From Mycobacteriales bacterium (lineage in GTDB: Bacteria; Actinomycetota; Actinomycetes; Mycobacteriales; Nakamurellaceae): a stretch of DNA of 64,000 nucleotides. The stretch spans positions 84,065-148,064 of the forward strand of contig JBBROB010000013.1 of assembly GCA_038229825.1 (NCBI GenBank), written 5' to 3'. The notes beneath the pieces are model-generated. The model was not told the DNA's origin and ran no database searches. It saw only the letters and a program-made list of their open reading frames with translations. The position numbers were made by a program, and so were the translations under genes. The number at the start of each line of letters is the position of its first letter. Positions within the stretch are counted from its first letter, which is position 1. Shown piece by piece: positions 1 to 64,000 of this stretch.

Positions 1-1107
1 GCGCAGGTGGCAGTGGCCCTGCTGGCCAGGTCGCGGCGGGCATCGACCGCGCAGGAGTCGGTGGATGCAGCCAGATCGGCCCGACGGCACGAAATGCTCC
101 GGCTCGCCTGCGCCGATCTGCTCGGTTTGATCGATGTCAGTGCTGTCGCCGCCGGCTTGACCGGCGTCGCCGAGGCCTCGTTGCAGGCGGCCTACGAGGT
201 GTCGCTCAAGCAGGTCGCCGCTGCCCGCGGCGGTGCGGTACGGGGTCGGCTGGCGGTGATCGGTATGGGCCGGCTCGGTGGGGCCGAACTCGGCTACTCG
301 TCGGACGCCGATGTGATGTACGTGGCCGAAGCCCTGCCGGGGCAGGGCAGCCGGGACGGACTGGACGACATGACCGCGGTGGCCGACCTGATGGCTCGGC
401 TGCTGGCCCGGCCGACACCGGATCCACCGCTGCTGGTCGATGCCAACCTGCGGCCGGAGGGCCGGAACGGACCGCTGGTCCGCACACTGGAGGCCTACCG
501 CTCGTATTGGCAGAAGTTCGCGGCGCCCTGGGAACGGCAGGCGCTGTTGCGCGCTCGGCCGATCGTCGGCGACCAGGAGCTGGGCCGGGCCTTCGTCGCC
601 GCAGCCGATGACTTCCGTTATCCGGTCGGTGGTCTCGATGGCAGGGACGTGGTGGAGATCAGGCGGATCAAGGCCAGGGTCGATGCCGAGCGGCTGCCCA
701 GGGGCGCGGATCCGACCACTCACACCAAGCTGGGTCGTGGTGGTCTGTCCGATGTCGAGTGGACGGTGCAGTTGCTCCAACTCCAGCACGCGGCGGAGGT
801 GCCTGCGCTGCGCACCACCCGGACGCTGCCGGCCATTGACGCAGCGGCAAGGGCCGGAATCATCACCGCCGCCGATGCCGAATCGCTGAGCGGGGGATGG
901 CTGGAGGCGACCAGAACCCGGAATGCGCTGATGTTGGTACGGGGGAAGCCGGAGGATCAGATCCCCACCCATGGCCGGGAGTTGACAGGAGTGGCCAGGG
1001 CGCTGGGCTATCCGGCCACCGGCGATCCTGGCCAGTTCGTGGACGACTACCGGCGGGCGACCCGCCGCGCCAGACGAGTCGTCGACAGGCTGTTCGACAG
1101 CGCTTGA
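1..1107 (+). CDS. glnE: Glutamine synthetase adenylyltransferase/adenylyl-removing enzyme GlnE, C-terminal part (5' end cut by the window edge)
   Basis: The reading frame is open from base 1. The translation has a nucleotidyltransferase core 'GMGRLGGAELGYSSDADVMYV' and 'LVDANLRPEG', followed by a GlnE/GlnD-type helical C-terminal region. Stop at 1105-1107. Confidence 0.8.
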   Translation, partial: AQVAVALLARSRRASTAQESVDAARSARRHEMLRLACADLLGLIDVSAVAAGLTGVAEASLQAAYEVSLKQVAAARGGAVRGRLAVIGMGRLGGAELGYSSDADVMYVAEALPGQGSRDGLDDMTAVADLMARLLARPTPDPPLLVDANLRPEGRNGPLVRTLEAYRSYWQKFAAPWERQALLRARPIVGDQELGRAFVAAADDFRYPVGGLDGRDVVEIRRIKARVDAERLPRGADPTTHTKLGRGGLSDVEWTVQLLQLQHAAEVPALRTTRTLPAIDAAARAGIITAADAESLSGGWLEATRTRNALMLVRGKPEDQIPTHGRELTGVARALGYPATGDPGQFVDDYRRATRRARRVVDRLFDSA

Positions 1108-1135
1108 CGTCCGGGGCCGCCGCCGGTCTGGGAGG

Positions 1136-2671
1136 ATGACCGTCGTGTCGACATGGATCTGGATAGTCATCGGGATTGTTGTTGTGCTGGCGATCGGTCT
1201 CGGGACGGGGTTGGCCCTCGGGCGCCGTCGGAAGATCTCGCTGGTCGAGCCGCCGGCGACGGCGCTGGAACCAGAGGTCGGCAAACCACCGGCGAAGGGC
1301 GGTTACCGAGCCGGTGGCTCGATCTCCTTCAGCGCCGGTTCGACCGCGCTGGCCGAGCCGCCCGGCCCCCCCGCTCCGGTCACCGGCCCTCCCGTCACCC
1401 GCCCCCCCGCTCCCGTCACCGGCCCGCCCGCTCCCGTCACCGGCCCGCCGCACGTCACCGAACGCACGGATCCGGAACGCACGGAGACCGACGGCCAGCC
1501 GGGCGTCGGCGACGACGCGTCCGTGCCGCGGGACTCGGTACGGCGAGAAATGGTCGACGTCGCGCTGCCGGAGGCGGACGTGCCGTCCGTGGACGTACCC
1601 CCCGTGGACGTACCCGCCGCGGACCTCACCCCCGCGGACGTGACCTCCGACCCGATTCCGACGATCGAGGAATTCCTGGTCGACGAACCGGTGATCGAGG
1701 AGTTGGCCTCGGCGCCCCCGGTGGACGAGATCGCACCGACAGCGGGCCGGCTGGGCCGGCTGCGCGGCCGGTTGTCGAGGTCGCAGAACGCCTTCGGCCG
1801 ATCGCTGCTGGGTCTGCTCGGCGCCGGCACCCTCGACGAGGACTCTTGGACCGATGTCGAGGACACCCTGCTGATGGCGGACCTCGGTGCGGGCGCCGCG
1901 GCCGAGATCACCGAAAAGCTGCGCCGTGAGGTGGCCACCCACGGCGTGACCGACTCGATCTCCGCCAGGGCCCTGCTCCGGCGGGTGTTGATCGAAGCAG
2001 TGGAAACCGACGCCAAGGGACAGGTGCCGGACCGGACGGTGCGTGCGCTGCCGCACGACGGCCGGCCGTCGGTGCTGCTGGTGGTCGGGGTCAACGGCAC
2101 GGGCAAGACCACCACCACCGGCAAGCTGGCCAGGGTCCTTGTCGCCGACGGACGCCACGTCGTGCTCGGCGCCGCTGACACCTTCCGGGCCGCCGCGGCC
2201 GACCAACTGCAGACCTGGGGCGAACGGGCCGGCGCCACCGTCGTCCGGTCCGCGGCCGGTGCCGACCCGGCCGCCGTCGCCTTCGACGCGGTCGCCAGGG
2301 GCATCGCCGAAGGGGCGGATGCAGTGATCATCGATACCGCCGGTCGCCTGCACACCAAGACCGGCCTGATGGACGAGCTCGGCAAGGTCAAGCGGGTCAT
2401 CGAGAAGCAGGCGAAGGTGGACGAAATCCTGCTGGTGCTCGATGCCACCACCGGGCAGAACGGCCTGGTGCAGGCCAGGGTCTTCTCCGAGGTGGTCGAT
2501 GTCACCGGCATCGTGCTGACCAAGCTCGACGGGACTGCCAAGGGCGGCATCGTCGTTGCCGTCCAGCGGGCACTGGGCGTGCCGGTGAAACTCGTCGGTC
2601 TCGGCGAGGGCCCGGATGATCTGGCACCGTTCGAACCGGCCGCCTTTGTCGACGCGTTACTCGGTGACTGA
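1136..2671 (+). CDS. ftsY: Signal recognition particle receptor FtsY, with an N-terminal TM helix and a Pro-rich acidic linker
   Basis: GGGAGG lies just upstream of the ATG at 1136. The C-terminal SRP GTPase domain shows 'VVGVNGTGKTTTTGKLA', 'DTAGRLH' and 'LTKLDGTAKGG'. An N-terminal hydrophobic segment 'WIWIVIGIVVVLAIGLG' is present. Confidence 0.9.
   Translation: MTVVSTWIWIVIGIVVVLAIGLGTGLALGRRRKISLVEPPATALEPEVGKPPAKGGYRAGGSISFSAGSTALAEPPGPPAPVTGPPVTRPPAPVTGPPAPVTGPPHVTERTDPERTETDGQPGVGDDASVPRDSVRREMVDVALPEADVPSVDVPPVDVPAADLTPADVTSDPIPTIEEFLVDEPVIEELASAPPVDEIAPTAGRLGRLRGRLSRSQNAFGRSLLGLLGAGTLDEDSWTDVEDTLLMADLGAGAAAEITEKLRREVATHGVTDSISARALLRRVLIEAVETDAKGQVPDRTVRALPHDGRPSVLLVVGVNGTGKTTTTGKLARVLVADGRHVVLGAADTFRAAAADQLQTWGERAGATVVRSAAGADPAAVAFDAVARGIAEGADAVIIDTAGRLHTKTGLMDELGKVKRVIEKQAKVDEILLVLDATTGQNGLVQARVFSEVVDVTGIVLTKLDGTAKGGIVVAVQRALGVPVKLVGLGEGPDDLAPFEPAAFVDALLGD
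1370..1447 (+). repeat. In-frame 21-nt tandem repeat (unit CCCGCTCCCGTCACCGGCCCG = P-A-P-V-T-G-P) inside ftsY
   Basis: There are two perfect adjacent 21-nt copies at 1406-1426 and 1427-1447, and a diverged copy at about 1370-1390. A second shorter VDVP-type repeat follows at about 1589-1645. Confidence 0.8.
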
Positions 2672-2720
2672 CCGATCACGCACAGCAAGTTGGAATTCCG
2701 ACCAGGCAATTCACCCACCA

Positions 2721-2800
2721 GAAACATCAGCGCAACAGGACCGAAACCCCAAAACGTCCGAGTTCACGGGCGCGAAACAAGAACGGCCGCGCCAGGAAAC
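2721..2800 (+). promoter_or_regulatory. Candidate GlnR-type operator boxes (11-nt phased xxAAC pentamers) upstream of amt
   Basis: GAAAC(2721)-n6-GCAAC(2732)-n6-GAAAC(2743), then TTCAC(2763)-n6-GAAAC(2774) and GAAAC(2796, in 22-nt phase). This resembles the actinobacterial GlnR box gTnAc-n6-GaAAc, 55-135 bp upstream of the amt start. Confidence 0.4.
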
Positions 2801-2869
2801 AACCTCCGGTGAAGCTGGGCTGGTTCGCGGATCACTCGATCCCACTCCATCCCCATGCCTGGAGGTTTG

Positions 2870-4602
<1,733 letters not shown>

Positions 4603-4605
4603 CAC

Positions 4606-6969
4606 ATGGTCATCTCCCCGTCGGAGTCGAACAGGCTGGATCCCGAACGGGGCGGATTCGCAGAATTGAGAGCCCAGCTGCTGGGCCGGACCGGTATCCC
4701 CGGCCCGGCCCGGCGGCGGGCTCTTGCCCGACTCACCGACGGTTGGTTGGCCGGACTGGCCGCTGATGCCGGCGTGAACGTCGGCGGAGTGGCCCTGGTA
4801 GCCGTCGGCGGGTTCGGTCGGGGGGAGTTGTCGCCGTTCTCGGATCTCGACCTGGTGCTGTTGCACTCCACCGAAACTCCTGTGTCGTACGCCGAAATGC
4901 TCGCCGAGCGGCTGTGGTACCCGATCTGGGATTCCGGCATTCGGCTCGATCATTCGGTGCGCTCGGTCGGTGGTGCCCGCCAGATCGCCAAGCAGGACCT
5001 GCCGGTGGTGCTGGGCATGCTCGATCTGCGGCACATCGCCGGCGATCCGGAGTTGGCCGCAACGCTCCACCGCCGGGTGCTGGCGGACTGGCGGTCCGAT
5101 GCCAAAGACCGGCTACCGGCGCTGCTGGCGTCCTGCAAGGAGCGGGCCGACCGCAGCGGAGAGCTCGCCTTCGCCACCACACCCGACCTCAAGGAATCCC
5201 GCGGTGGTCTGCGCGACCTGGTGGTGATGCGGGCCGTGGCGGCCTCCTGGCTCGCCGACTGCCCACACCAGGGATTGGAGGAGGCCAGGTCCGCCCTGCT
5301 GGACGTGCGCGACGCGGTGCAGACGGTGACCGGAAGGGCCACCGACCGGCTGCAGCAGCAGGACCAGGACGCGGTCGCCGACCTGATGGGGCTGGACGAT
5401 CGGGACATGTTGCTGCGCCACGTTTCGGCGATCGGCCGCACGGTCGTCCATGCCAGCGATCTGACCTGGCACCGGGTCGGCCGGGTACTGGCCGGACCGG
5501 GCCGCGGCGCGCTCACCGATGTGGACGGCCGACTGGTCCGGCGGCCCGATCGCACGCCGTTGGCCGACGGGATCGTCGAACAGGACGGCGAGGCCGTCCT
5601 GGCGCGAAATGTCAACCCGGCCACGGCGCCCGCCCTTGCCCTGCGTGCCGCCGCCGCCGCCGCCCAGGCCGGCCTGCCGGTGTCGCCGGCCACCGTTGTC
5701 CGGCTCGCCAGGACCCGTCCGGTGATGCCGGAACCCTGGCCCCCGGTGGCGCTGGATGCATTTCTGTCCCTGCTCGGGGCAGGTGAACCGATGATCACCG
5801 CGTGGGAGGGTCTGGATCAGGCCGGGTTGATCGCCGAGTTGATCCCCGGCTGGGAACGGCTCCGTTCGCTGCCGCAGCGCGACCCCATTCACCTGTTCAC
5901 GGTGGACCGTCACCTGATGCAGACGGCGGTCAACGCCTCCGCCCTGGTGCGGCGGGTGTCCCGACCGGACCTGCTGCTGCTGGCGGCGATCTTCCACGAC
6001 ATCGGCAAGGGCCTGGAGGGTGATCACTCGACGGTAGGGGCCGAGATGATTCCGTCCTGGCTGGGTCGGATCGGTGTTGCCAAACCCGACATCGAGATCA
6101 TCCGATGCCTCGTCCAGCACCATCTGCTGCTGGCAGAGACGGCAGCGCACCGCGATCCCGACGATCCGGCGACCATCGCCAAGGTGGTGGCCGCCCTCGA
6201 TGCGGAGTCGCCGGCCGCGGTGTTGGATCTGCTGCACGCGCTGACCGAGGCCGACGCCACCGCCGCCGGGCCGGCGGCCTGGTCGACCTGGAAGGCCAAC
6301 CAGGTCAGGTACCTGGTCGATCGGGTGCGATCGGCGCTGGCCGGCGAACCGCTGCCCGACGCGGGGGAGCTCAGCGATACCGAGGCGCAGCTGATCGCCG
6401 CCGGCGGCCCCGGCATCGTCATCCGGCCGGGCAGCACCGGGCTCGAGGTCACCGTGGCGGCACCCGACCGGACGGGGCTGCTGGCCGCTGCGGCCGGTGT
6501 GCTGACCGTTCATCGGCTGACGATCCGGGCCGCGTCGGTCCGCACGATCGAGCGCATCGGTCTGCAGACCTGGAGCGTGACTCCCGAGTTCGGTGATCCG
6601 CCGGAATCCTCGACGCTGCGGGCAGACCTGGTCAAGGCATTGGACGGCTCCCTCGACCTGGCCGCCCGACTGGCCAAGCGGGCTCGTGCCCGGCGGGCAA
6701 CGGTGGCTGCTCCGCCGAGCGTCCAGGTGATGCGCGGCGCCTCCGACCGGGCGATGGTTCTCGAGGTCAGAGCGCACGACACACCGGGGCTGCTGCACTC
6801 GGTGGCGTCGACCCTGGCCACCCTCGAGGTCGATGTGACCTCCGCCCGGGTGGACACCCTCGGTGCCGAAGTCGTCGACATCTTCTACCTGGTGGGCGCC
6901 GACGGGGCGAGAATCACCCCGGCCCGCGGCACGGAGATCGTCGCGGCCGTGGTCGCGGCGCTGGGATAG
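4606..6969 (+). CDS. glnD: [Protein-PII] uridylyl/adenylyl-transferase GlnD
   Basis: 787 aa. N-terminal nucleotidyltransferase 'VAVGGFGRGELSPFSDLDLVLL', an HD domain 'IFHDIGKG', and two C-terminal ACT-like segments. Canonical amt-glnB-glnD order. Confidence 0.9.
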   Translation: MVISPSESNRLDPERGGFAELRAQLLGRTGIPGPARRRALARLTDGWLAGLAADAGVNVGGVALVAVGGFGRGELSPFSDLDLVLLHSTETPVSYAEMLAERLWYPIWDSGIRLDHSVRSVGGARQIAKQDLPVVLGMLDLRHIAGDPELAATLHRRVLADWRSDAKDRLPALLASCKERADRSGELAFATTPDLKESRGGLRDLVVMRAVAASWLADCPHQGLEEARSALLDVRDAVQTVTGRATDRLQQQDQDAVADLMGLDDRDMLLRHVSAIGRTVVHASDLTWHRVGRVLAGPGRGALTDVDGRLVRRPDRTPLADGIVEQDGEAVLARNVNPATAPALALRAAAAAAQAGLPVSPATVVRLARTRPVMPEPWPPVALDAFLSLLGAGEPMITAWEGLDQAGLIAELIPGWERLRSLPQRDPIHLFTVDRHLMQTAVNASALVRRVSRPDLLLLAAIFHDIGKGLEGDHSTVGAEMIPSWLGRIGVAKPDIEIIRCLVQHHLLLAETAAHRDPDDPATIAKVVAALDAESPAAVLDLLHALTEADATAAGPAAWSTWKANQVRYLVDRVRSALAGEPLPDAGELSDTEAQLIAAGGPGIVIRPGSTGLEVTVAAPDRTGLLAAAAGVLTVHRLTIRAASVRTIERIGLQTWSVTPEFGDPPESSTLRADLVKALDGSLDLAARLAKRARARRATVAAPPSVQVMRGASDRAMVLEVRAHDTPGLLHSVASTLATLEVDVTSARVDTLGAEVVDIFYLVGADGARITPARGTEIVAAVVAALG

Positions 6970-6979
6970 CCTGGCTTCT

Positions 6980-8521
6980 GTGTTCGACACCCTTTCCGAT
7001 CGCCTTGCCACCGTCTTTTCCAGTCTGCGGGGCAAAGGCCGGCTGTCCGCGGCCGACATCGACGCCACCGCACGCGAGATCCGTATCGCGCTGCTGGAAG
7101 CGGACGTGGCGCTTCCCGTCGTCCGTACGTTCATCGCCGCGGTCAAGGAGAAGTCCACTGCCGCGATGATCTCGGCGGCGCTGAACCCCGCCCAGCAGGT
7201 CATCAAGATCGTCAACGATGAGCTGGTCAGCATTCTCGGCGGCGAAACGCGCCGGCTGGTGTTCGCCAAGAACCCGCCGACGGTGATCATGCTGGCCGGT
7301 CTGCAAGGTGCCGGCAAGACCACGCTGGCCGGCAAGCTGGCACTGTGGCTGCGCAATCAGGGTCACGCGCCGCTGTTGGTCGCGTGTGACCTGCAGCGAC
7401 CGAATGCGGTCACGCAGCTGCAGGTGGTCGGGGAGCAGGCAGGGGTGGCGGTGTTCGCCCCGGAACCGGGTAACGGCGTCGGTAACCCGGTGGCGGTGGC
7501 CAGGGCCGGCATCGAATTCGCCAGAACCAAGCAGCACGACATCGTCATCGTCGACACGGCCGGCCGGCTCGGTGTCGACGCCGAGCTGATGCAGCAGGCC
7601 TCGGACATCCGAGATGCCGTCCAACCCAACGAGATCCTGTTCGTCCTCGACGCGATGATCGGTCAGGACGCGGTCAACACCGCCCAGTCCTTCGCCGACG
7701 GCGTCGGCTTCACCGGAGTGGTGCTCACCAAGCTCGATGGCGACGCTCGCGGTGGCGCCGCGCTCAGCGTGCGGCAGATCACCGGTGTGCCGATCATGTT
7801 CGCCTCGACCGGCGAGAAACTGGCGGACTTCGACACCTTCCACCCGGATCGGATGGCCTCCCGGATCCTGGGTATGGGCGACATGCTGACCCTGATCGAG
7901 CAGGCTGAGCAGCACTTCGAGGCCGATCAGGCCGAGGCGATGGCCACCAAGCTGGCCGGCAACGACTTCACTCTGGACGACTTCCTGCAACAGATGATGA
8001 TGCTGCGCAAGATGGGCCCGATCGGCGGCCTCCTTGGCATGCTGCCCGGTGCCGGTCAGATGAAAGAGGCACTGGCGAACGTCGATGACCGGGACATCGA
8101 TCGCACCGCCGCGATCATCCAGTCGATGACGCCGGGGGAGCGGCAGGACCCCAAGATCATCAATTCATCCCGGCGGCAGCGCATCGCCAAAGGCTCCGGA
8201 TCAACGGTGACGCAGGTCAACGCCCTCGTCGACCGGTTCTTCGAGGCCCGCAAGATGATGTCGGCGATGGCCGGCCGGTTCGGGTTCCCCGGCGCGCGCA
8301 ACAATCGCAAGGCGGTCAAGGGCCGAAAAGGCAAGAAGGGCAAGGTGTCGGGCCGCGGGCCGACACCGCCAAAGATCAAGGGGGGCATGCCGGCCGGCTT
8401 CCCCGGCATGCCGGGCATGGGGATGGGTGGTGCCGGCGCGCCGCAGCTGCCGGCGAACTTCGGGCTCGATCAACTGCCGCCCGGTTTCGATCCGTCGCAG
8501 TTGAAGTTCCCGAAGAAGTGA
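6980..8521 (+). CDS. ffh: Signal recognition particle protein Ffh
   Basis: GTG at 6980 gives the canonical N-terminus 'VFDTLSDRLATVFSSLRGKGRLS'. Also present: 'LAGLQGAGKTT', 'DTAGRL', 'LTKLDGDARGG', and an M domain with a Gly/Met/Pro-rich tail. The upstream part of the 6863 ORF overlaps the glnD 3' end and is not needed. Confidence 0.95.
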   Translation: MFDTLSDRLATVFSSLRGKGRLSAADIDATAREIRIALLEADVALPVVRTFIAAVKEKSTAAMISAALNPAQQVIKIVNDELVSILGGETRRLVFAKNPPTVIMLAGLQGAGKTTLAGKLALWLRNQGHAPLLVACDLQRPNAVTQLQVVGEQAGVAVFAPEPGNGVGNPVAVARAGIEFARTKQHDIVIVDTAGRLGVDAELMQQASDIRDAVQPNEILFVLDAMIGQDAVNTAQSFADGVGFTGVVLTKLDGDARGGAALSVRQITGVPIMFASTGEKLADFDTFHPDRMASRILGMGDMLTLIEQAEQHFEADQAEAMATKLAGNDFTLDDFLQQMMMLRKMGPIGGLLGMLPGAGQMKEALANVDDRDIDRTAAIIQSMTPGERQDPKIINSSRRQRIAKGSGSTVTQVNALVDRFFEARKMMSAMAGRFGFPGARNNRKAVKGRKGKKGKVSGRGPTPPKIKGGMPAGFPGMPGMGMGGAGAPQLPANFGLDQLPPGFDPSQLKFPKK

Positions 8522-9591
8522 GCCGGCCGCCGGCCCTGCACATCACCGGACACGACGCCGCGACCGGCGAACCGGTGGAGTACTGGATGGCCGGCGGGGT
8601 CTTCGTGGATCAGCCGGTATCGGACGCGCTGGAGTTCTCCGGCTGGACGCTGCCCGGTTTCGTCGACGCGCACTGCCATGTCGGGTACTCCGGGGACGGG
8701 GGGGTAACCCTGGAGGAGGCCGAGGAGCAGGCGCGGACCGGTCTGGCGGCCGGGGTGCTGGCGATCCGCGACTGTGGATCGCCCGTCGACACCCGCTCGC
8801 TGACCGACCGGGACGACCTGCCGATCCTGATCAGGGCCGGCCGGCACATCGCCCAGCCAAAGCGCTACATCCGGGATCTCGGCGTCGACCTCGATGATCC
8901 GGCCGACCTGCCCGCCGAGGTGGCGCGGCAGGCCCGCTACGGCGGCGGCTGGATCAAGCTGGTGGGCGACTGGATCGATCGCAGCGTCGGTGAACTCACT
9001 CCGTTGTGGCCCGACGCGGTGCTGGTCGAGGCCATCGAGGTTGCGCACGCGGCGGGCTGCCGAGTGACCGCGCACGTGTTCGGCGAGAGCGCGCTACCGG
9101 GGCTGCTGGCAGCCGGCATCGACTGCATCGAACACGGCACCGGACTCACCGCCGACACCATCGACGAGATGGCGCGCCGCCGGGTCCACCTGGTCCCGAC
9201 CATGATCAACATCGCCAACTTCCCGATGTTCGCCGATGCGGCCAGCCGGTTCCCTTCCTACGCCAGGCACATGCGGGAACTGTACGAACGAAGCGACCAG
9301 ACGATCGGGGCGGCGGTGGAGGCAGGGATCAGCGTCCACGCCGGGACCGATGCCGGCGGTTTCATCGAACACGGCCGGATCGTCGACGAGGTGGTCGAGC
9401 TAGGCCGCATCGGGTTGCCCTCGCGGCAGGTGCTGGACGCGACCAGCCACCAGGCAAGGAACTGGCTGGGGCTCGGTGCGCAGGAGTTCGGCGACTCGGC
9501 CGATTTGACCCTCTACCCGGCCGATCCGGCCGCCGACTTCGAGATCCTGCGGCATCCGGCGGCCGTGATCAGGGCTGGTCGCGTGGTTTAA
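8518..9591 (+). CDS. Amidohydrolase-family metal-dependent hydrolase
   Basis: 357 aa with the metal-binding '[10 protein letters not shown]' motif and later 'HVFGE' and 'IEHGTG'. GTGA start/stop overlap with ffh. Confidence 0.75.
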
Positions 9592-9733
9592 TGATCTGGT
9601 TACGGCTGATGCTCGGCCCCTCTCTCCGAGCTCGGCCGCCATTGGTGCGCCTCGGACCGCTAACCCCACGCGGATCGGATCGCCCGCCCCCTGGCGGAAG
9701 ATTCCGCCGTCATCTTCAAGGAGTTCTTCCCAC

Positions 9734-10207
9734 GTGGCTGTCAAGATCAAGCTCGCTCGCTTCGGCAAGATTCGCGAGCCGTTCTACCGTGTTGTCGTCT
9801 CCGATGCCCGCACCCGCCGTGGCGGTCGTGCCATCGAGGCGATCGGCAAGTACCACCCGAAGCTCGAACCGAGCCTCATCGAAATCGACTCCGAGCGGGC
9901 GCTGTACTGGCTGGGCGTCGGCGCGCAGCCGACCGAGTCCGTGCTGTCCCTGCTCAAGGTGACCGGTGACTGGCAGAAGTTCAAGGGCCTGCCCGGAACC
10001 GAGGGCACGCTCAAGCCGCAGCCCGAGAAGATCGACAAGCGGACGCGCTACGAGGCGGCCATGGCTGCCATCGGAACCGACGATGCGCCCGCCGCCACCA
10101 CGCCGAAGAAGCGCGCAGCCAAGGCTCCCGAGGCTGCTGATGTCGCCGCCGACGCGCCGGCTGCCACCGAGGCCCCGGCCCCGGCCGCGGCCGCCGACGC
10201 CAAGTGA
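9734..10207 (+). CDS. rpsP: 30S ribosomal protein S16, with an actinobacterial Ala/Pro-rich C-terminal extension
   Basis: GTG start preceded by AAGGAG. N-terminus '[41 protein letters not shown]'. Confidence 0.95.
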
Positions 10208-10443
10208 GTGTGCTCACCGACGCCCTGGAACATCTGGTCCGGGGCATTGTCGAACACGACGAGGATGTCCGGGTCGATCTGACCACCGGGCGTCGTGGCC
10301 GCACGCTGCAGATCCGGGTTCACCCCGATGATCTCGGCAAGGTCATCGGTCGCGGCGGCCGTACGGCCACCGCGCTGCGGACCGTGATGTCGGCTGTCGG
10401 TGGGCGTGGTATCCGGGTCGACGTCGTCGACACCGATCGCTGA
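10204..10443 (+). CDS. KH-domain RNA-binding protein (UPF0109 family)
   Basis: 79 aa with '[20 protein letters not shown]' (GxxG KH loop). GTGA overlap with rpsP. Conserved rpsP-KH-rimM-trmD order. Confidence 0.85.
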
Positions 10444-10463
10444 CCGCACGGCCGGCCGCTCGC

Positions 10464-10973
10464 ATGCCCCAACTACAGGTGGGCCGGATCGGCCGTGCGC
10501 ACGGCATTCGCGGTGAAGTGACGGTCACTCCGTTCACCGATGATCCGGCGGCCCGGTTCGCGGTCGGATCGACGTTGCAGACCGACTCCACGGTCCGTCC
10601 GTCGCTCACCGTGTCCGGCTCGCGGCAGTCCGGTCCGGTACAGGTGGTGGGTTTCGCGGGCATCGTCGACCGGAACACGGCCGAAACCCTTCGTGGTGTG
10701 CACCTGCTGGTGGACGCGGAGTCGCTGCCGGAACCCGAAGACGACGATGAGTTCTACGACCACCAGCTGATCGGCCTTGCCGTGCACAACCCGGCCGGTG
10801 AGCTGCTCGGCGAGGTGGTGGACGTGATGCATCCGCCGGCCGCCCCGGTGCTGGTGGTCAACCGGCCGGACGGTTCGGAGGAACTGGTCCCGTTCGTGCG
10901 GGCGATCGTGCCCGAGGTCGACCTGGCGGCGCGGCGACTGGTGGTCGACCCGCCGGAGGGCATGTTCGCGTGA
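10464..10973 (+). CDS. rimM: 16S rRNA processing protein RimM
   Basis: 169 aa, 'LQVGRIGRAHGIRGEV' N-terminal barrel, 'EFYDHQLIGL' and a PRC barrel C-terminus. Conserved position. Confidence 0.9.
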   Translation: MPQLQVGRIGRAHGIRGEVTVTPFTDDPAARFAVGSTLQTDSTVRPSLTVSGSRQSGPVQVVGFAGIVDRNTAETLRGVHLLVDAESLPEPEDDDEFYDHQLIGLAVHNPAGELLGEVVDVMHPPAAPVLVVNRPDGSEELVPFVRAIVPEVDLAARRLVVDPPEGMFA

Positions 10974-11797
10974 GCGCGCCCGGTCTGCGGCTCGATGTCA
11001 TCACCATCTTCCCGGAGTACCTCAGGCCGCTGCAGCAGTCATTGCTCGGCCGGGCGATCACCGATGGGCTGATCGGGGTGGACGTCCACGACCTGCGGGA
11101 GTTCGCGCCCGACCGGCACCGCACCGTGGACGACACTCCGTACGGCGGTGGCGCCGGCATGGTGATGAAGCCCGATGTGTGGGGCAGGGCGCTGGATTGC
11201 ATCGTCGGGGATTCGATCGGCGACGCGGGTGCGACGTTGATCGTTCCGACACCCGCCGGGCGTCCTTTCACCCAGGCGGTTGCCGCCGATCTGGCGGGTC
11301 GCAGTCGGCTGATCTTCGCCTGCGGCCGATACGAGGGCATCGACCAACGTGTCGTCGACCACGCGGCCGGTTCCATGGAGGTGCTCGAGCTTTCGATCGG
11401 CGACTACGTGCTGGCCGGCGGTGAGGCTGCCGTGCTGGTGATGGTGGAGGCCATCGCACGGCTCGTCCCCGGTGTCCTCGGCAACCCGGTCTCCGCGGCG
11501 ACCGACTCGTTCGGCGATTCGTCGGTCGGCCTGCTCGAGTATCCCAACTACACCAGGCCCGTTGTCTACCAGGGTCTTTCGGTGCCGCCGGTGTTGTTGT
11601 CCGGGCACCACGGCGCCATCGAGCGGTGGCGTCGCGACGAGTCGCTCCGGCGGACGGCGGAACGCAGACCCGATCTGATCGCGGCCCTGGATCCCGCCGA
11701 TCTGGACACCGGCGACCTGGCCGTGCTGGAGCAGCAGGGCGTTCGCTTCGCTGCGGGAAGGACGATTTCGCCTGGTCCGGCTGATCTGGCAGACTAG
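10970..11797 (+). CDS. trmD: tRNA (guanine37-N1)-methyltransferase TrmD
   Basis: 'LRLDVITIFPEYL', 'DDTPYGGGAGMVM' and 'CGRYEGIDQRV'. GTGA overlap with rimM. Confidence 0.9.
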   Translation: MSAPGLRLDVITIFPEYLRPLQQSLLGRAITDGLIGVDVHDLREFAPDRHRTVDDTPYGGGAGMVMKPDVWGRALDCIVGDSIGDAGATLIVPTPAGRPFTQAVAADLAGRSRLIFACGRYEGIDQRVVDHAAGSMEVLELSIGDYVLAGGEAAVLVMVEAIARLVPGVLGNPVSAATDSFGDSSVGLLEYPNYTRPVVYQGLSVPPVLLSGHHGAIERWRRDESLRRTAERRPDLIAALDPADLDTGDLAVLEQQGVRFAAGRTISPGPADLAD

Positions 11798-11921
11798 AGG
11801 GGTTGTGAGGAATACCGGGCGCATCCCGGCATCCTGCCGGTCGGCCCGCCGTGGGTCTGCCGTGACCGCCCACGAGACTCGTCGATGTATGTAGTGAAAA
11901 CATCCCAGTGAGGAACACCCC

Positions 11922-12269
11922 ATGAATACCCTGGACGCTCTGGACTCCGCCTCCTTGCGGACCGATCTTCCGGATTTCCGGCCGGGCGACACCGTCAAGG
12001 TGCACGTCAAGGTCATCGAGGGCGCCCGCTCTCGTATCCAGATCTTCGCCGGCCACGTGATCCGCCGCCAGGGCGGCGGCATCCGCGAGACCTTCACGGT
12101 CCGCAAGGTCAGCTTCGGGGTCGGTGTCGAGCGCACCTTCCCTGTGCATTCCCCGAACCTGGACCGGATCGAACTCGTCACCAGGGGCGATGTCCGGCGG
12201 GCCAAGCTGTACTACCTGCGAGATCTGCGCGGCAAGGCCGCCAAGATCAAGGAGAAGCGCGACCGCTGA
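11922..12269 (+). CDS. rplS: 50S ribosomal protein L19
   Basis: 115 aa with '[44 protein letters not shown]'. Confidence 0.95.
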
Positions 12270-12294
12270 TCCCCGTCGCCCGCCTCACGTCCCG

Positions 12295-12331
12295 ACAGGC
12301 CGTCGTCATCCCACCGGATGCGGCGGCCTGT
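12295..12331 (+). terminator. Possible stem-loop downstream of rplS (8-bp stem ACAGGCCG/CGGCCTGT, about 21-nt loop, no U-tract)
   Basis: The inverted repeat is visible directly: 12295-12302 pairs with 12324-12331. The large loop and missing T-tract make terminator function uncertain. Confidence 0.2.
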
Positions 12332-12413
12332 TGCGCGGCACGGACCCCGCAACGACGGGCTCGTGCATCCGCGTGACATACCAACGCTTTATTCCGGAAG
12401 CCGTAGCCTGAGG

Positions 12414-13547
12414 ATGATGAGTGAGCATGATGCCGGGGCGGGTAAGCAGGGCGAGGCGGTCGGCGAACCCGACGCCACCAGCGTCCCTGACAGAGCCAAC
12501 GGCATTACACCGGTTCAGGGGCCCTGGCAGGACTGGGTGGTGACCTCGGACGCGAGGGCGCAGGAACCCCGTGGAGCGGGACAGGAGTCGGTGGACGATG
12601 AGCAACATGCGGCGGCCGTGCTGCGCCTGCGCAAGCAGTCGGTCAGGCGGAACAACAGAGCAAAACGGCCGTTCTGGGTGGAACTGCCGATTCTGATCGT
12701 GATCGCGTTCGCATTGACCTTTCTCATCCAGACCTTCGTCGCGAAGGTGTACTACGTCCCCTCCGGTTCGATGGAGCAGACGCTGCACGGTGTGTCCTCC
12801 GGCGGTGACCGCATTCTTGCCAGCAAGATCGTCTACGACTTCCGCGATCCCAAGCAGGGGGACGTCGTCGTGTTCAAGGGTCCGGACAGCTGGGCGCCGG
12901 AGGCCGACATTCCGGGTCCGAGCAGCTGGGCCGGCAAAGCGGTTGCGGCATTGGGCTCGGTGGTGGGCATCGCGCCGCCGAACGAAAAGGATTTCGTCAA
13001 GCGGGTGATCGCTGTCGGAGGGCAGACCGTCGCCTGTTGCGACGCCACCGGCAACGTCACCGTCGACGGCAAGTCCCTCCACGAGCCCTACATCTATCAA
13101 CCGCTGAGCTTCACCGCGGGGGTGTCCGACTGCACGACCGGCAACGACCCCACCAATTACTCCTCCCGCCGCTGCTTCGCACCGTTCAAAGTGCCCGACG
13201 GGCAGTTGTGGGTGATGGGTGACCACCGGAACGACTCGTCCGACTCGTCGTACTACTGCCTTGGATTCAAGCCCGGCGCTGCCCCGCCCAGTTGCGGCCG
13301 GCCAATTCCGGCCGACGACGTGATCGGCAAGGCGATCTTCATCGTGATGCCTCCGTCTCGCTGGCGCACCATCGGCAACCCCGACATCGACCCTGCGGCG
13401 ACGGCACTGGGGTCGGGCCCGACAGCGGCGCTACCGGCGGCCGGTGGTCTGCTGCTGACGATCGGGCTGCGCGGTTCGCTGGCCATGATGCCGGGCCGCC
13501 GCCGGCATCGTCGAGAGCGCCGGGCGGCCGGCAAGTCACCGCGATGA
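12414..13547 (+). CDS. lepB: Signal peptidase I (LepB)
   Basis: Catalytic boxes 'PSGSMEQTL', '[11 protein letters not shown]' and '[10 protein letters not shown]'. One TM segment '[19 protein letters not shown]'. The start is uncertain: ATG 12414/12417 was chosen, and the ORF is open from 12318. Confidence 0.85.
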
Positions 13548-14281
13548 CCGGCTCCAGGCCGCACCTGCGGCTGGAGAAGGAGCTGTTGCGTGGCGGCATA
13601 CGGCGGCTCGCCGCGATGGACGAGGTGGGCCGGGGTGCGCTCGCCGGACCGGTTTCGGTCGGCGTCGTCGTGGTCACCACCCGGATCGGACGGGTTCCGG
13701 CGGGCCTGCGGGATTCCAAGCTGCTGACCCCGTCGGCGAGGGAAACCCTGCTGCCGGTCATCCGACGCTGGGCCGGCGAGTTCGCCGTCGGCCACGCCAC
13801 GCCGGCCGAGATCGACACCGTCGGCATCATCGGTGCGCTGCGCCTGGCCGGGCGGCGGGCACTCGCCCAGCTGACCGCCCCGGTCGACGCGATCCTGCTC
13901 GACGGCAACCACGACTATCTGTCGGATCCGGAGCCGACCCTGTTCGACGGGGATCTGCTGCCGCCCACCGAGACGGAGCTTCCGACCCCACTCCTTGGTG
14001 TGAGCGGACCCGTCCACACCCGGATCAAAGCCGACCTGACCTGCGCCGGAGTGGCCGGGGCAAGTGTGCTGGCGAAGACAGAGCGGGACGCTCTGCTGCG
14101 CCGGCTCGCGCTGGACTATCCGCAGTATTTGTTTGCCGAGAACAAGGGCTACGGTACGGCCGAGCATGTCGCGGCGCTGCGTCAGCACGGTCCGAGTGAG
14201 GTGCATCGACGGAGTTGGCGGCTGCCGCTGATGAGGGATGATGACATCGACGAACTGACAGTGGGAGGGACAAGTACGTGA
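13544..14281 (+). CDS. rnhB: Ribonuclease HII
   Basis: ATG 13544 overlaps the lepB stop (ATGA). '[22 protein letters not shown]' (DEVGRG active site), 'DSKLLT' and '[10 protein letters not shown]'. Confidence 0.85.
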
Positions 14282-14598
14282 GTGCAGAGGATCTGGAGCA
14301 GTACGAAACCGAGATGGAGCTTCAGCTCTACCGGGAGTACCGCGACATCGTCAGCCAGTTCGCCTACGTGGTGGAGACCGAGCGCCGGTTCTATCTCTGC
14401 AACGCCGTCGATGTGCAGGTGCGCAATTCCGACGGCGACATGTACTTCGAGGTCCGGATGTCCGACGCCTGGGTCTGGGACATGTACCGCCCGGCCCGGT
14501 TCGTCAAGAACGTTCGGGTTGTGACGTTCAAGGACGTCAACGTCGAGGAGCTCGACAAGCCCGATCTACGTCTCCCGGAGGCCGAGACGTTCGGCTGA
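14278..14598 (+). CDS. DUF2469-family protein (conserved actinobacterial)
   Basis: 106 aa, '[41 protein letters not shown]'. GTGA overlap with rnhB. Conserved rnhB-DUF2469-yraN neighbourhood. Confidence 0.85.
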
Positions 14599-14718
14599 GT
14601 TGTCCCCATACCCGTGAGCTGTCCACATTTGCCCGGTCGTGCTTTGCTGCCGACCGGTCAGGCCGCAGGCTGATCCGCAGGCGGCCGGCAGATTGGCGGC
14701 GGGGACGGGGGCGCAGCG

Positions 14719-15084
14719 ATGGCATCACTGGCCGGCAACGCACTGGGCAGGCGGGGAGAGGCCCTGGCCGCAGCCCATCTGGAGAGCCTCGGGTTGGTGA
14801 TCCTGACTCGCAACTGGCGCTGTCGGGAGGGCGAACTGGACATCGTGGCGACCGATGGTCTTTCTCATCTGGTGGTGTGCGAGGTGAAGACGCGCAGCGG
14901 GGACGGCTTCGGGTCGCCGGCCGAGGCGGTGACCCAGGGTAAGCGCCGGAAACTCCGCCGGCTGGCGTTGCTGTTCCAGGCAGAATGGGGAGTGCGTTGG
15001 GCGATTGTCCGGTTCGACGTGGTGGGGGTGATGGCCAGACCCGGTCACCAGGTGGAGCTGACCCACATCGTGGCGGCCTTCTGA
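14719..15084 (+). CDS. yraN: YraN-family (UPF0102) endonuclease-like protein
   Basis: 121 aa with 'GEALAAAHLESLGLVILTRNWRCREGELDIVA' and 'VVCEVKTR'. Confidence 0.8.
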   Translation: MASLAGNALGRRGEALAAAHLESLGLVILTRNWRCREGELDIVATDGLSHLVVCEVKTRSGDGFGSPAEAVTQGKRRKLRRLALLFQAEWGVRWAIVRFDVVGVMARPGHQVELTHIVAAF

Positions 15085-15234
15085 TGCGGTGTGACTCTCG
15101 TCCCGCCAGTAGCTGGTTGTCTAGGCACTGCCGGTGATGTGGTGGACAGTGGAGGACAGTCGGCTGTGGACCCAGCTACCCGGGTCAGCGGCTGCTCTTT
15201 GTCAACGACGACGAAGTCACTGGAGGACCGAGCA

Positions 15235-17121
15235 ATGGGCAGGTACGACGACCTCTTCAAGGCGAGTACAGACGACCCGGAGTCGTTCTGGTTGAAGGCT
15301 GCCGGGGCGATCGACTGGTTCACGCCGCCGACGCGGGCGCTCGACTCCGAAAACCCGCCCTTCTACCGCTGGTTTCCCGACGGCGAGCTGAACGTGGCCT
15401 ACAACGCGCTCGACCGGCACGTCGACGCGGGCCGCGGTGATCAGGCCGCCCTGATCTATGACAGCCCGGTCACCGCCACGCAGCGCACCTACACCTACCG
15501 CCAGTTGCGGGACGAGGCCGCCGCGTTTGCGGGCGTGCTGGTCGGGCTCGGCGTCGGCAAGGGTGATCGCGTCGTCATCTACATGCCGATGATCCCGGAG
15601 GCGGCGATCGCCATGCTGGCCTGCGCCAGGATCGGCGCGGTCCACTCGGTGGTGTTCGGCGGCTTCGCCCCGAAAGAGCTGGCCATCCGGATCGACGACG
15701 CCACCCCTTCGGTGATCGTGTCGGCCTCCGGCGGTATCGAGGGCAAGCGCGTGATCGAGTACCTCCCACTGTTGACCAGGGCCATCGAATTGGCCACCCA
15801 CAAGCCGCGCCACCGGGTCATCCTGCAGCGACCGCAGACCACCACCAGCATGGCTCCGGACGACATCGACTGGGCGCAGGCCGTCGCGGCCGCAACGCCG
15901 GCCGACCCGGTGCCGGTCAAGGCCACCGATCCGCTGTACATCCTGTACACCTCCGGCACCACCGGGAAGCCCAAGGGCGTCGTCCGCGACAGCGGCGGAT
16001 ACGCCGTCGCTCTGCAGTGGTCCATGCCCAACGTCTACGACATCTCGGTGGGCGACACCATGTTCACCGCATCGGATGTCGGCTGGGTGGTCGGACACTC
16101 CTACATCGTGTACGCGCCGTTGCTGGCCGGCGCCACCACCGTGCTCTACGAGGGCAAACCGGTCGGCACACCGGACGCCGGCCAGTTCTGGCGGGTGGTG
16201 GCCGATCACCGGGTCAAGGTGATGTTCACGGCCCCGACCGCCTTCCGTGCCATCAAGAAGGAGGACCCCAACGGCGAACTGCTCGGCGGCTATGACCTCA
16301 GCTCGCTCAAATACCTATTCCTGGCCGGCGAACGGCTGGACCCGGAGACCTACCACTGGGCGACCAAGCTGCTCGGCATCCCGGTGATCGATCACTGGTG
16401 GCAGACCGAATCGGGCTGGCCGATCGTGGCCAACCCGACCGGTATCGAGCTGCTGGACCTGAAAGCCGGATCCCCCACCAAGCCGCTACCCGGCTGGGAC
16501 GTCCAGGTGGTCGAGATCGACGGCTCCCCGGCCCCGGCAGGCGAGGACGGCTCCATCGTCATCAAGCTGCCGATGCCGCCGGGATCGCTGACCACACTGT
16601 GGCAGGACGACCAGCGGTTCGTCGATTCGTACATGTCGGCCTTCCAGGGCTACTACCTGACCGGCGACGGCGGTCGCATCGACAAGGACGGGTACGTCTT
16701 CGTGATGGGCCGCACCGACGACGTCATCAACGTGGCCGGGCACCGGCTGTCCACCGGATCGATGGAAGAGGTGCTGGCCGGGCACCCTGACGTCGCCGAG
16801 TGCGCGGTGATCGGGGTTGCCGACCAGCTCAAGGGTCAACTCCCGCGCGGCTTCGTGGTGCTCAAGTCCGGGGTCGCCACCGACTTCGCCTCGGAGCAGA
16901 GGGTGTGTGCGGAGCTGGTGCAGATGGTTCGTGACCAGATCGGGGCGGTGGCTTCGCTCCGGGACGTGCACGTCGTCGCCGCCCTGCCCAAGACACGCTC
17001 GGGCAAGATCCTGCGGAAGACGATGCGCACCATGGCCGACGGCGAAGAGGTATCGATCCCGTCCACCATCGACGACCCGGCGGTTCTCGAGGCACTCCGC
17101 CCGGTATTGCGACCCAGCTGA
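15235..17121 (+). CDS. AMP-forming acyl-CoA synthetase (propionate/acetate--CoA ligase type)
   Basis: GGAGGA lies upstream of ATG 15235. 'YTSGTTGKPKGV' AMP-binding motif, 'YLTGDGG', 'GRTDDVINVAGHRLST' and 'LPKTRSGKILR'. N-terminus 'YDDLFKASTDDPESFW' is PrpE/Acs-like. Confidence 0.85.
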   Translation: MGRYDDLFKASTDDPESFWLKAAGAIDWFTPPTRALDSENPPFYRWFPDGELNVAYNALDRHVDAGRGDQAALIYDSPVTATQRTYTYRQLRDEAAAFAGVLVGLGVGKGDRVVIYMPMIPEAAIAMLACARIGAVHSVVFGGFAPKELAIRIDDATPSVIVSASGGIEGKRVIEYLPLLTRAIELATHKPRHRVILQRPQTTTSMAPDDIDWAQAVAAATPADPVPVKATDPLYILYTSGTTGKPKGVVRDSGGYAVALQWSMPNVYDISVGDTMFTASDVGWVVGHSYIVYAPLLAGATTVLYEGKPVGTPDAGQFWRVVADHRVKVMFTAPTAFRAIKKEDPNGELLGGYDLSSLKYLFLAGERLDPETYHWATKLLGIPVIDHWWQTESGWPIVANPTGIELLDLKAGSPTKPLPGWDVQVVEIDGSPAPAGEDGSIVIKLPMPPGSLTTLWQDDQRFVDSYMSAFQGYYLTGDGGRIDKDGYVFVMGRTDDVINVAGHRLSTGSMEEVLAGHPDVAECAVIGVADQLKGQLPRGFVVLKSGVATDFASEQRVCAELVQMVRDQIGAVASLRDVHVVAALPKTRSGKILRKTMRTMADGEEVSIPSTIDDPAVLEALRPVLRPS

Positions 17122-17125
17122 GGGC

Positions 17126-19363
17126 ATGCTGCAGGTCACCACTGTCAGTCGGTACCGCTATCTTCACTCTGTGAGCCACTTGGACCCCGCACTGCTCGAA
17201 CTGGCCCAGACGTTCGGCATCGCCACCGAGTTCTGGGACTGGCAGGGACAGCACACGCTGGTACAGCCGGGCACCATCACCGCGGTGCTGGACGCGTTCG
17301 GCGTCGACGCGGCCACGTCTGCCTCGGCGCAGCAGGCCGTGCAAGAGCGGCAGCTGCAGGCCTGGCGTCGGATGCTGCCGACCTGTGTGGTCGCCCGCCA
17401 TGGCACGTCGGTGACGTTCGACGTGCACGTGACGCACGGCGAGCAGGTCGTGGTGTGGATCGACCTGGAAGGCGGAGGTGTCCGTTCCGGGCTGCACCAG
17501 GTGGACAACTGGAACGCCCCCCGAGAGGTGGATGGTCGCCCGACCGGGGAGGCGACGTTCGAAGTCCCGGAGGATCTGCCGCTGGGGTATCACACGCTCA
17601 AAGCACTCTCGGCCGGTGCCCAGGCGAGCGCACTGTTGATCGTCACCCCGCGCTTTCTGGGTCTGCCGGCTCGGACCAACGGCCGCCGGGCCTGGGGGGT
17701 GGCGACCCAGCTGTACAGCGTCCGATCTCAGCAGTCCTGGGGGACAGGCGATCTCGCGGATCTGACGGACCTGGCGGTCTGGGCCGGGGCCGAGCACGGG
17801 GCGGGCTTCGTCCTCGTCAACCCGATGCATGCGGCCGAGCCGACCGTACCGATGGAACCGTCACCGTACCTGCCGACCAGTCGGCGGTTCGCGAACCCGA
17901 TCTACCTTCGACCAGAGCGGATTGTCGAGTACGCGGAACTGGATACCGTTTCACAGCAGCAATTCTCCACCATCCGCGGGCAGCTGCACGAAGCTCTGGA
18001 CGGCCTGGACCGACTGGACCGGAACACTGCCTGGGTGGCCAAACGGGAAGCGCTGCATCTGATCTACCGCGTTCCGCGGTCCGTAGGACGGGACCTGGCC
18101 TACCGGGCCTACCAACGCCGGGAGGGCGGCGGGCTGGAGGGCTACGCCACCTGGTGTGCGATCGCCGAAGAACACGGCAACGATTGGCATGTCTGGCCCG
18201 ATGACCTCCGACATCCGGAATCACCGGCGGTGCAATCGTTCCGGGATTCGCATCAGCAGCAGGTCGACTTTCATCGTTGGCTGCAGTGGGCGATGGACGA
18301 GCAGTTGGGTGCCGCACAGTTCGCCGCAGTGCGCGCCGGATGCACTCTGGGGATCCTGCACGACCTGGCGGTCGGCGTGCACCCGTCGGGTGCGGACTCC
18401 TGGGGTCTGCAGGACGTCTTCGCGCGGCGGGTGACGGTGGGGGCGCCACCGGACGCCTACAACCAGAACGGTCAGGATTGGACCCAGCCGCCGTGGCGGC
18501 CGGACCGGCTGGCCGAGTTGGCCTACGCCCCGTTCCGGGAGTTGTTGGTCACGGCGTTCCGGTCGGCCGGCGGGCTGCGGGTCGATCACATCATCGGGTT
18601 GTTCCGGTTGTGGTGGATCCCGGAGGGAAACCTGCCGACCGAGGGCACCTATGTCCGCTACGACCACGACGCCCTGATCGGCATTCTCGCGCTGGAGGCG
18701 CACCGGGCCGGCGCCCTGGTGGTCGGCGAGGACCTGGGCACCGTGGAGCCATGGGTCCGGGATTACCTGCGGGACAGAGGGATCTTCGGCACGTCGATTC
18801 TGTGGTTCGAGTTCGAGTTCGACGCCGGAGGTGCACCGCTGCGGCCGGAGTGGTGGCGGGAGTACTGCCTGGCGTCGGTGACGACCCACGACCTGCCGCC
18901 CACCAGCGGATATCTGGCGGGTGACCACGTCCGTCTGCGGCACTCGCTGGGTCTGCTCACCCGCTCGCTCGACGAGGAACTGGCCGCTGCCGAATCCGAG
19001 CGCAGCGCCTGGGTGGAGGAACTGCGGGCGCGCGGTGCACTGCGGGCGGACATTGCGCAATCGGCGCAGGACTCGCTCGATCCGACCGCCTCGAACCCGG
19101 TCGATGCGGAGGTCGAGGAGACCGTCCTGGCGTTGCATCGGTACCTGACCTGGACGCCGGCCAAGCTGCTGGCGGTGGCGCTGGGCGACATGGTCGGTGA
19201 CCGCCGGACCCAGAACCAGCCCGGCACGGTCGACGAATACCCGAACTGGCGGGTGCCGCTGGCCGGACCGGACGGCAGCGGAATGTTGTTGGAGGAGGTG
19301 ATGGCCAACCGCCGCGCCGCGCGGTTGGCCGAGATGCTGCGACAGGAGTTTGCCGGCGAATAA
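17126..19363 (+). CDS. malQ: 4-alpha-glucanotransferase (amylomaltase, long actinobacterial form)
   Basis: GH77 motifs 'GLRVDHIIGLFRLWWIP', 'VVGEDLGTV' and 'TTHDLPP'. The 16817 ORF start overlaps the preceding CDS; ATG 17126 sits just after its stop. Confidence 0.85.
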   Translation: MLQVTTVSRYRYLHSVSHLDPALLELAQTFGIATEFWDWQGQHTLVQPGTITAVLDAFGVDAATSASAQQAVQERQLQAWRRMLPTCVVARHGTSVTFDVHVTHGEQVVVWIDLEGGGVRSGLHQVDNWNAPREVDGRPTGEATFEVPEDLPLGYHTLKALSAGAQASALLIVTPRFLGLPARTNGRRAWGVATQLYSVRSQQSWGTGDLADLTDLAVWAGAEHGAGFVLVNPMHAAEPTVPMEPSPYLPTSRRFANPIYLRPERIVEYAELDTVSQQQFSTIRGQLHEALDGLDRLDRNTAWVAKREALHLIYRVPRSVGRDLAYRAYQRREGGGLEGYATWCAIAEEHGNDWHVWPDDLRHPESPAVQSFRDSHQQQVDFHRWLQWAMDEQLGAAQFAAVRAGCTLGILHDLAVGVHPSGADSWGLQDVFARRVTVGAPPDAYNQNGQDWTQPPWRPDRLAELAYAPFRELLVTAFRSAGGLRVDHIIGLFRLWWIPEGNLPTEGTYVRYDHDALIGILALEAHRAGALVVGEDLGTVEPWVRDYLRDRGIFGTSILWFEFEFDAGGAPLRPEWWREYCLASVTTHDLPPTSGYLAGDHVRLRHSLGLLTRSLDEELAAAESERSAWVEELRARGALRADIAQSAQDSLDPTASNPVDAEVEETVLALHRYLTWTPAKLLAVALGDMVGDRRTQNQPGTVDEYPNWRVPLAGPDGSGMLLEEVMANRRAARLAEMLRQEFAGE

Positions 19364-19449
19364 CCCACCGGATGTCGAGAACCGGGCCGTGGTTCCGCTC
19401 CATCAGGGAGGGCGGCACGATGGCCGTCACCGACACGAAGGAGCGAACG

Positions 19450-19863
19450 ATGCCCAAGTACCTGTTGCTCAAGCATTACAACGGCGGCCCCGAGCCGATA
19501 GCCGGCTGCGCGCCGATGAGCGAGTGGACAGCCGACGAGATCACTGCCCACATTGCCTTTCAGCGGGAGACCGGCCGGATGCTCACCGAACGCGGTGAGA
19601 TGATCGACGCCCAGGGGGTCAGTCCCGATGGCGCCTACGTCCGGTACGGCGGTCCCGATGCCGCGCCGGTCGTCACCGATGGCCCGTTCCCCGAGTCCAA
19701 GGAGCTGATCGCCGGGTGGTTCCTGGTGGACGTCGAGTCGGAGGCACGTGCCCATGAGATCGCCGCGTTCGTGTCGTCCGCCCCGGGCAAGGACGGCCTG
19801 CCGATCCACGAATGGATCGAGGTGCGCCTGGTGCTGAGCGACATGCCTGCCAACGCGGAGTGA
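19450..19863 (+). CDS. YCII-related DGPF-domain protein
   Basis: AAGGAG lies upstream of ATG 19450. 'MPKYLLLKHY' and 'VTDGPFPESKELIAGWFLVDVES'. Its stop overlaps the GTG of the following sigma gene. Confidence 0.75.
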   Translation: MPKYLLLKHYNGGPEPIAGCAPMSEWTADEITAHIAFQRETGRMLTERGEMIDAQGVSPDGAYVRYGGPDAAPVVTDGPFPESKELIAGWFLVDVESEARAHEIAAFVSSAPGKDGLPIHEWIEVRLVLSDMPANAE

Positions 19864-21005
19864 ACGAGGACGTCGTCCGCACGCTGGCGCCGCAGGTGCT
19901 CGGGGTCCTGCTGCGCCGCGGGAATGACTTCGCGGCGGCAGAGGACGCCGTGCAGGAGGCCCTGCTCGAGGCACATCAGCGGTGGCCCACTCTGATGCCG
20001 GGTGATCCGAAGGCCTGGCTCGTCACCGTCGCCGCCCGCAAGCTGATCGACTCGGCCCGGTCCGACACCGCCCGCCGGCGCCGTGAGGACGAAACGTTCC
20101 TCCAGCGGGCACCGGGCGCTGTGCGGCAGGCCGACGACACCCTGCTGCTGCTGTTTCTGTGTTGCCATCCCGCGCTGAGCCCGGCGTCGGCGATCGCGCT
20201 GACCCTGCGTGCGGTCGGTGGGTTGACCACGAAGCAGATCGCCGACGCGTTCCTGGTCCCCGAGGCCACGATGGCGCAACGGATCAGCCGGGCGAAACGG
20301 ACCCTGGAAGGACGGGACTTCGGCGCGCCGGCGGACATAGCGCTGGTGCTCCGGGTCCTGTACCTGATCTACAACGAGGGGTACGCGGGCCGGATCGACC
20401 TGGCGGCAGAGGCGATCCGGCTGGCCCGGCTGCTCGCTCGCGAATCGGACGAGCCCGAGGTTGCCGGTTTGCTCGCTCTGATGTTGCTGCATCACGCCCG
20501 CAGCGCGGCCCGTGCCGACGGCAACGGGGCGCTCGTCCCGCTCGATGAGCAGCAGCGCGACAGCTGGGACGTCACCCAGATCGCCGAGGGCGTCAGGATT
20601 CTCCAGGCTGCGCTCGCCCGGGACAAACGGGGTGAATACCAGATCCAGGCGGCCATTGCAGCACTGCACGACGATGCCCGCAGGGCAGCGGACACTGATT
20701 GGCCGCAGATTCTTTCCTGGTACGACGAACTTCTGGCGCTTGAGGACAATCCCGTGGTGGCCCTCAACCGAGCGGTGGCAGTCGGTCAGGTCGACGGTCC
20801 ACGCGCCGGACTGGCGACGCTGGCCGGGCTTGACGCACGGCTCCCCGGTCACCACCGACTGGATGCCGTCCGGGCCTATCTGCACGAGAAGGCCGGCGAC
20901 CTCGACATCGCTGCCCAGCACTACGAGCGGGCGGCGGCCCACTCGACCAGCACTGCCGAACGCGATCACCTCCGAAAGCAGGCCGCCCGGCTGCGATCTC
21001 GTTGA
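19860..21005 (+). CDS. ECF-type RNA polymerase sigma factor with a long C-terminal (TPR-like) extension; ECF42-like
   Basis: Sigma-2 region 'FAAAEDAVQEALLEAHQRW', and sigma-4 'CCHPALSPASAIALTLRAVGGLTTKQIADAFLVPEATMAQRISRAK'. About 200 extra C-terminal residues. GTG 19860 overlaps the DGPF gene stop. Confidence 0.8.
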   Translation: MNEDVVRTLAPQVLGVLLRRGNDFAAAEDAVQEALLEAHQRWPTLMPGDPKAWLVTVAARKLIDSARSDTARRRREDETFLQRAPGAVRQADDTLLLLFLCCHPALSPASAIALTLRAVGGLTTKQIADAFLVPEATMAQRISRAKRTLEGRDFGAPADIALVLRVLYLIYNEGYAGRIDLAAEAIRLARLLARESDEPEVAGLLALMLLHHARSAARADGNGALVPLDEQQRDSWDVTQIAEGVRILQAALARDKRGEYQIQAAIAALHDDARRAADTDWPQILSWYDELLALEDNPVVALNRAVAVGQVDGPRAGLATLAGLDARLPGHHRLDAVRAYLHEKAGDLDIAAQHYERAAAHSTSTAERDHLRKQAARLRSR

Positions 21006-21020
21006 CGTGCCGGCGCCAGT

Positions 21021-22040
21021 TCAGACTGCGGGTCGCCAGCCGAGCGCAGGCCCGAGCCTGGTGGCGATATCGGTGAGGATCTGGACGTAGTCGTCGTGCT
21101 CGAAGCTGAACGGCAGCGCGAACGCCACCTCGTCGACCTCCCGGAAGGCGGCATGGGCGTAGAGCAGTTCGGCTATCTCCGCTGATGTGCCGACGAGATC
21201 GGCCGCGAACATCAGCCGGGCCGGCCCCTGCGGACTGGCGGTCCGCGGTGTACGGGTCTGCGCGTAGCGCAGGTACTTCGCCCGCTGCTCGGCGGTCGCG
21301 GTGTCGGTCGGGATGACGACAAGGCCCTGCGAGACCCGGGCCCGGTCGCCATCCGGGTGGTGAGCACGGAAGGTTCGGATGTGCGACAGCTGGATCTCGG
21401 CGAAGTCCTGCGATTCCTCCGCCTTGACCACGCTGCTGGCCAGCAGGTTCAGGCCGTTGTCGCCGGCCCACTGCGCCGACCGCAGACTCGCTGCGCCGTA
21501 CCACATGCGGCCGGCGAGGCCAACAGCATGCGGCTGTATCCGGTCGGAGAACACCTCGATGCCCTCGATGCCGCTGAAGTCGGTGGCCGGCTCACCGCGG
21601 ATGAGGCGCAGCAACCTCGCGACTCGTTCGTAGCCGAAGTCCTCGACGTCCGCAGTGTCCGGGTACAGCGCCTGCCTGACCCGCTCGTAGTGCATCGGCG
21701 GGCCGACGCTGACGCCGGGATTGAGGCGTCCGCCGGACAGGATGTCCACGGTGGCGAGGTCCTCGGCCAGCCGCAGCGGGTTCTCCCAGCCCAGGGGAGT
21801 GACAGCGGTACCGAGTTGGATACGGCTGGTGCGCTGCGAGGCGGCGGCCAGGATGGCGATCGGCGAGGAAATGCCGTACTGCAGGTGACGGTGACGCACC
21901 CAGGCAGTGTCGAAGCCAAGACTTTCACCGAGCTCGATGACGTCCAACGTTGACTCGTGGCCTTGGCGGGGGCTGGCGCCGTCGAAGACGCCGATGGTCA
22001 GGAAACCGAGTTGGCGCAGTGGCTCGCCGCGGGTTGTCAT
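21021..22040 (-). CDS. LLM-class (luciferase-like) flavin-dependent oxidoreductase
   Basis: From ATG at 22040: 'MTTRGEPLRQLGFLTIGVFDG...LGFDTAWVRHRHLQYGISSP...GGRLNPGVSVG'. The ATGA overlap with the lacI-family stop supports this internal start. The longer 22418 ORF would run antisense through the lacI gene. Confidence 0.8.
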   Translation of the reverse strand: MTTRGEPLRQLGFLTIGVFDGASPRQGHESTLDVIELGESLGFDTAWVRHRHLQYGISSPIAILAAASQRTSRIQLGTAVTPLGWENPLRLAEDLATVDILSGGRLNPGVSVGPPMHYERVRQALYPDTADVEDFGYERVARLLRLIRGEPATDFSGIEGIEVFSDRIQPHAVGLAGRMWYGAASLRSAQWAGDNGLNLLASSVVKAEESQDFAEIQLSHIRTFRAHHPDGDRARVSQGLVVIPTDTATAEQRAKYLRYAQTRTPRTASPQGPARLMFAADLVGTSAEIAELLYAHAAFREVDEVAFALPFSFEHDDYVQILTDIATRLGPALGWRPAV

Positions 22041-23077
22041 CGGGTACTCGGCCTGCCCTTGCGGGGGGGTCGGCGGCGGGCGGGTGGCCCGATCGAGTCT
22101 CGTTCGACGACCGGCATCGGGATCCGATGGACCGAGCTCCCGCTCTTGTCGTCCAGGAGCACCTCGATGGCCCGCCGGCCGAGTTCGAAATGCGGTATCC
22201 CGACACTGGTCAGATGCGGACGCAGCCACATTGCCAGATCGGAGGAATCGAACGAGACGACCGAGACATCGTCCGGAACGGACAGTCCCATTTCCGCGAT
22301 GGCCTGGTAGGCGCCCATGGCGACCCGGTCGTTCAGGCAGATCATCGCCGTCGGCCGGGCGCCGCCTTCCAGGAGATCGAGGACCGCGTGGTAGGCATTG
22401 TCCGGCCACCAGATGCAATCGACGAATCCGGCCAGCTCGAGGCCGGCATCGGTCAGCGCCCGGTCGATCCCCGCCCGCCGTTCGATACCGGCCAGCGCAC
22501 CCACGGTCTCGCCGACCAGGTAGATCCCCGCCGTGTGCCCGGCTCGCAGCAGCAGCTGCACAGCGGTGGCGCCACCACCGACATCGTCGGGCAGTACGGC
22601 GGGAATACCGCGGCCGCGGGGCAGGCAGTTGAGCAGCACGACCGGCTGCTTGCGCAGGATGGGAGTCAGCGTCACTCGCTGGGTACCCAGGGATGCGTAC
22701 ACGAAACCACCGACTCCCCGGTCCAGCATGTCCTCGACGAGTCGGACCTCGAGATTCCGGTCGCCGTCGGTCTCGCCGACAAACAGCAGCTGCCGGTGCA
22801 GCAGTGCCGTGGTCAGGCTGCCCCGAATCGCCTCGGCAGCAAACCTTTCAGAGGCCCGGTCCGAGATGAATCCGATGGTGCTCGACGTGTTGTGCCGCAG
22901 CGCGCGCGCCACCAGACTGGGCCGGTACTGCAGCTCCCTCGCGGCCTGCACCACCCGCTCCTCCGCAGCGCTGGAGATGCGCATGTCGCGCCGGCCTGTC
23001 ATCACGTATGAGGCGGTCGTCCGGGACACCCCCGCTCGCTCGGCCACCTGTTGCAGGGTGGCCCTTGGTGAACGCAA
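22037..23077 (-). CDS. LacI-family transcriptional regulator
   Basis: N-terminal HTH 'ATLQQVAERAGVSRTTASYVMTG', followed by a periplasmic-binding-protein-like sugar-binding core. Confidence 0.9.
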   Translation of the reverse strand: MRSPRATLQQVAERAGVSRTTASYVMTGRRDMRISSAAEERVVQAARELQYRPSLVARALRHNTSSTIGFISDRASERFAAEAIRGSLTTALLHRQLLFVGETDGDRNLEVRLVEDMLDRGVGGFVYASLGTQRVTLTPILRKQPVVLLNCLPRGRGIPAVLPDDVGGGATAVQLLLRAGHTAGIYLVGETVGALAGIERRAGIDRALTDAGLELAGFVDCIWWPDNAYHAVLDLLEGGARPTAMICLNDRVAMGAYQAIAEMGLSVPDDVSVVSFDSSDLAMWLRPHLTSVGIPHFELGRRAIEVLLDDKSGSSVHRIPMPVVERDSIGPPARRRPPRKGRPSTR

Positions 23078-23374
23078 GTCGACCCTCCTGGCTCGGGTGA
23101 GGCGTTGTCGCTTCGAACGAACTGTACTTCGGGCCGCGGCTCTTGCCCCCTGGAGCCCGCAACTTCACATAATTCTTTGGCCATTGAACATATCGAACAG
23201 GGGTAGGAATGGACCGAAAAAGGTCTTGCCAAAGGCCTGGTTCCACTTGACACGGCCTTCCCTCGGGTGCAAGGTGACCCGTGTCAGCAAGTGACCCCGA
23301 CCGCGGGCGGCAAGGGTCCGGAACCGGCTCAGAGACGATGGTGTCATTGTGGACCTGTCGAGGATTGGATAAGG

Positions 23375-24652
23375 ATGAGTCAGCAGATCAGCCGACGGTC
23401 ATTGTTCAAGGTGGCGGGCGCTGGGGCGCTCGCATCGGTGGTCCCGCTGTCCGGATGCAGTTCCAATACAGCCGGCGGGACCACGTCGATCAGGTTCGAA
23501 GAGACCAAGTTCGAGGTCATTCCCTACATCGACAAACTCGTCGCCGATTTCAACGGCAAACAATCCTCGGTGTCGGTGACACATGATTCGACCTCCAGTC
23601 TGATCGCGCAGTTCGTCCGCGGCAACCCGCCCGATATCGATCTGGACAATTACAATCTGACAACGTCACTGTTCATCGCCCGTGGGGTACTGGCAAACCT
23701 TGCCGACCTTCCCGAGGCGAAGACCATTGATCCGAATGTGCAGGCCTTGGTCACCCAGTACGCGTCCTTCAAAGACGAGACCAGCGTGCTGCCGTATTCG
23801 ATCGCTGCCGAGGGTGTGGTCTACAACCCGGATCTGTTCGACAAACACTCGGTGAAAGTGCCGACCACCTGGACCGAATTGCTCGCCGCCTGCGAGACGT
23901 TGAAGTCGAAGGGGGTCACCCCGATCTACGGCACCTACAAGGACGGCTGGACGATTCAGCAGGGGCTGTTCGACTACGTCGCCGGCGCCTCACTGGACGT
24001 GGCCGCCTTCTACAAGCAGCTGAATGCGCTGGGCGCTGCCGCCGGTGCGGATGCCGCCGTGTCGTTCACCAAGGACTTCGCAGCCGCCACCAAGAAGATG
24101 ATGCAACTGCTGCCGTTCACGAATCCGGACGCACCCAGCCGGGCGTATGCCGACGGCAATGCGGCTTTCGCGGCCGGGCAGGCGGCCATGTACCTGCAGG
24201 GGCCCTGGGCGGTCGGTGAGGTCCTGAAAGTGAACCCGAAAGCGAAGATCGGCACGTTCGCGCTTCCGGTGACCGACAACCCCGCTGACCTGAAGTGCCG
24301 GGTGAACCTGGATCTGGCCATCTGGCTTCCGCGGAGCGGTTCGAAGCAGGCGGCCGCCACGAAGTTCCTCAGCTACCTGATGCAGCCCGATGTGGTCAAC
24401 AAATACAATCTGGACAATTTGGCGTTCTCGCCTTTGAAGGACGCCCCATCGGTCGCCGCTGATTCACCCATCGCCGGGCTGGAGGCATTGGTCAAGGCCG
24501 GGAAGTTCTACCAGGGTCCGGCCACCTACCTGCCGAACGTCATTCCGGTCGGCAACTACGTGCAGGCCATGGTGTTGAACAAGGATCCGAACGCCATCCT
24601 GGCCAGCTTGGACAACGACTGGCATCGCATCGCCAAGCGGACATCCGCCTAG
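23375..24652 (+). CDS. Carbohydrate ABC transporter substrate-binding lipoprotein
   Basis: ATG 23375 gives a Tat/lipobox-like signal 'MSQQISRRSLFKVAGAGALASVVPLSGCSS', followed by a family-1 extracellular solute-binding fold. Confidence 0.85.
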   Translation: MSQQISRRSLFKVAGAGALASVVPLSGCSSNTAGGTTSIRFEETKFEVIPYIDKLVADFNGKQSSVSVTHDSTSSLIAQFVRGNPPDIDLDNYNLTTSLFIARGVLANLADLPEAKTIDPNVQALVTQYASFKDETSVLPYSIAAEGVVYNPDLFDKHSVKVPTTWTELLAACETLKSKGVTPIYGTYKDGWTIQQGLFDYVAGASLDVAAFYKQLNALGAAAGADAAVSFTKDFAAATKKMMQLLPFTNPDAPSRAYADGNAAFAAGQAAMYLQGPWAVGEVLKVNPKAKIGTFALPVTDNPADLKCRVNLDLAIWLPRSGSKQAAATKFLSYLMQPDVVNKYNLDNLAFSPLKDAPSVAADSPIAGLEALVKAGKFYQGPATYLPNVIPVGNYVQAMVLNKDPNAILASLDNDWHRIAKRTSA

Positions 24653-24720
24653 CAATCGCACGGCTCCGCAGGGCAACGGAACTTCACCACTGCTAACCGG
24701 CAACCATCAGGAGACAGCCG

Positions 24721-25650
24721 ATGTCAACCCCCACCAAGACGGCCGACACCACCGCGACCGCAGCACCGGCCCCACCCGCACAGCCGAAACGGAGCCGCGT
24801 CGAGGGCACCTATTTCGTCATGCTGCTGCCGGTTCTCATCCTGTTCAGCCTTTTCATCACTGCGCCTGCCCTGCTGGGGGTTTTCTACAGCTTCACGAAC
24901 TACGTCGGATACGGCTCCTTCAAGTTCGTCGGCTTCACGAACTACGCATCGCTGTTCACCGATGCAAACCTCATGCATTCCTACGGCTTCACCCTGCTGT
25001 TCGCGATCGTCACCACGATCCTGACCAACGTCATCGCGCTGGGTCTGGCGCTCGGCCTGAATGCAAAAATTCGGGCCAAGACAGCACTGCGCGGGATCTT
25101 CTTCATCCCGATGGTCATTTCCGGCATCGTCATCGCCTATGTCTTCAACTATCTGTTCTCCACGTCGATCCCGACCATTGCCAAGAGCCTGGGCATCACC
25201 GGTCTGGAGAACAGCATTCTGGCTAATTCCAGTTGGGCCTGGTTGGCGATCGTGATCGTCTCGGCCTGGCAGGCCTGTCCGGGAGCGATCATCATCTATC
25301 TGGCCGGTCTGCTGGCCATCCCGCCCGACGTATACGAGGCGGCGGCGATCGACGGGGCCGGTCATTCGAGGGCTTTCCGGTCGATCACCTTCCCGCTCAT
25401 CTTCGGTTATGTCGTCATCAATACGATTCTGGGCTTCAAGGCCTTCCTGAATGTGTACGAGATCATCGTCGGTCTGACCAATGGCGGACCAGGCACATCG
25501 ACCATCAGTGTCGCGATGAGTATCTTCACCGGGTTCACCGGTGGCGACTACTCGTATCAGATGGCCAATGCCGTCGTGTTCTTCCTGGTCACCCTGATCC
25601 TGTCCCTGTTGCAGCTGCAACTCATCCGGCGCCGAGGAGTGTCCCTGTAA
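24721..25650 (+). CDS. Carbohydrate ABC transporter permease (MalF/UgpA-like)
   Basis: Six predicted TM segments. EAA loop 'YEAAAIDGAGHSRAFRSITFPLI'. Confidence 0.9.
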   Translation: MSTPTKTADTTATAAPAPPAQPKRSRVEGTYFVMLLPVLILFSLFITAPALLGVFYSFTNYVGYGSFKFVGFTNYASLFTDANLMHSYGFTLLFAIVTTILTNVIALGLALGLNAKIRAKTALRGIFFIPMVISGIVIAYVFNYLFSTSIPTIAKSLGITGLENSILANSSWAWLAIVIVSAWQACPGAIIIYLAGLLAIPPDVYEAAAIDGAGHSRAFRSITFPLIFGYVVINTILGFKAFLNVYEIIVGLTNGGPGTSTISVAMSIFTGFTGGDYSYQMANAVVFFLVTLILSLLQLQLIRRRGVSL

Positions 25651-26558
25651 TGACCACCATCCCGGACATGCAGCAGGCGGCCCCTGTACCTGCCTCACCC
25701 GATTCGCCGGCGGAGAAGATCCTGCACCCGCCGAAGGAGGACGGACACAAGAGCTGGGGACTGACCATCCTGCTGTTCGTCTGTTCGCTGACCGTGCTGG
25801 TGCCGCTGTACTTCACCATCGCGATGTCGCTCAAATCGTCGTCGGAAGCCGCGACCGGAACCGGTCTGAGCTTTCCGTGGCCGCTCCATTTCGACAACTT
25901 CTCCACCGCCTGGACGCTGGTCAAATTCCCCGCTGCGTTTGGCTTCTCCCTGTTCATCACCGCGTTCAGCGTGGTCGGAGAGATCCTCTTCTGCTCGATC
26001 GTGGCGTACGCGATCGCCCGCAACATGCACCACCGGTTGTTCCGCTGGTCATTCGCCTACCTGCTGGCCGCGATGTTCATCCCGTTCCCGGTGATCGCCC
26101 TGCCGCAGATCAAACTCACCGCGCTGATCGGTCTGGACAATCCGGTCGGGGTGATGATCCTGCACATTCTGTTCGGCCTGTCGTTCAATGTGCTGCTGTA
26201 CTCGGCATTCATCAGGTCCATTCCGCTGGAGCTCGAGGAGAGCGCCCGACTGGACGGCGCGAGTACCTGGGGAGTGTTCCGCAAGCTGATCTTCCCTCTG
26301 CTCGGCCCGATGAACGCCACCGTCGGCATCTTCGCGTTCCTGGCGTCCTGGAACGACTTCATGATGCCGGCCCTGATCACCTCCAACCCGGCACAGCAGA
26401 CCCTCCCGGTGGTGCAGAACATCTTCAACAACCAGTTGACCAACAACTACAACGTGGCGTTCGCGTCCTACCTGATGGCCATGCTGCCCAGTCTGATCGG
26501 CTACCTGATTGCCCAACGGTGGGTCATGTCGGGTATGTTGCGCGGCGCCATCAAATAG
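25650..26558 (+). CDS. Carbohydrate ABC transporter permease (MalG/UgpE-like)
   Basis: ATG 25650 overlaps the preceding TAA stop. EAA loop 'EESARLDGASTWGVFRKLIFPLL'. Confidence 0.9.
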   Translation: MTTIPDMQQAAPVPASPDSPAEKILHPPKEDGHKSWGLTILLFVCSLTVLVPLYFTIAMSLKSSSEAATGTGLSFPWPLHFDNFSTAWTLVKFPAAFGFSLFITAFSVVGEILFCSIVAYAIARNMHHRLFRWSFAYLLAAMFIPFPVIALPQIKLTALIGLDNPVGVMILHILFGLSFNVLLYSAFIRSIPLELEESARLDGASTWGVFRKLIFPLLGPMNATVGIFAFLASWNDFMMPALITSNPAQQTLPVVQNIFNNQLTNNYNVAFASYLMAMLPSLIGYLIAQRWVMSGMLRGAIK

Positions 26559-26594
26559 GCCAGTTCAGGCCGCCCGACGGGCGGAGGAGCATCG

Positions 26595-28274
26595 GTGAAA
26601 GGCAGCAACATGGCGTACCCCGTCGCAACATCTTCGGACGCTCCGTCCGACCCGAACTGGTGGCGCCAGGCGGTCGTCTATCAGATCTATCCACGCAGTT
26701 TCTCCGATTCCGACGCCGACGGGGTCGGCGACCTGAAGGGGATCACCAGCCGGGTCCAGTACCTGGCGGCGCTGGGGATCGACGCGATCTGGCTCAGCCC
26801 GTTCTATCCCTCGGCCTTGGCCGACGGCGGTTACGACGTCGACGACTATCGCGACGTCGACCCCAGGTTGGGCACGCTGGCCGACTTCGACGATCTGGCG
26901 ACGGCGGTCCATTCCGCCGGAATGAAGATCATCGTCGACATCGTTCCCAACCACACCTCCAACCGTCATATCTGGTTCCGCGAAGCATTGGCGGCACCGC
27001 CGAATTCACCGGCCAGGGCCAGGTACATCTTCCGTGAGGGTCTGGGTCAGGACGGGTCGGAGCCACCGTCGGACTGGGATTCCATGTTCGGCGGTTCGGC
27101 CTGGGAACGAGTGCCGGACGGTCAGTGGTATCTGCACACCTTCGCCGTCGAACAGCCGGATCTGAACTGGTCGAACCGCGAGGTGCGGGACGACTTCCTG
27201 ACCACGCTGCGCTTCTGGTCGGATCGGGGTGCCGATGGTTTCCGGGTGGACGTCGCTCATCACCTGGCCAAGGACCTCACCGAACCGTTGCCCGCCAAGG
27301 CGATGATCGCCCCGGGAGTTCTTCCGCACGGATCGCACCCGTTCGAGGACCGCGACGAGGTGCACGACATCTACGCCGAGTGGCGGCTGGTGTTCAACGA
27401 ATACAGCCCGCCGCGTACCGCGGTCGCCGAGGCCTGGGTGCACACCACCCGGCGCGCCCGCTATGCGAGTCCGGAAGGACTCGGTCAGGCCTTCAACTTC
27501 GACCTGCTGCGGGCGGACTGGGACCCGGCACAGTTCCGCAGCATGATTTCGCACAACCTGAGCGAGTCGCAGCAGACCGGCGCGTCGTCCACCTGGGTGT
27601 TGTCCAACCACGATGTCGTGCGTCACGCCACCCGCTACGGTCTCCCGCCGCGGCCGGACGGAGACACCCCGCAGGACGGCAGGGCCTGGTTGCTCACCGA
27701 CGGCAGCTTCCCGACCCTGGACGTGGAGCTGGGCCTGCGGCGGGCGCGGGCGGCGTCGCTGTTGATGCTCGCCCTTCCCGGCTCTGCCTACCTCTACCAG
27801 GGCGAGGAGCTGGGACTTCACGAAGTCGGCGATCTGCCGCCGGAAGTCATGCAGGACCCCACTTTCTTCCGGTCGAAAGGCATCGAGAAGGGCCGTGACG
27901 GTTGCCGGGTCCCGCTGCCGTGGACCACGACCGGTCCGTCGTTCGGGTTCGGCGCGGGTCCGGCGCATCTGCCCCAGCCGCAGTGGTTTGGCGACTGCTC
28001 CGTCCAGGCGGAGGAGAACGACCCGTCGTCCACCCTGCGGCTTTACCGGCAGGCGCTCGGTCTACGCCGCAAACTCCAGGTGCCGGAGGAACTCGAGTGG
28101 GTGGAGTCGGCGGATCCCTGCGTCCTGCACTTCCGGCGTCCGGACGGGTGGGAATCGATCACCAACTTCGGCTCGACCGCGGTTGAGCTGCCGCCCGGGG
28201 TCGTCATCAGCAGCGCACCGCTCGACGGGCAGGACCGACTGGGTCCGGACACCACCGCGTGGGTGATCAGCTAG
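26595..28274 (+). CDS. GH13 alpha-glucosidase / oligo-1,6-glucosidase
   Basis: GGAGGAG lies upstream of GTG 26595. 'WWRQAVVYQIYPRSF', 'DIVPNHTS', 'GFRVDVAHH', 'EAW' and 'NHDV' conserved regions. Confidence 0.9.
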   Translation: MKGSNMAYPVATSSDAPSDPNWWRQAVVYQIYPRSFSDSDADGVGDLKGITSRVQYLAALGIDAIWLSPFYPSALADGGYDVDDYRDVDPRLGTLADFDDLATAVHSAGMKIIVDIVPNHTSNRHIWFREALAAPPNSPARARYIFREGLGQDGSEPPSDWDSMFGGSAWERVPDGQWYLHTFAVEQPDLNWSNREVRDDFLTTLRFWSDRGADGFRVDVAHHLAKDLTEPLPAKAMIAPGVLPHGSHPFEDRDEVHDIYAEWRLVFNEYSPPRTAVAEAWVHTTRRARYASPEGLGQAFNFDLLRADWDPAQFRSMISHNLSESQQTGASSTWVLSNHDVVRHATRYGLPPRPDGDTPQDGRAWLLTDGSFPTLDVELGLRRARAASLLMLALPGSAYLYQGEELGLHEVGDLPPEVMQDPTFFRSKGIEKGRDGCRVPLPWTTTGPSFGFGAGPAHLPQPQWFGDCSVQAEENDPSSTLRLYRQALGLRRKLQVPEELEWVESADPCVLHFRRPDGWESITNFGSTAVELPPGVVISSAPLDGQDRLGPDTTAWVIS

Positions 28275-28316
28275 CCAGGGAACGTCGGCACCACCGGGGA
28301 CGTTGCACCCGGTGAC

Positions 28317-28925
28317 ATGACTCTGACACTCGCCATCCTCGGCGACTCAATCGCGTACGGGCAGGGTGCGTCTCGACCTGCCGACACCATCGGGCCGCGG
28401 TTGGCCGCCCACCTGATCACGTCCGGGATACCCACCGAGGTACGGGTTTTCGCGGTCCCCAGGGCGCGCAGCAGCGAGCTGGTCGGGCAGGTGCAACAGG
28501 CGCGGGCCTGGGGCGCGCAGGTTGCGCTGATCATCATCGGCGCCAACGACCTGACCCATTTCGTACCGACCCAGGACGCCGCCGCGCAGCTCGGTGGCGC
28601 AGTGCGGGATCTCCGCGCCTGCGGTGCCCAGGTCGTGGTGGCTCCGGCACCCGATCTCAGCGTGGTGCCGTGGGTGCCGGCGCAGCTGCGGTCCCTGGTC
28701 AGAGCCGGCAGCGACCTGCTGCGGGCGGCACAGACCCATGCGGCGCTGGCCGAGGGTGCACGGGTGGCCGACCTGAACGGCAGCACCTCCGCGATGTTCG
28801 CAGCAGACGGCGGGATGTTCAGCGGCGACCGGTTTCATCCCTCCAGCGCCGGCTATGCGCTGATCGCGCAGGCGCTGGCCCCGGCCGTCCGGGCCGCCTC
28901 AGCCGAGGCCGGCCGGAACGGCTGA
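28317..28925 (+). CDS. SGNH/GDSL-family hydrolase
   Basis: Block I 'LAILGDSIAYG', block III 'IIIGANDL', block V 'DRFHPS'. Confidence 0.75.
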   Translation: MTLTLAILGDSIAYGQGASRPADTIGPRLAAHLITSGIPTEVRVFAVPRARSSELVGQVQQARAWGAQVALIIIGANDLTHFVPTQDAAAQLGGAVRDLRACGAQVVVAPAPDLSVVPWVPAQLRSLVRAGSDLLRAAQTHAALAEGARVADLNGSTSAMFAADGGMFSGDRFHPSSAGYALIAQALAPAVRAASAEAGRNG

Positions 28926-29393
28926 TTCGGCCGGCCGGCGGTGGTCGTAGGTCACCGCGTTGGCCTGGGCGTCGACGATCACCACGGGGCAGGGGGCGTG
29001 CTTGATGCAGTTGGTGGCCACTTTGCCGAACACAACATCTCGCAGGGCGGTATGACCGTGGGTCCCCAGGACCAGCAGGCACGCGCCGGAACTGCGGCCG
29101 AGCAGGACCTTGGCCGGCCTGGCGTGGAGGCTGGTGCGGATCACCTGTGGTGTGACAGTCATCTCCGCCATGGCCGCCGCTGCTTCGTTGTCCACCATGC
29201 AGATAGAGCCGCGGGACAGTTCATGGGGCGAGCCGAACGCGAGATCGGTGAGGGTGTGCGGTTGCCAGCAGTGCACGACCTCCACGGTTGCCTGACGGGT
29301 GACTCCTTCGCGCAGCGCCCAGCGCAGGGCGACCAGGCTTTCTGCCGAGCCGTCGATTCCGACGACGATGACGGGGGTCTTGATCTCGGCCAT
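28899..29393 (-). CDS. Universal stress protein (UspA family)
   Basis: 'PVIVVGIDGSAESLVALRWAL', 'LLVLGTHGH' and 'GKVATNCIKHAPCPVVIV'. Its 3' end overlaps the SGNH gene by 27 bp (convergent). Confidence 0.8.
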   Translation of the reverse strand: MAEIKTPVIVVGIDGSAESLVALRWALREGVTRQATVEVVHCWQPHTLTDLAFGSPHELSRGSICMVDNEAAAAMAEMTVTPQVIRTSLHARPAKVLLGRSSGACLLVLGTHGHTALRDVVFGKVATNCIKHAPCPVVIVDAQANAVTYDHRRPAESAVPAGLG

Positions 29394-29537
29394 GACAGTG
29401 CTCCTCGTGACGGTTCGCGCCCGCGACGGGGGATCCGGCCCGGGTTCGATTCCAGGTTATGAACACCGATGCGCTCGCTGCAGAGCCAAAAGTCCCTCAA
29501 TTTAGGTACCTATGCAGGTCTCGGTCGTCGAGCAAGG

Positions 29538-30356
29538 TCAGCTCGACCCGCTGACCCGATCCAGAATGGCGCCGGCGACGTCGTCGGGGCACAACTCCGG
29601 TAGCCAATGCCCGGAATCCAGTTCGAGGAATCGGTAGTCGGCGGTGACGTGGGCGCCGGTGCGGACGGCTGCCGCGCGGCCGAGGGCGAAGTCCTGTCGA
29701 CCCCAGATGAAGGTGGTCGGCACCGCCGCGTCAGGGACGGTCGCGCCCATCGAGAACGGCAGGCCGCGATACCAGTTGAGCGCGCCGGTGAGCCTGGCTC
29801 GATCGTGCATCACCATTGCGTAGTGCTCGGCGGCTTCGGCCGGCAGTCCGCTGCGGCGCAATCGCCGGGCAAATCCCTGCGACAAGGCCATTTCCGGCAG
29901 AACGGGAAGCTGGAAGAAGGCCATGTACCAAGATTTCAGGGCCTGCGAGCTGTGCAACATCGCTTCGGTCATGGCCGCCGGATGAGGTGTCGACAGCACC
30001 GTCAGGCTGCGGACCCGGTCCGGGTGCCGGCCGGCGACCGCCCACGCGACCGCACCACCCCAATCATGGCCGACCAGATGCACCTGGTCGGAGCCGGAGG
30101 CCTCGATCAGCCCGATCACGTCGTCCGCTAGTTCGGACATCCGGTAATCCCGGCGGTCGATCGGCCGGGCGGTGCGGGCATACCCGCGTTGGGTCGGCAC
30201 CAGAGTCCGCAGGCCCTGGGCGTTCAGTGGGCCCACCACCTCCCGGTAGGAGGTCTCGTCCTGCGGAAAGCCGTGCAGTAGCACCACTGGCCGCCCGCCG
30301 GCGGGGCCGGAATCCCGAACCGGGAAGGTCAAATCGGACCGGGTGAACTCATGCAC
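29538..30356 (-). CDS. Alpha/beta-fold hydrolase (epoxide-hydrolase/haloalkane-dehalogenase-like)
   Basis: 'VVLLHGFPQ', nucleophile elbow 'LVGHDWGG', and C-terminal 'SGHWLPE'. Confidence 0.8.
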   Translation of the reverse strand: MHEFTRSDLTFPVRDSGPAGGRPVVLLHGFPQDETSYREVVGPLNAQGLRTLVPTQRGYARTARPIDRRDYRMSELADDVIGLIEASGSDQVHLVGHDWGGAVAWAVAGRHPDRVRSLTVLSTPHPAAMTEAMLHSSQALKSWYMAFFQLPVLPEMALSQGFARRLRRSGLPAEAAEHYAMVMHDRARLTGALNWYRGLPFSMGATVPDAAVPTTFIWGRQDFALGRAAAVRTGAHVTADYRFLELDSGHWLPELCPDDVAGAILDRVSGSS

Positions 30357-30477
30357 AAGTGTCGATGTTATTCACAGCGTTGGCCGATCACAGCTTTGGG
30401 TGAGGTCGCGCCCTCGTACCACTCACGATCCGGGCCCGAGGCTGCGGGGCGGACGGGCAGGTGCGAGGCTGGGCCCT

Positions 30478-31596
30478 ATGACGACACGTACGACACCGCC
30501 TTTCCGGGCCGACCACGTCGGCAGTCTGCTTCGCCCACCCGCACTCCTGGCGGCCCGTGCGCAACACCAGACCGGCCATCTCGATGACGACGGGCTGCGC
30601 GCCGTCGAGGACGACGCGATCCGCGAGGTGGTCGCCATGCAGGAGAGTGTCGGTCTGCAGACGGCCACTGACGGTGAGTTCCGCCGCACGTCATGGCACA
30701 TGGACTTCATCTACGCGCTCGGCGGTGTGACCAAGACGGAAGAGAAGCTGCAGGTGCACATGCGCAATGCCGCCGGCGAGGTTGACTTCGAGTCGGCTGG
30801 CGTCCGGATCACCGAGCCGATCAGCCTGCCGGACACCATCTTCGGCGACGCATTCCGGTTCCTTCAACGGCAGGTGAGCACCGCAACGCCCAAGCTGACG
30901 ATTCCGTCGCCGAGCATGGTGCACTACCGCGGTGGGCGGGCGGCGATCGACGAGCACATCTACCCGGACCTGGACGATTTCTGGACGGATCTCACGGCTG
31001 CCTATGCCGAGCAGGTGCGCCGGATCGCTGCCATCGGCTGCCGCTACCTCCAGCTCGACGACACCAGCCTGGCCTACCTCAACGACCCGGCCCAGCGCGC
31101 CGCGCAGGCCGCCGCCGGCAGTGACGCCGAGCACCAGCACGAGATCTACATCCGCAACATCAACAAGGCCATCGCCGGCCGACCCGACTCATTGTCGGTG
31201 ACGACGCACATGTGCCGTGGCAACTACCGCTCGTCCTGGGCGGCAGAGGGCGGCTACGACTTCGTGGCCGAGGCGCTGTTCGGTCAGCTCGACGTCGACG
31301 GGTTCTTTCTGGAGTACGACGACCATCGGTCCGGTGACTTCGCGCCGCTGCGCTATGTGCCGCCCGGCAAACAGGTGGTGCTCGGGCTGGTCACCAGCAA
31401 GCTCGGCGAACTGGAGGACAAGGACACCCTCAAGCGGCGTATCGATGAGGCCGCCAAGTACGTCCCGCTGGAGCAGCTGTGCCTGTCGCCGCAGTGCGGG
31501 TTCTCGTCAACGGTCGAGGGCAATGCGCTGACCCAGCAGGAGCAGACGGCCAAACTGCGGCTGATCGTGGAGACGGCCGCCGAGGTGTGGGGCTGA
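30478..31596 (+). CDS. Cobalamin-independent methionine synthase-like (Meth_synt_2 domain) protein
   Basis: ATG 30478 gives 'MTTRTTPPFRADHVGSLLRP'. Zn-ligand contexts 'THMCRGN' and 'LSPQCGFSS'. 372 aa, so it has the MetE C-terminal domain only. Confidence 0.8.
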   Translation: MTTRTTPPFRADHVGSLLRPPALLAARAQHQTGHLDDDGLRAVEDDAIREVVAMQESVGLQTATDGEFRRTSWHMDFIYALGGVTKTEEKLQVHMRNAAGEVDFESAGVRITEPISLPDTIFGDAFRFLQRQVSTATPKLTIPSPSMVHYRGGRAAIDEHIYPDLDDFWTDLTAAYAEQVRRIAAIGCRYLQLDDTSLAYLNDPAQRAAQAAAGSDAEHQHEIYIRNINKAIAGRPDSLSVTTHMCRGNYRSSWAAEGGYDFVAEALFGQLDVDGFFLEYDDHRSGDFAPLRYVPPGKQVVLGLVTSKLGELEDKDTLKRRIDEAAKYVPLEQLCLSPQCGFSSTVEGNALTQQEQTAKLRLIVETAAEVWG

Positions 31597-31650
31597 GGCG
31601 ATCGCTCAGGTGATTGACCGCCCGGCCAGCGGTGCTCGCCCGCGAGGGTT

Positions 31651-32700
31651 TCAGTGGCCCATTTCGTCGGCGGTGGCCTGTATCCGGGCCAGCCGCTGCG
31701 GGCTGGGCCAGCGGACTTTGCTGGCCCAGCCAAGCTTCTCGAACATCCAGATCAGCCGCGCGGAGATGTCGATCTGGCCGCGTAGCACGCCGTGGCGGGC
31801 GCAGGTGGGGTCGGCATGGTGCAGGTTGTGCCAGGACTCGCCGGCCGACAGCAGCGCCAACGGCCAGAAGTTCGCGGATTTGTCACGGGTGGCAAAGGGT
31901 CGTTCGCCGATCATGTGGCAGATCGAGTTGACCGACCACGTCACGTGGTGCAGCAGGGCGACCCGGACCAGGCCGGCCCAGAAGAAGCCGCTGAGCACTC
32001 CGGCCCAACTGCCGCTGATCAGTCCGCCCAGGGCGGCTGGTGCCAGCAGCGACACGACGGTGCACAGCGCGAAGGACCGGTTGATACGCATGATGTCGCG
32101 GTCGGCGAGCAGATCCGGGGTGAAGCGCTCCTGGTTGGTCAGATCTCGATTGAAGATCCACCCCATGTGGGCGTGCCAGAAGCCTCTGGCCAGCGCGATC
32201 GCCGAGGTCCCGTAGAGCCACGGGGAGTGCGGATCACCCTCCCTGTCGGAGAACGCGTGATGTCGCCGGTGGTCGGCGACCCAGTCGACGATCGGGCCTT
32301 GCAGGGCCAGTTGCCCGGCGACGGCCAGGGCGATCTTCAGGCCGCGGTTGGCTCGGTAGGCGCCGTGGGTGAAGCAGCGATGAAACCCAGCGGTCACGCC
32401 CAGACACGACAGGGCGTAGAAAGCGGCAGCCAGGATCAGATCGGTCCAGGACAGTCCCCATCCCCAGGCAAAAGGGACGGCCACGGCCACCGCGACGAGC
32501 GGGACTGCCGAGAAGAAATAGATCAGGAACTGCGAGGTACCGTCCCGCCGGCCGGCGGTGAGTGGCCGTGGTCCGGTGGCTGCCGACACCACGTCGGCGG
32601 GGGCAAGGGTGTCCGGTGTGTTCGTCAACTGTTCCCGCCGTCGAAGGGTCCGCCCGGTATCGACAGCTGGTCCCGGTACGGTCTGGGTGCGCAATCGCAC
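31651..32700 (-). CDS. Membrane fatty-acid (acyl-CoA) desaturase, DesA3-like
   Basis: Three histidine boxes: 'HRCFTH', 'HRRHHAFSD' and 'HNLHHADP'. Has TM segments. The start is uncertain. Confidence 0.85.
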   Translation of the reverse strand: MRLRTQTVPGPAVDTGRTLRRREQLTNTPDTLAPADVVSAATGPRPLTAGRRDGTSQFLIYFFSAVPLVAVAVAVPFAWGWGLSWTDLILAAAFYALSCLGVTAGFHRCFTHGAYRANRGLKIALAVAGQLALQGPIVDWVADHRRHHAFSDREGDPHSPWLYGTSAIALARGFWHAHMGWIFNRDLTNQERFTPDLLADRDIMRINRSFALCTVVSLLAPAALGGLISGSWAGVLSGFFWAGLVRVALLHHVTWSVNSICHMIGERPFATRDKSANFWPLALLSAGESWHNLHHADPTCARHGVLRGQIDISARLIWMFEKLGWASKVRWPSPQRLARIQATADEMGH

Positions 32701-32727
32701 CCACTGAATGTTACAGGCCGGGGTCGA

Positions 32728-33864
32728 TCACTGAGCGGGGCCGGCAAGGCGTAGATAGTTGGCGATCCGTCGGGCCTCGATGCCGATCTCGCGCAGCATT
32801 CCGGCAGGGGACACGTACTGGCCACAGAAGAACAGGCCGGGTAGCGCGGTCGGTGCGCCGGAGACCTCCGGGATGCCGTCGGCGTCGCACACGGCGCGCC
32901 AGTCCGGAAGAAATTCCTGGAGTCCGGGTCGGTAGCCGGTACCGGTGACCACAGCGTCGACATCGAGTGCGGAACCGTCCTGGAAGATCACTCCGGACGA
33001 GCCGAACCGGGCAATGTCGCCGTGAATGCCGATGCGTCCGGCTTTGATGTGGGCGATGGTTCCGATGTCCAACAGCGGGATGTGCTGATCACGGATGATC
33101 TGCGTGATCGGCCCGTACGGCAGCTTGTGCAGGCCGATCTTCCGGATGTCTCCCACCGTGAATCTGATCATCGGCGAGGCCAGCGAGTCGGCGACCGCGG
33201 CCGGCAGGTGGCGCATCAGGATCGCCAGTTGCAGGACGGGGATGACCCCGAGGATGTCCCGTGGGATCACGTTGACCGGTGAACGGACCGACAGGTGCAC
33301 TGCGGCGCCATGTTCGACGAGGTCGACCGCCTGCTCACAGGCTGAGTTCCCGAAGCCGACGACGAGCACCGGACGTCCGCGCCACTTCTCCCCGTTCCGG
33401 TAGTCATCGGAGTGCAGGATCTGACCATTGAACTCCGCCAGCCCTGGCCAGCTCGGCCGCACCGGGCAACGGGTGCGGCCGGTGGCAACAACGACGTTGG
33501 CCGACCGCCACTCCCTGTCAGCGGTGGTCGCGATCCACTGACCGTCACGCCATTCCAGTCGTGAGACCTGTTGGCCGTAGTGCGGCGAGAGTCGATGGTG
33601 ATCGCGGAAGTGCTCGAGGTACTCCACCACCTGGTCTCGAGACGGGTAGCGCGGCCACCGGGCGGGCATGTGAAGGCCGGGCAGCGACGAACTCGATTTC
33701 GGGGTGTGCAGGTGCAGCCGGTCGTAGTGGTGGCGCCAGGTGTTACCCACGAGACTTGTGGCCTCGAGGATCTCGAACTGTTGCCCAGTGCTGCGCAGGC
33801 ATGCCGCAGTGGCCAGTCCGGCCGCGGAGGCACCCACGACCAGGGTCTGGGCGTCTACCGGCAT
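32728..33864 (-). CDS. FAD/NAD(P)-dependent oxidoreductase (flavin-containing monooxygenase-like)
   Basis: Two dinucleotide folds, 'VVGASAAGLATAACL' and 'VVGFGNSACEQA'. Lies 27 bp upstream of the desaturase on the same strand. Confidence 0.75.
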   Translation of the reverse strand: MPVDAQTLVVGASAAGLATAACLRSTGQQFEILEATSLVGNTWRHHYDRLHLHTPKSSSSLPGLHMPARWPRYPSRDQVVEYLEHFRDHHRLSPHYGQQVSRLEWRDGQWIATTADREWRSANVVVATGRTRCPVRPSWPGLAEFNGQILHSDDYRNGEKWRGRPVLVVGFGNSACEQAVDLVEHGAAVHLSVRSPVNVIPRDILGVIPVLQLAILMRHLPAAVADSLASPMIRFTVGDIRKIGLHKLPYGPITQIIRDQHIPLLDIGTIAHIKAGRIGIHGDIARFGSSGVIFQDGSALDVDAVVTGTGYRPGLQEFLPDWRAVCDADGIPEVSGAPTALPGLFFCGQYVSPAGMLREIGIEARRIANYLRLAGPAQ

Positions 33865-33947
33865 CAGGTCAATCTAGGTCAGCCGCGCGCCCGCGTCAGC
33901 ACACACCGGCTGCGGCGACTGCCGGTGCCGGTGGCATGCTCTGCCGC

Positions 33948-34538
33948 ATGACGGGTGCCGGGCCGAAGGCCGATCTCCGACGTTATCTGCAGGCCGGACG
34001 CGACGCGCTGCTCTGGAAGCTGGACGGACTGGGGGAGTACGACGTCCGCCGCCCTCTGACGGCCACTGGTACCAACCTGCTTGGACTGGTCAAGCATGTA
34101 GCCAGCGTGGAAGCGGGATACCTGGGTGCCACCTTCGGTCGCCCGTTCGGTGAACCGCTGCCCTGGCTCGACGATGATGCCGAAGCCAACGCGGACATGT
34201 GGGCCACCGCCGCCGAGTCGCGCGAGCAGATCGTGGCGCTCTACCAGAGGGTGTGGGCCAACTCCGACGCCACGGTCGAGTCCCTGTCGTTGGACGCGCT
34301 CGGTCGTGTCCCCTGGTGGCCCGACGACCGGAGCGAGGTGACGCTGCATCGGGTCCTCGTGCACATGATCGCCGAGACCGATCGCCACGCCGGGCACGCC
34401 GACATCGTTCGGGAGATCATCGACGGGTCGGCTGGGCTCCGTCAGGACAACGACAACATGGCAGCGGCGGATCAATCGTGGTGGCAGAGCTACCGGGGCC
34501 GGCTGGAAACCGTTGCGCAACAGTTCGTCGAGCGCTGA
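33948..34538 (+). CDS. DinB-family / DUF664 (mycothiol-transferase-like) protein
   Basis: 'LRRYLQAGRDALLWKLDGL', 'NLLGLVKHVASVEAGY' and 'HMIAETDRHAGHADIVRE'. An alternative ATG is at 33936. The upstream part of the 33561 ORF is antisense to the oxidoreductase. Confidence 0.75.
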   Translation: MTGAGPKADLRRYLQAGRDALLWKLDGLGEYDVRRPLTATGTNLLGLVKHVASVEAGYLGATFGRPFGEPLPWLDDDAEANADMWATAAESREQIVALYQRVWANSDATVESLSLDALGRVPWWPDDRSEVTLHRVLVHMIAETDRHAGHADIVREIIDGSAGLRQDNDNMAAADQSWWQSYRGRLETVAQQFVER

Positions 34539-34641
34539 ACGAAAGCGCAGCACGTTCGACCTCCCGCTGCGATCCTGAGCGGTTGTCTCGTTCTGAGACC
34601 ACGGACATCTCGGAGTGTGTCTAATCTCTAGCAATCCGCAG

Positions 34642-34659
34642 AGTTCGGTGCACCGAACT
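34642..34659. promoter_or_regulatory. Perfect 18-bp palindrome AGTTCGGTGCACCGAACT, a candidate metalloregulator operator of mntH
   Basis: The sequence equals its own reverse complement. It lies 50 bp upstream of the mntH ATG, and a DtxR/MntR-family regulator gene lies immediately downstream of mntH. Confidence 0.4.
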
Positions 34660-34708
34660 TGTGTTGTACTGACCTCACAGCGCGATCGAATCCAGAAGGA
34701 CGTCCGCA

Positions 34709-35998
34709 ATGGTGAACGACGAGAGCCGAATCGCGACGCTCTCGACGCCACCCCAGACACCGGTCGGCTCTGGCAGCCGTCGCCGAGCGGGCCGGCTGGC
34801 GGGCTTCAGTCTCCTCGGACCGGCCTTTGTGGCGGCAATCGCCTACGTCGACCCTGGCAATGTCGCATCCAACCTGCAGGCCGGTGCCCGGTACGGGTAT
34901 CTGCTGGTATGGGTACTGGTGGTGGCCACCGCCACCGCCGGGCTGGTGCAGTTCCTCTCCGCGAAACTCGGAGTGGTGACAGGCAAGTCGCTACCCGAAC
35001 TGGTCGGCGAACGCCTCCGTACCCCGGCGCGGATCACTTTCTGGCTGCAGGCCGAAGGGGTTGCGCTGGCGACTGACGTCGCCGAGGTGATCGGTGGCGC
35101 CATCGCGTTGAATCTTCTGTTCAACCTGCCGCTCCTACTGGGCGGGGTGATCGCCGGCGGCGTCTCGCTGCTGATCCTGATGGTGCAGGACAGATATGGG
35201 CAGCGTCCGTTCGAGCGGGTGATCACCGGGATGCTGTTGATCATCGCCATCGGGTTTATCGCAGGTCTGTTCGTCGACCCTCCATCGCCGTCCGGAATCG
35301 CCTCCGGCCTGGTGCCACACTTTGCGGGCACCGATTCGATTCTGCTGGCAACCGCCATGTTCGGCGCCACCGTGATGCCGCATGCCGTCTACCTGCACTC
35401 CGCACTTGCGAGGGACCGGCACGGCAAGGCGAAAAACACCGCGGACCGGAAGCGACTGCTGGGGGCGACGAAGATCGACGTCACCTTCGCGATGATCCTG
35501 GCGGGGGCGGTGAACATTGCGATGCTACTGCTGGCGGCGGCGTCTCTTCAGGGTCAAAAAGGCGTCGACACCATCGAGGGCGCCCATGCGGCCGTCGAAA
35601 GCCATCTGGGTTCGGCGATCGGCTTGTTCTTCGCCATCGGCCTGCTCGTCTCCGGACTGGCCTCTTCGTCGGTCGGTTCCTACGCCGGCAGTGTGATCAT
35701 GGGTGGTCTGATCCGCCGCCACATCAAGGTGATCACCCGCCGGGTCGTCACCCTGATTCCGGCGCTGATCGTGCTGGCCTCCGGTGCCGAGCCAACGGCC
35801 ACCCTGGTCATCTCCCAGGTGGTGTTGTCTTTCGGCCTGCCGTTCGCCGTCATTCCGCTGATCAAGCTGACATCCGACCGCCAGCTGATGGGCGAGCAGG
35901 TAAACGCCGTTGCCACCCGCTGGCTGGGTTGGCTGGCCGCCGGTGCTGTCACCGCGCTCAACGCCCTGTTGATCGTGGGCGTGGTTGTCGGTCTGTGA
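34709..35998 (+). CDS. mntH: Nramp-family divalent metal (Mn2+/Fe2+) transporter MntH
   Basis: 'GPAFVAAIAYVDPGNVASNLQAGARYGY' (DPGN motif) and 'ATVMPHAVYLHS'. About 11 TM segments. Confidence 0.9.
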   Translation: MVNDESRIATLSTPPQTPVGSGSRRRAGRLAGFSLLGPAFVAAIAYVDPGNVASNLQAGARYGYLLVWVLVVATATAGLVQFLSAKLGVVTGKSLPELVGERLRTPARITFWLQAEGVALATDVAEVIGGAIALNLLFNLPLLLGGVIAGGVSLLILMVQDRYGQRPFERVITGMLLIIAIGFIAGLFVDPPSPSGIASGLVPHFAGTDSILLATAMFGATVMPHAVYLHSALARDRHGKAKNTADRKRLLGATKIDVTFAMILAGAVNIAMLLLAAASLQGQKGVDTIEGAHAAVESHLGSAIGLFFAIGLLVSGLASSSVGSYAGSVIMGGLIRRHIKVITRRVVTLIPALIVLASGAEPTATLVISQVVLSFGLPFAVIPLIKLTSDRQLMGEQVNAVATRWLGWLAAGAVTALNALLIVGVVVGL

Positions 35999-36001
35999 AA
36001 C

Positions 36002-36709
36002 CTACTCGACGCCCGTCAGCCAGATGGACCCGGCGGCCTGGGCGCTGAGCCGGAGCTGTTCACCGGTGGCTGACAGGGTCACCGCGACTGCCCCGTCTTC
36101 CGGGTTGGTGTCACCAATTCGAAGTGGGGTATCCAGCTGGATGCCAACCGCCGTCAGTGCTGAGAGCAGTCCGGGATCGGCGTCGCTGATTCGGGACACC
36201 AGCCCATCGGACCCACTCGTCACGTCCTTGAGGACCAGTGCCGACGGGTGCTGAAGGATCCCGTTCGCGTCAGGTATCGGGTCGCCGTGAGGATCTCGGC
36301 GAGGATGACCCAGTGTGGAGTCGATGCGCTCCAGCATCAAAGGCGAAACCACGTGTTCGAGGACCTCGGCTTCGGCGTGCACTTCGTCCCAGGAGTAACC
36401 CAGCGCGTCGACCAGGTAGGTCTCCAGCAGGCGGTGACGGCGGACCATTTCCAAGGCCAGTCGCGCTCCCTGACTGGTGAGTGTGACGGCCCCGTAGGGT
36501 GCGTGCACGACGAGCCCGAGACGATCGAGCTTTTGAACCATCTCGGTCACCGACGACTTCGAGAGCCCCAGCCGGGCCGCCAGTATCGAAACGGTGATCG
36601 GGGACGATTGCCATTCGGTATGGGTGTAGATGACCTTGACGTAGTCCTCCACGCTGATCGACCGGGGTGCCCGCTCAGTCCTTGGCGGGGACTGCTTGTC
36701 CGGCGTCAT
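36002..36709 (-). CDS. DtxR/MntR-family metal-dependent transcriptional regulator with a C-terminal FeoA/SH3-like domain
   Basis: From ATG 36709: 'VEDYVKVIYTHTEW...VSILAARLGLSKSSVTEMVQKLDRLGLV', 'RHRLLETYLV', 'EAEVLEHV' and 'DPHGDPIP'. Confidence 0.85.
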   Translation of the reverse strand: MTPDKQSPPRTERAPRSISVEDYVKVIYTHTEWQSSPITVSILAARLGLSKSSVTEMVQKLDRLGLVVHAPYGAVTLTSQGARLALEMVRRHRLLETYLVDALGYSWDEVHAEAEVLEHVVSPLMLERIDSTLGHPRRDPHGDPIPDANGILQHPSALVLKDVTSGSDGLVSRISDADPGLLSALTAVGIQLDTPLRIGDTNPEDGAVAVTLSATGEQLRLSAQAAGSIWLTGVE

Positions 36710-37057
36710 CGAGTCGAACACTCCTTCATCGGGCCGCTGACGGGCCGCTCCCGGCGCTCCTGTCATGAGCGCAAGCCCGTGCCAGAGTACGGCCCCAGCT
36801 GCTGCGGTCACCGTTGCCCACCCACTCGGTGCCTCGACCGGGCCTCAGCGCAACCATGCTGCTGGACGCACCTGGCAGGTGCCGGCGGGCGCCACGGGGT
36901 AGTGCCAGTACCACCCCATGATCAGGGTGGTAACCGGCTGTCGGCGGGGATCGAACAATTCTTTACTGGAGGTGGATCAGACAGCGTGTGCTTGGCGCCC
37001 GACCGGGCTCGACAAGTGTCTGACCGGAGGCTGCCCCCACTCGTCAGGAGTTCGAAG

Positions 37058-39481
37058 ATGTCCGTCCAAGCAGCGACCCTGCCCGCACCTGCGCCCGGCA
37101 GGCTCCCGACGACAACGGAGACGCCAGTACACAAGACAGCGGAGCAGGAACTACCACTGCGGCCTATCGGCAGGGCCGCAACGGCGTTGCGCTTCGCCAG
37201 GCGCATCCCGGTGACCGTCGGCGTCCTGGCCGTGCTGGTGTTCTTCGGCATCCGGACCGGGACCCTCTGGCACGCCGTCGATCCCGAGTCCGACCTGCTC
37301 CGAGCATTGTCGTTCGGAACGCCCCGGCTGCGGGACGGGCAGCTCTGGACCTTCGCCACCGGCGCCTTCGTACTGCCGCGGCCGGAGTTCTATCCCTTGG
37401 TCGGGGCAATCCTCCTGGTCGGGTTGGGTGGGTACGAGCGGCGCCTCGGCTCGGCGCGCGCGGCCGCCGCCCTGTTCGGCACGCAGATCATCGGAGCCGC
37501 ATCCGCAGCCCTGATCTTGCTGCCCTTCCAACACAGTTCGTGGTCTTGGGCAGCCACTCTCACCGACCACGTTGATCTGGGCCTGTCCGCCGGAGCTCTG
37601 GGAGTCGGCGGTGCGGCGACTGCACTTTTCAGCGAAACGTGGCGCCGACGGGTGCGCTTCTGCGGGCAGACCTACCTGGTGGTGTTGCTGCTGCGGTCGG
37701 GGCTGCTGTGGGACGTGGAGCACCTGATGGCCTTTTCGACCGGAATGGTCTTCGGACCGGCGCTGGCCGGCCGGCCGCGACTGCACCTGCACCGGCCCCG
37801 CATCGACAGCATCCGGATCCGCTCCTGCGTAGCCATTCTCGTCGCATCAGTTGCCGTGGCCAACGTAGTGGATGCCGCATATCCAGGATTGGGCGGCATC
37901 TTCGGGAGTGGCCTCCCGTCCCACACACCGATGCACGCGGTCGGTCGCGCCGTCGCCGAGTTGGCGGTCGTCCTGCTGATCGCAGATGCGTTGCGCCGCG
38001 GACGTGCGGCTGCCTGGTGGGTCGCGATCACCGGCACCTTCGTCGTGTTGGTCAACTCATGGGCCAGCACTCGCGACGTCATCTGCGCCGCAACCGTTTT
38101 GCTCCTGCTGGCGACCTATCGCAACACCTGGCGCTGGCGCACGCCGGATGGCTTTGCCCGCCGTTCGCTGCGGCGGGTTGCCATCGCAATGGCCGCCTTC
38201 GGAACCGTCTGGGTGGTACTGATCTGGGCTTTGCGGGCCCATTTCACGCCCACCCCGGATCTGCTGGACATGTTGCGGGAAGCGATGGCTCGGATGACCT
38301 TCGACGTCGGCCCGTTGACACCCACCGGTGGATCGGTCCGATTCGCGCTGGCCATGGTCACGATGGCATGGGCCCTCACGATGATCGTGCTGCTCAGCAC
38401 GTGGATGTACGCCGACCGAGGCCCGGACGGCGGTTCGCGGGAGCGGCTCGGCCGCTTGTTGCGGCGCCACGGTGGGGGATCGCTCGGCTGGATGCGGACC
38501 TGGCCTGCCTTCAGCACCTGGACCACCAGGGACGCCCAGTCGGCCATCAGCTACTGCGTCGTCGGCCCTGTCGCCATTGCCATCGGGGATCCGGTCGGGC
38601 CGGACGATCAACGCGCAACCGCTATCGCGGAGTTCCGACAATTCTGCCGCTACGCCGGCTGGACGCCGTGCTGGTTCGCTGCCACAGCCGCCTTTCTCGC
38701 AGCGGCCGACGACTGGCAGGCCGTTCAGATCGGCGAGGACACGGTGATCGACCTGACCACGCTGCAATTCGTCGGAAAGCCATGGCAGGACGTGCGGACC
38801 GCACGGAACCGCGCTGCCCGCGAGGGCATCACGATGTTGACCGGCCGACTGGCCGACTTTCCGCAGGAATTGCGGGAGCAGATCGAACGAATATCGCAGG
38901 AATGGGTGTCCGGAAAGGCGTTGCCCGAGATGGGTTTCACGCTGGGCACAGTCACTCATGCATTGGACCCGGAAATGCTCACGCACGTCGCAGTTGACCG
39001 GGGAGGCGCCGTTCAGGGCATCACCACCTGGCTGCCGGTCCATCAGGACTGCGAGGTGGTCGGCTGGACCTTGGATCTCATGCGGCGACGGCCGAACGGC
39101 TTCCGCCCGGTGATGGAATATCTCATCGCCGAGAGCGCGATGCTGTTCAAGGAGAAGGGCTATCGAACGGTCAGCCTCTCGGTCGCCCCGTTGGCCCGTC
39201 GGTCCCAGATCACCGCCCGGCGAGGGGTGCTGGATCGAGGTCTGGACGTGATGTCCCGACTGCTCGAGCCCACCTATGGATTTCAGTCGCTGCTGGCCTT
39301 CAAGGCGAAATTCCAGCCGATATTCACCCCGGTCTACCTTGTCTACAGTCGTCCGGCCGACCTGTTGGCGATCTCGGTCGCCATCAGCCGGGCATATCTG
39401 CCTACGGTCGACACCCGGCAGGCGGCTGGATTGTTGTTGGCACTGCGGCGCAGTCACCCACGGGAAGGGGTAGCCCGATGA
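37058..39481 (+). CDS. Polytopic membrane protein with a C-terminal phosphatidylglycerol aminoacyl-transferase (MprF/LysX C-terminal, DUF2156) domain and a rhomboid-like N-terminal region
   Basis: ATG 37058 lies outside the antisense regulator gene. C-terminal motifs: 'ISYCVVGPVAIAIGDPVGP', 'KPWQDVRTARNRAAREGI', 'ALPEMGFTLG', 'DLMRRRPNGFRPVMEYLI' and 'GFQSLLAFKAKFQPIFTPVYLVY'. The N-terminal TM region contains 'GLSAG' and 'EHLMAFSTG'. Confidence 0.7.
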   Translation: MSVQAATLPAPAPGRLPTTTETPVHKTAEQELPLRPIGRAATALRFARRIPVTVGVLAVLVFFGIRTGTLWHAVDPESDLLRALSFGTPRLRDGQLWTFATGAFVLPRPEFYPLVGAILLVGLGGYERRLGSARAAAALFGTQIIGAASAALILLPFQHSSWSWAATLTDHVDLGLSAGALGVGGAATALFSETWRRRVRFCGQTYLVVLLLRSGLLWDVEHLMAFSTGMVFGPALAGRPRLHLHRPRIDSIRIRSCVAILVASVAVANVVDAAYPGLGGIFGSGLPSHTPMHAVGRAVAELAVVLLIADALRRGRAAAWWVAITGTFVVLVNSWASTRDVICAATVLLLLATYRNTWRWRTPDGFARRSLRRVAIAMAAFGTVWVVLIWALRAHFTPTPDLLDMLREAMARMTFDVGPLTPTGGSVRFALAMVTMAWALTMIVLLSTWMYADRGPDGGSRERLGRLLRRHGGGSLGWMRTWPAFSTWTTRDAQSAISYCVVGPVAIAIGDPVGPDDQRATAIAEFRQFCRYAGWTPCWFAATAAFLAAADDWQAVQIGEDTVIDLTTLQFVGKPWQDVRTARNRAAREGITMLTGRLADFPQELREQIERISQEWVSGKALPEMGFTLGTVTHALDPEMLTHVAVDRGGAVQGITTWLPVHQDCEVVGWTLDLMRRRPNGFRPVMEYLIAESAMLFKEKGYRTVSLSVAPLARRSQITARRGVLDRGLDVMSRLLEPTYGFQSLLAFKAKFQPIFTPVYLVYSRPADLLAISVAISRAYLPTVDTRQAAGLLLALRRSHPREGVAR

Positions 39482-39852
39482 GGCCGGTGCGGGTGTTGAT
39501 CGTTGACGACCAGGCTCCGTTCCGCGAGGCGGCAGCGGCCGTCATCAGCCTGACGGAGCCCTTCGTGGCCGTCGGGTCCGCCGAGTCCGGCGAGGACTGC
39601 CTGGCCGTCATCGACCGCCTCGCACCGGATCTGGTGCTGATGGACATCAGCCTGCCTGGCCTGGACGGGATCGAGACGACCAGACTGTTGTCCGCACGGC
39701 CCCGGCCGCCGGCCGTCGTGCTCGTGTCCACCTACCCGCAACACGAATACGCCGAGCGGGCCGGCACCAGCGGTGCGGTGGCCTATATCGAAAAGTCGGA
39801 ATTCGGGCCAGAGCGACTGCTGGCCGCCTGGGCGGCTCGCGATCAGCGCTGA
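39478..39852 (+). CDS. Stand-alone response-regulator receiver (REC-only) protein
   Basis: 124 aa, 'VRVLIVDDQAPFRE', 'DLVLMDISLPGLDGIETT' and 'VLVSTY'. No output domain. ATGA overlap with the preceding gene. Confidence 0.8.
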   Translation: MRPVRVLIVDDQAPFREAAAAVISLTEPFVAVGSAESGEDCLAVIDRLAPDLVLMDISLPGLDGIETTRLLSARPRPPAVVLVSTYPQHEYAERAGTSGAVAYIEKSEFGPERLLAAWAARDQR

Positions 39853-39883
39853 GGGCAGGTCGCGGTAGCACCGGAACACGGTG

Positions 39884-41977
39884 TCAGTCGGTGGCCGTTG
39901 CGAACTGCTCGGCGGGGATGATCGCCTCGACGGCAGCTGATGAGTCGTCCAATGCGACCGGCCGCACCCGACCGCCGATGGCCTCGACCCGGTCGAGTAC
40001 CTGCTGCCAGCCAGGAGTGTCGGTGACCCCGGACCCGCCCGACTCGCGTCCGCTGACCGTCACCCGCAGCGAGGACTCCACGGAGCAGATCGCAATCCGT
40101 GCGCCGGGCTCGAACCTGTCCAGCGCCCAGATGCAGAAAGCGTAGGCGGCCGTCTCTGCGGAGGTCCCATACCGGTGGTCGCTGTTCTCGGCCATGATGA
40201 CGGGACGGTGCGCCGACCTCCCGGCGTGCGTGTGCAGGGCGGCGAGCAGACCGTGCCGGGCCAACAGCGGCGGCAGCACCCCGGTGGTAATGGCCCGCAG
40301 CGCCTCGATCGCCTGCGCCGTCGCGGCATGCATCTGTGCCAGCTCGGCGCCGGTGGCGGCCGGATCAGCGACCACCTGCCCGTGCAAGCGCACGAGTGCG
40401 ACCGGGAATTCCTCCAGCGCCGCGACCACCTTTGTCCGGATGGCCGCCGCCACCTGCTCACGCTCGATGACCGCAGCGGTGACCAACCGGCGCCGCGCCG
40501 CGCGGAGTTCTGCGTCTTGCGCGAGGAGCTCCTCGGCCCGGATGCGCAACGCCGCGGCCAGTGCGGCGTTGCGGAATGCGGGTGCCGCCCGGTCGGCGAA
40601 GTTTGCCAGCAGCCGCCGGTCCGCCCGGCTGAGCGACCGCCCGGGGGCGAGCATCAACCCGATGCGCCCTACCGCCTCGCCGTCATGGCGGACCGGGACG
40701 CTGACCGTGTTGTCTGCGGGTTCCCCACCCGAGGGTGAAGGCCAGCACTCGGTTACCTCGTCGCGGCCGGCGACCAGGACTGTTGCGCACGCGCCGCGAA
40801 CGCCGAAGGCGGAAACGCTGCTGCGAGCGACCAGCAGGAGAAGCTCGCGTTCGGACAGGGTGGCGGCCAACTGCCGGCCGAAGGCGGCCAGGCTGTCGTA
40901 CGGCGCGGCCCGTCGCCCGTAGACGACACGGTCGGCCAGTCGGCCGATATGCCGTCGCAATGGCTGAAATGCCAACGCCACCAACACATAGGACAGCACC
41001 GATGACCACGTGGTGAACCAGACGCCGCCGATCAAACCACCGATCGCCACCACCAGCGCGACGTAGCCGACCGTCACGAAGGCACCGAGCACAGCCAGCC
41101 GCACCGCGCTGCCGATGATCAGGTCGATGTCGTACAGGCGGTAGCGCAGCACGGCGAACCCGGTCGCCACCGGCACCGAGAGGTAACCGAGGTAGAACAG
41201 CAGGGAGAACAGCCAGCCCATTGTGCTGCCGCCGGCATGCGCCACGTTGTCCGTGACGTAGAGGATCAAGGTCAACGCCAGCGCCAGCGCCGCGACCCCG
41301 ATCCACCGCAGTTGCTGGCGTTCTTCACCCGCCGACCGGCGCAACCGCACCACCAGCGCAATCACCCCGCAGACCAGACCGGCGGTCACCGCCAGTTGGC
41401 CGATCAGTTCCAGCAGGTTCGCGGTCGGGCTGGTGTCGACCGGTCCGGACGGGGTGAAGCTGGACGGCGGGATCAGCAGCAGGCCAACGACTACCACCGC
41501 GTAGCCGCCGACGAGCAGGACGAACACCGGACGCCACCGCCGCGATGGCAGCCGACCGTCCGGGACCAGCATCAGCAGTAGGCCCACCAGCGTCAGCGCA
41601 TAGGATGCACCGACCACCTTGGACACCCAGGCGGCCACCTGTCCCACCTGCAGGGGCAGTGGGAGGCGGTGCACCATCACCCCGCCGGCCAGCGTCTGCC
41701 CGGCGAGGCCGATGGCAGCGCCGGCCTGGCCGAAGCAGAACAGCCAGCCGATCCGATGCCCGGGGTGCCGTTGGACGATCATGGCCCCCACCACGGCCCC
41801 GATCACCAAAGCCACCGTGATAACCGGAAACGCCTGGTCGTTCGCCTCCCGCGAGAGCAGCGGCACTCCCGACGCAACCAGCAGAACAGGCTGGGCGACC
41901 GAACCCAGAACCGTCACACCAGCCAGCAGCCAGGCAAGCAAACGGCGCCAGTCGACCGGCGGATCCGCCGTCCTCAT
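39884..41977 (-). CDS. Membrane GAF-domain histidine-kinase paralogue with degenerate H-box and N-box (pseudokinase)
   Basis: 697 aa with about 8 TM segments and a central GAF-like region. The DHp-like 'VIEREQVAAAIRTKVVAALEE' lacks the His. The ATPase-like C-terminus 'AAYAFCIWALDRFEPGAR...LDRVEAIGGRV' lacks the Asn box. ATGA overlap with the upstream kinase gene. Confidence 0.7.
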   Translation of the reverse strand: MRTADPPVDWRRLLAWLLAGVTVLGSVAQPVLLVASGVPLLSREANDQAFPVITVALVIGAVVGAMIVQRHPGHRIGWLFCFGQAGAAIGLAGQTLAGGVMVHRLPLPLQVGQVAAWVSKVVGASYALTLVGLLLMLVPDGRLPSRRWRPVFVLLVGGYAVVVVGLLLIPPSSFTPSGPVDTSPTANLLELIGQLAVTAGLVCGVIALVVRLRRSAGEERQQLRWIGVAALALALTLILYVTDNVAHAGGSTMGWLFSLLFYLGYLSVPVATGFAVLRYRLYDIDLIIGSAVRLAVLGAFVTVGYVALVVAIGGLIGGVWFTTWSSVLSYVLVALAFQPLRRHIGRLADRVVYGRRAAPYDSLAAFGRQLAATLSERELLLLVARSSVSAFGVRGACATVLVAGRDEVTECWPSPSGGEPADNTVSVPVRHDGEAVGRIGLMLAPGRSLSRADRRLLANFADRAAPAFRNAALAAALRIRAEELLAQDAELRAARRRLVTAAVIEREQVAAAIRTKVVAALEEFPVALVRLHGQVVADPAATGAELAQMHAATAQAIEALRAITTGVLPPLLARHGLLAALHTHAGRSAHRPVIMAENSDHRYGTSAETAAYAFCIWALDRFEPGARIAICSVESSLRVTVSGRESGGSGVTDTPGWQQVLDRVEAIGGRVRPVALDDSSAAVEAIIPAEQFATATD

Positions 41978-43233
41978 GACAGCGGAATCTGCGCGGAGAC
42001 TGTCGTGCCGCCGCCGGCCGTGCTCTGCAGGAACAACCTGCCCCCGAGCGACTCGACGCGGTCCCGCATGTTGCCCAGCCCAGAGCCGGCCGGCAGCGCC
42101 TGGGTGACGAAACCGGATCCGTCGTCCTCGATCGATACGTCCAGTTGGTCGTCGGTCTGCCGAAGTCGAACCACGACACCCCGTGCGGCTGCATGCTTGA
42201 CGGCGTTCTGCACCGCCTCCAGGCAGGTGAAATAGGCCGCGGCCTCAACCTGCATCCGGAACCGCCGGGTTGTCTCGTCCAGTATGGTCACCGGTATCGG
42301 ACTGGTGGCCACCGCATTGCGAAAGGCCGCAGCCAGTCCCGAGTCGGCCAGCAACTGCGGATAGATCCCGCGGGACAGGTCCTGCAGAGTGACCAGCGCG
42401 GCCGCCGCGGCGGGCCGGAGGTCCCGGATCAGGTCGGCGGCCCGATGGGGGTTGCGGCCGGTCACCGAGGCGGCGAGGCTCAGATTCACCGCGAGTGCAA
42501 CGAGATGCTGTTGAGCGCCGTCGTGCACGTCCCGCTCGAGCCGGTGCCGGGCCGAGTCAGCTGCAGCGACGATCCGCTGGCGCGACGCCCGCAGTTCGGC
42601 GGATCTTCGAATGCTCTCGGAGATGCGCTGCCGCAGTTCGATTGTAAGAGCGACGGTGCGCAGTGCCACGCCGGCCTGACCGACCAGGTCATGAACGAGC
42701 CTGCCCTCCACCGGGCTGATCCGGCCGGCGTCGCCCTCGTCCCTGAGCAACCGACCCATCAATTCACCGTCCTGCAGCACGTCATCGACCCGGACGCCCG
42801 GCTGAGCGGGATCCATCGGCTCGGACTCGGCCGGCCATCGCGCTGCCAATTCCTGTCGCCCGGATACGCCATGCCGGGCCAGCCACACTTCCGTCCGGCG
42901 CGCGCCGGTGGCTTCGGCAAGCAACTGCGCCATCCGCGGAGCGACCTGATCCACCGCTCCGGCCGCGGCCAGGGTCTCCTCGAACTGCACCAGAAGGTCC
43001 TGATCGGTGGTGACTATTCGTCGCCGGAGCGCCAGTCGGACCGGTTCAAGGGAGACCGCGACAACCGCTGTCGCCAGCACCGCCAGTGGCAGGTTGGGCG
43101 GGGCGCTGTGGATGGCGGCGCCGCCGGCCACCACGATGGCCGCGTAGAGGGCAGCGACATAGCCGGCCGTGCCCACGGTGACCAGAACCCGGCCGAACAC
43201 CGCCGATCCGGGATGTCGCTCGTCACGAACCAT
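41974..43233 (-). CDS. Sensor histidine kinase (HisKA_3 / NarL-partner type)
   Basis: H-box 'RHRLERDVHDGAQQHLVAL', N-box 'LEAVQNAVKHA', and G-boxes 'EDDGSGF' and 'GSGLGNMRDRVESLGGRL'. The start is uncertain (ATG 43233 chosen). Confidence 0.8.
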   Translation of the reverse strand: MVRDERHPGSAVFGRVLVTVGTAGYVAALYAAIVVAGGAAIHSAPPNLPLAVLATAVVAVSLEPVRLALRRRIVTTDQDLLVQFEETLAAAGAVDQVAPRMAQLLAEATGARRTEVWLARHGVSGRQELAARWPAESEPMDPAQPGVRVDDVLQDGELMGRLLRDEGDAGRISPVEGRLVHDLVGQAGVALRTVALTIELRQRISESIRRSAELRASRQRIVAAADSARHRLERDVHDGAQQHLVALAVNLSLAASVTGRNPHRAADLIRDLRPAAAAALVTLQDLSRGIYPQLLADSGLAAAFRNAVATSPIPVTILDETTRRFRMQVEAAAYFTCLEAVQNAVKHAAARGVVVRLRQTDDQLDVSIEDDGSGFVTQALPAGSGLGNMRDRVESLGGRLFLQSTAGGGTTVSAQIPLS

Positions 43234-43336
43234 CGGATCAGTCTGCGGGACAACACGGCCGAAGGGCAGGGGAGAAACCGTACGGCCGGGGTGGTGCCAG
43301 CACCACCCCGGCGGGTGAGAACCTCCGGGAGGTACC

Positions 43337-44020
43337 TCAGCGGCCCGGGATGGGACCTGGGGTTGCCTCCAAAAACCTGAGGACGGCCAGTACCCGACGG
43401 TTGACATCCGCCTCCTCGGACACACCCAGTTTCCCGAACAGCGAGTTCGTGTGCTTCTCCACCGCCCGCTCGCTGACGAACAATGCTCGAGCGATGGAGG
43501 CATTGTTCTTGCCGGTAGCCATTTCTCGCAGCACATCCAGCTCGCGCTCGGTCAGCGTGGTCAGCGGTGAGCGGTGCTGCGCTGTCCGCATGGCAACCAG
43601 GGCCTCCACCACCAGCGGGTCAAGCGCCGAACCTCCGGTGCACACGGCCTTCAGCGCTGCGACCAGTTCTTCCACCTTGGCAACGCGCTCTTTGAGCAGG
43701 TAACCGAGCCCGGCGACTCCGTCGGAGAACAACTCGATCACATCGGCCGGTGCGGCGTACTGGGAGAGCACCACGACCCCGGTCCCCGGGTGCTGACGTC
43801 GGATCTGTTTGGCGGCTCTGAGGCCCTCGTCGGTGAAGGTCGGCGGCATCCGGATGTCGGTCAACACCACATCGGGTGTTGTCGCCGCGACTAGGTCCAG
43901 CAGGCCCGCAACGTCTTCGGCCAGTCCCACTACTTCGATGCTCTCGTCCTCGTCGAGCAGCGCTGCGGTGCCCTGCCGAACCAGGAAGTGATCATCGGCA
44001 AAGACCACTCGCAGAGGCAT
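43337..44020 (-). CDS. NarL/LuxR-family two-component response regulator
   Basis: REC domain 'LRVVFADDHFLVRQG' and 'DVVLTDIRMPP'. C-terminal HTH 'LTERELDVLREMATGKNNASIARALFVSERAVEKHTNSLFGKLG'. Confidence 0.9.
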   Translation of the reverse strand: MPLRVVFADDHFLVRQGTAALLDEDESIEVVGLAEDVAGLLDLVAATTPDVVLTDIRMPPTFTDEGLRAAKQIRRQHPGTGVVVLSQYAAPADVIELFSDGVAGLGYLLKERVAKVEELVAALKAVCTGGSALDPLVVEALVAMRTAQHRSPLTTLTERELDVLREMATGKNNASIARALFVSERAVEKHTNSLFGKLGVSEEADVNRRVLAVLRFLEATPGPIPGR

Positions 44021-44204
44021 CGATCGACCCTAGCGCAGCAGGTGGCCGGTGTACGGGTGGCTGGCATCCCTTCCTGGCAGAAGCCAGCCCTCCTTGCCGG
44101 GGGTGGTTTGTCGGCCGTGCGAGGTCGTGCTCGCAGGCTGCCGGCGAGCGACGGCAGTTCGTAGCTTTGAACCCGACCCGCTCACCACCACCCAGGGAGA
44201 ACCC

Positions 44205-44924
44205 ATGAGTACTGCAACATCGCGCAAGCGCCAGACCAGGCGTGGAACCGCCGCCATTGCGTTAGGGACCATCCTGATCGTCGTCGGTGGACTTGCTGCC
44301 GCCGCGTCGATCGCCCTGATCGCTCTTTTCGGCACGGCCGGCAGACTTGATTCCGGGCCGCACCAGATCGCCAGTTCGGGGGCGGCCGTGGTGTCCGACG
44401 TATCGAAGATCCAGAACACCAGGGGCGTCGGCGCCGTCACCGGCTGGCCGGCCCTGCACCTGAGCGCCGGCGGCGGGAATGCCTCTGGCATCTTCGTCGG
44501 GATCGGGCGGTCCGACGACGTGGACAGATACCTGGCAGGTGTCGCTGTTGATCAGGTGACCGATCTCAACCTGCGGCCGTTCGAGCTCACCGTCACTCGA
44601 AAACCAGGCTCTGCCAGCGTATTGGCGCCTAGCCAGCAACACTTCTGGGTCGCCTCGGCGACGTCCGGGTCGCTGGCAGAGCTGACCTGGCGGGTCACCG
44701 ACGGGAGTTACCGGATGGTGATCATGAATGCCGACGGCTCATCGAACCTGATCACGCAGGCACAGGTGCAGATCGTGCTGCCCAACGCGTTTCCGCTGTC
44801 GGTGGCGGCGCTGAGCGTCGGCGTGCTGATCATCGGGGCCGGGATCGTGGTCCTTGTGGTCGGCGTCCGCCGCGAACGCCGCCGTGACGGGAGAACACTT
44901 TCGAGGGCGGGGCTTACCTGCTGA
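44205..44924 (+). CDS. Hypothetical bitopic membrane protein (N- and C-terminal TM helices, extracytoplasmic middle)
   Basis: AGGGAGA lies upstream of ATG 44205. 'AAIALGTILIVVGGLAAAASIALIALF' and C-terminal 'LSVAALSVGVLIIGAGIVVLVVGV'. No family recognised. Confidence 0.5.
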   Translation: MSTATSRKRQTRRGTAAIALGTILIVVGGLAAAASIALIALFGTAGRLDSGPHQIASSGAAVVSDVSKIQNTRGVGAVTGWPALHLSAGGGNASGIFVGIGRSDDVDRYLAGVAVDQVTDLNLRPFELTVTRKPGSASVLAPSQQHFWVASATSGSLAELTWRVTDGSYRMVIMNADGSSNLITQAQVQIVLPNAFPLSVAALSVGVLIIGAGIVVLVVGVRRERRRDGRTLSRAGLTC

Positions 44925-45302
44925 ATGTGTTTTGCGGCCTAGAACTATCGACCCCGTTGATGGCTCGCCATTGGTGCGTCGAGGCCAGTCGGCAGCCCCG
45001 GACGTTGCTGAGGGCGTCCGAGACTTCCACGCGCAGGTCGTGCAGCCGGACATGGCGAGCTGATCGGCGCTGACGACACCACGCTGTACGCGGGCAGGGC
45101 CCGGTGGACGCAATCGAGTCATGGCCGCCGAGGCGCGATCAACGGTGGGCGGGGCGTTCTCGGACCGGTGATCGTCGGACGATCCGAGAACACCCCGCTG
45201 GGCCAAGACGGCGATGTGTAATCGACCGGCGCCGTTGCCGATTCGGCAAAGTCCACCGCGCCCAGCCTGCCGTCGACAGGATGATCCGCAGTCGGCCGGT
45301 CA

Positions 45303-45716
45303 CTACATTCCAATCCCGCCGCCGGCCAGATATTGGCCGTTGCTGGGTGAGTACTCCTTGATCTCCTTGAATTTCAGGCAGCGAGAACACTCGAGGTGGG
45401 AGGAACTACGGTTCTCCGGGTTGTCGTCGGTGATCAATTTGTAGCGGTGCCGGCCCAGCCGGCACTTCCAGAACTTGACCGATTTCATCTCAACCGACAT
45501 TTCTGGCTCCTTGAGAGCTTTTCGTAGGGAAATGGCGCCGACCAACAGGCCGGTCGCTTGCGGAATCTGCCGCCGCCGGGGGAGCAGGCACAGATCGGCA
45601 CGGAACTCGTCTTCATAGCGGTCGCGGTGGCCGGGCGGCAACATCCGGACGGTCAGGGTCACCATCGCGGCGGCCACCGGCGTGGGATGCCGGGTGGGCA
45701 GGCCTGGTGCGTTCAC
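45303..45716 (-). CDS. PadR-associated hypothetical protein with a C-terminal Cys/His zinc-ribbon-like (DUF1660-like) tail
   Basis: ATGA-type overlap with the padR stop. N-terminal 'RDRYEDEFRADL' is typical of PadR-linked partner proteins. C-terminal 'CRLGRHRYK...LECSRC'. The 3' half looks visibly AT-richer. Confidence 0.5.
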   Translation of the reverse strand: MNAPGLPTRHPTPVAAAMVTLTVRMLPPGHRDRYEDEFRADLCLLPRRRQIPQATGLLVGAISLRKALKEPEMSVEMKSVKFWKCRLGRHRYKLITDDNPENRSSSHLECSRCLKFKEIKEYSPSNGQYLAGGGIGM

Positions 45717-46048
45717 GACAGATCGCCGATCGCACGCAACCTGCCGGTCAGCTTGGCCCTGACGGCGTTGGCCTCCGCCAGCGACTGGCGGGCCATCATC
45801 AGGCCCCGCTCGGAGATCCGGTAGTAGCGCCGCCGCGGCCGGCCCTCCTGCGTCGGATCGATTTGCTCCCAGTCACTCTCGACCCATCCGAGATTCTCCA
45901 GGCGAGCCAGGATCGGATGGATCGTGCCGCTGGGCAAACCGGTGATGGTACCGATCTCGAGCCCGTATCTGATCGTCGTCGGCTCCTCGACGAACATGCG
46001 CAGGACAGCCTGGGTCGTCATGGTCATGCGGGGGGTGGACTCGAGCAT
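45713..46048 (-). CDS. PadR-family transcriptional regulator
   Basis: 111 aa with 'YGLEIGTITGLPSGTIHPILARLENLGWVESDWE' and 'RRRYYRISERG'. Confidence 0.85.
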   Translation of the reverse strand: MLESTPRMTMTTQAVLRMFVEEPTTIRYGLEIGTITGLPSGTIHPILARLENLGWVESDWEQIDPTQEGRPRRRYYRISERGLMMARQSLAEANAVRAKLTGRLRAIGDLS

Positions 46049-46170
46049 GGCTGTATTCTACCTAGGGCCTAGGTAGAGCACAATCCCCATACCGTTGTTC
46101 TGGCGATGTTCGGCGGGGCCCGCGGTCCTGCGAGCTAGCATCATGCCGGCGTAGGCCTATCGTTGCCAGC

Positions 46171-47457
46171 GTGATCATGGACCCGCACCAGGGTCAGGCC
46201 CGCCCGGTGTATCGCCGGACGCCGTTTCTGGCTGAGAGGCTGTTCCCCGTGCTGGCGACGGTGGTGCTCATCGCCGTCGGGATGCTCACGACGACCTGGG
46301 GTGCACTGCTGATCGGCGAGCACTCCTGGGCGTTGCCGCATGACCTGTGGCGGACGTTGGTTGCAGCACAACGCCTGCGCGAGCTCGACCTCGCCGGCCT
46401 TTACACGCCGCCCACCGCCCTGGTCACGTTTCCGGGCGCGGCGTTGATGCTGGTGCCGGTGGTCGCGGTGATCGACGCGATCGGACTCGGGCTCGGATTT
46501 CAGAACGCGCAGAACCCCTTTCCCGTTGCCTGGCTGGTCGCCGGACCGTATGAGATCGTCCTGTCCGCCTCGGTTCTGTTCGCGGCCGAGGTGATCGCCG
46601 TTCGGCTCGGGGCCGATCGGCGGAGTCGGGCGCTGCTGGCCGCCGCCGGAGCGGTTGCGGTGTGGAATGTTTCGGTCCGTTGGGGTCACCCAGAGGACGC
46701 GGTCGCGGTGGCGCTGATGCTGTACGCCGTCGTGGCGCTGTCGGATTCCCGACCGGTTCGATCCGCCTGGCTGGTCGGCGCGGCAGTGGCCGTGCAACCG
46801 CTGGTGCTACTGGGACTTCCGGTGCTGCTGGTGACGATGCAACCCCGGCGGGTATTGGGCTTCCTCGCCACTGCGGCAGTGCCGGGCACGCTGCTGTTCG
46901 GCGCCGCCGCAGCGGCGAACTGGCACGCGACGCTCGGTGCGGTGACCAGACAGCCGAATTGGCCGACCCACAACCATTCGACTCCGTGGACGGCGCTGGC
47001 TCCCCAGCTGGGTGGGGGAGCGGTGGCCGCCGGCCCGTCGCGCGCGTTGGCAATACTGTTCGCCGGTGGATGTGCCGTCGTCGTCGCACGTCGATGGCGT
47101 GCGCGGCGCCTGCCGATCTCGAGCCCGCCGGCACTTTCCGAGACGTTGTGGTGGCTGTCGCTAGCGCTGGCCTTCCGCTGCGTGTTCGAGCCGGTGATGG
47201 TCGCGTACTACCTGTGGCCGGTCCTCGCAGTGGCTCTCATCGCCTCGTCGGCCGGCCGACAACGACTGGTGGCGACCTCGGTGGCCGTCACGATCCTCAC
47301 CTTCGCCTCACAGGCCTCGTCGCGGGGTCCCTGGGCCTGGTGGGGATCAATGGTGGTCGGGCTGGCGCTCACCCTGCTCCTGGCCCGGCCGCAGCAACTT
47401 GGGCCGCCCGGGGAGCAGTGGCCGGTACCGGCGGCCCCAACCGAACCGGGCCGATGA
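46171..47457 (+). CDS. Polytopic integral membrane protein (possibly a GT-C/DUF2029-like glycosyltransferase; family not certain)
   Basis: 428 aa with more than 10 hydrophobic segments and coding-like composition. No diagnostic motif that I can name. Confidence 0.5.
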   Translation: MIMDPHQGQARPVYRRTPFLAERLFPVLATVVLIAVGMLTTTWGALLIGEHSWALPHDLWRTLVAAQRLRELDLAGLYTPPTALVTFPGAALMLVPVVAVIDAIGLGLGFQNAQNPFPVAWLVAGPYEIVLSASVLFAAEVIAVRLGADRRSRALLAAAGAVAVWNVSVRWGHPEDAVAVALMLYAVVALSDSRPVRSAWLVGAAVAVQPLVLLGLPVLLVTMQPRRVLGFLATAAVPGTLLFGAAAAANWHATLGAVTRQPNWPTHNHSTPWTALAPQLGGGAVAAGPSRALAILFAGGCAVVVARRWRARRLPISSPPALSETLWWLSLALAFRCVFEPVMVAYYLWPVLAVALIASSAGRQRLVATSVAVTILTFASQASSRGPWAWWGSMVVGLALTLLLARPQQLGPPGEQWPVPAAPTEPGR

Positions 47458-48511
47458 AGTCGTGGTTCAGGTCGCGGTGCAGCAGGCCCGGCAGCGAGAT
47501 GATCGTCTGGGTCAGCAAAGTCACCAGGAAGACCGGAACAACGAACGGGGCGATGAAGAACAGTACCCAGCAGAATGGGCTGTCCTGGTAGTTCGGGTTG
47601 GCCAGTCGGGTCGCTGTGGCGGCGAGCGCATAGGCCCCTACCAGCAGGATGATCAACGGCAGCCATTCGACCGTGGTGATCAGCTGCCAAATGAACTTGT
47701 CGAACCAGGCCCCGGCGGTGAACATGGTGTGCGGATCGAAATTCAGCGGCAGCGCAAGGTAGAGGCTCCACACACCGACACCGACCCCGAGCACATAGAG
47801 GGGGACCGTGATCCATCGCTTTGGGGGCCCGGTTTTGGACGTGGCGAGCAGACCGGCCGCGCCGATCAGGCCAAGAAAGACCAGGGTGGTGAACCAGGAC
47901 TGCCAGTACCAGTGGCCGCTCGGCTTGCCGCCCCACAGGCGGAAGCCGGTGTTCAGGAGCAGGTAGGTCGAACACCAGCCGAGGAACGCGGTGACCACCA
48001 GGGCGACCAGGGCGACTTTGTGGAACAGCCAATACCGCGCTGCGGTCACGCCGGCCCAGAACAGGCGGGACTGGAAATTGTTCATCGGTCGGGCGAGCTC
48101 CTTGTCCCGCATCGCCGTGATGAAGATGTAGTCCGCGAAATCCCGAAGGTTCGCCGCCAGAGCCTTGTCCTGCCCTTTGGCGGCATCGGACTTGTTGCAC
48201 AGGTAGTCGTGCACCAGAGCGGCCGGCAGATGTCTGCCGTAGGTGGCAAGCACCCCGCGCAGGGCCGACGGCACAGACGCCAGATCTGTGCATGCTTCGC
48301 ACTCGGTGGGGTGATGTGGCGACGGGACCGGCCCGCCTGGAACGTGTATCCACGCGTCGAGGTGCAGGTGATCTCGGACGTGCTTTTCAAGCCCCGCCTC
48401 GGTGGGCGCGTAGTGGAACGGGGTCAGGATGTGGAAGATCTTCTGGTCGACTGCTTGAAGCTGCAGATCCGCTAGATCCCACGGGTTGTCCTGCGGTCCG
48501 CGGTAGGGCAT
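47369..48511 (-). CDS. DUF1353-like domain protein fused to a multi-TM C-terminal region
   Basis: GAGGAG lies upstream of ATG 48511. N-terminal 'TDLASVPSALRG...AALVHDYLC' resembles DUF1353. About 7 TM segments follow. The 3' end overlaps the convergent gene by 89 bp. Confidence 0.55.
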   Translation of the reverse strand: MPYRGPQDNPWDLADLQLQAVDQKIFHILTPFHYAPTEAGLEKHVRDHLHLDAWIHVPGGPVPSPHHPTECEACTDLASVPSALRGVLATYGRHLPAALVHDYLCNKSDAAKGQDKALAANLRDFADYIFITAMRDKELARPMNNFQSRLFWAGVTAARYWLFHKVALVALVVTAFLGWCSTYLLLNTGFRLWGGKPSGHWYWQSWFTTLVFLGLIGAAGLLATSKTGPPKRWITVPLYVLGVGVGVWSLYLALPLNFDPHTMFTAGAWFDKFIWQLITTVEWLPLIILLVGAYALAATATRLANPNYQDSPFCWVLFFIAPFVVPVFLVTLLTQTIISLPGLLHRDLNHDFIGPVRLGPPVPATAPRAAQVAAAGPGAG

Positions 48512-48818
48512 CTTTGCTCCTCGCTGAGTCCGGGATACCGGCCGAATCATGCTGGTCCGGGTCCGCCGGGTCAAGAGCGGCCGTGGCACATCGGGATGAC
48601 CCGTGACGGCGGCGGAGTCCAAGCCGTGTGCGGGTGAACACGCAGCGGCGTTATCGGTGACTCTCCGGAGTAGGCTTTCACTGACGGTATTTCGCCGGTG
48701 GGGGTTTGGTTCATACGGGGGCTTTGTGACTGTTCAAACTGTGCACCAGAGTGTAAGACCGGAGCGGCGCACGCATCATAAGCATGAATGCGCGAGTCAC
48801 TCTTCGTCGCCAGGATCG

Positions 48819-49769
48819 GTGATCGACCACCAGAATGCAGTCGATTGCCCGCCTGGCCTGGCGGTCGTCACTCTCTGTCCCAGCCCTACCGCGGCCGAGA
48901 TCGCCGAACTTGTCGAACACCATCTGACGCTGGTCGGCGTCTTGGTCTCCGAACGACTACGTAATGTGCCCGCTCACATCCGCCGCGACGACCTGATGTC
49001 CGCTGGCATGATGGCCCTGGTGCTCAGCGCGGGCGCCTTTGACCCCCGGCGCGGATTTCCCTTCCGGAGCTTCGCCACCTATCGGATTCGAGGCGCCCTG
49101 ATTGACGAACTCCGGGCGATGGATTGGGCTTCCCGATCGGTGCGGAGCCGGGCTCGTGAGGTGGAAACGATCCGCGCCCAGCTGACCGCGGCGCTGGACC
49201 GATTGCCCAGCAGCGACGACATAGCCGACGCCCTGGGGATCAGCACCCGCGAGCTCGACGCGCTGTACGCAGACCTTGCCAGGGGCACCGTCCTCAGCCT
49301 GCAGGGTTTCGCCACCGATGCTCTCCCCGACACCCCGGCCAACCACGCCGAGTGTCCGGAATCGCTGCTCCTGCACCGCGAGCAGATGGGCTACCTGCAC
49401 GACGCCATTGCGGCACTGCCCGAACGCCTGCGTTTCGTGGTGGTCGCCTACTACTTCGGGCATCGCCAGATGAGCGATATCGCCTTGGAGATGTGCGTCA
49501 CCCAGTCGAGGGTGTCCCAGATGTGCGCCGAAGCCACCACGCTCCTCCGCGACGGCATGAACTCCCAACTCGACCCCGAGGCATTGCGGCCGCTGGTTCA
49601 GACCGGACGCGCGGCGTCTGCCAGAAGTGCCTACTATCAAGCGCTTGCCAAGCGCAACACGGTTGCCGGGCGACTTGACATGTCCACCCCCCAGGGTGAA
49701 ATGCGGCGCGGAATCTACGCCGAGCAGGTCGAACACCTCGCACCGATGGAGCGTGCCCGGATCGCCTGA
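48819..49769 (+). CDS. Sigma-70-family sigma factor, group 3 (FliA/WhiG-like)
   Basis: Region 2 'DDLMSAGMMALVLSAGAFDPRRGFPFRSFATYRIRGALIDELR', region 3 'IADALGISTRELDAL', and region 4 'LPERLRFVVVAYYFGHRQMSDIALEMCVTQSRVSQMCAEA'. The start is uncertain: GTG 48819 was chosen, and the ORF is open from 48603. Confidence 0.7.
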   Translation: MIDHQNAVDCPPGLAVVTLCPSPTAAEIAELVEHHLTLVGVLVSERLRNVPAHIRRDDLMSAGMMALVLSAGAFDPRRGFPFRSFATYRIRGALIDELRAMDWASRSVRSRAREVETIRAQLTAALDRLPSSDDIADALGISTRELDALYADLARGTVLSLQGFATDALPDTPANHAECPESLLLHREQMGYLHDAIAALPERLRFVVVAYYFGHRQMSDIALEMCVTQSRVSQMCAEATTLLRDGMNSQLDPEALRPLVQTGRAASARSAYYQALAKRNTVAGRLDMSTPQGEMRRGIYAEQVEHLAPMERARIA

Positions 49770-49888
49770 CCGCTCGCCTCGTCGGTATGACACCGCTGGC
49801 GCTGGCGTTCAAAAGTTCGGCCGGCCCTGGTGGAGGGCGCCGGAAGCGCGCCCGGGGTGTGGCGACGCCCTCCAGCAACGTCGGTCGG

Positions 49889-50830
49889 CTACCTGGTGAC
49901 CGTGACGATCGAGCATCCCAGCGCTCTGGGGACCGTGTACGGCCCATCCGGCAGTCCGACCGTGCAGATGGTGTGCCGACCGGCGGTCGCCGCGACGGCG
50001 AGGGCGAATCCGTGGTTGCCCGCGATGTGAAACACCCGGAACACGTCTGCTCTGGGGTTGCGGGCCGGCGTCGTGACGACGCGTCGCCCGTCCACCAACA
50101 CGTTGACCGTATTGCTGGCCGTCGGACGATGCGGATCAAGTGACCAGCCCACCACGCTCGCACGCAGTTTTCCACCCGACGCTGCGTCGAGGTGGCCGAT
50201 GGCGGCGACGGTTCTTGGGGTGACCACCGCCTGACCGGGCTGGACGGCGTCAGTGAACTCGATGGTGTTCCACGTTCCGTGGGACCCGCTCACGGTGCCC
50301 GTTCCCAAATAGTGGAACTTCCGGTTGAGGATGTTCGCGCGGTGCCCGGGGGAGCGCATGTATGCCTGGAAGAGACCGGCGGCGGAAGCCGCGGCCGTCG
50401 AGACGGTGCCGACGTTCTCGCCCCAGGTGCTGCGGTTGGCGGCGCCGAAGATGGTCAGGCTGTTCCAGGCCCCGGCGTTGTGCATCAGCTGATATCCGGT
50501 GGCGCCGCTGTTCATGCGACGGGACCAGGCCAGCGCGAGCTGGGTCAGGCCTCTGGCCTGGGTCAGCGGCGGGCTTCCGGCTTGTTGCCTGGCCTGATTG
50601 ATCAACCGGGTCATGGCTTGGTCGAAGGAAACCACCTGCGGCGCTGCCGCTGCCGCGATGGCCGCGGTCCTGGCGGGAGTCGCAGAAACGGCCGGCGCGC
50701 TGACCAGGGACGCACTGGCCGCCGTGGCGAGGGCAAGCGCCAAGGCAGCGACCCGGCTATGTCTGGCACCGCCAAGCTTGTCGGGCCGTTTGCTGGTCGG
50801 ATCCACTACGGGCTGAGTTGATGTGGGCAA
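49889..50830 (-). CDS. Secreted CAP/SCP/PR1-like domain protein with an extra C-terminal domain
   Basis: TTG start preceded by GGAGAA. Signal peptide 'AALALALATAASASLVSAPAVSA'. CAP motifs 'LALAWSRRMN', 'MHNAG' and 'YMRSPGHRANILNRKFHYLGTG'. Confidence 0.7.
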   Translation of the reverse strand: MPTSTQPVVDPTSKRPDKLGGARHSRVAALALALATAASASLVSAPAVSATPARTAAIAAAAAPQVVSFDQAMTRLINQARQQAGSPPLTQARGLTQLALAWSRRMNSGATGYQLMHNAGAWNSLTIFGAANRSTWGENVGTVSTAAASAAGLFQAYMRSPGHRANILNRKFHYLGTGTVSGSHGTWNTIEFTDAVQPGQAVVTPRTVAAIGHLDAASGGKLRASVVGWSLDPHRPTASNTVNVLVDGRRVVTTPARNPRADVFRVFHIAGNHGFALAVAATAGRHTICTVGLPDGPYTVPRALGCSIVTVTR

Positions 50831-51455
50831 GGTTTCTCCAAATGGTCGGACGGCGTACCGGAAGCGCGCAGCCCACCTTTGGGCACCAGGACGATGGTCA
50901 ATCCACTATCTCGAAGTGGTAACGATAAATCAACATGGGCGACCACACACGTTTCGAAGAATTCCAAACTGGAATTCGCCCAAAAGGGGCACGCAAACGA
51001 CCTGACCCGTGGTGAGCTGTGCAGATTCCAACGAAAGTTGGCTGAAGAACCCGGTTATACCGTATTGAATTCGACGGTTATGACGAATCTCACCATTGGC
51101 CGAGCAGTGGATCTTTTGGGTCTCACCCGGCTTCCCTGCTGCATTCGCTGCGCACGCGGGGCCGGCGTCCGACACACGGATGATGGATCGCTACCCGACC
51201 CCTTGCCTCAGGGCGGCGACTTCGTTCCCAAGATCGAATTTGAAATGGGGGACCCGAAGATATGAAGCGGCGAGACACCCGCCGCTGGTGCCCGCCCCGT
51301 AGATGCGTCAACGAGACCCTCTGTCCGGCTTGGCCTCTTCGGACCGGCAGGAAAGAGCGTCCAACACCGCCTCGCCCGTCAACGATCCATGCACGGCTGC
51401 CCCGAGATCGTCCTTGCCACGCCGGTCGGCCGCGGCGCCCGCCGCGACCCAGCCT

Positions 51456-52373
51456 TCAATGCCCTGAACCGGCCGGTGTGCGCGCCGAGTAGGCCCCCGC
51501 GTCGAGGTCCTGGATCAGTGTCGGACCGGTCGGTGTCCAACCCAGCAGTTCCCGTGTGCCGGTGCTGGTTGCCGACAGGTCCATGCCGAAGAACGTTCCG
51601 ATCCAGCCGAAGTGGTCCGGCACATCGTCTGTGTCGATCGAGGCGACTGGCAGGCCGAACGCGCGGCCGATCGCTTCGGCGATGTCGCGGCTCGGAATGC
51701 CGGTTTCGGCGACGGCGTGCAGTCGCGCGCCCGCCGGTGCCTTCTCGAGCCCCAGCGCGACGAGGCGCGCGGCATCGAAGCGGTGCACCGCGGCCCACCG
51801 ATTGGTTCCGGCTCCGGGATAGCCGGAGACGCCCTTCTGCCGGGCGATCGCGGCGATCGCGGCGATGAACCCGTGGTCACCTCCGCCGTGGACGGTCGGG
51901 GCGAAGCGCAGGCTCACGGTGTGCACGCCGCGGTCGACGAACTCGAGCGCGAGATTCTCGCTACCTCCTCGTGGCGACTCCGGGCCGTGGAACGGGGAGG
52001 CGTCCTCCTCGGTTGCCGGCCTGCCGTTGGTCAGGGCGGCGACGCCAGAGGCCAGCAGGAACGGACGGTCACTACCGACCAGGGTGTCGCCGATGGTCTG
52101 GACGGCGGCTCGCTCGGCCGCGTTCGAGGCGGCCGGATTGGACCAGTCGTGCTTGTTGGCCAGATGGATGACGGCGTCGGCGCCCGCGGCGCCCGCGCGG
52201 ATGCTCCCGAGATCGTCGAGGTCGCCCCGCAGGACGCCGGCACTCTTTGCTGCCAGCGCCGCGGCGGAGGCGTCGGACCTGGCGAGCCCGGTGACCTGGT
52301 GCCCGGCGGCGAGCAGCTCATCCACAGTGGCGAAGCCGATCCAGCCAGAGGCTCCGGTGACGAAAACGTTCAC
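51456..52373 (-). CDS. NAD(P)-binding SDR / NmrA-like oxidoreductase
   Basis: 'MNVFVTGASGWIGFATVDELLAAGHQVTGLARS' Rossmann fold. Divergent from a TetR gene. Confidence 0.8.
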   Translation of the reverse strand: MNVFVTGASGWIGFATVDELLAAGHQVTGLARSDASAAALAAKSAGVLRGDLDDLGSIRAGAAGADAVIHLANKHDWSNPAASNAAERAAVQTIGDTLVGSDRPFLLASGVAALTNGRPATEEDASPFHGPESPRGGSENLALEFVDRGVHTVSLRFAPTVHGGGDHGFIAAIAAIARQKGVSGYPGAGTNRWAAVHRFDAARLVALGLEKAPAGARLHAVAETGIPSRDIAEAIGRAFGLPVASIDTDDVPDHFGWIGTFFGMDLSATSTGTRELLGWTPTGPTLIQDLDAGAYSARTPAGSGH

Positions 52374-52492
52374 AGTGTTCTCCTTCGGCCCCGCCCACCG
52401 GACGGAGCGATCGATGCGATCTGGCGACTGATGTCAGCCACAGACATCAACCTACACCCTATGGCAGTCGCTGTCATCACTACACTTGACGG

Positions 52493-53083
52493 ATGATGCG
52501 TTGGGAGCCGGGTGCGCGAGAACGGCTGCAGGCCGCAGCACTCGAGTTGTTTGCCACTCGCGGCTTCGAACAGACGACAGCCACCGACGTAGCACAGGCC
52601 GTCGGCCTTACCGAGCGGACCTTCTTCCGCCACTTCAGGGACAAGCGCGAGGTGCTGTTCTATGGGCAGGATCTTTTCGTCGAGGCCTTCCTGAACGGTG
52701 TTGACGCCGCGCCACCGGACGCATCCCCGCTCGAGGTCATCGCCTCCGCCGTGCACAGCGCTGCGTCCTTCTTCCCGGACGAGCGCCGACCGTACTCCCG
52801 CATGCGACAGTCGGTGATCGAGAAGAACCCTGCACTGCAGGAACGCGAACAGCACAAATCCGCCGGTCTTGCCACCACCGCGGCCGAAGCCCTGCGCAGC
52901 CGGGGCATCACTGAACCGGCAGCCACGCTGGCCGCCGAGTCGGGCGCCACCGTCTTCGGAATCGCTTTCGCACAATGGATCCGGGAAGGGGAGGAGCGTT
53001 CGCTGGCCACCATCGCGGCGGACGTACTCCGCGAACTGCAGCACCTGACCACCCCGGCCGCGGCGTCCAACAAGCTCCGGTGA
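52493..53083 (+). CDS. TetR-family transcriptional regulator
   Basis: 'RERLQAAALELFATRGFEQTTATDVAQAVGLTERTFFRHFRDK'. Confidence 0.85.
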   Translation: MMRWEPGARERLQAAALELFATRGFEQTTATDVAQAVGLTERTFFRHFRDKREVLFYGQDLFVEAFLNGVDAAPPDASPLEVIASAVHSAASFFPDERRPYSRMRQSVIEKNPALQEREQHKSAGLATTAAEALRSRGITEPAATLAAESGATVFGIAFAQWIREGEERSLATIAADVLRELQHLTTPAAASNKLR

Positions 53084-53134
53084 AGCACCGTGCCACCCCA
53101 CCACGGACGCTGACTGCCGGCCCGCCCAGTTGCA

Positions 53135-53359
53135 TCACATCGAAGGCGGCCCGCCTCCGGGTTGATTCGTCACTTCGATGAAGATGACGCTCGCGCATCG
53201 GCCATTGATCAGCAGAACGCTGCCGCTGTCGTCGTCGTCGATGACTACGGTGCGGCCGAGGTCCACCGCCTCCTTCAACTGAGATGTCAGGACACCGAGA
53301 TCCGTTCCGAACGGGACGGGGTAGGAAGCCCCGTCAACTGAGATGCTGATATGTTTCAT
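53135..53359 (-). CDS. Small hypothetical protein (74 aa) translationally coupled to the LAL regulator
   Basis: ATGA overlap (53356-53359) with the regulator stop. 'MKHISISVDGASYPVPFGTDLGVLTSQLKEAV...VVIDDDDSGSVLLINGR'. No family recognised. Confidence 0.45.
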   Translation of the reverse strand: MKHISISVDGASYPVPFGTDLGVLTSQLKEAVDLGRTVVIDDDDSGSVLLINGRCASVIFIEVTNQPGGGPPSM

Positions 53360-56295
53360 GACTGATCTGCCCTTCGCCTGGCGGAATTCCGGTTATCGAT
53401 CTGATGAGCTGACGCATCCAGTTTATGGGCGAGGGCGGCTGCCTGGCCCCGATTATCAACACCCATCTTCGCCAGGATGTTGCTGACATGCACGCTCGCG
53501 GTCTTTTCGGTGATGAAGAGTGTTCTGGCGATCTGCCGGTTGCTCGTCCCTGATTTGAGTAGCCCGAGGACCTCACGTTCTCGGGTGGTCAAACCCATCC
53601 TCTGGGCCGCCGACATCGGCGTCGGCGCGGTGGCCGAAATGGCGACACCGGCCATCTCGGCGAGCTGCTCGATTCGCGCCAGCAGGGGTCGCGCCCCAAG
53701 TTCGTCGGCCTGCCGAGCGGCATCGCGAATAGTGTCATCCAGTCCTGCTTCGCGGCCTGAGAGTTGCGCTTCGGCGAGCCGAAAAAGTGCATAGGCACCG
53801 AGGTAGGGGCGATTCGCAGCTTGGGTCGACGTCGCAGCGGATCGCCATGCCTGTCCATCTGTCCCATCCGATGAACGGGCCAATTCGGCGTCGCAGAGCG
53901 CAATCATCGGTTGGCAGGAGCGCTTGTTCCGGAACGGTTCGACGCAGTCGACAATTTGCAACGCGATGCGGCGCAACTGTTCCCCGTCGATCCCTTCCAG
54001 CAGGCGTAGTTCCTCGCCGGAATCGATGAGTGCACGCAGCGCCAGAGCCGAGAGTCGCGAGAAGGCCTGGCCCCCATCGGTGGAAGGGAATCCGTCCAGT
54101 GCGGCAATAGCCACTTCGAAGGCCTGCCGTGGCTGGCCGTCCCAGAACAGGGCTTCGACCCGACAGATGGTGAAAAGGCCGGTGGCCCAGTACTCGTTCA
54201 ACGACGCCACCCTTGGCGCGTGATCATCCAGGAAGGTCGCCCCACGAACGGCGCCGGTCGAGATGTCAAGATCGGCCCTGATGAGGTCGAGGTAGAGCTG
54301 ATGTCCCCCGGGTGCGACCCTGTCGGCGCCGTCCAGCAGCAACTCCCTCGCTTCCGTCCACCGGCCCAGGGTCAGCAAGGTGGCCGCTGCGTTGCACTTG
54401 AGGATGGCACCGGCGCTGTGCGCCAAGCCATATCGCCGGGTGAACGACAGCCCCTCCATCGCGACGTCGACCGATTCCTGCAGTCGGTCGGCGAGATCCA
54501 GGACGTAGGCCAGGTTGTTGTACGCGCGGCACACATCCTCCAGTGCGCCGGCCTCTCTGGCCTTCGAGAGCGATTCCCTCAGGAACGTGATGCCGCGGTC
54601 TACTTCACCGGTGCTCGCCAGGCTGGTGCCCAGAGTGTTCAACGCGTAACTCAACTCGGGTACCGATCCGACCGTTCTGGCCATGGCGACCGCCCTGCCG
54701 GCGACCGCGATCGAGGTGTCGTGATCACCGCGCAGCATCGAGATCGCTGCCAGCGCAGACAAGGCTCTCGCATGTTCCTTCGACGGGCCGCAGTCGGCGA
54801 GCACCTCACAGCTGCGTCGGGCGGCCAGCAGGGAGGACGGCCCTGACCCGCGCTCCCAGTGGTATCTGGCGAGCCTTTCCCACGCGCGGCTTTCGATCAG
54901 TCCGGCCCCGGTGACCGGAAGGTGGTTCAATGCGGCAGAACTCAGCTCGATGGCCCGATCGAGCTGATCGATCCAGCGCAGCGACTCCGCGAACTCCAAA
55001 TGCAATTCGGCCAGGGCGGCGCCCGAGGCTGACTCCGGACTGCTCACATTCGACAGTTCGACCGCCTTCTCGTACAGTGCGGCCGCATCGGCATAGGCCA
55101 GCCGTCCGGCGGCGGCCCGCGCGGCCACCACGATGGGGCCAAACGCCCGCGCCGGTTGTCCGGCCAACAGCCAATGCCGCGCGACAGCGCCGGCGCAGTC
55201 GCTGGTCAATTCCCGGCCGGGGATCAGCAACGCCTCGGCCAGTGCGCGATGAAGCTCCTGACGTTCGGCCGGGAGCAGTTCGTCGTCGATCACCTCAGCG
55301 AAAAGTGCGTGGCGGAACCTCAGCGAGGTCTGCGAGCGATCTGCAACGAGCAGGCCCGTACGGACGGCAAGGCGGGTAGCCTCGCCGAGTTCGACCGGCG
55401 CGGCCTGACACGCTCGCTCCAGCACGGGGACCGGCAACTCCTGACCGCCGGCAGCGACCAATTGCAGCATTCTTCGGGCCACCACCGGTAGCGGCGCAAC
55501 GCGGGCAGCAACATGATCTCGGAGCGTCTCCGGCAGGGTTCCCTCTGTGCTGCTGAGCACTTCAGCCAGGAACGGATTTCCGCCGGACCGAGCGACAACT
55601 TCCGCCCGCCGTCGGAGGCTGACCTCCGGCATCAGCTGCGCGACCAGATCGGTCGTGTCTTTCTCGTCGAGGGCGGCCAGGTCCAGGCGAAGCACGTTCG
55701 ACTGGAGCCCGGCCATGGCCAGCACGGGCCGCAGCGGATGAGCGAAATGCAATTCGTCGGATCGAAAGGTCGCGATGATCTGCAGGCGCTGACCGTAGGC
55801 GTTTCGGACCAGGAACGCCAGTGCGTCCAGGGTCGCCATGTCCGACCAGTGCAGGTCCTCGAGAGCGAGCACAACAGGGCGGTCTTCGGCCAGTTCGGTG
55901 AGCAGGTTCAGCAACAGCTCGAACAGCCTGGTCTGGGCCGTAGCGGCGTTGTCGTCGGTGGAACCCAGCAGCGGCAGCAAGGGTGCGAGGGCGCTGCGCC
56001 GGGCCGGGTCGAGCCAGTTCACAATGTCCGGATCGTGGTGGATGGTGCGGAGGGCCCCCGCTATCGGACCGTAGGGCAGCGCCCCGTGGTTCAGCGGCTG
56101 GCAACTTCCCAGCAGAACGCGCACGCCACACCGAGTTGCCTGTCCCAGGTGTTCGACGAGGATTCGCGTCTTACCGACCCCGGCCTCACCCGAGACGAAC
56201 GCCGTCTGGGTGACACCGTCGGTTGCGGCCGCGAGAGACTCCAACAGGCTCGCGAGTTGGGCGTCCCGCCCTACCACTCGCGCTCGAGGCGACAT
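53356..56295 (-). CDS. LAL-type regulator (N-terminal AAA/P-loop ATPase, TPR-like middle, C-terminal LuxR HTH)
   Basis: 979 aa. Walker A 'VSGEAGVGKTRIL' and Walker B-like 'VVLALEDLHWSD'. C-terminal 'LTTREREVLGLLKSGTSNRQIARTLFITEKTASVHVSNILAKMG'. Divergent from lanL. Confidence 0.85.
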   Translation of the reverse strand: MSPRARVVGRDAQLASLLESLAAATDGVTQTAFVSGEAGVGKTRILVEHLGQATRCGVRVLLGSCQPLNHGALPYGPIAGALRTIHHDPDIVNWLDPARRSALAPLLPLLGSTDDNAATAQTRLFELLLNLLTELAEDRPVVLALEDLHWSDMATLDALAFLVRNAYGQRLQIIATFRSDELHFAHPLRPVLAMAGLQSNVLRLDLAALDEKDTTDLVAQLMPEVSLRRRAEVVARSGGNPFLAEVLSSTEGTLPETLRDHVAARVAPLPVVARRMLQLVAAGGQELPVPVLERACQAAPVELGEATRLAVRTGLLVADRSQTSLRFRHALFAEVIDDELLPAERQELHRALAEALLIPGRELTSDCAGAVARHWLLAGQPARAFGPIVVAARAAAGRLAYADAAALYEKAVELSNVSSPESASGAALAELHLEFAESLRWIDQLDRAIELSSAALNHLPVTGAGLIESRAWERLARYHWERGSGPSSLLAARRSCEVLADCGPSKEHARALSALAAISMLRGDHDTSIAVAGRAVAMARTVGSVPELSYALNTLGTSLASTGEVDRGITFLRESLSKAREAGALEDVCRAYNNLAYVLDLADRLQESVDVAMEGLSFTRRYGLAHSAGAILKCNAAATLLTLGRWTEARELLLDGADRVAPGGHQLYLDLIRADLDISTGAVRGATFLDDHAPRVASLNEYWATGLFTICRVEALFWDGQPRQAFEVAIAALDGFPSTDGGQAFSRLSALALRALIDSGEELRLLEGIDGEQLRRIALQIVDCVEPFRNKRSCQPMIALCDAELARSSDGTDGQAWRSAATSTQAANRPYLGAYALFRLAEAQLSGREAGLDDTIRDAARQADELGARPLLARIEQLAEMAGVAISATAPTPMSAAQRMGLTTREREVLGLLKSGTSNRQIARTLFITEKTASVHVSNILAKMGVDNRGQAAALAHKLDASAHQIDNRNSARRRADQS

Positions 56296-56436
56296 GGCTC
56301 GAGTATGGCCCAGAGCAGCCCACCCGCGGGCGGTTTTACAAGGGCTCCATCACTAAGTCCGGAAGCCCGCGGGCTAGGTAGTTCTGCCGATGTCAACGGC
56401 GCGCGTCCCGTGCGAATCTCGTTTCACGAACCCCCT

Positions 56437-56448
56437 GGACCATGGTCC
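56437..56448. promoter_or_regulatory. Perfect 12-bp palindrome GGACCATGGTCC, 44 bp upstream of lanL (candidate operator)
   Basis: Self-complementary sequence in the divergent regulator/lanL intergenic region. Two copies of the palindromic octamer CCCGCGGG also occur at 56323-56330 and 56366-56373. Confidence 0.25.
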
Positions 56449-56491
56449 CAGGCAGCACCCAGGTTCGTTCTGACAGACGAGGAGAAATCAG

Positions 56492-59215
56492 ATGACCCAG
56501 CAGGCGGTTCTCGGACGGCGGGCGGCTAGTTCGACCGACAACTCTCTGGAGCAAGCAAGTCTGGGTGAGGTCCTGGCCGGTTTGATCGCCGACGCGCCGA
56601 ACCCTGCCCTGTGGTCCTTCCGCCTCGACGGTGTGTGGGCGTATGCGCATACGGCAAAGCCGCTCCCGATTCAGGGATGGAAATTGCATGTCTCAGCGAC
56701 CGTCGGTTCCGCCGAGAGCGTGTTGAGGGCCTGCGCCGGTGTGCTGCTGGCGGCCGGATGCAACTTCAAGGTGGCCAGCACGTCCGAGCACGTACAGGGC
56801 CTGACAGATTCGCATTGCCCGGCGGAGAGTGCCGGAAAGGTATTGACCGCCTATCCGGGTGACGATGATTCGGCCGTCACCCTGGCCCAGCGGCTCGACG
56901 TGGCAACGAGAGGGTTTGACGGGCCGCGGATTCTCTCCGATCGGCCGTTCGTCCCCGGAAGTCTTGTCCACTACCGCTTCGGTGCATTCACCGGAATACC
57001 GCACGTCTCCCATGATGGCGACGTCACCGCCGCCCTGATGGCTCCGGACGGCACCCCCGTGGCCGACAGCCGCGAGGTCGGCCGTCCGGCACCGGAATGG
57101 GCCAGCCGACCGTTCGTCGTTGCTCCGGCCGGCGATGAAAAGGCGGCCGGACCGCGCCCAGTGATGCTGGCCGATCGTTATGTGGTGCAGGAGGCAATCC
57201 GTCATGCCTACCGCGGCGGCGTCTTTCGTGCCGTCGACCAGAAGTCGGGCCTGACGGTGGTGGTCAAGCAGGCCAGGGCGAACGTCGGCGCAGGTCGCGA
57301 CGGCCTGGATGTGCGCGATCGCCTCCGACACGAGGCCGCGGTGCTCCAGGCGCTGGCCGGACGCGGTTGGGTACCGGAATTGGTGGACACCTTCGAGCAG
57401 GACGGTGACGTGTTCGTGATCGAACAATTCATCCCCGGTCTCAACCTCCGCCAGTGGGTGAATGCCGGTGTGCGCGACGGAATTGTCCTGCGGCCGGTTG
57501 GGGAGGCCCTTCAGGTGCTGGCCAGGGCCGCGACGGTACTGGTCGACCTTCACGCGGCGGGCGTGGTGGTCCGCGACTTCAGCCCCAATAACGTCGTCGT
57601 CGGCGATAGCGGTCAGGTGGTACTGGTCGACCTGGAACTTGCCGATGTACCTGGGATCCCGGTGGGCATCGCACCAGGGGGCACCAGAGCCTACGGGTCG
57701 CCGGAGCAATTCGCAGGCAGCTCTCCACATCGCAGCACCGACGCCTACGCACTCGGCGCGGTCATCGCCTTCACCCTGACGGGTGAGGATCCGCTGCTCT
57801 GGCTCGACACCGTTCCCGACATGCGGAGCTGGCTGGCTCATGGGGTCCGGCAAGCCAGCTGCCCGCCCGACGTCGCGGACCTGGTCGTCGCCTTGTGCTC
57901 GGTGGATCCTGCCGCCCGGCCGACGGCTGCGGCGGCGGCCGATATGTTGCGCACCGCAAAGGCTTCTGCCCCTTCGTTGACGGTCCCGCTGGTCGCCCGG
58001 GCGGCCCTGCAGGACATCCGGCCGATGTCCGAGGCCGAGTTGGACGCAGCCATCGCTGCGCTTCTGGACCGACTGCTTGCCGACGTACACCCGGGGCGAC
58101 AGCGAGTCGCTCGGTCGTCCGGTTTCGGTGAGTCAACGTTGGCGACCAACGTCCAGCATGGTGCGGCCGGGATTCTCGGTGCCATGGTGTCAACGTTCGA
58201 CGCGCTGCACGACGATCGACTGCTCGAGAAGATCCATGACGTTGCGAGGTGGCTGGAACTCGCCGTCGAACGCCATCCCGCGACGGGTCCGGTGGGGTTG
58301 TATTTCGGGTATTCAGGTCCACTCTGGGCCCTGGCCGACGCCGGCGTTGCGCTCGGCGACCCAGCCATGGTCACCAGCGCCTGCGAGCGGGCATTGGCAC
58401 TGCCGACCAGTTGGCCGTCGCCGGATGTCACCCACGGAGTCGCGGGGCTCGGACTGACACTGGTCCATCTGTGGCAGCTCACTGGCGATCGGCGACTGCG
58501 GGACAGGGTGCTCCAGGCTGGGGGGCATCTGCTTGACTGCGCCGAACTGGACGTCGGTGCCGGTCCCGCCGGACCGAGCATCTCCTGGCGGACGCCGCGC
58601 GGGGTTGCCTCGACATTCGCCGGCGGCCGCTTCAATGGATTCGCGCACGGCACGGCGGGTATCGGATTGTTCCTCGAGCACGCTGCCCTGGTGACAAAGG
58701 CAATCGAGTTCGCCGACGCAGCAACACTTGCAGCACAGACACTCGCAAGGGCTGCGGTGCGGCGCGACGGCATGGCGACCTGGGGCTCAAGCCCAGAAAG
58801 GCCGGATCCCGGCCTGACGTACTGGTGCAACGGCTCGTCCGGGGTGGCCACCTTCCTGTCCCGCCATGCCGCGGCCACCGGCGATCAAGACCAACAGCTG
58901 CTCGGAGAAGCGGCACTGTCCCTGGTCAGAAACAAGTGGAAATCCGGGATTTCCTACTGCCATGGGCTTTCCGGCGATGCCGACCTGCTCCTGGATCTGG
59001 CTGAGACCACCTCGGAGCGATACCGGGACTGGGCCGGTGACCTGTTGCGCTGCATGTGGGCCCGCCGGGTGACGGACACGCTCGGACCGGCCCTGTCCGA
59101 CGAGCCCGGCCAAGTCGTGCCGGATTTCAATGTCGGCTACGGTGGCCCGCTCACGGTGCTGCTGCGTTTACGGCACGGTGGCGCCCGGTCCTGGCTCCCG
59201 GCGCTGCGGCCATGA
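56492..59215 (+). CDS. lanL: Class IV lanthionine synthetase (LanL-type): N-terminal phosphoSer/Thr lyase, central Ser/Thr kinase, C-terminal Zn-type LanC cyclase
   Basis: GAGGAG lies upstream of the ATG. Lyase-domain hallmark 'IQGWKLHVSA'. Kinase motifs 'VVKQARANVG', 'VVRDFSPNNVVV' and 'LVDLELA'. LanC motifs 'HGVAGLG', 'HGTAGIG', 'YWCNGSSG' (Cys codon 58826-58828) and 'SYCHGLSG' (Cys-His codons 58958-58963). Confidence 0.85.
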   Translation: MTQQAVLGRRAASSTDNSLEQASLGEVLAGLIADAPNPALWSFRLDGVWAYAHTAKPLPIQGWKLHVSATVGSAESVLRACAGVLLAAGCNFKVASTSEHVQGLTDSHCPAESAGKVLTAYPGDDDSAVTLAQRLDVATRGFDGPRILSDRPFVPGSLVHYRFGAFTGIPHVSHDGDVTAALMAPDGTPVADSREVGRPAPEWASRPFVVAPAGDEKAAGPRPVMLADRYVVQEAIRHAYRGGVFRAVDQKSGLTVVVKQARANVGAGRDGLDVRDRLRHEAAVLQALAGRGWVPELVDTFEQDGDVFVIEQFIPGLNLRQWVNAGVRDGIVLRPVGEALQVLARAATVLVDLHAAGVVVRDFSPNNVVVGDSGQVVLVDLELADVPGIPVGIAPGGTRAYGSPEQFAGSSPHRSTDAYALGAVIAFTLTGEDPLLWLDTVPDMRSWLAHGVRQASCPPDVADLVVALCSVDPAARPTAAAAADMLRTAKASAPSLTVPLVARAALQDIRPMSEAELDAAIAALLDRLLADVHPGRQRVARSSGFGESTLATNVQHGAAGILGAMVSTFDALHDDRLLEKIHDVARWLELAVERHPATGPVGLYFGYSGPLWALADAGVALGDPAMVTSACERALALPTSWPSPDVTHGVAGLGLTLVHLWQLTGDRRLRDRVLQAGGHLLDCAELDVGAGPAGPSISWRTPRGVASTFAGGRFNGFAHGTAGIGLFLEHAALVTKAIEFADAATLAAQTLARAAVRRDGMATWGSSPERPDPGLTYWCNGSSGVATFLSRHAAATGDQDQQLLGEAALSLVRNKWKSGISYCHGLSGDADLLLDLAETTSERYRDWAGDLLRCMWARRVTDTLGPALSDEPGQVVPDFNVGYGGPLTVLLRLRHGGARSWLPALRP

Positions 59216-61041
59216 CCACGACGATGATCGAGGCGGCCGGGCCGGCCACCGATTGCGCGGCGGCAGCCCCGGCCAGGGTGTCCTGGCGATTCTCGCCCGG
59301 CGGTGCGGTCGCCGCCTGCACGGTGGTGCGCCCCGGCCGGCCACCGGAGCTGGAGATCCGGACCGGGACGAGTCGGCGGAGATTGACCATTCAGGATCTT
59401 TCGGTCTACAGCCAGCTCCTGCCGACCGACGATGGTGCGGTGTTCATCGCTCACCAGATCGGCGGGTTGAGCCACATCCTGCTGGTGCGCGCGGACGGAG
59501 CGGTGTCGACGACGACCCATCGCAGCGCAGGTGGGTTGGCGCTCGTGGCCCGACCTGGAGGTACCGGGGTGGTCGCTGTCGAATCCACCCTCGCCGGCGC
59601 GAGCCGACTGCTGGAGTACCGCAACAGCCGGTTCTGCGAATTGGTGTCGTTCGACGGAATTGCCGTCGGCGCGGTCTGGCTGGACGATGTGGGCCGCCGA
59701 ATGGCGGTCAACATCACCGGCCCCGGGCAGCACTGCTCAGCGATCGACATCGACCTGACAACCGGCGACATCACCCCGATGCTGTCGATCTCGCCGACGA
59801 GCGACGACAGGATCAGCGGCTACCTGCCGCGTGCCAACCTGATCGTGTTGTCCACCAACGCGACCGGTGAAATACGGCTTGGCTACGGTCATCCCGGCGT
59901 CGACCGGGTGGCCTTCCCGGACAGCCTGTCGGCCTGCGGTCCGGTGACCTACCTTGCCGGCTCGTCCGACGGCGCGGTGCTGGCCGTGGCAGTGGACCAG
60001 GGAACGTCCTCCGTTGTTCGCATCGTCGATACCGGCTCTGGCCTGGGGACAGATCTGCCGCTGCCTCCGCTGGTGGTCATTGGCTCAGGACAAATCCGCG
60101 GAACCCGGTTGACGTTGCCGGTCAGCACATCGGATCGGCCGGGCACCTTGTTGCACGTCGACATCCGCTCCGGAGTGCACAGTTTCGAGGATCCGGCGGA
60201 GCCGGGGGCGGTCCGGCCGGCCGTTCGTTGGCTACCCGGCGCGGACGGACCGGTGGAGAGTCTGATTTACGGAGACGTCGAGGCCGCGGCCGTCGCCGTG
60301 GTCGCCCTGCACGGCGGCCCGGTGCAGGCGTGGCGGGCAACCTTCGATCCGCTGCTTGCCGAACTGGTCGCCAACGGGATTGCCGTGGTCGCACCCAATA
60401 TTCGGGGTTCCAGCGGCTACGGACGTGACCATGTCATGGCCATCCGTAACCGGTGGGGCGGACCGGACTGCGACGATGTGCTCGCGATCGGCAGGTGGCT
60501 CATCGCGCGCAGGGGCGGTGCGGCGATGCGCCCGATCGTGCTCGGAACTTCCTACGGCGCGTTCCTGGGAATGCTTGCGGCGCAGCGCGCGCCGGGCGAC
60601 TGGTCGGGATGTGTGGCCCTGTCGACCTTCATCAGTGGCGCGCGGGTCGTCGACGCCGGCGGGGCGGTCGCCGAGTTGGTCCGTCGACTCGGCGGCGTGA
60701 CGTCCCCGGATCTGCGAGATCGACTGGATCGGATATCGGTCCCGGTGCTGCTGGTGCACGGCACCGCCGACCACGTTGTCCCGGTGAGCGAATCAGGCCT
60801 GCTGGCCGCCGGCCTGCGTGCTCATGGTTGCCCGGTGCACCACCTGGAGATCAGCGGGGGCGGTCATGACCTCATCAGCGATCCACAGCGCAGAGTTTGC
60901 ATCGACGCGATCCTCGACTTCTGCAGGGAGGTGAAGAAATTTGACTTCGGACGCGGTCCTGATGAAGGAGAAGGAACCCAAGCGGTGCAATGGCCCGCCC
61001 CGGCAGCCACCAGACCGGCACGCACAAACAACGAGAAATGA
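59212..61041 (+). CDS. S9 (prolyl oligopeptidase family) serine peptidase, likely the leader peptidase
   Basis: ATG 59212 overlaps the lanL stop (ATGA). N-terminal propeller-like region. C-terminal alpha/beta hydrolase with nucleophile 'LGTSYGAFLG', 'LVHGTADHVVP' and 'SGGGHD'. Confidence 0.8.
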   Translation: MTTTMIEAAGPATDCAAAAPARVSWRFSPGGAVAACTVVRPGRPPELEIRTGTSRRRLTIQDLSVYSQLLPTDDGAVFIAHQIGGLSHILLVRADGAVSTTTHRSAGGLALVARPGGTGVVAVESTLAGASRLLEYRNSRFCELVSFDGIAVGAVWLDDVGRRMAVNITGPGQHCSAIDIDLTTGDITPMLSISPTSDDRISGYLPRANLIVLSTNATGEIRLGYGHPGVDRVAFPDSLSACGPVTYLAGSSDGAVLAVAVDQGTSSVVRIVDTGSGLGTDLPLPPLVVIGSGQIRGTRLTLPVSTSDRPGTLLHVDIRSGVHSFEDPAEPGAVRPAVRWLPGADGPVESLIYGDVEAAAVAVVALHGGPVQAWRATFDPLLAELVANGIAVVAPNIRGSSGYGRDHVMAIRNRWGGPDCDDVLAIGRWLIARRGGAAMRPIVLGTSYGAFLGMLAAQRAPGDWSGCVALSTFISGARVVDAGGAVAELVRRLGGVTSPDLRDRLDRISVPVLLVHGTADHVVPVSESGLLAAGLRAHGCPVHHLEISGGGHDLISDPQRRVCIDAILDFCREVKKFDFGRGPDEGEGTQAVQWPAPAATRPARTNNEK

Positions 61042-61056
61042 AAGGAGGATTGAGAA

Positions 61057-61200
61057 ATGAGCATTGATATCGCGGAACTGGACTTGCTGCCAGCGGTGGC
61101 TGCGGCTCCGACCACCGATGATCTGGCCGAATTGGGTCTGATGTGGTGCTGGATCACGTGCTGGCACACGTGCTGGATCACCGATCACATCCAGATCTGA
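61057..61200 (+). CDS. lanA1: Lanthipeptide precursor 1 (47 aa): MSIDIAELDLLPAVAAAPTTDDLAELGLMWCWITCWHTCWITDHIQI
   Basis: Translated by hand. AAAGGAGGA (61041-61049) sits 7 nt upstream of the ATG. It lies directly downstream of the synthetase and protease genes. The leader is shared with the second peptide, and the core has 3 Cys and 3 Thr. It is below the size cut-off of the supplied ORF track. Confidence 0.7.
   Translation: MSIDIAELDLLPAVAAAPTTDDLAELGLMWCWITCWHTCWITDHIQI
61147..61182 (+). repeat. 12-nt in-frame tandem repeat x3 (TGCTGG-ATC/CAC-ACG/ACC) encoding (Cys-Trp-Ile/His-Thr)x3
   Basis: Read directly: tgctggatcacg / tgctggcacacg / tgctggatcacc. Confidence 0.9.
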
Positions 61201-61210
61201 TGGCCGCCGT

Positions 61211-61238
61211 GGCAGGGGTGGTGTGCCCGTCTCCTGCC
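61211..61238 (+). terminator. Stem-loop between the two precursor genes (8-bp stem GGCAGGGG / CTCCTGCC including one G-U, 12-nt loop); possible attenuator or processing site
   Basis: The inverted repeat 61211-61218 / 61231-61238 is visible in the sequence, starting 11 nt after the lanA1 stop. There is no U-tract. Confidence 0.3.
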
Positions 61239-61302
61239 CTGTCACGCGCTATATCCGGATCCAAGACGGCTCTCCCCACACCTCGAAAGGGGGTGAATCA
61301 AA

Positions 61303-61446
61303 ATGAGCATCGACATCATGGAACTTGACCTGCTGCCGGAGATCGACCCGATCTCCACTGCCGATCTCGACGAAATGGGTCTACAGGTCTGCCGGCCCAC
61401 TTGTCTGTTCAATTCCTGCTTTTTCACCAAGGACTTCTATTTCTGA
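61303..61446 (+). CDS. lanA2: Lanthipeptide precursor 2 (47 aa): MSIDIMELDLLPEIDPISTADLDEMGLQVCRPTCLFNSCFFTKDFYF
   Basis: Translated by hand. GAAAGGGGG lies about 10 nt upstream of the ATG. The leader 'MSIDI-ELDLLP...DL-E-GL' is conserved with precursor 1, and both are 47 aa. The core has 3 Cys and 3 Ser/Thr. Confidence 0.7.
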   Translation: MSIDIMELDLLPEIDPISTADLDEMGLQVCRPTCLFNSCFFTKDFYF

Positions 61447-61556
61447 CAATCCTGGTGTGCCCTTCGGTCTGAGGCGGTGCCCTGGGTGCGGCGTGGATTC
61501 CCTGCCGCGCCCGGGGCGGCCGACCTCAATTCGACTCCCCGCAAATCTGATGAGGT

Positions 61557-63242
61557 GTGAAGATGAAGGACGCCATGACCAACCCCTGGCGTATTGCTCC
61601 GATCTGGACTTCGGTGGCAGTGTCGGCGGCAGTCGTCGGCACGGCCACGAGTCTGGCCATCCCCGCCCTGGTCGGTCGGACAATCACCGCATTTGCGCAA
61701 GGTCGAGAATCGGCCCAGCTCATCTGGCTGTTGATCGCCGCAGTGGCCGCGACGGTGACGATGGGCGTGCTCGCGGCTGTGGCCGGCGGGTCCGGGAGTG
61801 CGCTCATCACCGCCGGCATCCGCCGCGCACTGAGCCGCTCGATCGTCCGCACCGAAGGTCCCGGCGTCGACGGGGTTCGATTCGGCACATCGGATCTGAT
61901 CACGCGCCTTCTGCTCGACAGCAGCGCATTGTCGAGGGCTGTGCCGATAGCCGTCAGCCTGATTCTCTCCTGCGCCAGCCTGTTGGTCGGCATGGTCATG
62001 CTGCTGCTCATCGACTGGTGGCTACTGGTCGGAGTAGTGGCGGGACTGCTGCTGTTGACAGCGATGTTGCGCCGCTACATCGACGACACCGCCGGTCCGA
62101 TCTCGACCTACCGCGAGAGCCAGGCCGAGATCGGGCAGCGACTTCTCGACGCCCAAAGGGGTTCGGCCAGCATCCGTGCGTACGGGACATGGATGCGCGA
62201 ACTCGCTCGCATCGTCCGGCCGCTGCCCGTCCTGCGGGCGGTCGGATCGCGACTCTGGGCCGCACAAGGGCGAATGGCCTGGCGTTCGTCGATCTTCGTT
62301 CCCTCGATTCAACTCTCGATGGTCGGGCTGGGGTGCGTGTCGATGGCCGCAGGTCGGATCAGCGTCGGCCAACTGGTCACCGCGCTGGCCTACAGCACGG
62401 TGATCCTGGGGGCGTTGGATGGCGTGGAGGCGGCCGCCGGTCTCAATCTGGTCAAGGCCGGACGCAGTCGGATCGTCGAAGTCGTCGGATCCTGGACACC
62501 CGGGCGAGTCACCGGCTCGCCGCCGTCGACCGATGAGCCGTTGGAAGTGGTGCTGGACTCGGTGACGGTGCTGGGTGCCGACGGCGGGCCGATTCTCGAC
62601 GACATCAGCTTGACCATTCCAGCGGGTGCACTGGTCGCTGTCACCGGGCCGGCCGGCTCCGGCCGTTCGACCTTCGCCGGCATGGTGGCCGGCACGATCG
62701 TCCCGGCTTCAGGAAACGTGCTGATCGGCGGCGTCCCGCTGGTGCAGATACCGGCGGCAGCTCGGGCCGGACTGGTCGTCCTCGGCTCGTCCCGACCGGC
62801 GCTGATCGGTGAGACCGTCGCCGGTCTGATCGGACTGGGCCTAGGCCCGCTGACGGCCGACGTCGTGGCACAGAACGCCAGGGACGCGCACATCGCCGAT
62901 GTCATCGATGCCCTGCCGGGCGGTTACCTCGCCCGGCTGGACGAACTGCAACTTTCCGGTGGTGAGTTGCAGCGGCTGGGCATCGCCCAGGCAATGGCCA
63001 GGAACAGCAAGGTGATGGTGCTGGACGACGCCACCTCGAACCTCGACGCGGCCACCGAGCGAGAGGTGGTCGGCGCGCTCCGTGCGGCCGGCCGCGGGTG
63101 CACCTGCATCCTGGTGACCAATCGTCCGGCGGTGGCGCGACTGGCGGATGTGGTCATCCGGCTGGAAGCGGGTCATGTCGTGTCCTCAACAACACTGTCT
63201 TCCTCAACAGCGCCGTCCTCAACAATGGCGAGCATGAGATGA
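61557..63242 (+). CDS. ABC exporter half-transporter (TMD-NBD fusion)
   Basis: N-terminal 6-TM domain. Walker A 'GPAGSGRST', signature 'LSGGELQRLGIA' and Walker B 'VMVLDDATSNLD'. The start is GTG 61557 or ATG 61563. Confidence 0.85.
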   Translation: MKMKDAMTNPWRIAPIWTSVAVSAAVVGTATSLAIPALVGRTITAFAQGRESAQLIWLLIAAVAATVTMGVLAAVAGGSGSALITAGIRRALSRSIVRTEGPGVDGVRFGTSDLITRLLLDSSALSRAVPIAVSLILSCASLLVGMVMLLLIDWWLLVGVVAGLLLLTAMLRRYIDDTAGPISTYRESQAEIGQRLLDAQRGSASIRAYGTWMRELARIVRPLPVLRAVGSRLWAAQGRMAWRSSIFVPSIQLSMVGLGCVSMAAGRISVGQLVTALAYSTVILGALDGVEAAAGLNLVKAGRSRIVEVVGSWTPGRVTGSPPSTDEPLEVVLDSVTVLGADGGPILDDISLTIPAGALVAVTGPAGSGRSTFAGMVAGTIVPASGNVLIGGVPLVQIPAAARAGLVVLGSSRPALIGETVAGLIGLGLGPLTADVVAQNARDAHIADVIDALPGGYLARLDELQLSGGELQRLGIAQAMARNSKVMVLDDATSNLDAATEREVVGALRAAGRGCTCILVTNRPAVARLADVVIRLEAGHVVSSTTLSSSTAPSSTMASMR

Positions 63243-64000
63243 GCCGGGCAACGGGAGCTGGAAAGCTGCCGCGCGCACTGCCGGCGACCGGGTCGGACCT
63301 GCTACGGGATTGCCTGCCCGGCCGGGGCGCCATCCTGCGTCTGTTCGCCTGGGTCGCCGCTGAGTCCGTGCCGGCGCTGCTGTCCGGGCTGTGCCTGGCC
63401 CGGGCGATCGATGCGCTGCAGGACCGCAGACCGGCCGCAGTGGTCGGTGCGCTGGCTGTGATGGCCGGCGCGATCGGTCTCGGCGCCATCGCCACCAGGG
63501 CACTCTATTTCTCTCTGGCGATCGTCGTCGACGACTTTCGCGACACTCTGATGGCTGCTGTCGTGCGTGGTTCGCTGCTTCGGATGACCGACGACGGACG
63601 TCCAGGGCCGAACACGCTGACCCAATTGATCGACCAGGTCGATCAGGTGCGCAACCTGCTGTCGGCTGTGCTGCGCGGTATCCGCTCGACGTTGGCCCCA
63701 CCCGTGGCGGTCTGCCTCGGGCTGTTCGCACTGGACCCCCGACTGGGTTGGGCCGTACTGATCCCGCTCGGTGCAGCCCTGGCCCTGTATGGAGCGCTGC
63801 TGCGCCGCGTCCTTTCCCGGGAGCGAGCAGCGGCGATAGCTGGGGAACGCCTTGGGGTCTGCGCCGGTTCGATCGTCCAGGCGATCGGTGACATTCGTGG
63901 GCTCTCAGCCCAGCAGTGGGCCCAGGACAGGATCGACGATGCCGTCGGATCGGTGGCGGCAGCCGACGCGGCAGCCGCCCGCACGGTCGCAAAGCGGCAC
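63239..64000 (+). CDS. Second ABC exporter half-transporter (TMD part only; 3' end beyond the window)
   Basis: ATG 63239 overlaps the previous stop (ATGA). The frame stays open to the window edge (254 codons). Hand translation 'MSRATGAGKLPRAL...LRLFAWVAAESVPALLSGLCLARAID...' is a hydrophobic type-I exporter TMD. It is not in the ORF track because no stop is reached. Confidence 0.7.
   Translation, partial: MSRATGAGKLPRALPATGSDLLRDCLPGRGAILRLFAWVAAESVPALLSGLCLARAIDALQDRRPAAVVGALAVMAGAIGLGAIATRALYFSLAIVVDDFRDTLMAAVVRGSLLRMTDDGRPGPNTLTQLIDQVDQVRNLLSAVLRGIRSTLAPPVAVCLGLFALDPRLGWAVLIPLGAALALYGALLRRVLSRERAAAIAGERLGVCAGSIVQAIGDIRGLSAQQWAQDRIDDAVGSVAAADAAAARTVAKRH

Follow-up and report, generated by a model that had tools for sequence, protein, structure and literature searches.

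A real and intact class IV lanthipeptide gene cluster, encoding a pair of small peptides with ring bridges, is found at the right-hand end of the 64,000-nucleotide stretch of DNA analysed here (the window). On the plus strand, the synthetase gene lanL (56492-59215) is followed by a gene for an S9-family serine peptidase (59212-61041), two precursor genes of 47 codons each, A1 (61057-61200) and A2 (61303-61446), a GC-rich hairpin identified by folding (61466-61536) and two ABC half-transporter genes, ABC1 (61563-63242, with an alternative GTG start at 61557) and ABC2 (63239-64000). Divergent from these, on the minus strand, are the gene for a regulator of the large ATP-binding LuxR family (LAL; 53356-56295) and an ORF of 74 codons (53135-53359). 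Each element of the original prediction was recovered at its position, including the ATGA overlaps by which the peptidase gene starts at the lanL stop and ABC2 starts within the end of ABC1. No ORF within the window has an internal stop, which argues against a pseudogene, and GC3 is 0.73-0.79 against a GC2 of 0.33-0.55 in all of these ORFs, the three small ones included.

The 907 amino acid LanL has lyase (RamC_N), kinase (Pkinase) and zinc-dependent cyclase (LANC_like) domains in Pfam. It scores 835 bits against the NCBIfam LanL model NF038150 (cutoff 650), covering the model in full (1-851), and 393 bits against the class III model, below its cutoff of 575, confirming the class IV assignment made earlier. 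Residues D645, H719, C779, C823 and H824, at the zinc-ligand and acid/base positions of the cyclase, are all present and are the counterparts of the experimentally validated D642, H710, C769, C814 and H815 of SgbL (PMC9292228). Some LanL homologues, for example P0031 and P0071, carry a LanKC label in the databases. However, that the cluster is a class III system, or else a non-functional remnant, is hardly credible in light of these scores and of the zinc ligands, which LanKC enzymes do not have (PMC7268733). A remnant would also not be expected to have uninterrupted ORFs, nor precursor genes and a peptidase gene under purifying selection, the latter over the part that can be compared with the related locus L017. 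A near-identical characterised cluster had been considered in advance; in a search of 5.8 billion proteins, the nearest LanL is metagenomic and shares 55% identity.

Both 47-codon ORFs are preceded by a GGAGG-like ribosome-binding site, and an orthologous pair is present in a second metagenome, at L017. The A1 orthologue there, P0150, is identical in TCWHTCWITDHIQI. The dN/dS is 0.23 for A1 and 0.08 for A2, with 0.19 for the comparable part of the adjacent S9 gene as reference. Relative to these orthologues A1 and A2 are under purifying selection, and the small ORFs are real genes, as proposed. A1 (alpha-like) consists of the leader MSIDIAELDLLPAVAAAPTTDDLAELGLMW and the core CWIT-CWHT-CWIT-DHIQI, and A2 (beta-like) of the leader MSIDIMELDLLPEIDPISTADLDEMGLQV and the core CRPT-CLFNS-CFFT-KDFYF. 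Their common leader, MSIDI-x-ELDLLP…G-L-x-x, follows a family pattern, (L/V)(D/Q)xLPE…G-L-x-x, that is similar to the class IV leaders of the VenA and "ALQxL" types. A1 matches none of the NCBIfam class IV precursor models, A2 reaches 13 bits against NF038157 (cutoff 19), and neither reaches the cutoff of the VenA-family model NF038147, in keeping with the expectation that the core peptides differ from those of characterised class IV systems. Weak matches to NF038157 and NF038147 are seen in 23 and 21, respectively, of 26 close family members, and wider-family (CxxT)4 peptides pass the NF038157 cutoff of 19 (P0156, 22.9 bits; P0175, 27.2 bits; P0191, 20.3 bits). No literature on this precursor and LanL family was found, but annotators already know the family in part through NF038157.

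The cores of the family are made of two to five tandem Cys-x2-3-Thr/Ser units. A Ser/Thr lies between each Cys and the next in 73 of 74 peptides; of 206 junctions, 201 have this Ser/Thr immediately before the next Cys. It stands at +3 from the preceding Cys in 169 cases and at +4 in 31. The numbers of Cys and Thr/Ser vary together, with three of each in the window peptides, four Cys in most relatives and two in locus L009. There is no conserved Ser/Thr upstream of the first Cys in the family peptides, so at least the ring of this Cys must run C-terminally from it. In venezuelin, LanL-made rings with the Cys N-terminal to the dehydro residue are known (Cys34-Dhb39 and Cys45-Dha49; PMC2843593), and no characterised precedent was found for a Cys-first ring from i to i+3. 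From the sequence, both products are likely to be hydrophobic, with three thioether rings apiece that abut one another and place Cys N-terminal to its partner. The strict Thr-Cys adjacency could instead reflect another arrangement, for example rings of the type Dhb(i)-Cys(i+5) that overlap.

The family comprises about 50 representative clusters, nearly all from metagenomes and actinobacterial MAGs. The order LanL, S9 peptidase, one to three precursors, GC-rich hairpin and two ABC half-transporters is conserved and is maintained down to 43% LanL identity, with the precursors as a pair in the closest relatives. The set of LanL, S9 peptidase, precursor(s) and both ABC genes is complete in L003, L004, L005 and L014. 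The contigs of L007, L012 and L017 are limiting and show the matching part of the operon, and for L009 the comparison covered LanL, the S9 gene and two precursors. The S9 gene is missing beside the LanLs of isolates at about 40% identity. The operon at this locus is not a chance arrangement: it recurs in at least eight other loci, and both of its precursors are under purifying selection. Operon conservation is among the parts of this account that are observed directly, along with gene identities, catalytic residues, the unit architecture of the cores and the selection on the precursors.

Only the first 254 codons of ABC2 lie within the window, and its orthologues are 556-599 aa long. The original prediction was right that this gene runs past 64000, but the right boundary need not be regarded as unknown. 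Since the conserved set in relatives ends with ABC2, synteny would place the end of the cluster with this gene, roughly 1 kb beyond the window. Between the A2 gene and the transporter genes, 61444-61550 folds at -57.3 kcal/mol (z = -4.68), with none of 200 shuffles as stable. In L003, L004, L005 and L007 this position is taken by a hairpin of different sequence (z about -3.6 in each locus), so that the placement is kept in five loci, window included. The hairpin is likely a partial terminator or an mRNA stabiliser that sets the precursor-to-transporter ratio, and would keep precursor mRNA above transporter mRNA.

The S9 protein (609 aa; Peptidase_S9, 8e-21) is presumed to be the leader peptidase. 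Its triad, S447, D520 and H552, and its HGGP motif are invariant in six orthologues, and its gene lies between LanL and the precursors in every related locus with that stretch assembled, its stop overlapping the start of the first precursor in L003, L004, L009 and L014. ABC1 consists of ABC_membrane and ABC_tran domains and Pfam finds no peptidase domain in the ABC proteins; the S9 enzyme is thus the sole protease of the operon. It is possible, though unlikely, that it acts instead on the conserved C-terminal tails (DHIQI, KDFYF, EVAD, I(Y/L)H), shortening them, or serves some unrelated purpose, and that the leader is cut by housekeeping AplP-like proteases of the M1 type, as happens elsewhere in classes III and IV. 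The nearest solved structures in a PDB search are Aeropyrum acylaminoacyl peptidases, not prolyl oligopeptidases, and acylaminoacyl peptidases have exo- and oligopeptidase activity. AplP-like enzymes from outside the cluster remove class IV leaders elsewhere (PMC8341899; PMC10885120). The P1 residue is also not uniform: R, K or P precedes the first Cys in most relatives, as opposed to W and V in the window precursors, so that no single cleavage rule fits all members. Against this, the S9 gene is strictly conserved, translationally coupled and placed between lanL and the precursor genes, and in class III the S9 enzyme FlaP is a proven leader peptidase encoded in its cluster (PMC10885120). Conservation of Gly(-4) in 60 of 73 leaders and Leu(-3) in 69 of 73 likewise points to a defined site of processing.

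The preferred reading is a functional class IV lanthipeptide operon, in an uncultured and probably actinobacterial genome, that makes two related, distinct peptides; a probability of about 0.8 is attached to this reading together with the whole proposed pathway. LanL would recognise the N-terminal leader shared by both precursors, its kinase domain phosphorylating three Thr/Ser in each core and its lyase domain eliminating the phosphate to give Dhb/Dha. The zinc-dependent cyclase would then link every Cys thiol with the dehydro residue that lies 3-4 positions further on in its own Cys-x2-3-Thr/Ser unit, and the three small (methyl)lanthionine rings so formed would directly abut one another, each having its Cys N-terminally. 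The cytoplasmic S9 peptidase would cut off the leader, wholly or partly, and the two ABC half-transporters, presumably as a heterodimer, would export the hydrophobic Trp/Phe-rich products.

Venezuelin of Streptomyces venezuelae (VenL/VenA/VenT/VenH), the founding class IV system, shares with the window a LanL with three domains and zinc ligands, a pair of ABC transporter genes and a related leader, through which family members weakly match the VenA model. The VenA sequence includes …ALPETDP…, in agreement with the residue numbering in PMC2843593. Adjacent Ser/Thr and Cys are also common to both cores (PMC2843593). However, the venezuelin cluster contains a single precursor and neither a protease nor a regulator (PMC2843593), whereas two precursors, an S9 peptidase and an adjacent LAL regulator are present here, and its core forms four overlapping rings in place of tandem Cys-x-x-Thr units. 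The window LanL is only about 40% identical to the Streptomyces LanLs, other than VenL, among the matches listed. The 'ALQxL family class IV lanthipeptide' model NF038157, for which no characterised member was found, describes the same leader type, (A)L(Q/D)xLP(E), with ALQxLP where the window leaders have ELDLLP. It covers 17 leader residues only, the core, S9 peptidase and precursor pairing lying outside it.

Flavipeptin, like the window, has an S9-family peptidase, FlaP, inside a kinase-type lanthipeptide cluster, but its synthetase FlaKC is of class III, with no zinc ligands and with labionin rings. FlaP makes its cut in the leader of the modified precursor, behind Pro(-12), and other peptidases trim the remainder (PMC8341899; PMC10885120). 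The present leaders all have a conserved LLP that may be set beside this cut, with a second Pro 4-6 residues further on in most; the window enzyme is closer to acylaminoacyl peptidases in PDB searches. SflA, modified by SflL, has separate, non-overlapping methyllanthionine rings (PMC8341899) as proposed here, with two rings rather than three per peptide. Its leader is removed after a PDLLK motif by AplP-like M1 proteases encoded elsewhere (PMC10885120) and, unlike in the window, no S9 gene is reported for the cluster in these papers. The family at this locus is an uncharacterised one, with cores of Cys-x-x-Thr strings and an S9 protease of its own, and the cluster is a good target for discovery, yet the kind of system is already known.

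Two distinct, separately conserved, side-by-side precursors with similar leaders are also a feature of haloduracin, lacticin 3147 and roseocin, the last with a single synthetase (PMC10027976). A1 and A2 might act jointly, which would make them the first class IV lanthipeptide of two components, with the alpha/beta synergy of class II two-peptide lantibiotics. This idea, which extends the main reading without contradicting it, is tentative and somewhat unlikely. In each of the four loci translated for the closest subfamily (L003, L004, L005, L007), an alpha peptide, C.(V/I)TC(W/F)ITCWDTC.NT.I.H, is followed by a beta peptide, C.WTC..TC.G(R/Q)TC..TEVAD. One of each is found on a common contig, order aside, in three pairs from short contigs, P0123/P0140, P0136/P0138 and P0143/P0144, and in the window pair, as in its L017 orthologues, the alpha-like precursor again comes before the beta-like one. 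The separate conservation of the two types speaks against their being simply redundant. However, the two-peptide class II systems use LanM where the window has LanL, the wider family includes one precursor in L014 and three in L012, there is only a single synthetase, and RiPP clusters commonly hold multiple precursors without synergy.

The products could also be surface-active morphogens or signalling peptides rather than antibiotics, like SapB, SapT and other non-antimicrobial class III/IV peptides, at odds somewhat short of even. Venezuelin analogues have no antimicrobial activity (PMC2843593), W, F, I, L and V together make up 54% of positions within the core units and are followed by a polar or charged C-terminal tail, suggesting an amphiphile, and the conserved operon has no dedicated immunity gene. 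The ABC exporter pair could serve in immunity too, though, and rigid, hydrophobic polycyclic peptides are also typical of membrane or lipid II binders; the sequence favours neither role.

The remaining genes appear to be at most a local addition to the cluster, as they are absent from all related loci examined. No LAL regulator lies beside LanL in L003, L004, L005, L009 or L014, and the 74-aa ORF has no counterpart in the related loci examined and no match in Pfam or NCBIfam; a 69-aa ORF in L004 is unrelated to it. Both ORFs and their coupling were nevertheless present as predicted. The 74-aa ORF overlaps the LAL stop by ATGA and has a GC3 of 0.73 against a GC2 of 0.44, and an independent Logan assembly that covers this locus has it annotated as a gene too. 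The 979 aa LAL protein has AAA_16 (2e-24), TPR_12 and GerE/LuxR (GerE 3.5e-18) domains in Pfam and a GEAGVGKT P-loop. It is a candidate cluster-situated activator that probably turns the operon on in the window genome. No sigma-70 consensus promoter was found in the divergent intergenic region between it and lanL (56296-56491), which contains a perfect 9-nt inverted repeat, CCCGCGGGC/GCCCGCGGG at 56323-56331 and 56365-56373, as a putative operator.

All eight ORFs of the original prediction, which placed a class IV lanthipeptide operon at the right edge of the window (53135-64000), are present as described, on ORF reading and domain search. On the minus strand, a 74 aa ORF (53135-53359) has no family match in Pfam or NCBIfam and starts within an ATGA shared with the stop of a regulator gene (53356-56295). 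The 979 aa regulator contains AAA_16, TPR_12, and GerE/LuxR domains and agrees in composition and length with the definition of LAL regulators (AAA/P-loop, TPR, and LuxR helix-turn-helix; approximately 900-1000 aa). A divergent intergenic region of 196 bp (56296-56491) separates it from lanL (56492-59215, plus strand), which encodes a 907 aa synthetase with RamC_N, kinase, and LanC-like domains. The ATG of the S9 peptidase gene (59212-61041, plus strand; 609 aa) overlaps the lanL stop. The two precursor genes, A1 (61057-61200) and A2 (61303-61446), are both on the plus strand, encode 47 aa each, and are both preceded by a GGAGG-like ribosome-binding site. The ABC half-transporter genes, ABC1 and ABC2, are joined by an ATGA overlap, with ABC2 stopping at the window end after 254 codons. 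GC3 is 0.73-0.79 and GC2 0.33-0.55 across every cluster ORF, small ORFs included. The GC content of the DNA, 62-70%, and the taxonomy of related loci both suggest an uncultured actinobacterium as host. There is one TTA codon in lanL and none in the remaining cluster genes, which would be relevant only in a host with bldA-type regulation.

By every criterion that can be tested on its sequence, the synthetase is class IV. The RamC_N domain (PF25816, OspF-like phospho-Ser/Thr lyase) spans residues 33-218 (6e-48) and the Ser/Thr kinase domain (PF00069) residues 242-482 (2.9e-16), with kinase motifs VVVK at 256-259, VRD at 360-362, and DLE at 380-382. The LanL equivalog model NF038150 is matched over its full length, with 835 bits for a cutoff of 650. 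The class III LanKC model NF038151 reaches 393 bits, below its cutoff of 575, and on these two scores a class III reading was rejected. The cyclase zinc ligands and acid-base pair are present as D645, H719, C779, C823, and H824, the counterparts of D642, H710, C769, C814, and H815 of the characterised class IV synthetase SgbL, which are essential by mutagenesis (PMC9292228). Such zinc ligands distinguish class IV from class III LanKC enzymes, where they are absent (PMC7268733). Among LanL homologues, those nearest to the window enzyme share 47-55% identity with it, and every one is from a metagenome or a MAG.

The loci of these relatives match the window in gene order and contain comparable small ORFs. 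The whole series of LanL, S9 peptidase, precursor(s), ABC, ABC is found in L003/L008 (a Nocardioidaceae MAG), L004, L005/L006 (an Actinomycetota MAG), and L014, the last with a single precursor and a LanL that is 43% identical. Matching parts of the order are found on the shorter contigs L007 (a Mycobacteriales MAG), L012, and L017. In the examined stretch of L009 (an Actinomycetota MAG, LanL 48% identical) there are LanL, S9, and a divergent precursor pair (9992-10313) with two Cys each and Trp-rich tails, ending in VTCQITHICVLSWWEFEW and IPCPSITCQRWWSKWF. Loci of the wider family have between one and three precursors; L012, for example, has three different ones (47, 54, and 56 aa) in a row before the ABC pair (1375-2018). 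All four translated loci of the closest subfamily have an alpha-type precursor first and a beta-type one after it, and the window pair is in this order. Each locus has different genes upstream of lanL and beyond ABC2, so the LAL regulator and the 74 aa ORF are specific to the window genome. By synteny, the cluster would end with ABC2, roughly 1 kb past the window; in relatives this protein is 556-599 aa. LanLs that are approximately 40% identical, from cultured Kribbella and Actinophytocola, have radical SAM neighbours and no S9 gene, which makes the S9 gene a hallmark of the window subclade. In L015 (Kribbella albertanoniae) and L016 (Actinophytocola xanthii) the LanL gene is directly downstream of radical SAM genes, three of them in L016, where two ABC transporters are also present. 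These loci seem to represent another type of class IV cluster, possibly a hybrid one.

Both small ORFs are real precursors and members of a wider family. The core of A1 is CWIT-CWHT-CWIT-DHIQI and that of A2 is CRPT-CLFNS-CFFT-KDFYF, each with three units. An orthologous pair is present on the independent metagenome contig L017, where the A1 orthologue ends in an identical TCWHTCWITDHIQI and the A2 orthologue shares 41 of 47 residues. Against L017, dN/dS is 0.23 for A1 and 0.08 for A2, with 0.19 for the adjoining S9 gene. A profile built from A1 and A2 alone matched only A1 and A2, because of a word-index limit. With peptides from the loci of LanL homologues added, the profile recovered 26 sequences. 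HMMER, run index-free on 1.84 billion representative proteins, gave 52 matches that include both A1 (78.6 bits) and A2.

Two features define the family: a leader of the form (L/V)(D/Q)xLP…G(-4)L(-3), and a core in which two to five Cys-x2-3-[TS] units stand in tandem, with no residue between one unit and the Cys of the next. A1 and A2 show both. The leader common to the family reads M-x-(I/V)-D-(I/V)-x-x-L-(D/Q)-x-L-P-E-…-G-L-x-x, with Gly(-4) in 60 of 73 leaders and Leu(-3) in 69. A Ser/Thr comes after every Cys and before the next in 73 of 74 peptides. Of 206 junctions, 201 have this Ser/Thr directly adjoining the next Cys. Counted from the Cys of its unit, the Ser/Thr is at +3 in 169 cases and at +4 in 31. 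Most peptides have four units (57 of 73); three are found in 11, two in 3, and five in 2. In the three-unit members, one Cys and one Thr have been lost together. Within the units, W, F, I, L, and V account for 54% of positions, and polar tails follow.

Five peptides (P0171, P0174, P0176, P0183, and P0192) are longer, at 62-98 aa, with long polar C-terminal extensions and four or five Cys units, including a conserved G-x-L/G-S-C-x-H-T unit; these seem to form a sub-branch of their own among the precursors. Another family member, P0164, is labelled a 'modification target Cys-rich repeat protein' by JGI/IMG, from the radical-SAM-target repeat model TIGR04114. It scores 16.5 bits against a cutoff of 20 and there is no radical SAM gene in the family operons, so this reading was rejected; the label is probably a mis-annotation from the Cxxx periodicity. 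The genome scan used a profile of 13 family sequences, which cannot match the divergent leader of the window pair. Two TCWxTCWxTCW-like strings were discarded, one because it lies antisense to a QQVT/QQVI repeat within a 506 aa gene (L010, 3903-4166) and the other because it is an out-of-frame repeat (L011, 9719-10369). Such frame artefacts call for caution in mining the family by motif alone.

Neither A1 nor A2 matches the VenA-family model NF038147 (cutoff 35 bits). This model matches 21 of the 26 close family members, with the matches in relatives being sub-threshold and confined to the leader, for example at 18.4 bits. The 17-residue leader domain model NF038157 (ALQxL, cutoff 19) gives 13 bits for A2 and no match for A1; it matches 23 of the 26 close members weakly. 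In the wider family, several peptides with (CxxT)4 cores pass its cutoff, namely P0156, P0175, and P0191. Since both miss the NF038157 cutoff, A1 and A2 form a divergent branch outside the current model. Judged from these matches, the window pair is the 'LDLLP' branch of a family already named by annotators (NCBIfam), and the family leader is of the class IV kind. Because NCBIfam has already labelled the precursor family of which it is a divergent branch, the cluster is not a new kind of system. No experimental work on the NF038157-named family was found in the literature; the peptide motifs, the name 'ALQxL', and CxxT combined with lanthipeptide gave nothing relevant in full-text searches.

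From the unit grammar we infer a topology in which rings form within units. Each Cys would attack the Dhb or Dha of its own unit, with the outcome of three abutting rings (four elsewhere in the family), each closed from its N-terminal Cys. We know of no precedent for a ring from i to i+3 that is closed from an N-terminal Cys. Overlapping topologies may be formed instead. Rings within units are favoured because no conserved Ser/Thr precedes the first Cys and no Cys follows the last Thr, and because the units are gained and lost whole. In addition, the LanL for venezuelin already makes rings with the Cys N-terminal (Cys34-Dhb39 and Cys45-Dha49; PMC2843593). Given hydrophobic residues inside the units and polar tails after them, the products would be rigid amphiphiles, and they could be either antibiotics or morphogens. 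The computed monoisotopic M of the leaderless modified peptide from Cys1 is 2103.927 for A1 (CWITCWHTCWITDHIQI) and 2183.942 for A2 (CRPTCLFNSCFFTKDFYF).

The full reading joins this unbroken chain of three to five abutting rings, each of four or five residues from an N-terminal Cys onto a C-terminal Dhb or Dha and unseen in lanthipeptides, with a first two-component (alpha/beta) class IV system and a dedicated S9 leader peptidase; we give it a probability of about one in five. If true, precursor pairing and an in-cluster protease would both be firsts for class IV. A two-component lantibiotic would need both peptides together for activity; the result here is the genetic pairing of the precursors.

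The peptidase itself is assigned by a Peptidase_S9 (PF00326) match of 74.9 bits (cutoff 22.6; 8e-21). Six orthologues all retain S447, D520, H552, and the HGGP motif, and the three residues align to the triad region of the Aeropyrum acylaminoacyl peptidase. Among solved structures, S9C acylaminoacyl peptidases of Aeropyrum pernix come nearest, with prolyl oligopeptidases more distant; therefore 'S9 peptidase' is the safe name. No Pfam model of the prolyl oligopeptidase N-terminal domain matches the enzyme, and no obvious signal peptide is seen at the N-terminus of its translation. There is no Pfam protease domain in the ABC proteins. A single S9 enzyme from a kinase-type lanthipeptide cluster has been characterised, FlaP of the class III flavipeptin system, which cuts the modified precursor after Pro(-12) (PMC8341899, PMC10885120). 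Immediately before Cys1, 39 of 73 family peptides have R or K and 14 have P; of the window precursors, one has W and the other V. A cleavage site for the S9 enzyme could not be predicted from these residues.

Characterised class IV lanthipeptides are few; a 2022 study puts their number at four in total. The venezuelin type has overlapping rings that are not built on tandem Cys-x2-3-Thr/Ser units, SflA has two separate rings, and the two products of PMC9576775 are single- or double-ring; the window cores, in contrast, have three units. Unlike the characterised class IV systems, the window cluster encodes a protease and two separately conserved precursors. The repeat-based core grammar gives a concrete and easily tested structural prediction, the family contributes a conserved peptide pair, and the in-cluster protease could ease leader removal, a bottleneck in heterologous class III/IV production. 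The family is nearly confined to uncultured Actinomycetota, so access is by gene synthesis. Full-length lanL, S9, A1, and A2 are all within the window, enough for reconstitution in E. coli or in vitro, and the cluster offers a clearly delimited target for synthesis and expression.

A hairpin after the precursor is the usual device in RiPP operons for holding precursor mRNA above that of the downstream genes. In the window, a GC-rich hairpin (-57 kcal/mol, z = -4.7) lies 3' of the last precursor gene. One of different sequence is in the same place in L003, L004, L005, and L007 (z approximately -3.6). Folding after A1 is no better than for shuffled sequence (z +0.56), and no T-tailed terminator was seen 3' of the precursors in a consensus scan. 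The region between lanL and the LAL regulator gene contains a perfect 9 nt inverted repeat, CCCGCGGGC at 56323-56331 and GCCCGCGGG at 56365-56373, with 33 nt between the arms, which could be an operator or a 5'-UTR stem. No sigma-70 promoter was found by consensus scan.

To the left of the cluster, gene calls on the Logan copy of the locus identify a sigma-70 factor (48819-49769, plus strand), a CAP-domain protein (49889-50830, minus strand), an NmrA/epimerase-like protein (51456-52373, minus strand), and a TetR regulator (52493-53083, plus strand). None of these four is kept beside LanL in related loci. A 69 aa ORF upstream of LanL in L004 was considered as a counterpart of the 74 aa ORF and is unrelated. 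A phage-type integrase (L003, 968-2107) and an IS110 transposase (L004, 18037-18685) are each within 7-8 kb of the orthologous cluster, which hints that the operon is mobile.

Follow-up and report, generated by a model that had tools for sequence, protein, structure and literature searches.

Two small genes with tandem-unit cores are probable lanthipeptide precursors in a class IV-type operon of a Mycobacteriales bacterium

We analysed a 64,000-nucleotide stretch of DNA from a Mycobacteriales bacterium (the window) and identified two 47-codon genes, lanA1 and lanA2, that we regard with high confidence (a probability of roughly 85%) as genuine precursor genes of a class IV lanthipeptide operon with the order lanL, S9 peptidase, lanA1, lanA2, hairpin and two ABC half-transporters. 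Judged by their sequences, the encoded peptides are no orphans, but divergent new members of a family that NCBI already models. The relevant features of the window are the following.

53356..56295, minus strand: LAL/LuxR-type regulator (AAA_16, TPR and GerE domains in Pfam), divergent from lanL
56492..59215, plus strand: LanL of 907 aa, a predicted class IV lanthionine synthetase (RamC_N, Pkinase and LANC_like in Pfam)
59212..61041, plus strand: S9-family serine peptidase, 609 aa (PF00326); its start overlaps the lanL stop (ATGA)
61044..61048, plus strand: Shine-Dalgarno sequence GGAGG of precursor 1, 8 nt 5' of the ATG and 2 nt past the S9 stop codon
61057..61200, plus strand: precursor gene lanA1, 47 codons, ATG start; leader at residues 1-28 and three tandem units
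61303..61446, plus strand: precursor gene lanA2, 47 codons, ATG start; lanA1-type leader and three tandem units
61464..61534, plus strand: long GC-rich hairpin between lanA2 and the ABC genes
61557..63242, plus strand: ABC exporter half-transporter 1 (TMD-NBD fusion), with ABC_membrane at 21-287 plus ABC_tran
63239..64000, plus strand, running off the window end: ABC exporter half-transporter 2, the start of which overlaps the half-transporter 1 stop (ATGA)

The precursor genes and their operon

Both open reading frames proposed in an earlier note on this DNA are present, with ATG starts, equal lengths and translations identical to those given there, and they sit 1.8-2.1 kb downstream of lanL and are oriented like it. 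The strong Shine-Dalgarno sequence that the note ascribed to both is found for peptide 1 (GGAGG), whereas the ribosome-binding site of peptide 2 (AAAGGGGG, roughly 8-9 nt 5' of the start) is less canonical; GGAGG-type sites lie 5' of all orthologues. The local DNA is indeed AT-richer than its surroundings: from 60900 to 61600 the GC content is 0.55-0.62, and in both flanks it is 0.65-0.74. No Rfam match was found at 56000-62000. The two peptides are 48% identical, with MSIDI-ELDLLP and the G-L junction invariant between them.

Both strands of the region hold many spurious overlapping open reading frames, as would be expected if lanA1 and lanA2 were frames left open by chance in GC-rich DNA, or remnants that are not translated, but we consider the likelihood of this negligible. 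The two genes occupy an intergenic position and start with ATG behind Shine-Dalgarno sequences, precursor orthologues are kept in 11 other loci, and a single core rule is followed by 123 unique relatives. The dN/dS ratios are well below 1: against the orthologues in a further locus fragment (L015), the NG86 estimates are 0.23 for lanA1 and 0.08 for lanA2 (dS of roughly 0.8 for both), and the values among the other precursor orthologues are 0.11-0.53. Within the 64-kb window, read in six frames, runs of at least three C-x2-4-[S/T] units are confined to the lanA1 and lanA2 frames. The comparison with orthologous lanL genes, on which the earlier note had staked its proposal, showed that the small ORFs are kept in each of the related loci for which context is available.

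The neighbouring synthetase, with RamC_N at 33-218, Pkinase at 242-482 and LANC_like at 552-844 (Pfam), matches the NCBIfam equivalog NF038150 with 835 bits (cut-off 650) over 851 of the 851 model positions, and its best PDB match is 8car_A, at full length, which we take to be the structure of CuvL. All cyclase residues are present, namely D645 (PDVTHG), H719 (FAHGTAG), C779 (WCNG) and C823-H824 (YCHG), and they are conserved in 8 LanL relatives. They are the counterparts of D642, H710, C769, C814 and H815, which are essential in the cyclase of SgbL (PMC9292228). From its sequence, with NF038150 passed and the zinc ligands in place, the synthetase is classed as class IV (LanL). A LanL search of the genome contigs returned just two unrelated kinases.

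Could the enzyme instead be a class III LanKC, with class III-type or labionin rings in the peptides? Both enzyme types have their domains in the same order, the POP-family protease known from elsewhere belongs to a class III cluster, and the earlier note had likened the leader to a motif of class III/IV leaders. Against this, the class III model NF038151 gives 393 bits, under its cut-off of 575, where NF038150 passes; the zinc ligands that LanKC lacks are all present; and neither core holds the S-x2-S-x2-5-C motif. We therefore deem a class III assignment very improbable.

The gene between lanL and lanA1 encodes an S9 peptidase (74.6 bits against PF00326, cut-off 22.6) whose triad Ser447/Asp520/His552 aligns and is conserved in 9 loci, so that the catalytic residues of both LanL and the peptidase are intact. 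Its best PDB matches are acylaminoacyl peptidases, not POP. The gene is present in every related locus with context, and one LanL locus that lacks it lacks a tandem-core peptide as well. We presume that the enzyme acts as the leader peptidase, a role in which a POP-family enzyme, FlaP, is known for class III (PMC8341899).

Downstream, half-transporter 1 matches NCBIfam exporter families and has no N-terminal C39 peptidase domain in Pfam; half-transporter 2, likewise without a C39 domain, gives a weak ABC_membrane match, and a second ABC gene is found in all related loci. The hairpin that precedes them has a Delta-G of -59.7 kcal/mol (z = -4.1) and lacks a T-run, and 7 other loci have an equivalent in the corresponding place (z = -3.1 to -5.2). 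Its function may be attenuation or stabilisation of the mRNA. A sigma-70 promoter scan found none, and terminator-like sites occurred at chance level only. The LAL/LuxR-type gene upstream is a possible pathway regulator; it is absent at the equivalent position in loci L004-L012.

Leaders, tandem-unit cores and proposed rings

The leader of lanA1 comprises residues 1-28, with a helix motif at I5, L8 and L11 and the junction G27-L28. Across 16 family peptides, the three hydrophobic positions of this motif, theta-xx-theta-xx-theta, are invariant, and its role has been described (PMC11330476, PMC8341899), the leader helix motif being bound by the kinase domain (PMC11330476). A better comparison for the leader than the class III ILELQ motif is the class IV 'ALQxLPE(T)DP' or theta-xx-theta-xx-theta type, which is common to VenA, the precursor of venezuelin; LPETDP in particular is shared by family leaders and VenA, and the NCBIfam class IV precursor models give weak to passing matches to the family leaders. 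Since VenA has LPE and its cluster has no protease, this motif is not attributable to the S9 peptidase. The proposed boundary between leader and core, after G-L, coincides with a Gly(-4)-Leu(-3) ahead of the first Cys that is invariant across the family, and together with the class IV identity of LanL and the conservation of the genes it supports the proposal that two lanthipeptide precursors serve the neighbouring LanL. Position -1 is R, K or P in 70% of relatives and none of these in either window peptide.

The cores read MW-CWIT-CWHT-CWIT-DHIQI in lanA1 and QV-CRPT-CLFNS-CFFT-KDFYF in lanA2. Our recount agrees with the reported three Cys and three Ser/Thr per core and with the four Trp of peptide 1, but gives six aromatic Phe/Tyr residues (5 Phe and 1 Tyr) in the core of peptide 2, for which five had been stated. 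Family-wide, the core consists of 2-6 tandem C-x2-4-[S/T] units, usually four and, in the window peptides, three. A Ser or Thr stands immediately before every Cys after the first in 118 of the 123 unique relatives (96%), and 3-5 residues past the last Cys in 122 of the 123; in peptides with 2 to 6 units, the number of unit-ending Ser/Thr equals that of Cys. No member varies at the first Cys, at least 90% of them keep the last Thr, and insertions in the core fall inside units only. The aromatic cores are no oddity of these two peptides but a property of the whole family, where the residues most often found inside units are Trp and Phe.

By analogy with VenL, SgbL and CuvL, the kinase domain of LanL would bind the amphipathic leader helix through its hydrophobic stripe I5-L8-L11 and phosphorylate the Ser/Thr that closes each core unit; the lyase domain would then eliminate the phosphate to give Dhb or Dha, to which the zinc cyclase domain would add the Cys thiols, yielding three (methyl)lanthionine rings per peptide (-54 Da). 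The S9 peptidase, presumably cytoplasmic, would cut off the leader, either behind the invariant Leu28 or closer to the first Cys, and the two ABC proteins would export the products. A cut behind Leu28 would give neutral monoisotopic masses of 2421.05 Da for peptide 1 and 2411.07 Da for peptide 2.

For the rings themselves, our best guess, at a little under even odds, is that each unit would close one ring between Cys(i) and Dhb(i+3), so that three rings would abut directly, each with its Cys N-terminal. This direction has a precedent in venezuelin, in which LanL-made rings join Cys34 to Dhb39 and Cys45 to Dha49 (PMC2843593), and one ring per unit is the simplest explanation for Ser/Thr and Cys being equal in number from 2 to 6 units. 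In the stronger form of this proposal, each C-x-x-T would close its own ring to form a rod of 3-6 abutting four-residue rings, and the S9 enzyme would be a dedicated, non-post-proline class IV leader peptidase that cuts after Leu(-3) or tracks position -1; taken as a whole, this combination is rather unlikely. We found no such rod topology for a lanthipeptide in the literature surveyed.

In venezuelin, the class IV product that has been studied best, the rings made by VenL overlap and span 5 to 20 residues (PMC2843593), and the invariant T-C dipeptide suggests a constraint across unit borders, as if the rings here were likewise overlapping or nested (Thr n to Cys n+2, first Cys to last Dhb), or cyclisation were partial and left Dhb and free Cys. 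Such a pattern is a real possibility, although well short of an even chance. Insertions confined to unit interiors fit either model, but pairing Thr(n) with Cys(n+2) would strand two Cys at the start of the core and two Thr at its end, and yet the first Cys is invariant and the last Thr well conserved; the numerical match of Ser/Thr to Cys, too, is most simply read as one ring per unit.

As a separate observation, independent rings from i to i+3 leave the strict T-C adjacency unexplained.

The products would combine small size and strong hydrophobicity with many aromatic residues and almost no charge, a composition that suits a membrane- or surface-active role better than that of a classic cationic lantibiotic. 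Characterised class IV peptides frequently have no antibiotic activity.

Relatives and extent of the family

A word-indexed search with the two window peptides matched only themselves, and the family was found through LanL homologues and their neighbourhoods. Nine other full loci, one of them from a cultured organism (Sphaerisporangium krabiense), share the same gene order, with LanL, the S9 peptidase, 1-3 precursors and two ABC genes, and the L015 fragment holds a further orthologous precursor pair. The S. krabiense locus spans 3436960-3455085 of JACHBR010000001.1. The family comprises 123 unique peptides in roughly 75 clusters at 50% identity, almost entirely from uncultured organisms. Its profile matches peptide 1 with an E value of 7.6e-17 and peptide 2 with 1.6e-15; in a scan of the full library, peptide 1 was recovered with an E value of 2.7e-15 and peptide 2 was not among the cluster representatives listed. 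A metagenome scan with the precursor alignment added one short locus, and PDB chains gave chance matches only to the precursor profile.

Two candidates were set aside. The leader-profile match of P0219, a 444-aa repeat protein, is spurious, and a reading of the cores as radical-SAM 'Cxxx repeat' peptides (TIGR04114) was dropped, as the matches are sub-threshold and the operon has no radical SAM gene.

At least two different precursors are encoded in 9 of 11 loci, and within a clade orthologous pairs are conserved for the A1 type and for the A2 type alike. Such pairing is unusual for class IV, as 83% of class IV precursors are the sole one in their cluster (Walker et al.), and it would fit a two-component lanthipeptide, the first in class IV, in place of independent products. 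We nevertheless consider this unlikely, given that only one precursor is encoded in locus L009 and in locus L010, and three in S. krabiense, and that one LanL serves all precursors, as it does in multi-substrate systems that show no synergy.

Of the lanthipeptide classes, class IV has been explored least. The reviews surveyed name no products beyond the venezuelin-like peptides, SflA, curvocidin and two from a refactoring screen. Our finding points to a large, coherent subfamily with a simple sequence rule and its own protease. The operon, with six genes (five where there is a single precursor), is compact and should suit refactoring, and the cultured S. krabiense makes native detection possible. 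Should the rings prove abutting and reverse-oriented, they would offer a new scaffold for peptide engineering and, in the peptides with 2-6 units, a substrate series with which to study iterative, repetitive cyclisation by one LanL active site.

Comparison with known systems

Among the closest counterparts is NF038157, the 'ALQxL family class IV lanthipeptide', a leader model of 17 positions with a cut-off of 19 bits. Peptide 1 (P0002) gives no match, peptide 2 (P0001) reaches 13.0 bits, close relatives score 18.7-19.1 bits, and more distant ones pass with 20-27 bits; the NCBI model thus misses divergent members such as those of the window. Our family profile recovers the passing peptides together with the NCBI-named ALQxL member MGD0244732.1. 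Members of NF038157 share the leader N-terminus M-x-x-D-[IV]-x-x-L-[QD]-x-L-P-E with the window peptides, and the passing peptides P0225, P0222, P0188 and S. krabiense A1 have tandem C-x-x-T cores like theirs. The window peptides differ in having ELDLLP in place of ALQxLP and three units, where four are usual. NF038157 is known at the level of annotation, and we found no biochemical study of it in the literature surveyed.

Curvocidin, from CuvA and CuvL of Thermomonospora curvata, is of class IV, as is the LanL of the window. It is reportedly tricyclic and made in nine catalytic steps, and three rings would match the three units of the window peptides. The identity of CuvL to the LanL proteins tested, one from outside the family among them, is 29-37% in every case, and CuvL is thus an outgroup.

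Venezuelin (VenA/VenL, Streptomyces venezuelae, class IV; PMC2843593) shares with the window system the zinc ligands of its LanL, a leader containing ...ALPETDP as in the family, a core in which Cys and Ser/Thr are equally numerous, rings whose Cys precedes the dehydro residue on the N-terminal side (as proposed here) and ABC genes downstream. Unlike the window, its cluster has one precursor and no protease, and the core is non-repetitive with overlapping rings. The window peptides do not match the VenA family model NF038147 (cut-off 35 bits), for which their relatives score at most 26.4 bits.

The class III flavipeptin system of Kribbella flavida (FlaA/FlaKC/FlaP; PMC8341899) resembles the window in encoding an S9 prolyl-oligopeptidase-family enzyme within the cluster, FlaP, which cuts within the modified precursor's leader (PMC8341899); we liken it to the window peptidase by description, not by sequence. 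Unlike the window, flavipeptin has a LanKC without zinc ligands and cores with S-x2-S-x3-C labionin motifs. In SflA/SflL (PMC8341899), the product has two rings, the cluster holds no protease, AplP-like enzymes encoded elsewhere acting on SflA, and the review describes no tandem-unit core, all of which sets it apart from the window; what it shares, as a class IV product, is separate, non-overlapping methyllanthionine rings like those proposed here (PMC8341899).

A conserved operon with two precursor genes

The two small open reading frames (ORFs) lie exactly where the earlier note placed them, with the length and translations it gave, in the following context:

53356–56295, reverse strand: LAL/LuxR-type regulator, divergent from lanL (domain matches)
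56492–59215, forward strand: lanL, 907 aa, with RamC_N lyase, protein kinase and LanC-like domains (domain matches)
59212–61041, forward strand: S9-family peptidase, its start overlapping the lanL stop (domain match and gene call)
61057–61200 and 61303–61446, forward strand: peptide 1 and peptide 2 ORFs, 47 codons each, ATG starts
61464–61534, forward strand: hairpin, ΔG −59.7 kcal/mol, z = −4.1 (folding)
61557–63242, forward strand: ABC half-transporter that lacks a C39 peptidase domain (domain matches)
63239–64000, forward strand: second ABC gene, continuing past the window end (sequence)

Strong Shine–Dalgarno sites had been claimed for both ORFs; the GGAGG of peptide 1, 8 nt upstream of its start and 2 nt past the stop codon of the preceding gene, is canonical, but the site of peptide 2 is weaker (AAAGGGGG). 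The peptides are 48% identical in a pairwise alignment and do share a leader, with MSIDI-ELDLLP and the G-L junction conserved between them, as is C-x2-T-C...C-x2-T in their cores. The local DNA is indeed AT-richer (GC 0.55–0.62 at the precursor genes compared to 0.65–0.74 around them), and the count of five Phe/Tyr in peptide 2 needs correcting to five Phe and one Tyr. Across all six frames of the 64-kb window, only these two ORFs encode at least three tandem C-x2-4-[S/T] units. Two long ORFs, of 150 aa (60793–61245, reverse) and 403 aa (61325–62536, forward), run over the precursor genes, either on the opposite strand or in a different frame. Both are artefacts of GC-rich DNA and could make automatic gene callers mask the true small genes.

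Class III and class IV synthetases have an identical domain order and are told apart by the zinc site of the cyclase (PMC7268733; PMC9292228). The window synthetase has D645, H719, C779, C823 and H824 in the expected cyclase motifs, passes the NCBIfam LanL equivalog (835 bits, cut-off 650) and fails the LanKC (class III) model (393 bits, cut-off 575), and is therefore, by sequence, a class IV LanL, as had been assumed. Aligned around residues 822–824 of the window enzyme, its structural homologue PDB chain 8car_A, presumably the curvocidin synthetase CuvL, has Q-C-C-G instead of the x-C-H-G found there and in other LanLs, and Cys seems to take the place of the usual zinc-binding His.

As a word-indexed protein search with peptides 1 and 2 alone found no match beyond themselves, relatives were reached via LanL homologues and their gene neighbourhoods. 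The closest homologues (47–55% identity) all come from metagenomes or metagenome-assembled genomes, and every readable contig carries LanL, an S9 peptidase with an overlapping start, one or two ORFs of 48–50 codons and two ABC genes. The small ORFs of related loci all have GGAGG-type sites and a common leader and core plan. Locus L015, a 1.4-kb contig from a different sample, encodes a direct orthologue of each window peptide (NG86 dN/dS 0.23 and 0.08 for peptides 1 and 2, dS about 0.8), and the C-terminal TCWHTCWITDHIQI of peptide 1 is identical there; dN/dS for the remaining orthologue pairs is 0.11–0.53. The check proposed earlier, for small ORFs beside orthologous lanL genes, thus found them conserved in all related loci with readable context and, judged by sequence conservation, both are real genes in a conserved operon. 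In locus L010 (8697–14492) the S9 and ABC genes are broken into several short calls; as they are intact in the near-identical L009, the breaks look like assembly frameshifts and not decay.

The large LAL-type regulator lies 196 bp from the divergent lanL, and related loci have no equivalent gene at the same position, so that regulation appears locus-specific. Ahead of the first ABC gene, a long hairpin directly follows the last precursor gene in all eight loci tested (window, L004, at about 11859–11888, L005, L006, L007, L008, L012 and L015), GC-rich and near-perfect, with 13–16-bp stems, z = −3.1 to −5.2 and no T-run; its position is kept but its sequence is not. Stem-loops are often present after lanA genes, a pattern by which this hairpin can be read as typical, and it may govern how much precursor transcript is made relative to exporter transcript.

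A precursor family built on a tandem core

A 16-peptide profile searched against 5.8 billion proteins gave 58 matches, and a 53-sequence profile gave 75 clusters at E ≤ 0.001 among 1.84 billion cluster representatives. Pooling left 123 unique peptides containing two or more Cys. In 118 of them (96%) Ser/Thr stands immediately before every Cys after the first, and in 122 it stands 3–5 residues past the last Cys, so that the core is a head-to-tail C-x2-4-[S/T] array without spacer. Exactly two inner residues occur in 85% of units, and insertions are confined to unit interiors, with none between T and C. Peptides 1 and 2 fall in the three-unit minority.

Number of units per core in the precursor family
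2 units: 1 peptide
3 units: 22 peptides
4 units: 82 peptides
5 units: 10 peptides
6 units: 2 peptides

The aromatic cores singled out in the earlier note are borne out, but as a family trait not special to the window pair, since Trp and Phe occur inside units more often than any other residue throughout the set. The leader/core boundary drawn in that note falls exactly at the end of leader conservation, marked by Leu(−3) (111/123) and Gly(−4) (95/123), counted from the first Cys. At residue −1, 86 of the 123 peptides (70%) carry R, K or P; the window pair (region of residues 29–30) has W and V there and the L015 orthologues F and A.

Two variants depart from the common plan. Cultured Sphaerisporangium krabiense (L012, JACHBR010000001.1, 8638–9126) has three precursors of 35, 43 and 41 aa, whose leaders of about 21 aa have no linker between helix and G-L junction and in two of which R replaces the near-invariant Pro12. 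A five-unit sub-branch ending ...CGxLSC-xHT (P0178, P0181, P0204, P0214, P0218, P0220, P0221, P0226, P0233 and P0243) carries a hydrophilic C-terminal tail of 15–50 residues after the core, which is unusual among lanthipeptide precursors.

At least two different precursors occur in 9 of 11 loci, with A1 and A2 types conserved within clades, whereas, across class IV, 83% of precursors are reported to be encoded singly in their cluster (PMC7268733). Peptides 1 and 2 could possibly form a two-component product, although loci with one or three precursors indicate that such an arrangement is not obligatory.

Proposed ring formation and leader removal

By homology, the leader helix would bind the LanL kinase domain, the unit-ending Thr/Ser would be phosphorylated and then eliminated, rings would be closed by zinc-dependent Cys addition, the S9 enzyme would remove the leader and the ABC pair would export the products; the predicted catalytic residues are intact in both LanL and the S9 peptidase. 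We favour, with a probability of about 45%, one ring per unit, from Cys(i) to Dhb(i+3), with rings abutting, because unit-ending Ser/Thr equal Cys in number at any unit count, the first Cys and last Thr are conserved, and LanL-made rings in venezuelin have Cys on the N-terminal side (PMC2843593). The rings of venezuelin overlap, however, and abutting rings leave the strict T-C adjacency unexplained; an overlapping or partial pattern is a serious contender that we hold only somewhat less probable; the matching numbers and conserved ends speak against it.

Alignment of the S9 peptidase with solved S9 enzymes puts Ser447, Asp520 and His552 at the triad positions, and these residues are kept in nine loci, even though the peptidases are only 33–48% identical across loci; the enzyme has no obvious signal peptide. 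Its gene is present in 10 of 10 loci with full context, including S. krabiense, whose LanL is only 40% identical to that of the window. VenA, the venezuelin precursor, in a sequence consistent with every residue number in PMC2843593, shares with the family an LPETDP after the helix stripe. As the venezuelin cluster has no protease (PMC2843593), this motif is more probably tied to LanL than to cleavage. Candidate sites are after the near-invariant Leu(−3) or directly before the first Cys. Known S9 enzymes cut after Pro, or after Arg/Lys, and specificity might co-vary with residue −1.

Relation to known lanthipeptides

A protease is usually absent from class III/IV clusters, the known exception being FlaP of class III flavipeptin from Kribbella flavida (PMC8341899). 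In the leader, I5, L8 and L11 make up the theta-xx-theta-xx-theta stripe known from class III/IV leaders (PMC11330476; PMC8341899). NF038157 ('ALQxL family class IV lanthipeptide'), a 17-position NCBIfam model with a 19-bit cut-off, is passed by more distant tandem-core peptides (20–27 bits), and NCBI labels one member ALQxL family (MGD0244732.1); close relatives of the window pair score at threshold (18.7–19.1 bits), peptide 2 below it (13 bits), and peptide 1 gives no match. These scores and the passing relatives place the window peptides, by profile similarity, as divergent, unlabelled class IV members of this annotation-level family. In Kribbella albertanoniae (L014, 3619–8664), a LanL that shares 40% identity with that of the window lies downstream of radical SAM and methyltransferase genes, and its neighbourhood contains no S9 gene and no tandem-core peptide.

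We found no biochemical description of the ALQxL tandem-core family, and reviews up to 2025 (including PMC8341899) name for class IV only venezuelin-like peptides, SflA, curvocidin and two screen products. The window pair opens the way into a large subfamily that follows a simple core rule and has a presumably dedicated protease, and in which a new ring topology is plausible. Curvocidin reportedly belongs to a 'tricyclic' clade made in nine catalytic steps, a description also compatible with a core of three units. CuvL, however, shares only 29–37% identity with every LanL tested, whether or not it belongs to the family, which speaks against a close relationship; the precursor profile matches no PDB chain.

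Follow-up and report, generated by a model that had tools for sequence, protein, structure and literature searches.

The window analysed here, a stretch of 64,000 nucleotides, contains what its gene content and enzyme class identify as a class IV lanthipeptide operon, predicted to yield two related peptides (A1 and A2) whose cores are strings of short units beginning with cysteine and ending with threonine or serine. The locus belongs, as a divergent representative with three units, to a sizeable family of class IV precursors that come with a dedicated S9 peptidase and mostly as A1/A2 pairs, and the ring pattern of its products has probably not yet been described. We slightly favour a pairing of each cysteine with the threonine or serine of its own unit, which would give every window peptide three abutting, non-overlapping small rings with the cysteine first; the modification, the pairing, the site of leader cleavage and the role of the peptides are inferred from sequence.

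The operon and its two precursors

The genes follow one another in the order LanL, S9 peptidase, A1, A2, ABC, ABC. The first, lanL (56492-59215, + strand), encodes a class IV lanthionine synthetase of 907 residues, assigned with NF038150 and Pfam, in which Pfam recognises a RamC_N lyase, a Ser/Thr kinase (Pkinase) and a zinc-type LANC_like cyclase domain. The protein scored 835 bits against the class IV model NF038150 (cut-off 650) and 393 against the class III model, below the cut-off of 575. The cyclase residues D645 (PDVTHG), H719 (FAHG), C779 (YWCNG) and C823-H824 (YCHG) are kept and match D642, H710, C769, C814 and H815 of SgbL in motif and spacing. These SgbL counterparts have been proven essential, and the zinc ligands Cys, Cys and His of the cyclase domain are what class III enzymes lack. 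Alongside the three-domain synthetase with its zinc ligands and Asp/His pair, the locus has small precursors with a class IV-type leader, in which xDIxxLDLLPE resembles the LQxLPE of listed class IV precursors. This supports the first-pass annotation in its view of the peptides as precursors of lanthipeptides that depend on a LanL enzyme.

A1 is an open reading frame of 47 residues (61057-61200, + strand; translation MSIDIAELDLLPAVAAAPTTDDLAELGLMWCWITCWHTCWITDHIQI), with the exact protein on record as P0001, and a Shine-Dalgarno sequence, AAGGAGG, lies at 61042-61048. A class IV-type leader (MSIDIAELDLLP...LGL) runs into the core CWIT-CWHT-CWIT-DHIQI. Codons 31-42 read TGC TGG ATC ACG / TGC TGG CAC ACG / TGC TGG ATC ACC and place the 36 bases flagged in the first-pass annotation, three 12-nt units each coding for Cys-Trp-x-Thr, exactly at 61147-61182 (+ strand). 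Tandem Repeats Finder (TRF) agrees, with an array at 61146-61181 (period 12, 3.0 copies, 83% matches, score 58) that is among four separate arrays (six rows) with a TRF score of at least 50 in the 64-kb window. The peptide repeat of A1 is far beyond chance. A 14-nt imperfect direct repeat (GAAAGGAGGATTGA / GAAATGAGCATTGA) at 61040-61067, which may be chance, takes in the stop codon of S9 together with the ribosome-binding site and start of A1.

A2, on record as P0144, is likewise an open reading frame of 47 residues (61303-61446, + strand; translation MSIDIMELDLLPEIDPISTADLDEMGLQVCRPTCLFNSCFFTKDFYF), with a Shine-Dalgarno sequence, AAAGGGGGTG, at 61286-61295. Its leader is of the same type as that of A1 and is followed by the core CRPT-CLFNS-CFFT-KDFYF, whose translation confirms the Cys-first arrangement read in this second peptide by the first-pass annotation (C30-x2-T33-C34-x3-S38-C39-x2-T42). 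The 4-5-4 spacing of its units recurs in the third peptide of locus L008 (CAMT-CWLFS-CIRT) and in A2 of locus L014.

The S9-family serine peptidase gene (59212-61041, + strand; 609 residues, Peptidase_S9 match at 1e-20) starts within the end of lanL, the lanL stop codon overlapping its ATG (ATGA), and ends 15 nt before A1; it is syntenic in nine other loci, L004-L007 and L009-L011 among them. The triad motifs GTSYG, HGTAD and GGGH are found in its translation. The synteny, the translational coupling and the precedent of FlaP make this enzyme a candidate leader peptidase. FlaP, a prolyl oligopeptidase of the S9 family encoded in the flavipeptin cluster (class III), cleaves its modified precursor behind Pro(-12). 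The two are likened as S9-family peptidases inside kinase-type lanthipeptide clusters, whereas the FlaP system is class III and the present one class IV, with window residues at -1 that are Trp and Val. In the window family a Pro lies 14 residues ahead of the first cysteine (Cys1) almost without exception, and some members also have Pro at -1; in the leader, Pro12 is invariant and Pro16 at least 90% conserved. Any cleavage site is a guess, because the nearest solved structures to the S9 enzyme are acylaminoacyl peptidases (1e-17) rather than prolyl oligopeptidases and because the residue before Cys1 varies. That residue is Arg or Lys in 26 and Pro in four of the 34 family peptides tabulated below, Trp in A1 (61144-61146), Val in A2 (61387-61389), and Phe and Ala in L014. 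The predominance of Arg, Lys and Pro here would fit a core that starts at Cys1, and if S9 cuts before Cys1 its S1 pocket should co-vary between lineages.

Beyond A2 lie an ABC exporter gene (61557-63242, + strand), a permease-ATPase fusion with ABC_membrane and ABC_tran matches and no peptidase domain, and the gene of a second ABC exporter subunit (63239-64000, + strand; weak ABC_membrane match), which continues past the window end and is found at a matching position in L004-L011. The interval separating A2 from the exporter genes holds a GC-rich stem-loop (61464-61535, + strand; MFE -59.7 kcal/mol, z = -4.1), which has counterparts at the equivalent position in L004 (z = -3.3) and L005 (z = -3.5), and there is no hairpin of note between A1 and A2. 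The element is likely an attenuator or an mRNA-stabilising structure that would set the ratio of precursor to exporter. A scan for promoter and terminator consensus sequences gave nothing over background. On the other side of the operon, the gene of a large LuxR-family regulator (53356-56295, - strand; AAA_16 ATPase, TPR repeats and GerE helix-turn-helix by Pfam) is divergent from lanL and is called in L003 too; its position suggests that it is probably the pathway regulator. A TetR gene lies beyond it, upstream of lanL. Elsewhere in the window, positions 1362-1641 hold two clusters of 15-21-nt C/G-rich tandem repeats (e.g. CTCCCGTCACCGGCCCGCCCG, 2.9 copies, 95% matches), whose likely product is a proline-rich repeat protein and which have no connection with the lanthipeptide locus.

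Relatives and the age of the repeat

A single-sequence search with A1 of 5.8 billion proteins returned only A1 itself and no near relative sharing 5-residue words, and a scan of the genome collection with LanL gave, among the matches listed, only two irrelevant kinase matches. The family is defined by other comparisons. The close clade of LanL (47-55% identity) includes four contigs with the order LanL, S9, A1, A2, ABC, ABC, in which the A1 peptides (e.g. ...QGLARCWVTCWITCWDTCNNTDILH) and the A2 peptides (e.g. ...QGLARCTWTCFITCFGRTCSVTEVAD) have four Cys-first units each. More distant relatives (43-45% identity) retain the operon with one, two or three precursors of three or four units each. 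The order LanL-S9-(1-3 precursors)-ABC-ABC is found in ten further loci with LanL 43-55% identical, and A1 and A2 are kept as genes in at least ten other loci. A profile search with the precursors gave 26 family members, with four units in all but the window pair, and an exhaustive HMM search of 1.84 billion representatives gave 52 clusters at E < 0.001. In nearly all of these 52 representatives a leader of class IV type passes through a G-L-x-x-C junction into three to five C-x2-4-[TS] units. The window cores have three consecutive C-x2-3-[TS] units directly after the leader, an architecture that places them with the tandem Cys-x-x-Thr class IV precursor groups (RODEO IV-3-like).

We tabulated the core architecture of 34 peptides comprising 133 units. 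The unit ends in Thr or Ser in 132 of the 133 (125 Thr, 7 Ser), and this residue is in every case followed directly by another unit's Cys or by the beginning of the tail. The tails contain no Cys, Ser or Thr, and the number of Cys equals that of unit-ending Thr/Ser in 33 of the 34 peptides. Units per peptide vary (three, four or five) and changes in spacer length are confined to one unit. The view put forward in the first-pass annotation that the Cys-first pattern is selected is strengthened by its invariance across the 34 relatives and the 52 cluster representatives; so is the point that the last Thr has no downstream Cys, which holds throughout the family with its Cys-free tails.

Some relatives depart from this layout in other respects. 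In P0176, P0179, P0181, P0188 and P0197 the five Cys-first units run on into a long, hydrophilic C-terminal extension (20-45 residues), in contrast to the short tails of the other precursors. The named LanL relatives at around 40% identity, from Kribbella and Actinophytocola, were set aside as another cluster type linked to radical SAM enzymes: in L012 (Kribbella albertanoniae) and L013 (Actinophytocola xanthii) a radical SAM gene adjoins lanL instead of S9, in L012 together with a methyltransferase. Class IV clusters of the L012/L013 type may carry extra modifications.

A1 and A2 types occur together in the window, in L004-L007, in L014 and on three short contigs, and elsewhere there is one precursor per locus in L009 and L010 and three in L008. 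The close-clade loci with two precursors have equal unit numbers in A1 and A2 (3+3 for the window and for L014, 4+4 for L004-L007), and the three peptides of L008 have mixed numbers (4, 4 and 3). Equal ring numbers might be a requirement of a matched pair, or exchange between the A1 and A2 genes might have produced them.

The first-pass annotation had taken the three 12-nt units as a sign of recent repeat expansion. This did not hold up. Comparing repeat number among orthologous precursors, as it had suggested, gave usually four units against three in the window, which speaks against expansion; the sister locus L014 also has three, and the DNA identity of the units is explained by codons. The summed identity of the A1 units is 30/36, where a simulation from the peptide sequence and local codon usage gave 28.5 +/- 1.5, and the observed value was reached in 33% of simulations (p = 0.33). 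Of the 24 Cys codons 23 are TGC, Thr uses chiefly ACC or ACG, and Trp offers no choice of codon. The similarity of the A1 units at the DNA level hence adds nothing to the peptide repeat, since codon constraints account for it. In L005, a four-unit orthologue, the units are as similar to each other as in window A1. A recent DNA duplication was rejected on the strength of the codon simulation, the sister locus and the unit similarity in L005. The unit structure is instead old, being common to lineages whose LanL is only 43-55% identical.

L014 comes from another sample and is around 77-80% identical in nucleotide sequence. Its peptides have the cores CVFT-CWHT-CWIT-DHIQI (A1) and CRPT-CLFNS-CFIT-KDIYF (A2), and with both at three units the 3+3 state must be older than the split between the window and L014. 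The perfect CW-x-T triple is found in the window only, with no counterpart in L014. When 61159-61200 is set against L014 695-736, unit 3 and the tail of A1 are identical over 30 nt and unit 2 matches at 11 of 12 positions; unit 1 differs at 6 of 12 (CWIT against CVFT), with 80% identity over the whole gene; on this comparison constraint along the A1 core is uneven. For the loss of a fourth unit, a clean 12-nt deletion scores slightly above decay of the unit (Cys codon deleted, Thr to Ile), on sequences too short to tell the two apart. Either scenario removes a Cys together with the Thr three residues further on.

Alternatively, the window peptides might be versions of the four-unit family that have decayed, are processed poorly or have lost their function. 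The window pair does have the lowest score among the family members listed (P0122 to P0001), A1 and A2 are without the common Arg, Lys or Pro before Cys1, and three units are rare (3/34 peptides). We nevertheless consider decay very unlikely, given that L014, around 20% diverged, keeps both three-unit genes intact with 12 of 15 same-residue core codons identical to those of the window, and that the LanL, S9 and ABC genes are intact open reading frames. Three units are also found in other lineages (L008 peptide 3, P0159, P0163, P0177 and P0189).

Proposed pairing of cysteines with threonines and serines

In the mechanism that we propose, LanL would bind the shared leader (xDIxxLDLLP...GL), and its kinase domain would phosphorylate the final Thr or Ser of every Cys-x2-3-Thr/Ser unit. 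The lyase domain would then eliminate the phosphate to give Dhb or Dha, to which the zinc-dependent cyclase would add the Cys thiolates. Under pairing within units the predicted rings are Cys31-Dhb34, Cys35-Dhb38 and Cys39-Dhb42 in A1 and Cys30-Dhb33, Cys34-Dha38 and Cys39-Dhb42 in A2. The S9 peptidase, possibly with aminopeptidases, would cut the leader at or near the residue before Cys1, and the two ABC proteins would export the products.

If every Cys and every conserved Thr is used, at least some Cys must attack downstream residues, as the Cys comes first and the Thr last. There is no conserved Ser or Thr upstream of Cys1, so an all-canonical topology using every residue is impossible. Upstream Ser/Thr (AAAP|TT, EIDP|IST) were considered as canonical donors after an S9 cut and were rejected; these residues are not conserved, and in 7/34 peptides the 14 residues before Cys1 contain no Ser or Thr at all. 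Gain and loss of whole units together with spacer changes inside units favour self-contained rings that join Cys(i) with a dehydro residue at i+3 or i+4.

One rival has rings of the usual polarity that overlap, each formed by a Dhb and the Cys five residues downstream (Dhb34-Cys39 in A1); Thr-first is the commonest polarity of lanthipeptides. Incomplete use of residues also has a class IV parallel in partly cyclised products such as the Streptomyces LanIV peptide of the 2022 FAST-RiPPs screen, with three dehydrations and two rings. In A1 such a product would leave C31 and C35 free, perhaps to form a disulfide, with unreacted Dhb 38 and 42 as possible electrophiles. The three-unit peptide, however, allows only one such ring, which would waste two Cys and two Thr per peptide even though these residues are invariant and in a 1:1 ratio across the 34 peptides. 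Units are moreover lost as Cys-plus-Thr pairs, with 3:3 or 4:4 kept. We judge this topology distinctly unlikely.

Pairing within units leaves one feature with no obvious reason, the strict adjacency of Thr and Cys between units. This adjacency, absolute in the 133 units, is directly explained by a nested or globular topology in which all residues are used across units, either as tiny T34-C35 and T38-C39 rings closed by a Cys31-Dhb42 macrocycle or as a hairpin ladder like that of venezuelin or cinnamycin. Mersacidin, which has a ring between residues 1 and 2, counts in favour of the tiny rings. The rings of venezuelin overlap and make the peptide globular; a ring between the neighbours Dhb31 and Cys32 was considered for it and then rejected by the data. 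Changes in unit number and spacer length would also repeatedly shift the size of the macrocycle (11 to 19 residues), and modular rings would seem to tolerate them better. Sequence conservation fits pairing within units and other all-residue pairings alike; we rate the nested arrangement as rather unlikely.

A different chemistry, namely a His-to-butyrine, labionin or AviCys cross-link or dehydration without cyclisation, appears highly improbable. A His-butyrine link has reportedly been published, and the cyclase domains of LanKC/LanL-type enzymes are said to be able to form unusual links. A1 contains His (H37, H44), as do the C-termini of many A1 relatives. Against this, His is not conserved, with tails that end in R, E, K, D or Y, and the 1:1 ratio of Cys to Thr leaves no spare Dhb for it. 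The zinc ligands and acid/base pair of a thioether cyclase are intact in LanL, and the labionin motif Sx2Sx2-5C is absent. We found no decarboxylase, radical SAM enzyme, P450 or YcaO in the conserved gene set, and no further cross-linking or tailoring enzyme near A1 and A2.

Pairing within units thus remains the reading that we slightly prefer. We put forward more tentatively the fuller proposal of a new scaffold, a rigid string of three to five abutting four-residue MeLan rings with Cys N-terminal, produced as a matched A1/A2 pair of equal ring number by one LanL with a dedicated S9 peptidase. A matched pair of ring strings, if true, would be the first two-peptide class IV system.

Comparison with known lanthipeptides

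Class IV is the least explored lanthipeptide class; for the time up to 2020, the literature searched describes only some four products that have been characterised and, in essence, two patterns of rings. The present work defines a coherent subfamily within it, with 52 cluster representatives, an operon of six conserved genes that includes a dedicated protease, and a core design that would force Cys-first rings, probably a new modular ring scaffold. Its unit structure would suit the study of partner choice by the LanL cyclase and the engineering of peptides with a chosen ring number, and the family is a worthwhile target for chemistry and experiment. We found no documented example of a Cys(i)-to-Dhb(i+3) ring of Cys-first polarity in the literature searched, where the window subfamily, with its LDLLPET leader and paired A1 and A2 types, was also absent from the open part, core strings included.

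Rings of the proposed size are familiar in the opposite sense. In nisin, rings B, D and E span i to i+3 and the A/B junction has no spacer; the Dhb comes first and the Cys second, the rings are made by the class I enzymes LanB and LanC, and there are no repeated units. The proposed window rings would match nisin B, D and E in size with the polarity reversed. The class II peptides cinnamycin and the duramycins resemble the proposed products in having (Me)Lan rings with Cys before the dehydro residue, and differ in being made by LanM, with globular overlapping rings, lysinoalanine, hydroxy-Asp and no repeated units.

Among class IV peptides, SflA (made with SflL) has two non-overlapping MeLan rings only, against the three proposed for each window peptide; its leader is removed by M1-family AplP-like peptidases encoded elsewhere.

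The 2022 FAST-RiPPs screen lists three class IV precursors with CxxT repeats: LanIV-3 (...AGCTRTCTWTCSITSIEQQ), LanIV-5 (...GCQYTCLILTCLLFTVS) and LanIV-S3 from Hyalangium (...DCSWTCLWTCSWTS). The LanIV groups of this screen are those of a 2020 census. The three share with the window peptides a Cys-x-x-Thr tandem core and a class IV-type leader, and our profile search also matches the LanIV-3-like P0163 (…CTWTCTWTCSITSF…). They were chosen for expression in the expectation of a new ring pattern, and two of the seven class IV clusters in the screen gave modified peptide in E. coli, with none detected for LanIV-3, LanIV-5 or LanIV-S3, where the authors suspected proteolysis. These were refactored as precursor plus LanL only, with no S9 peptidase or second precursor listed. 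The Cys-x-x-Thr tandem design is thus known as a bioinformatic category within class IV, its ring structure being unsolved in the literature searched.

Venezuelin, made by VenL of Streptomyces venezuelae, is the first class IV peptide, with streptocollin and globisporin as relatives. Its rings are Cys34-Dhb39, Cys45-Dha49, Cys32-Dhb43 and Dhb31-Cys50, and its authors liken the topology to that of cinnamycin and the duramycins. The two systems share a lyase-kinase-zinc cyclase enzyme and a similar leader (LQxLPE there, LDLLPE here). In contrast to the tandem units of the window, the venezuelin core is non-repetitive and forms four overlapping rings in a globular peptide, and its residue pattern (T31, C32, C34, T39, T43, C45, S49, C50) is not found in the window cores. 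Venezuelin-type clusters have a single precursor and no dedicated protease, whereas the window has two precursors and an S9 peptidase. The polarity itself, which the first-pass annotation had called non-canonical, is uncommon among lanthipeptides as a whole yet not within class IV, as three of the four venezuelin rings have Cys N-terminal. By analogy these rings, with spans of i+4, i+5 and i+11 beside a Thr-first ring of i+19, would be the precedent for the polarity that we propose, and the window peptides make no break with known lanthipeptide rules.
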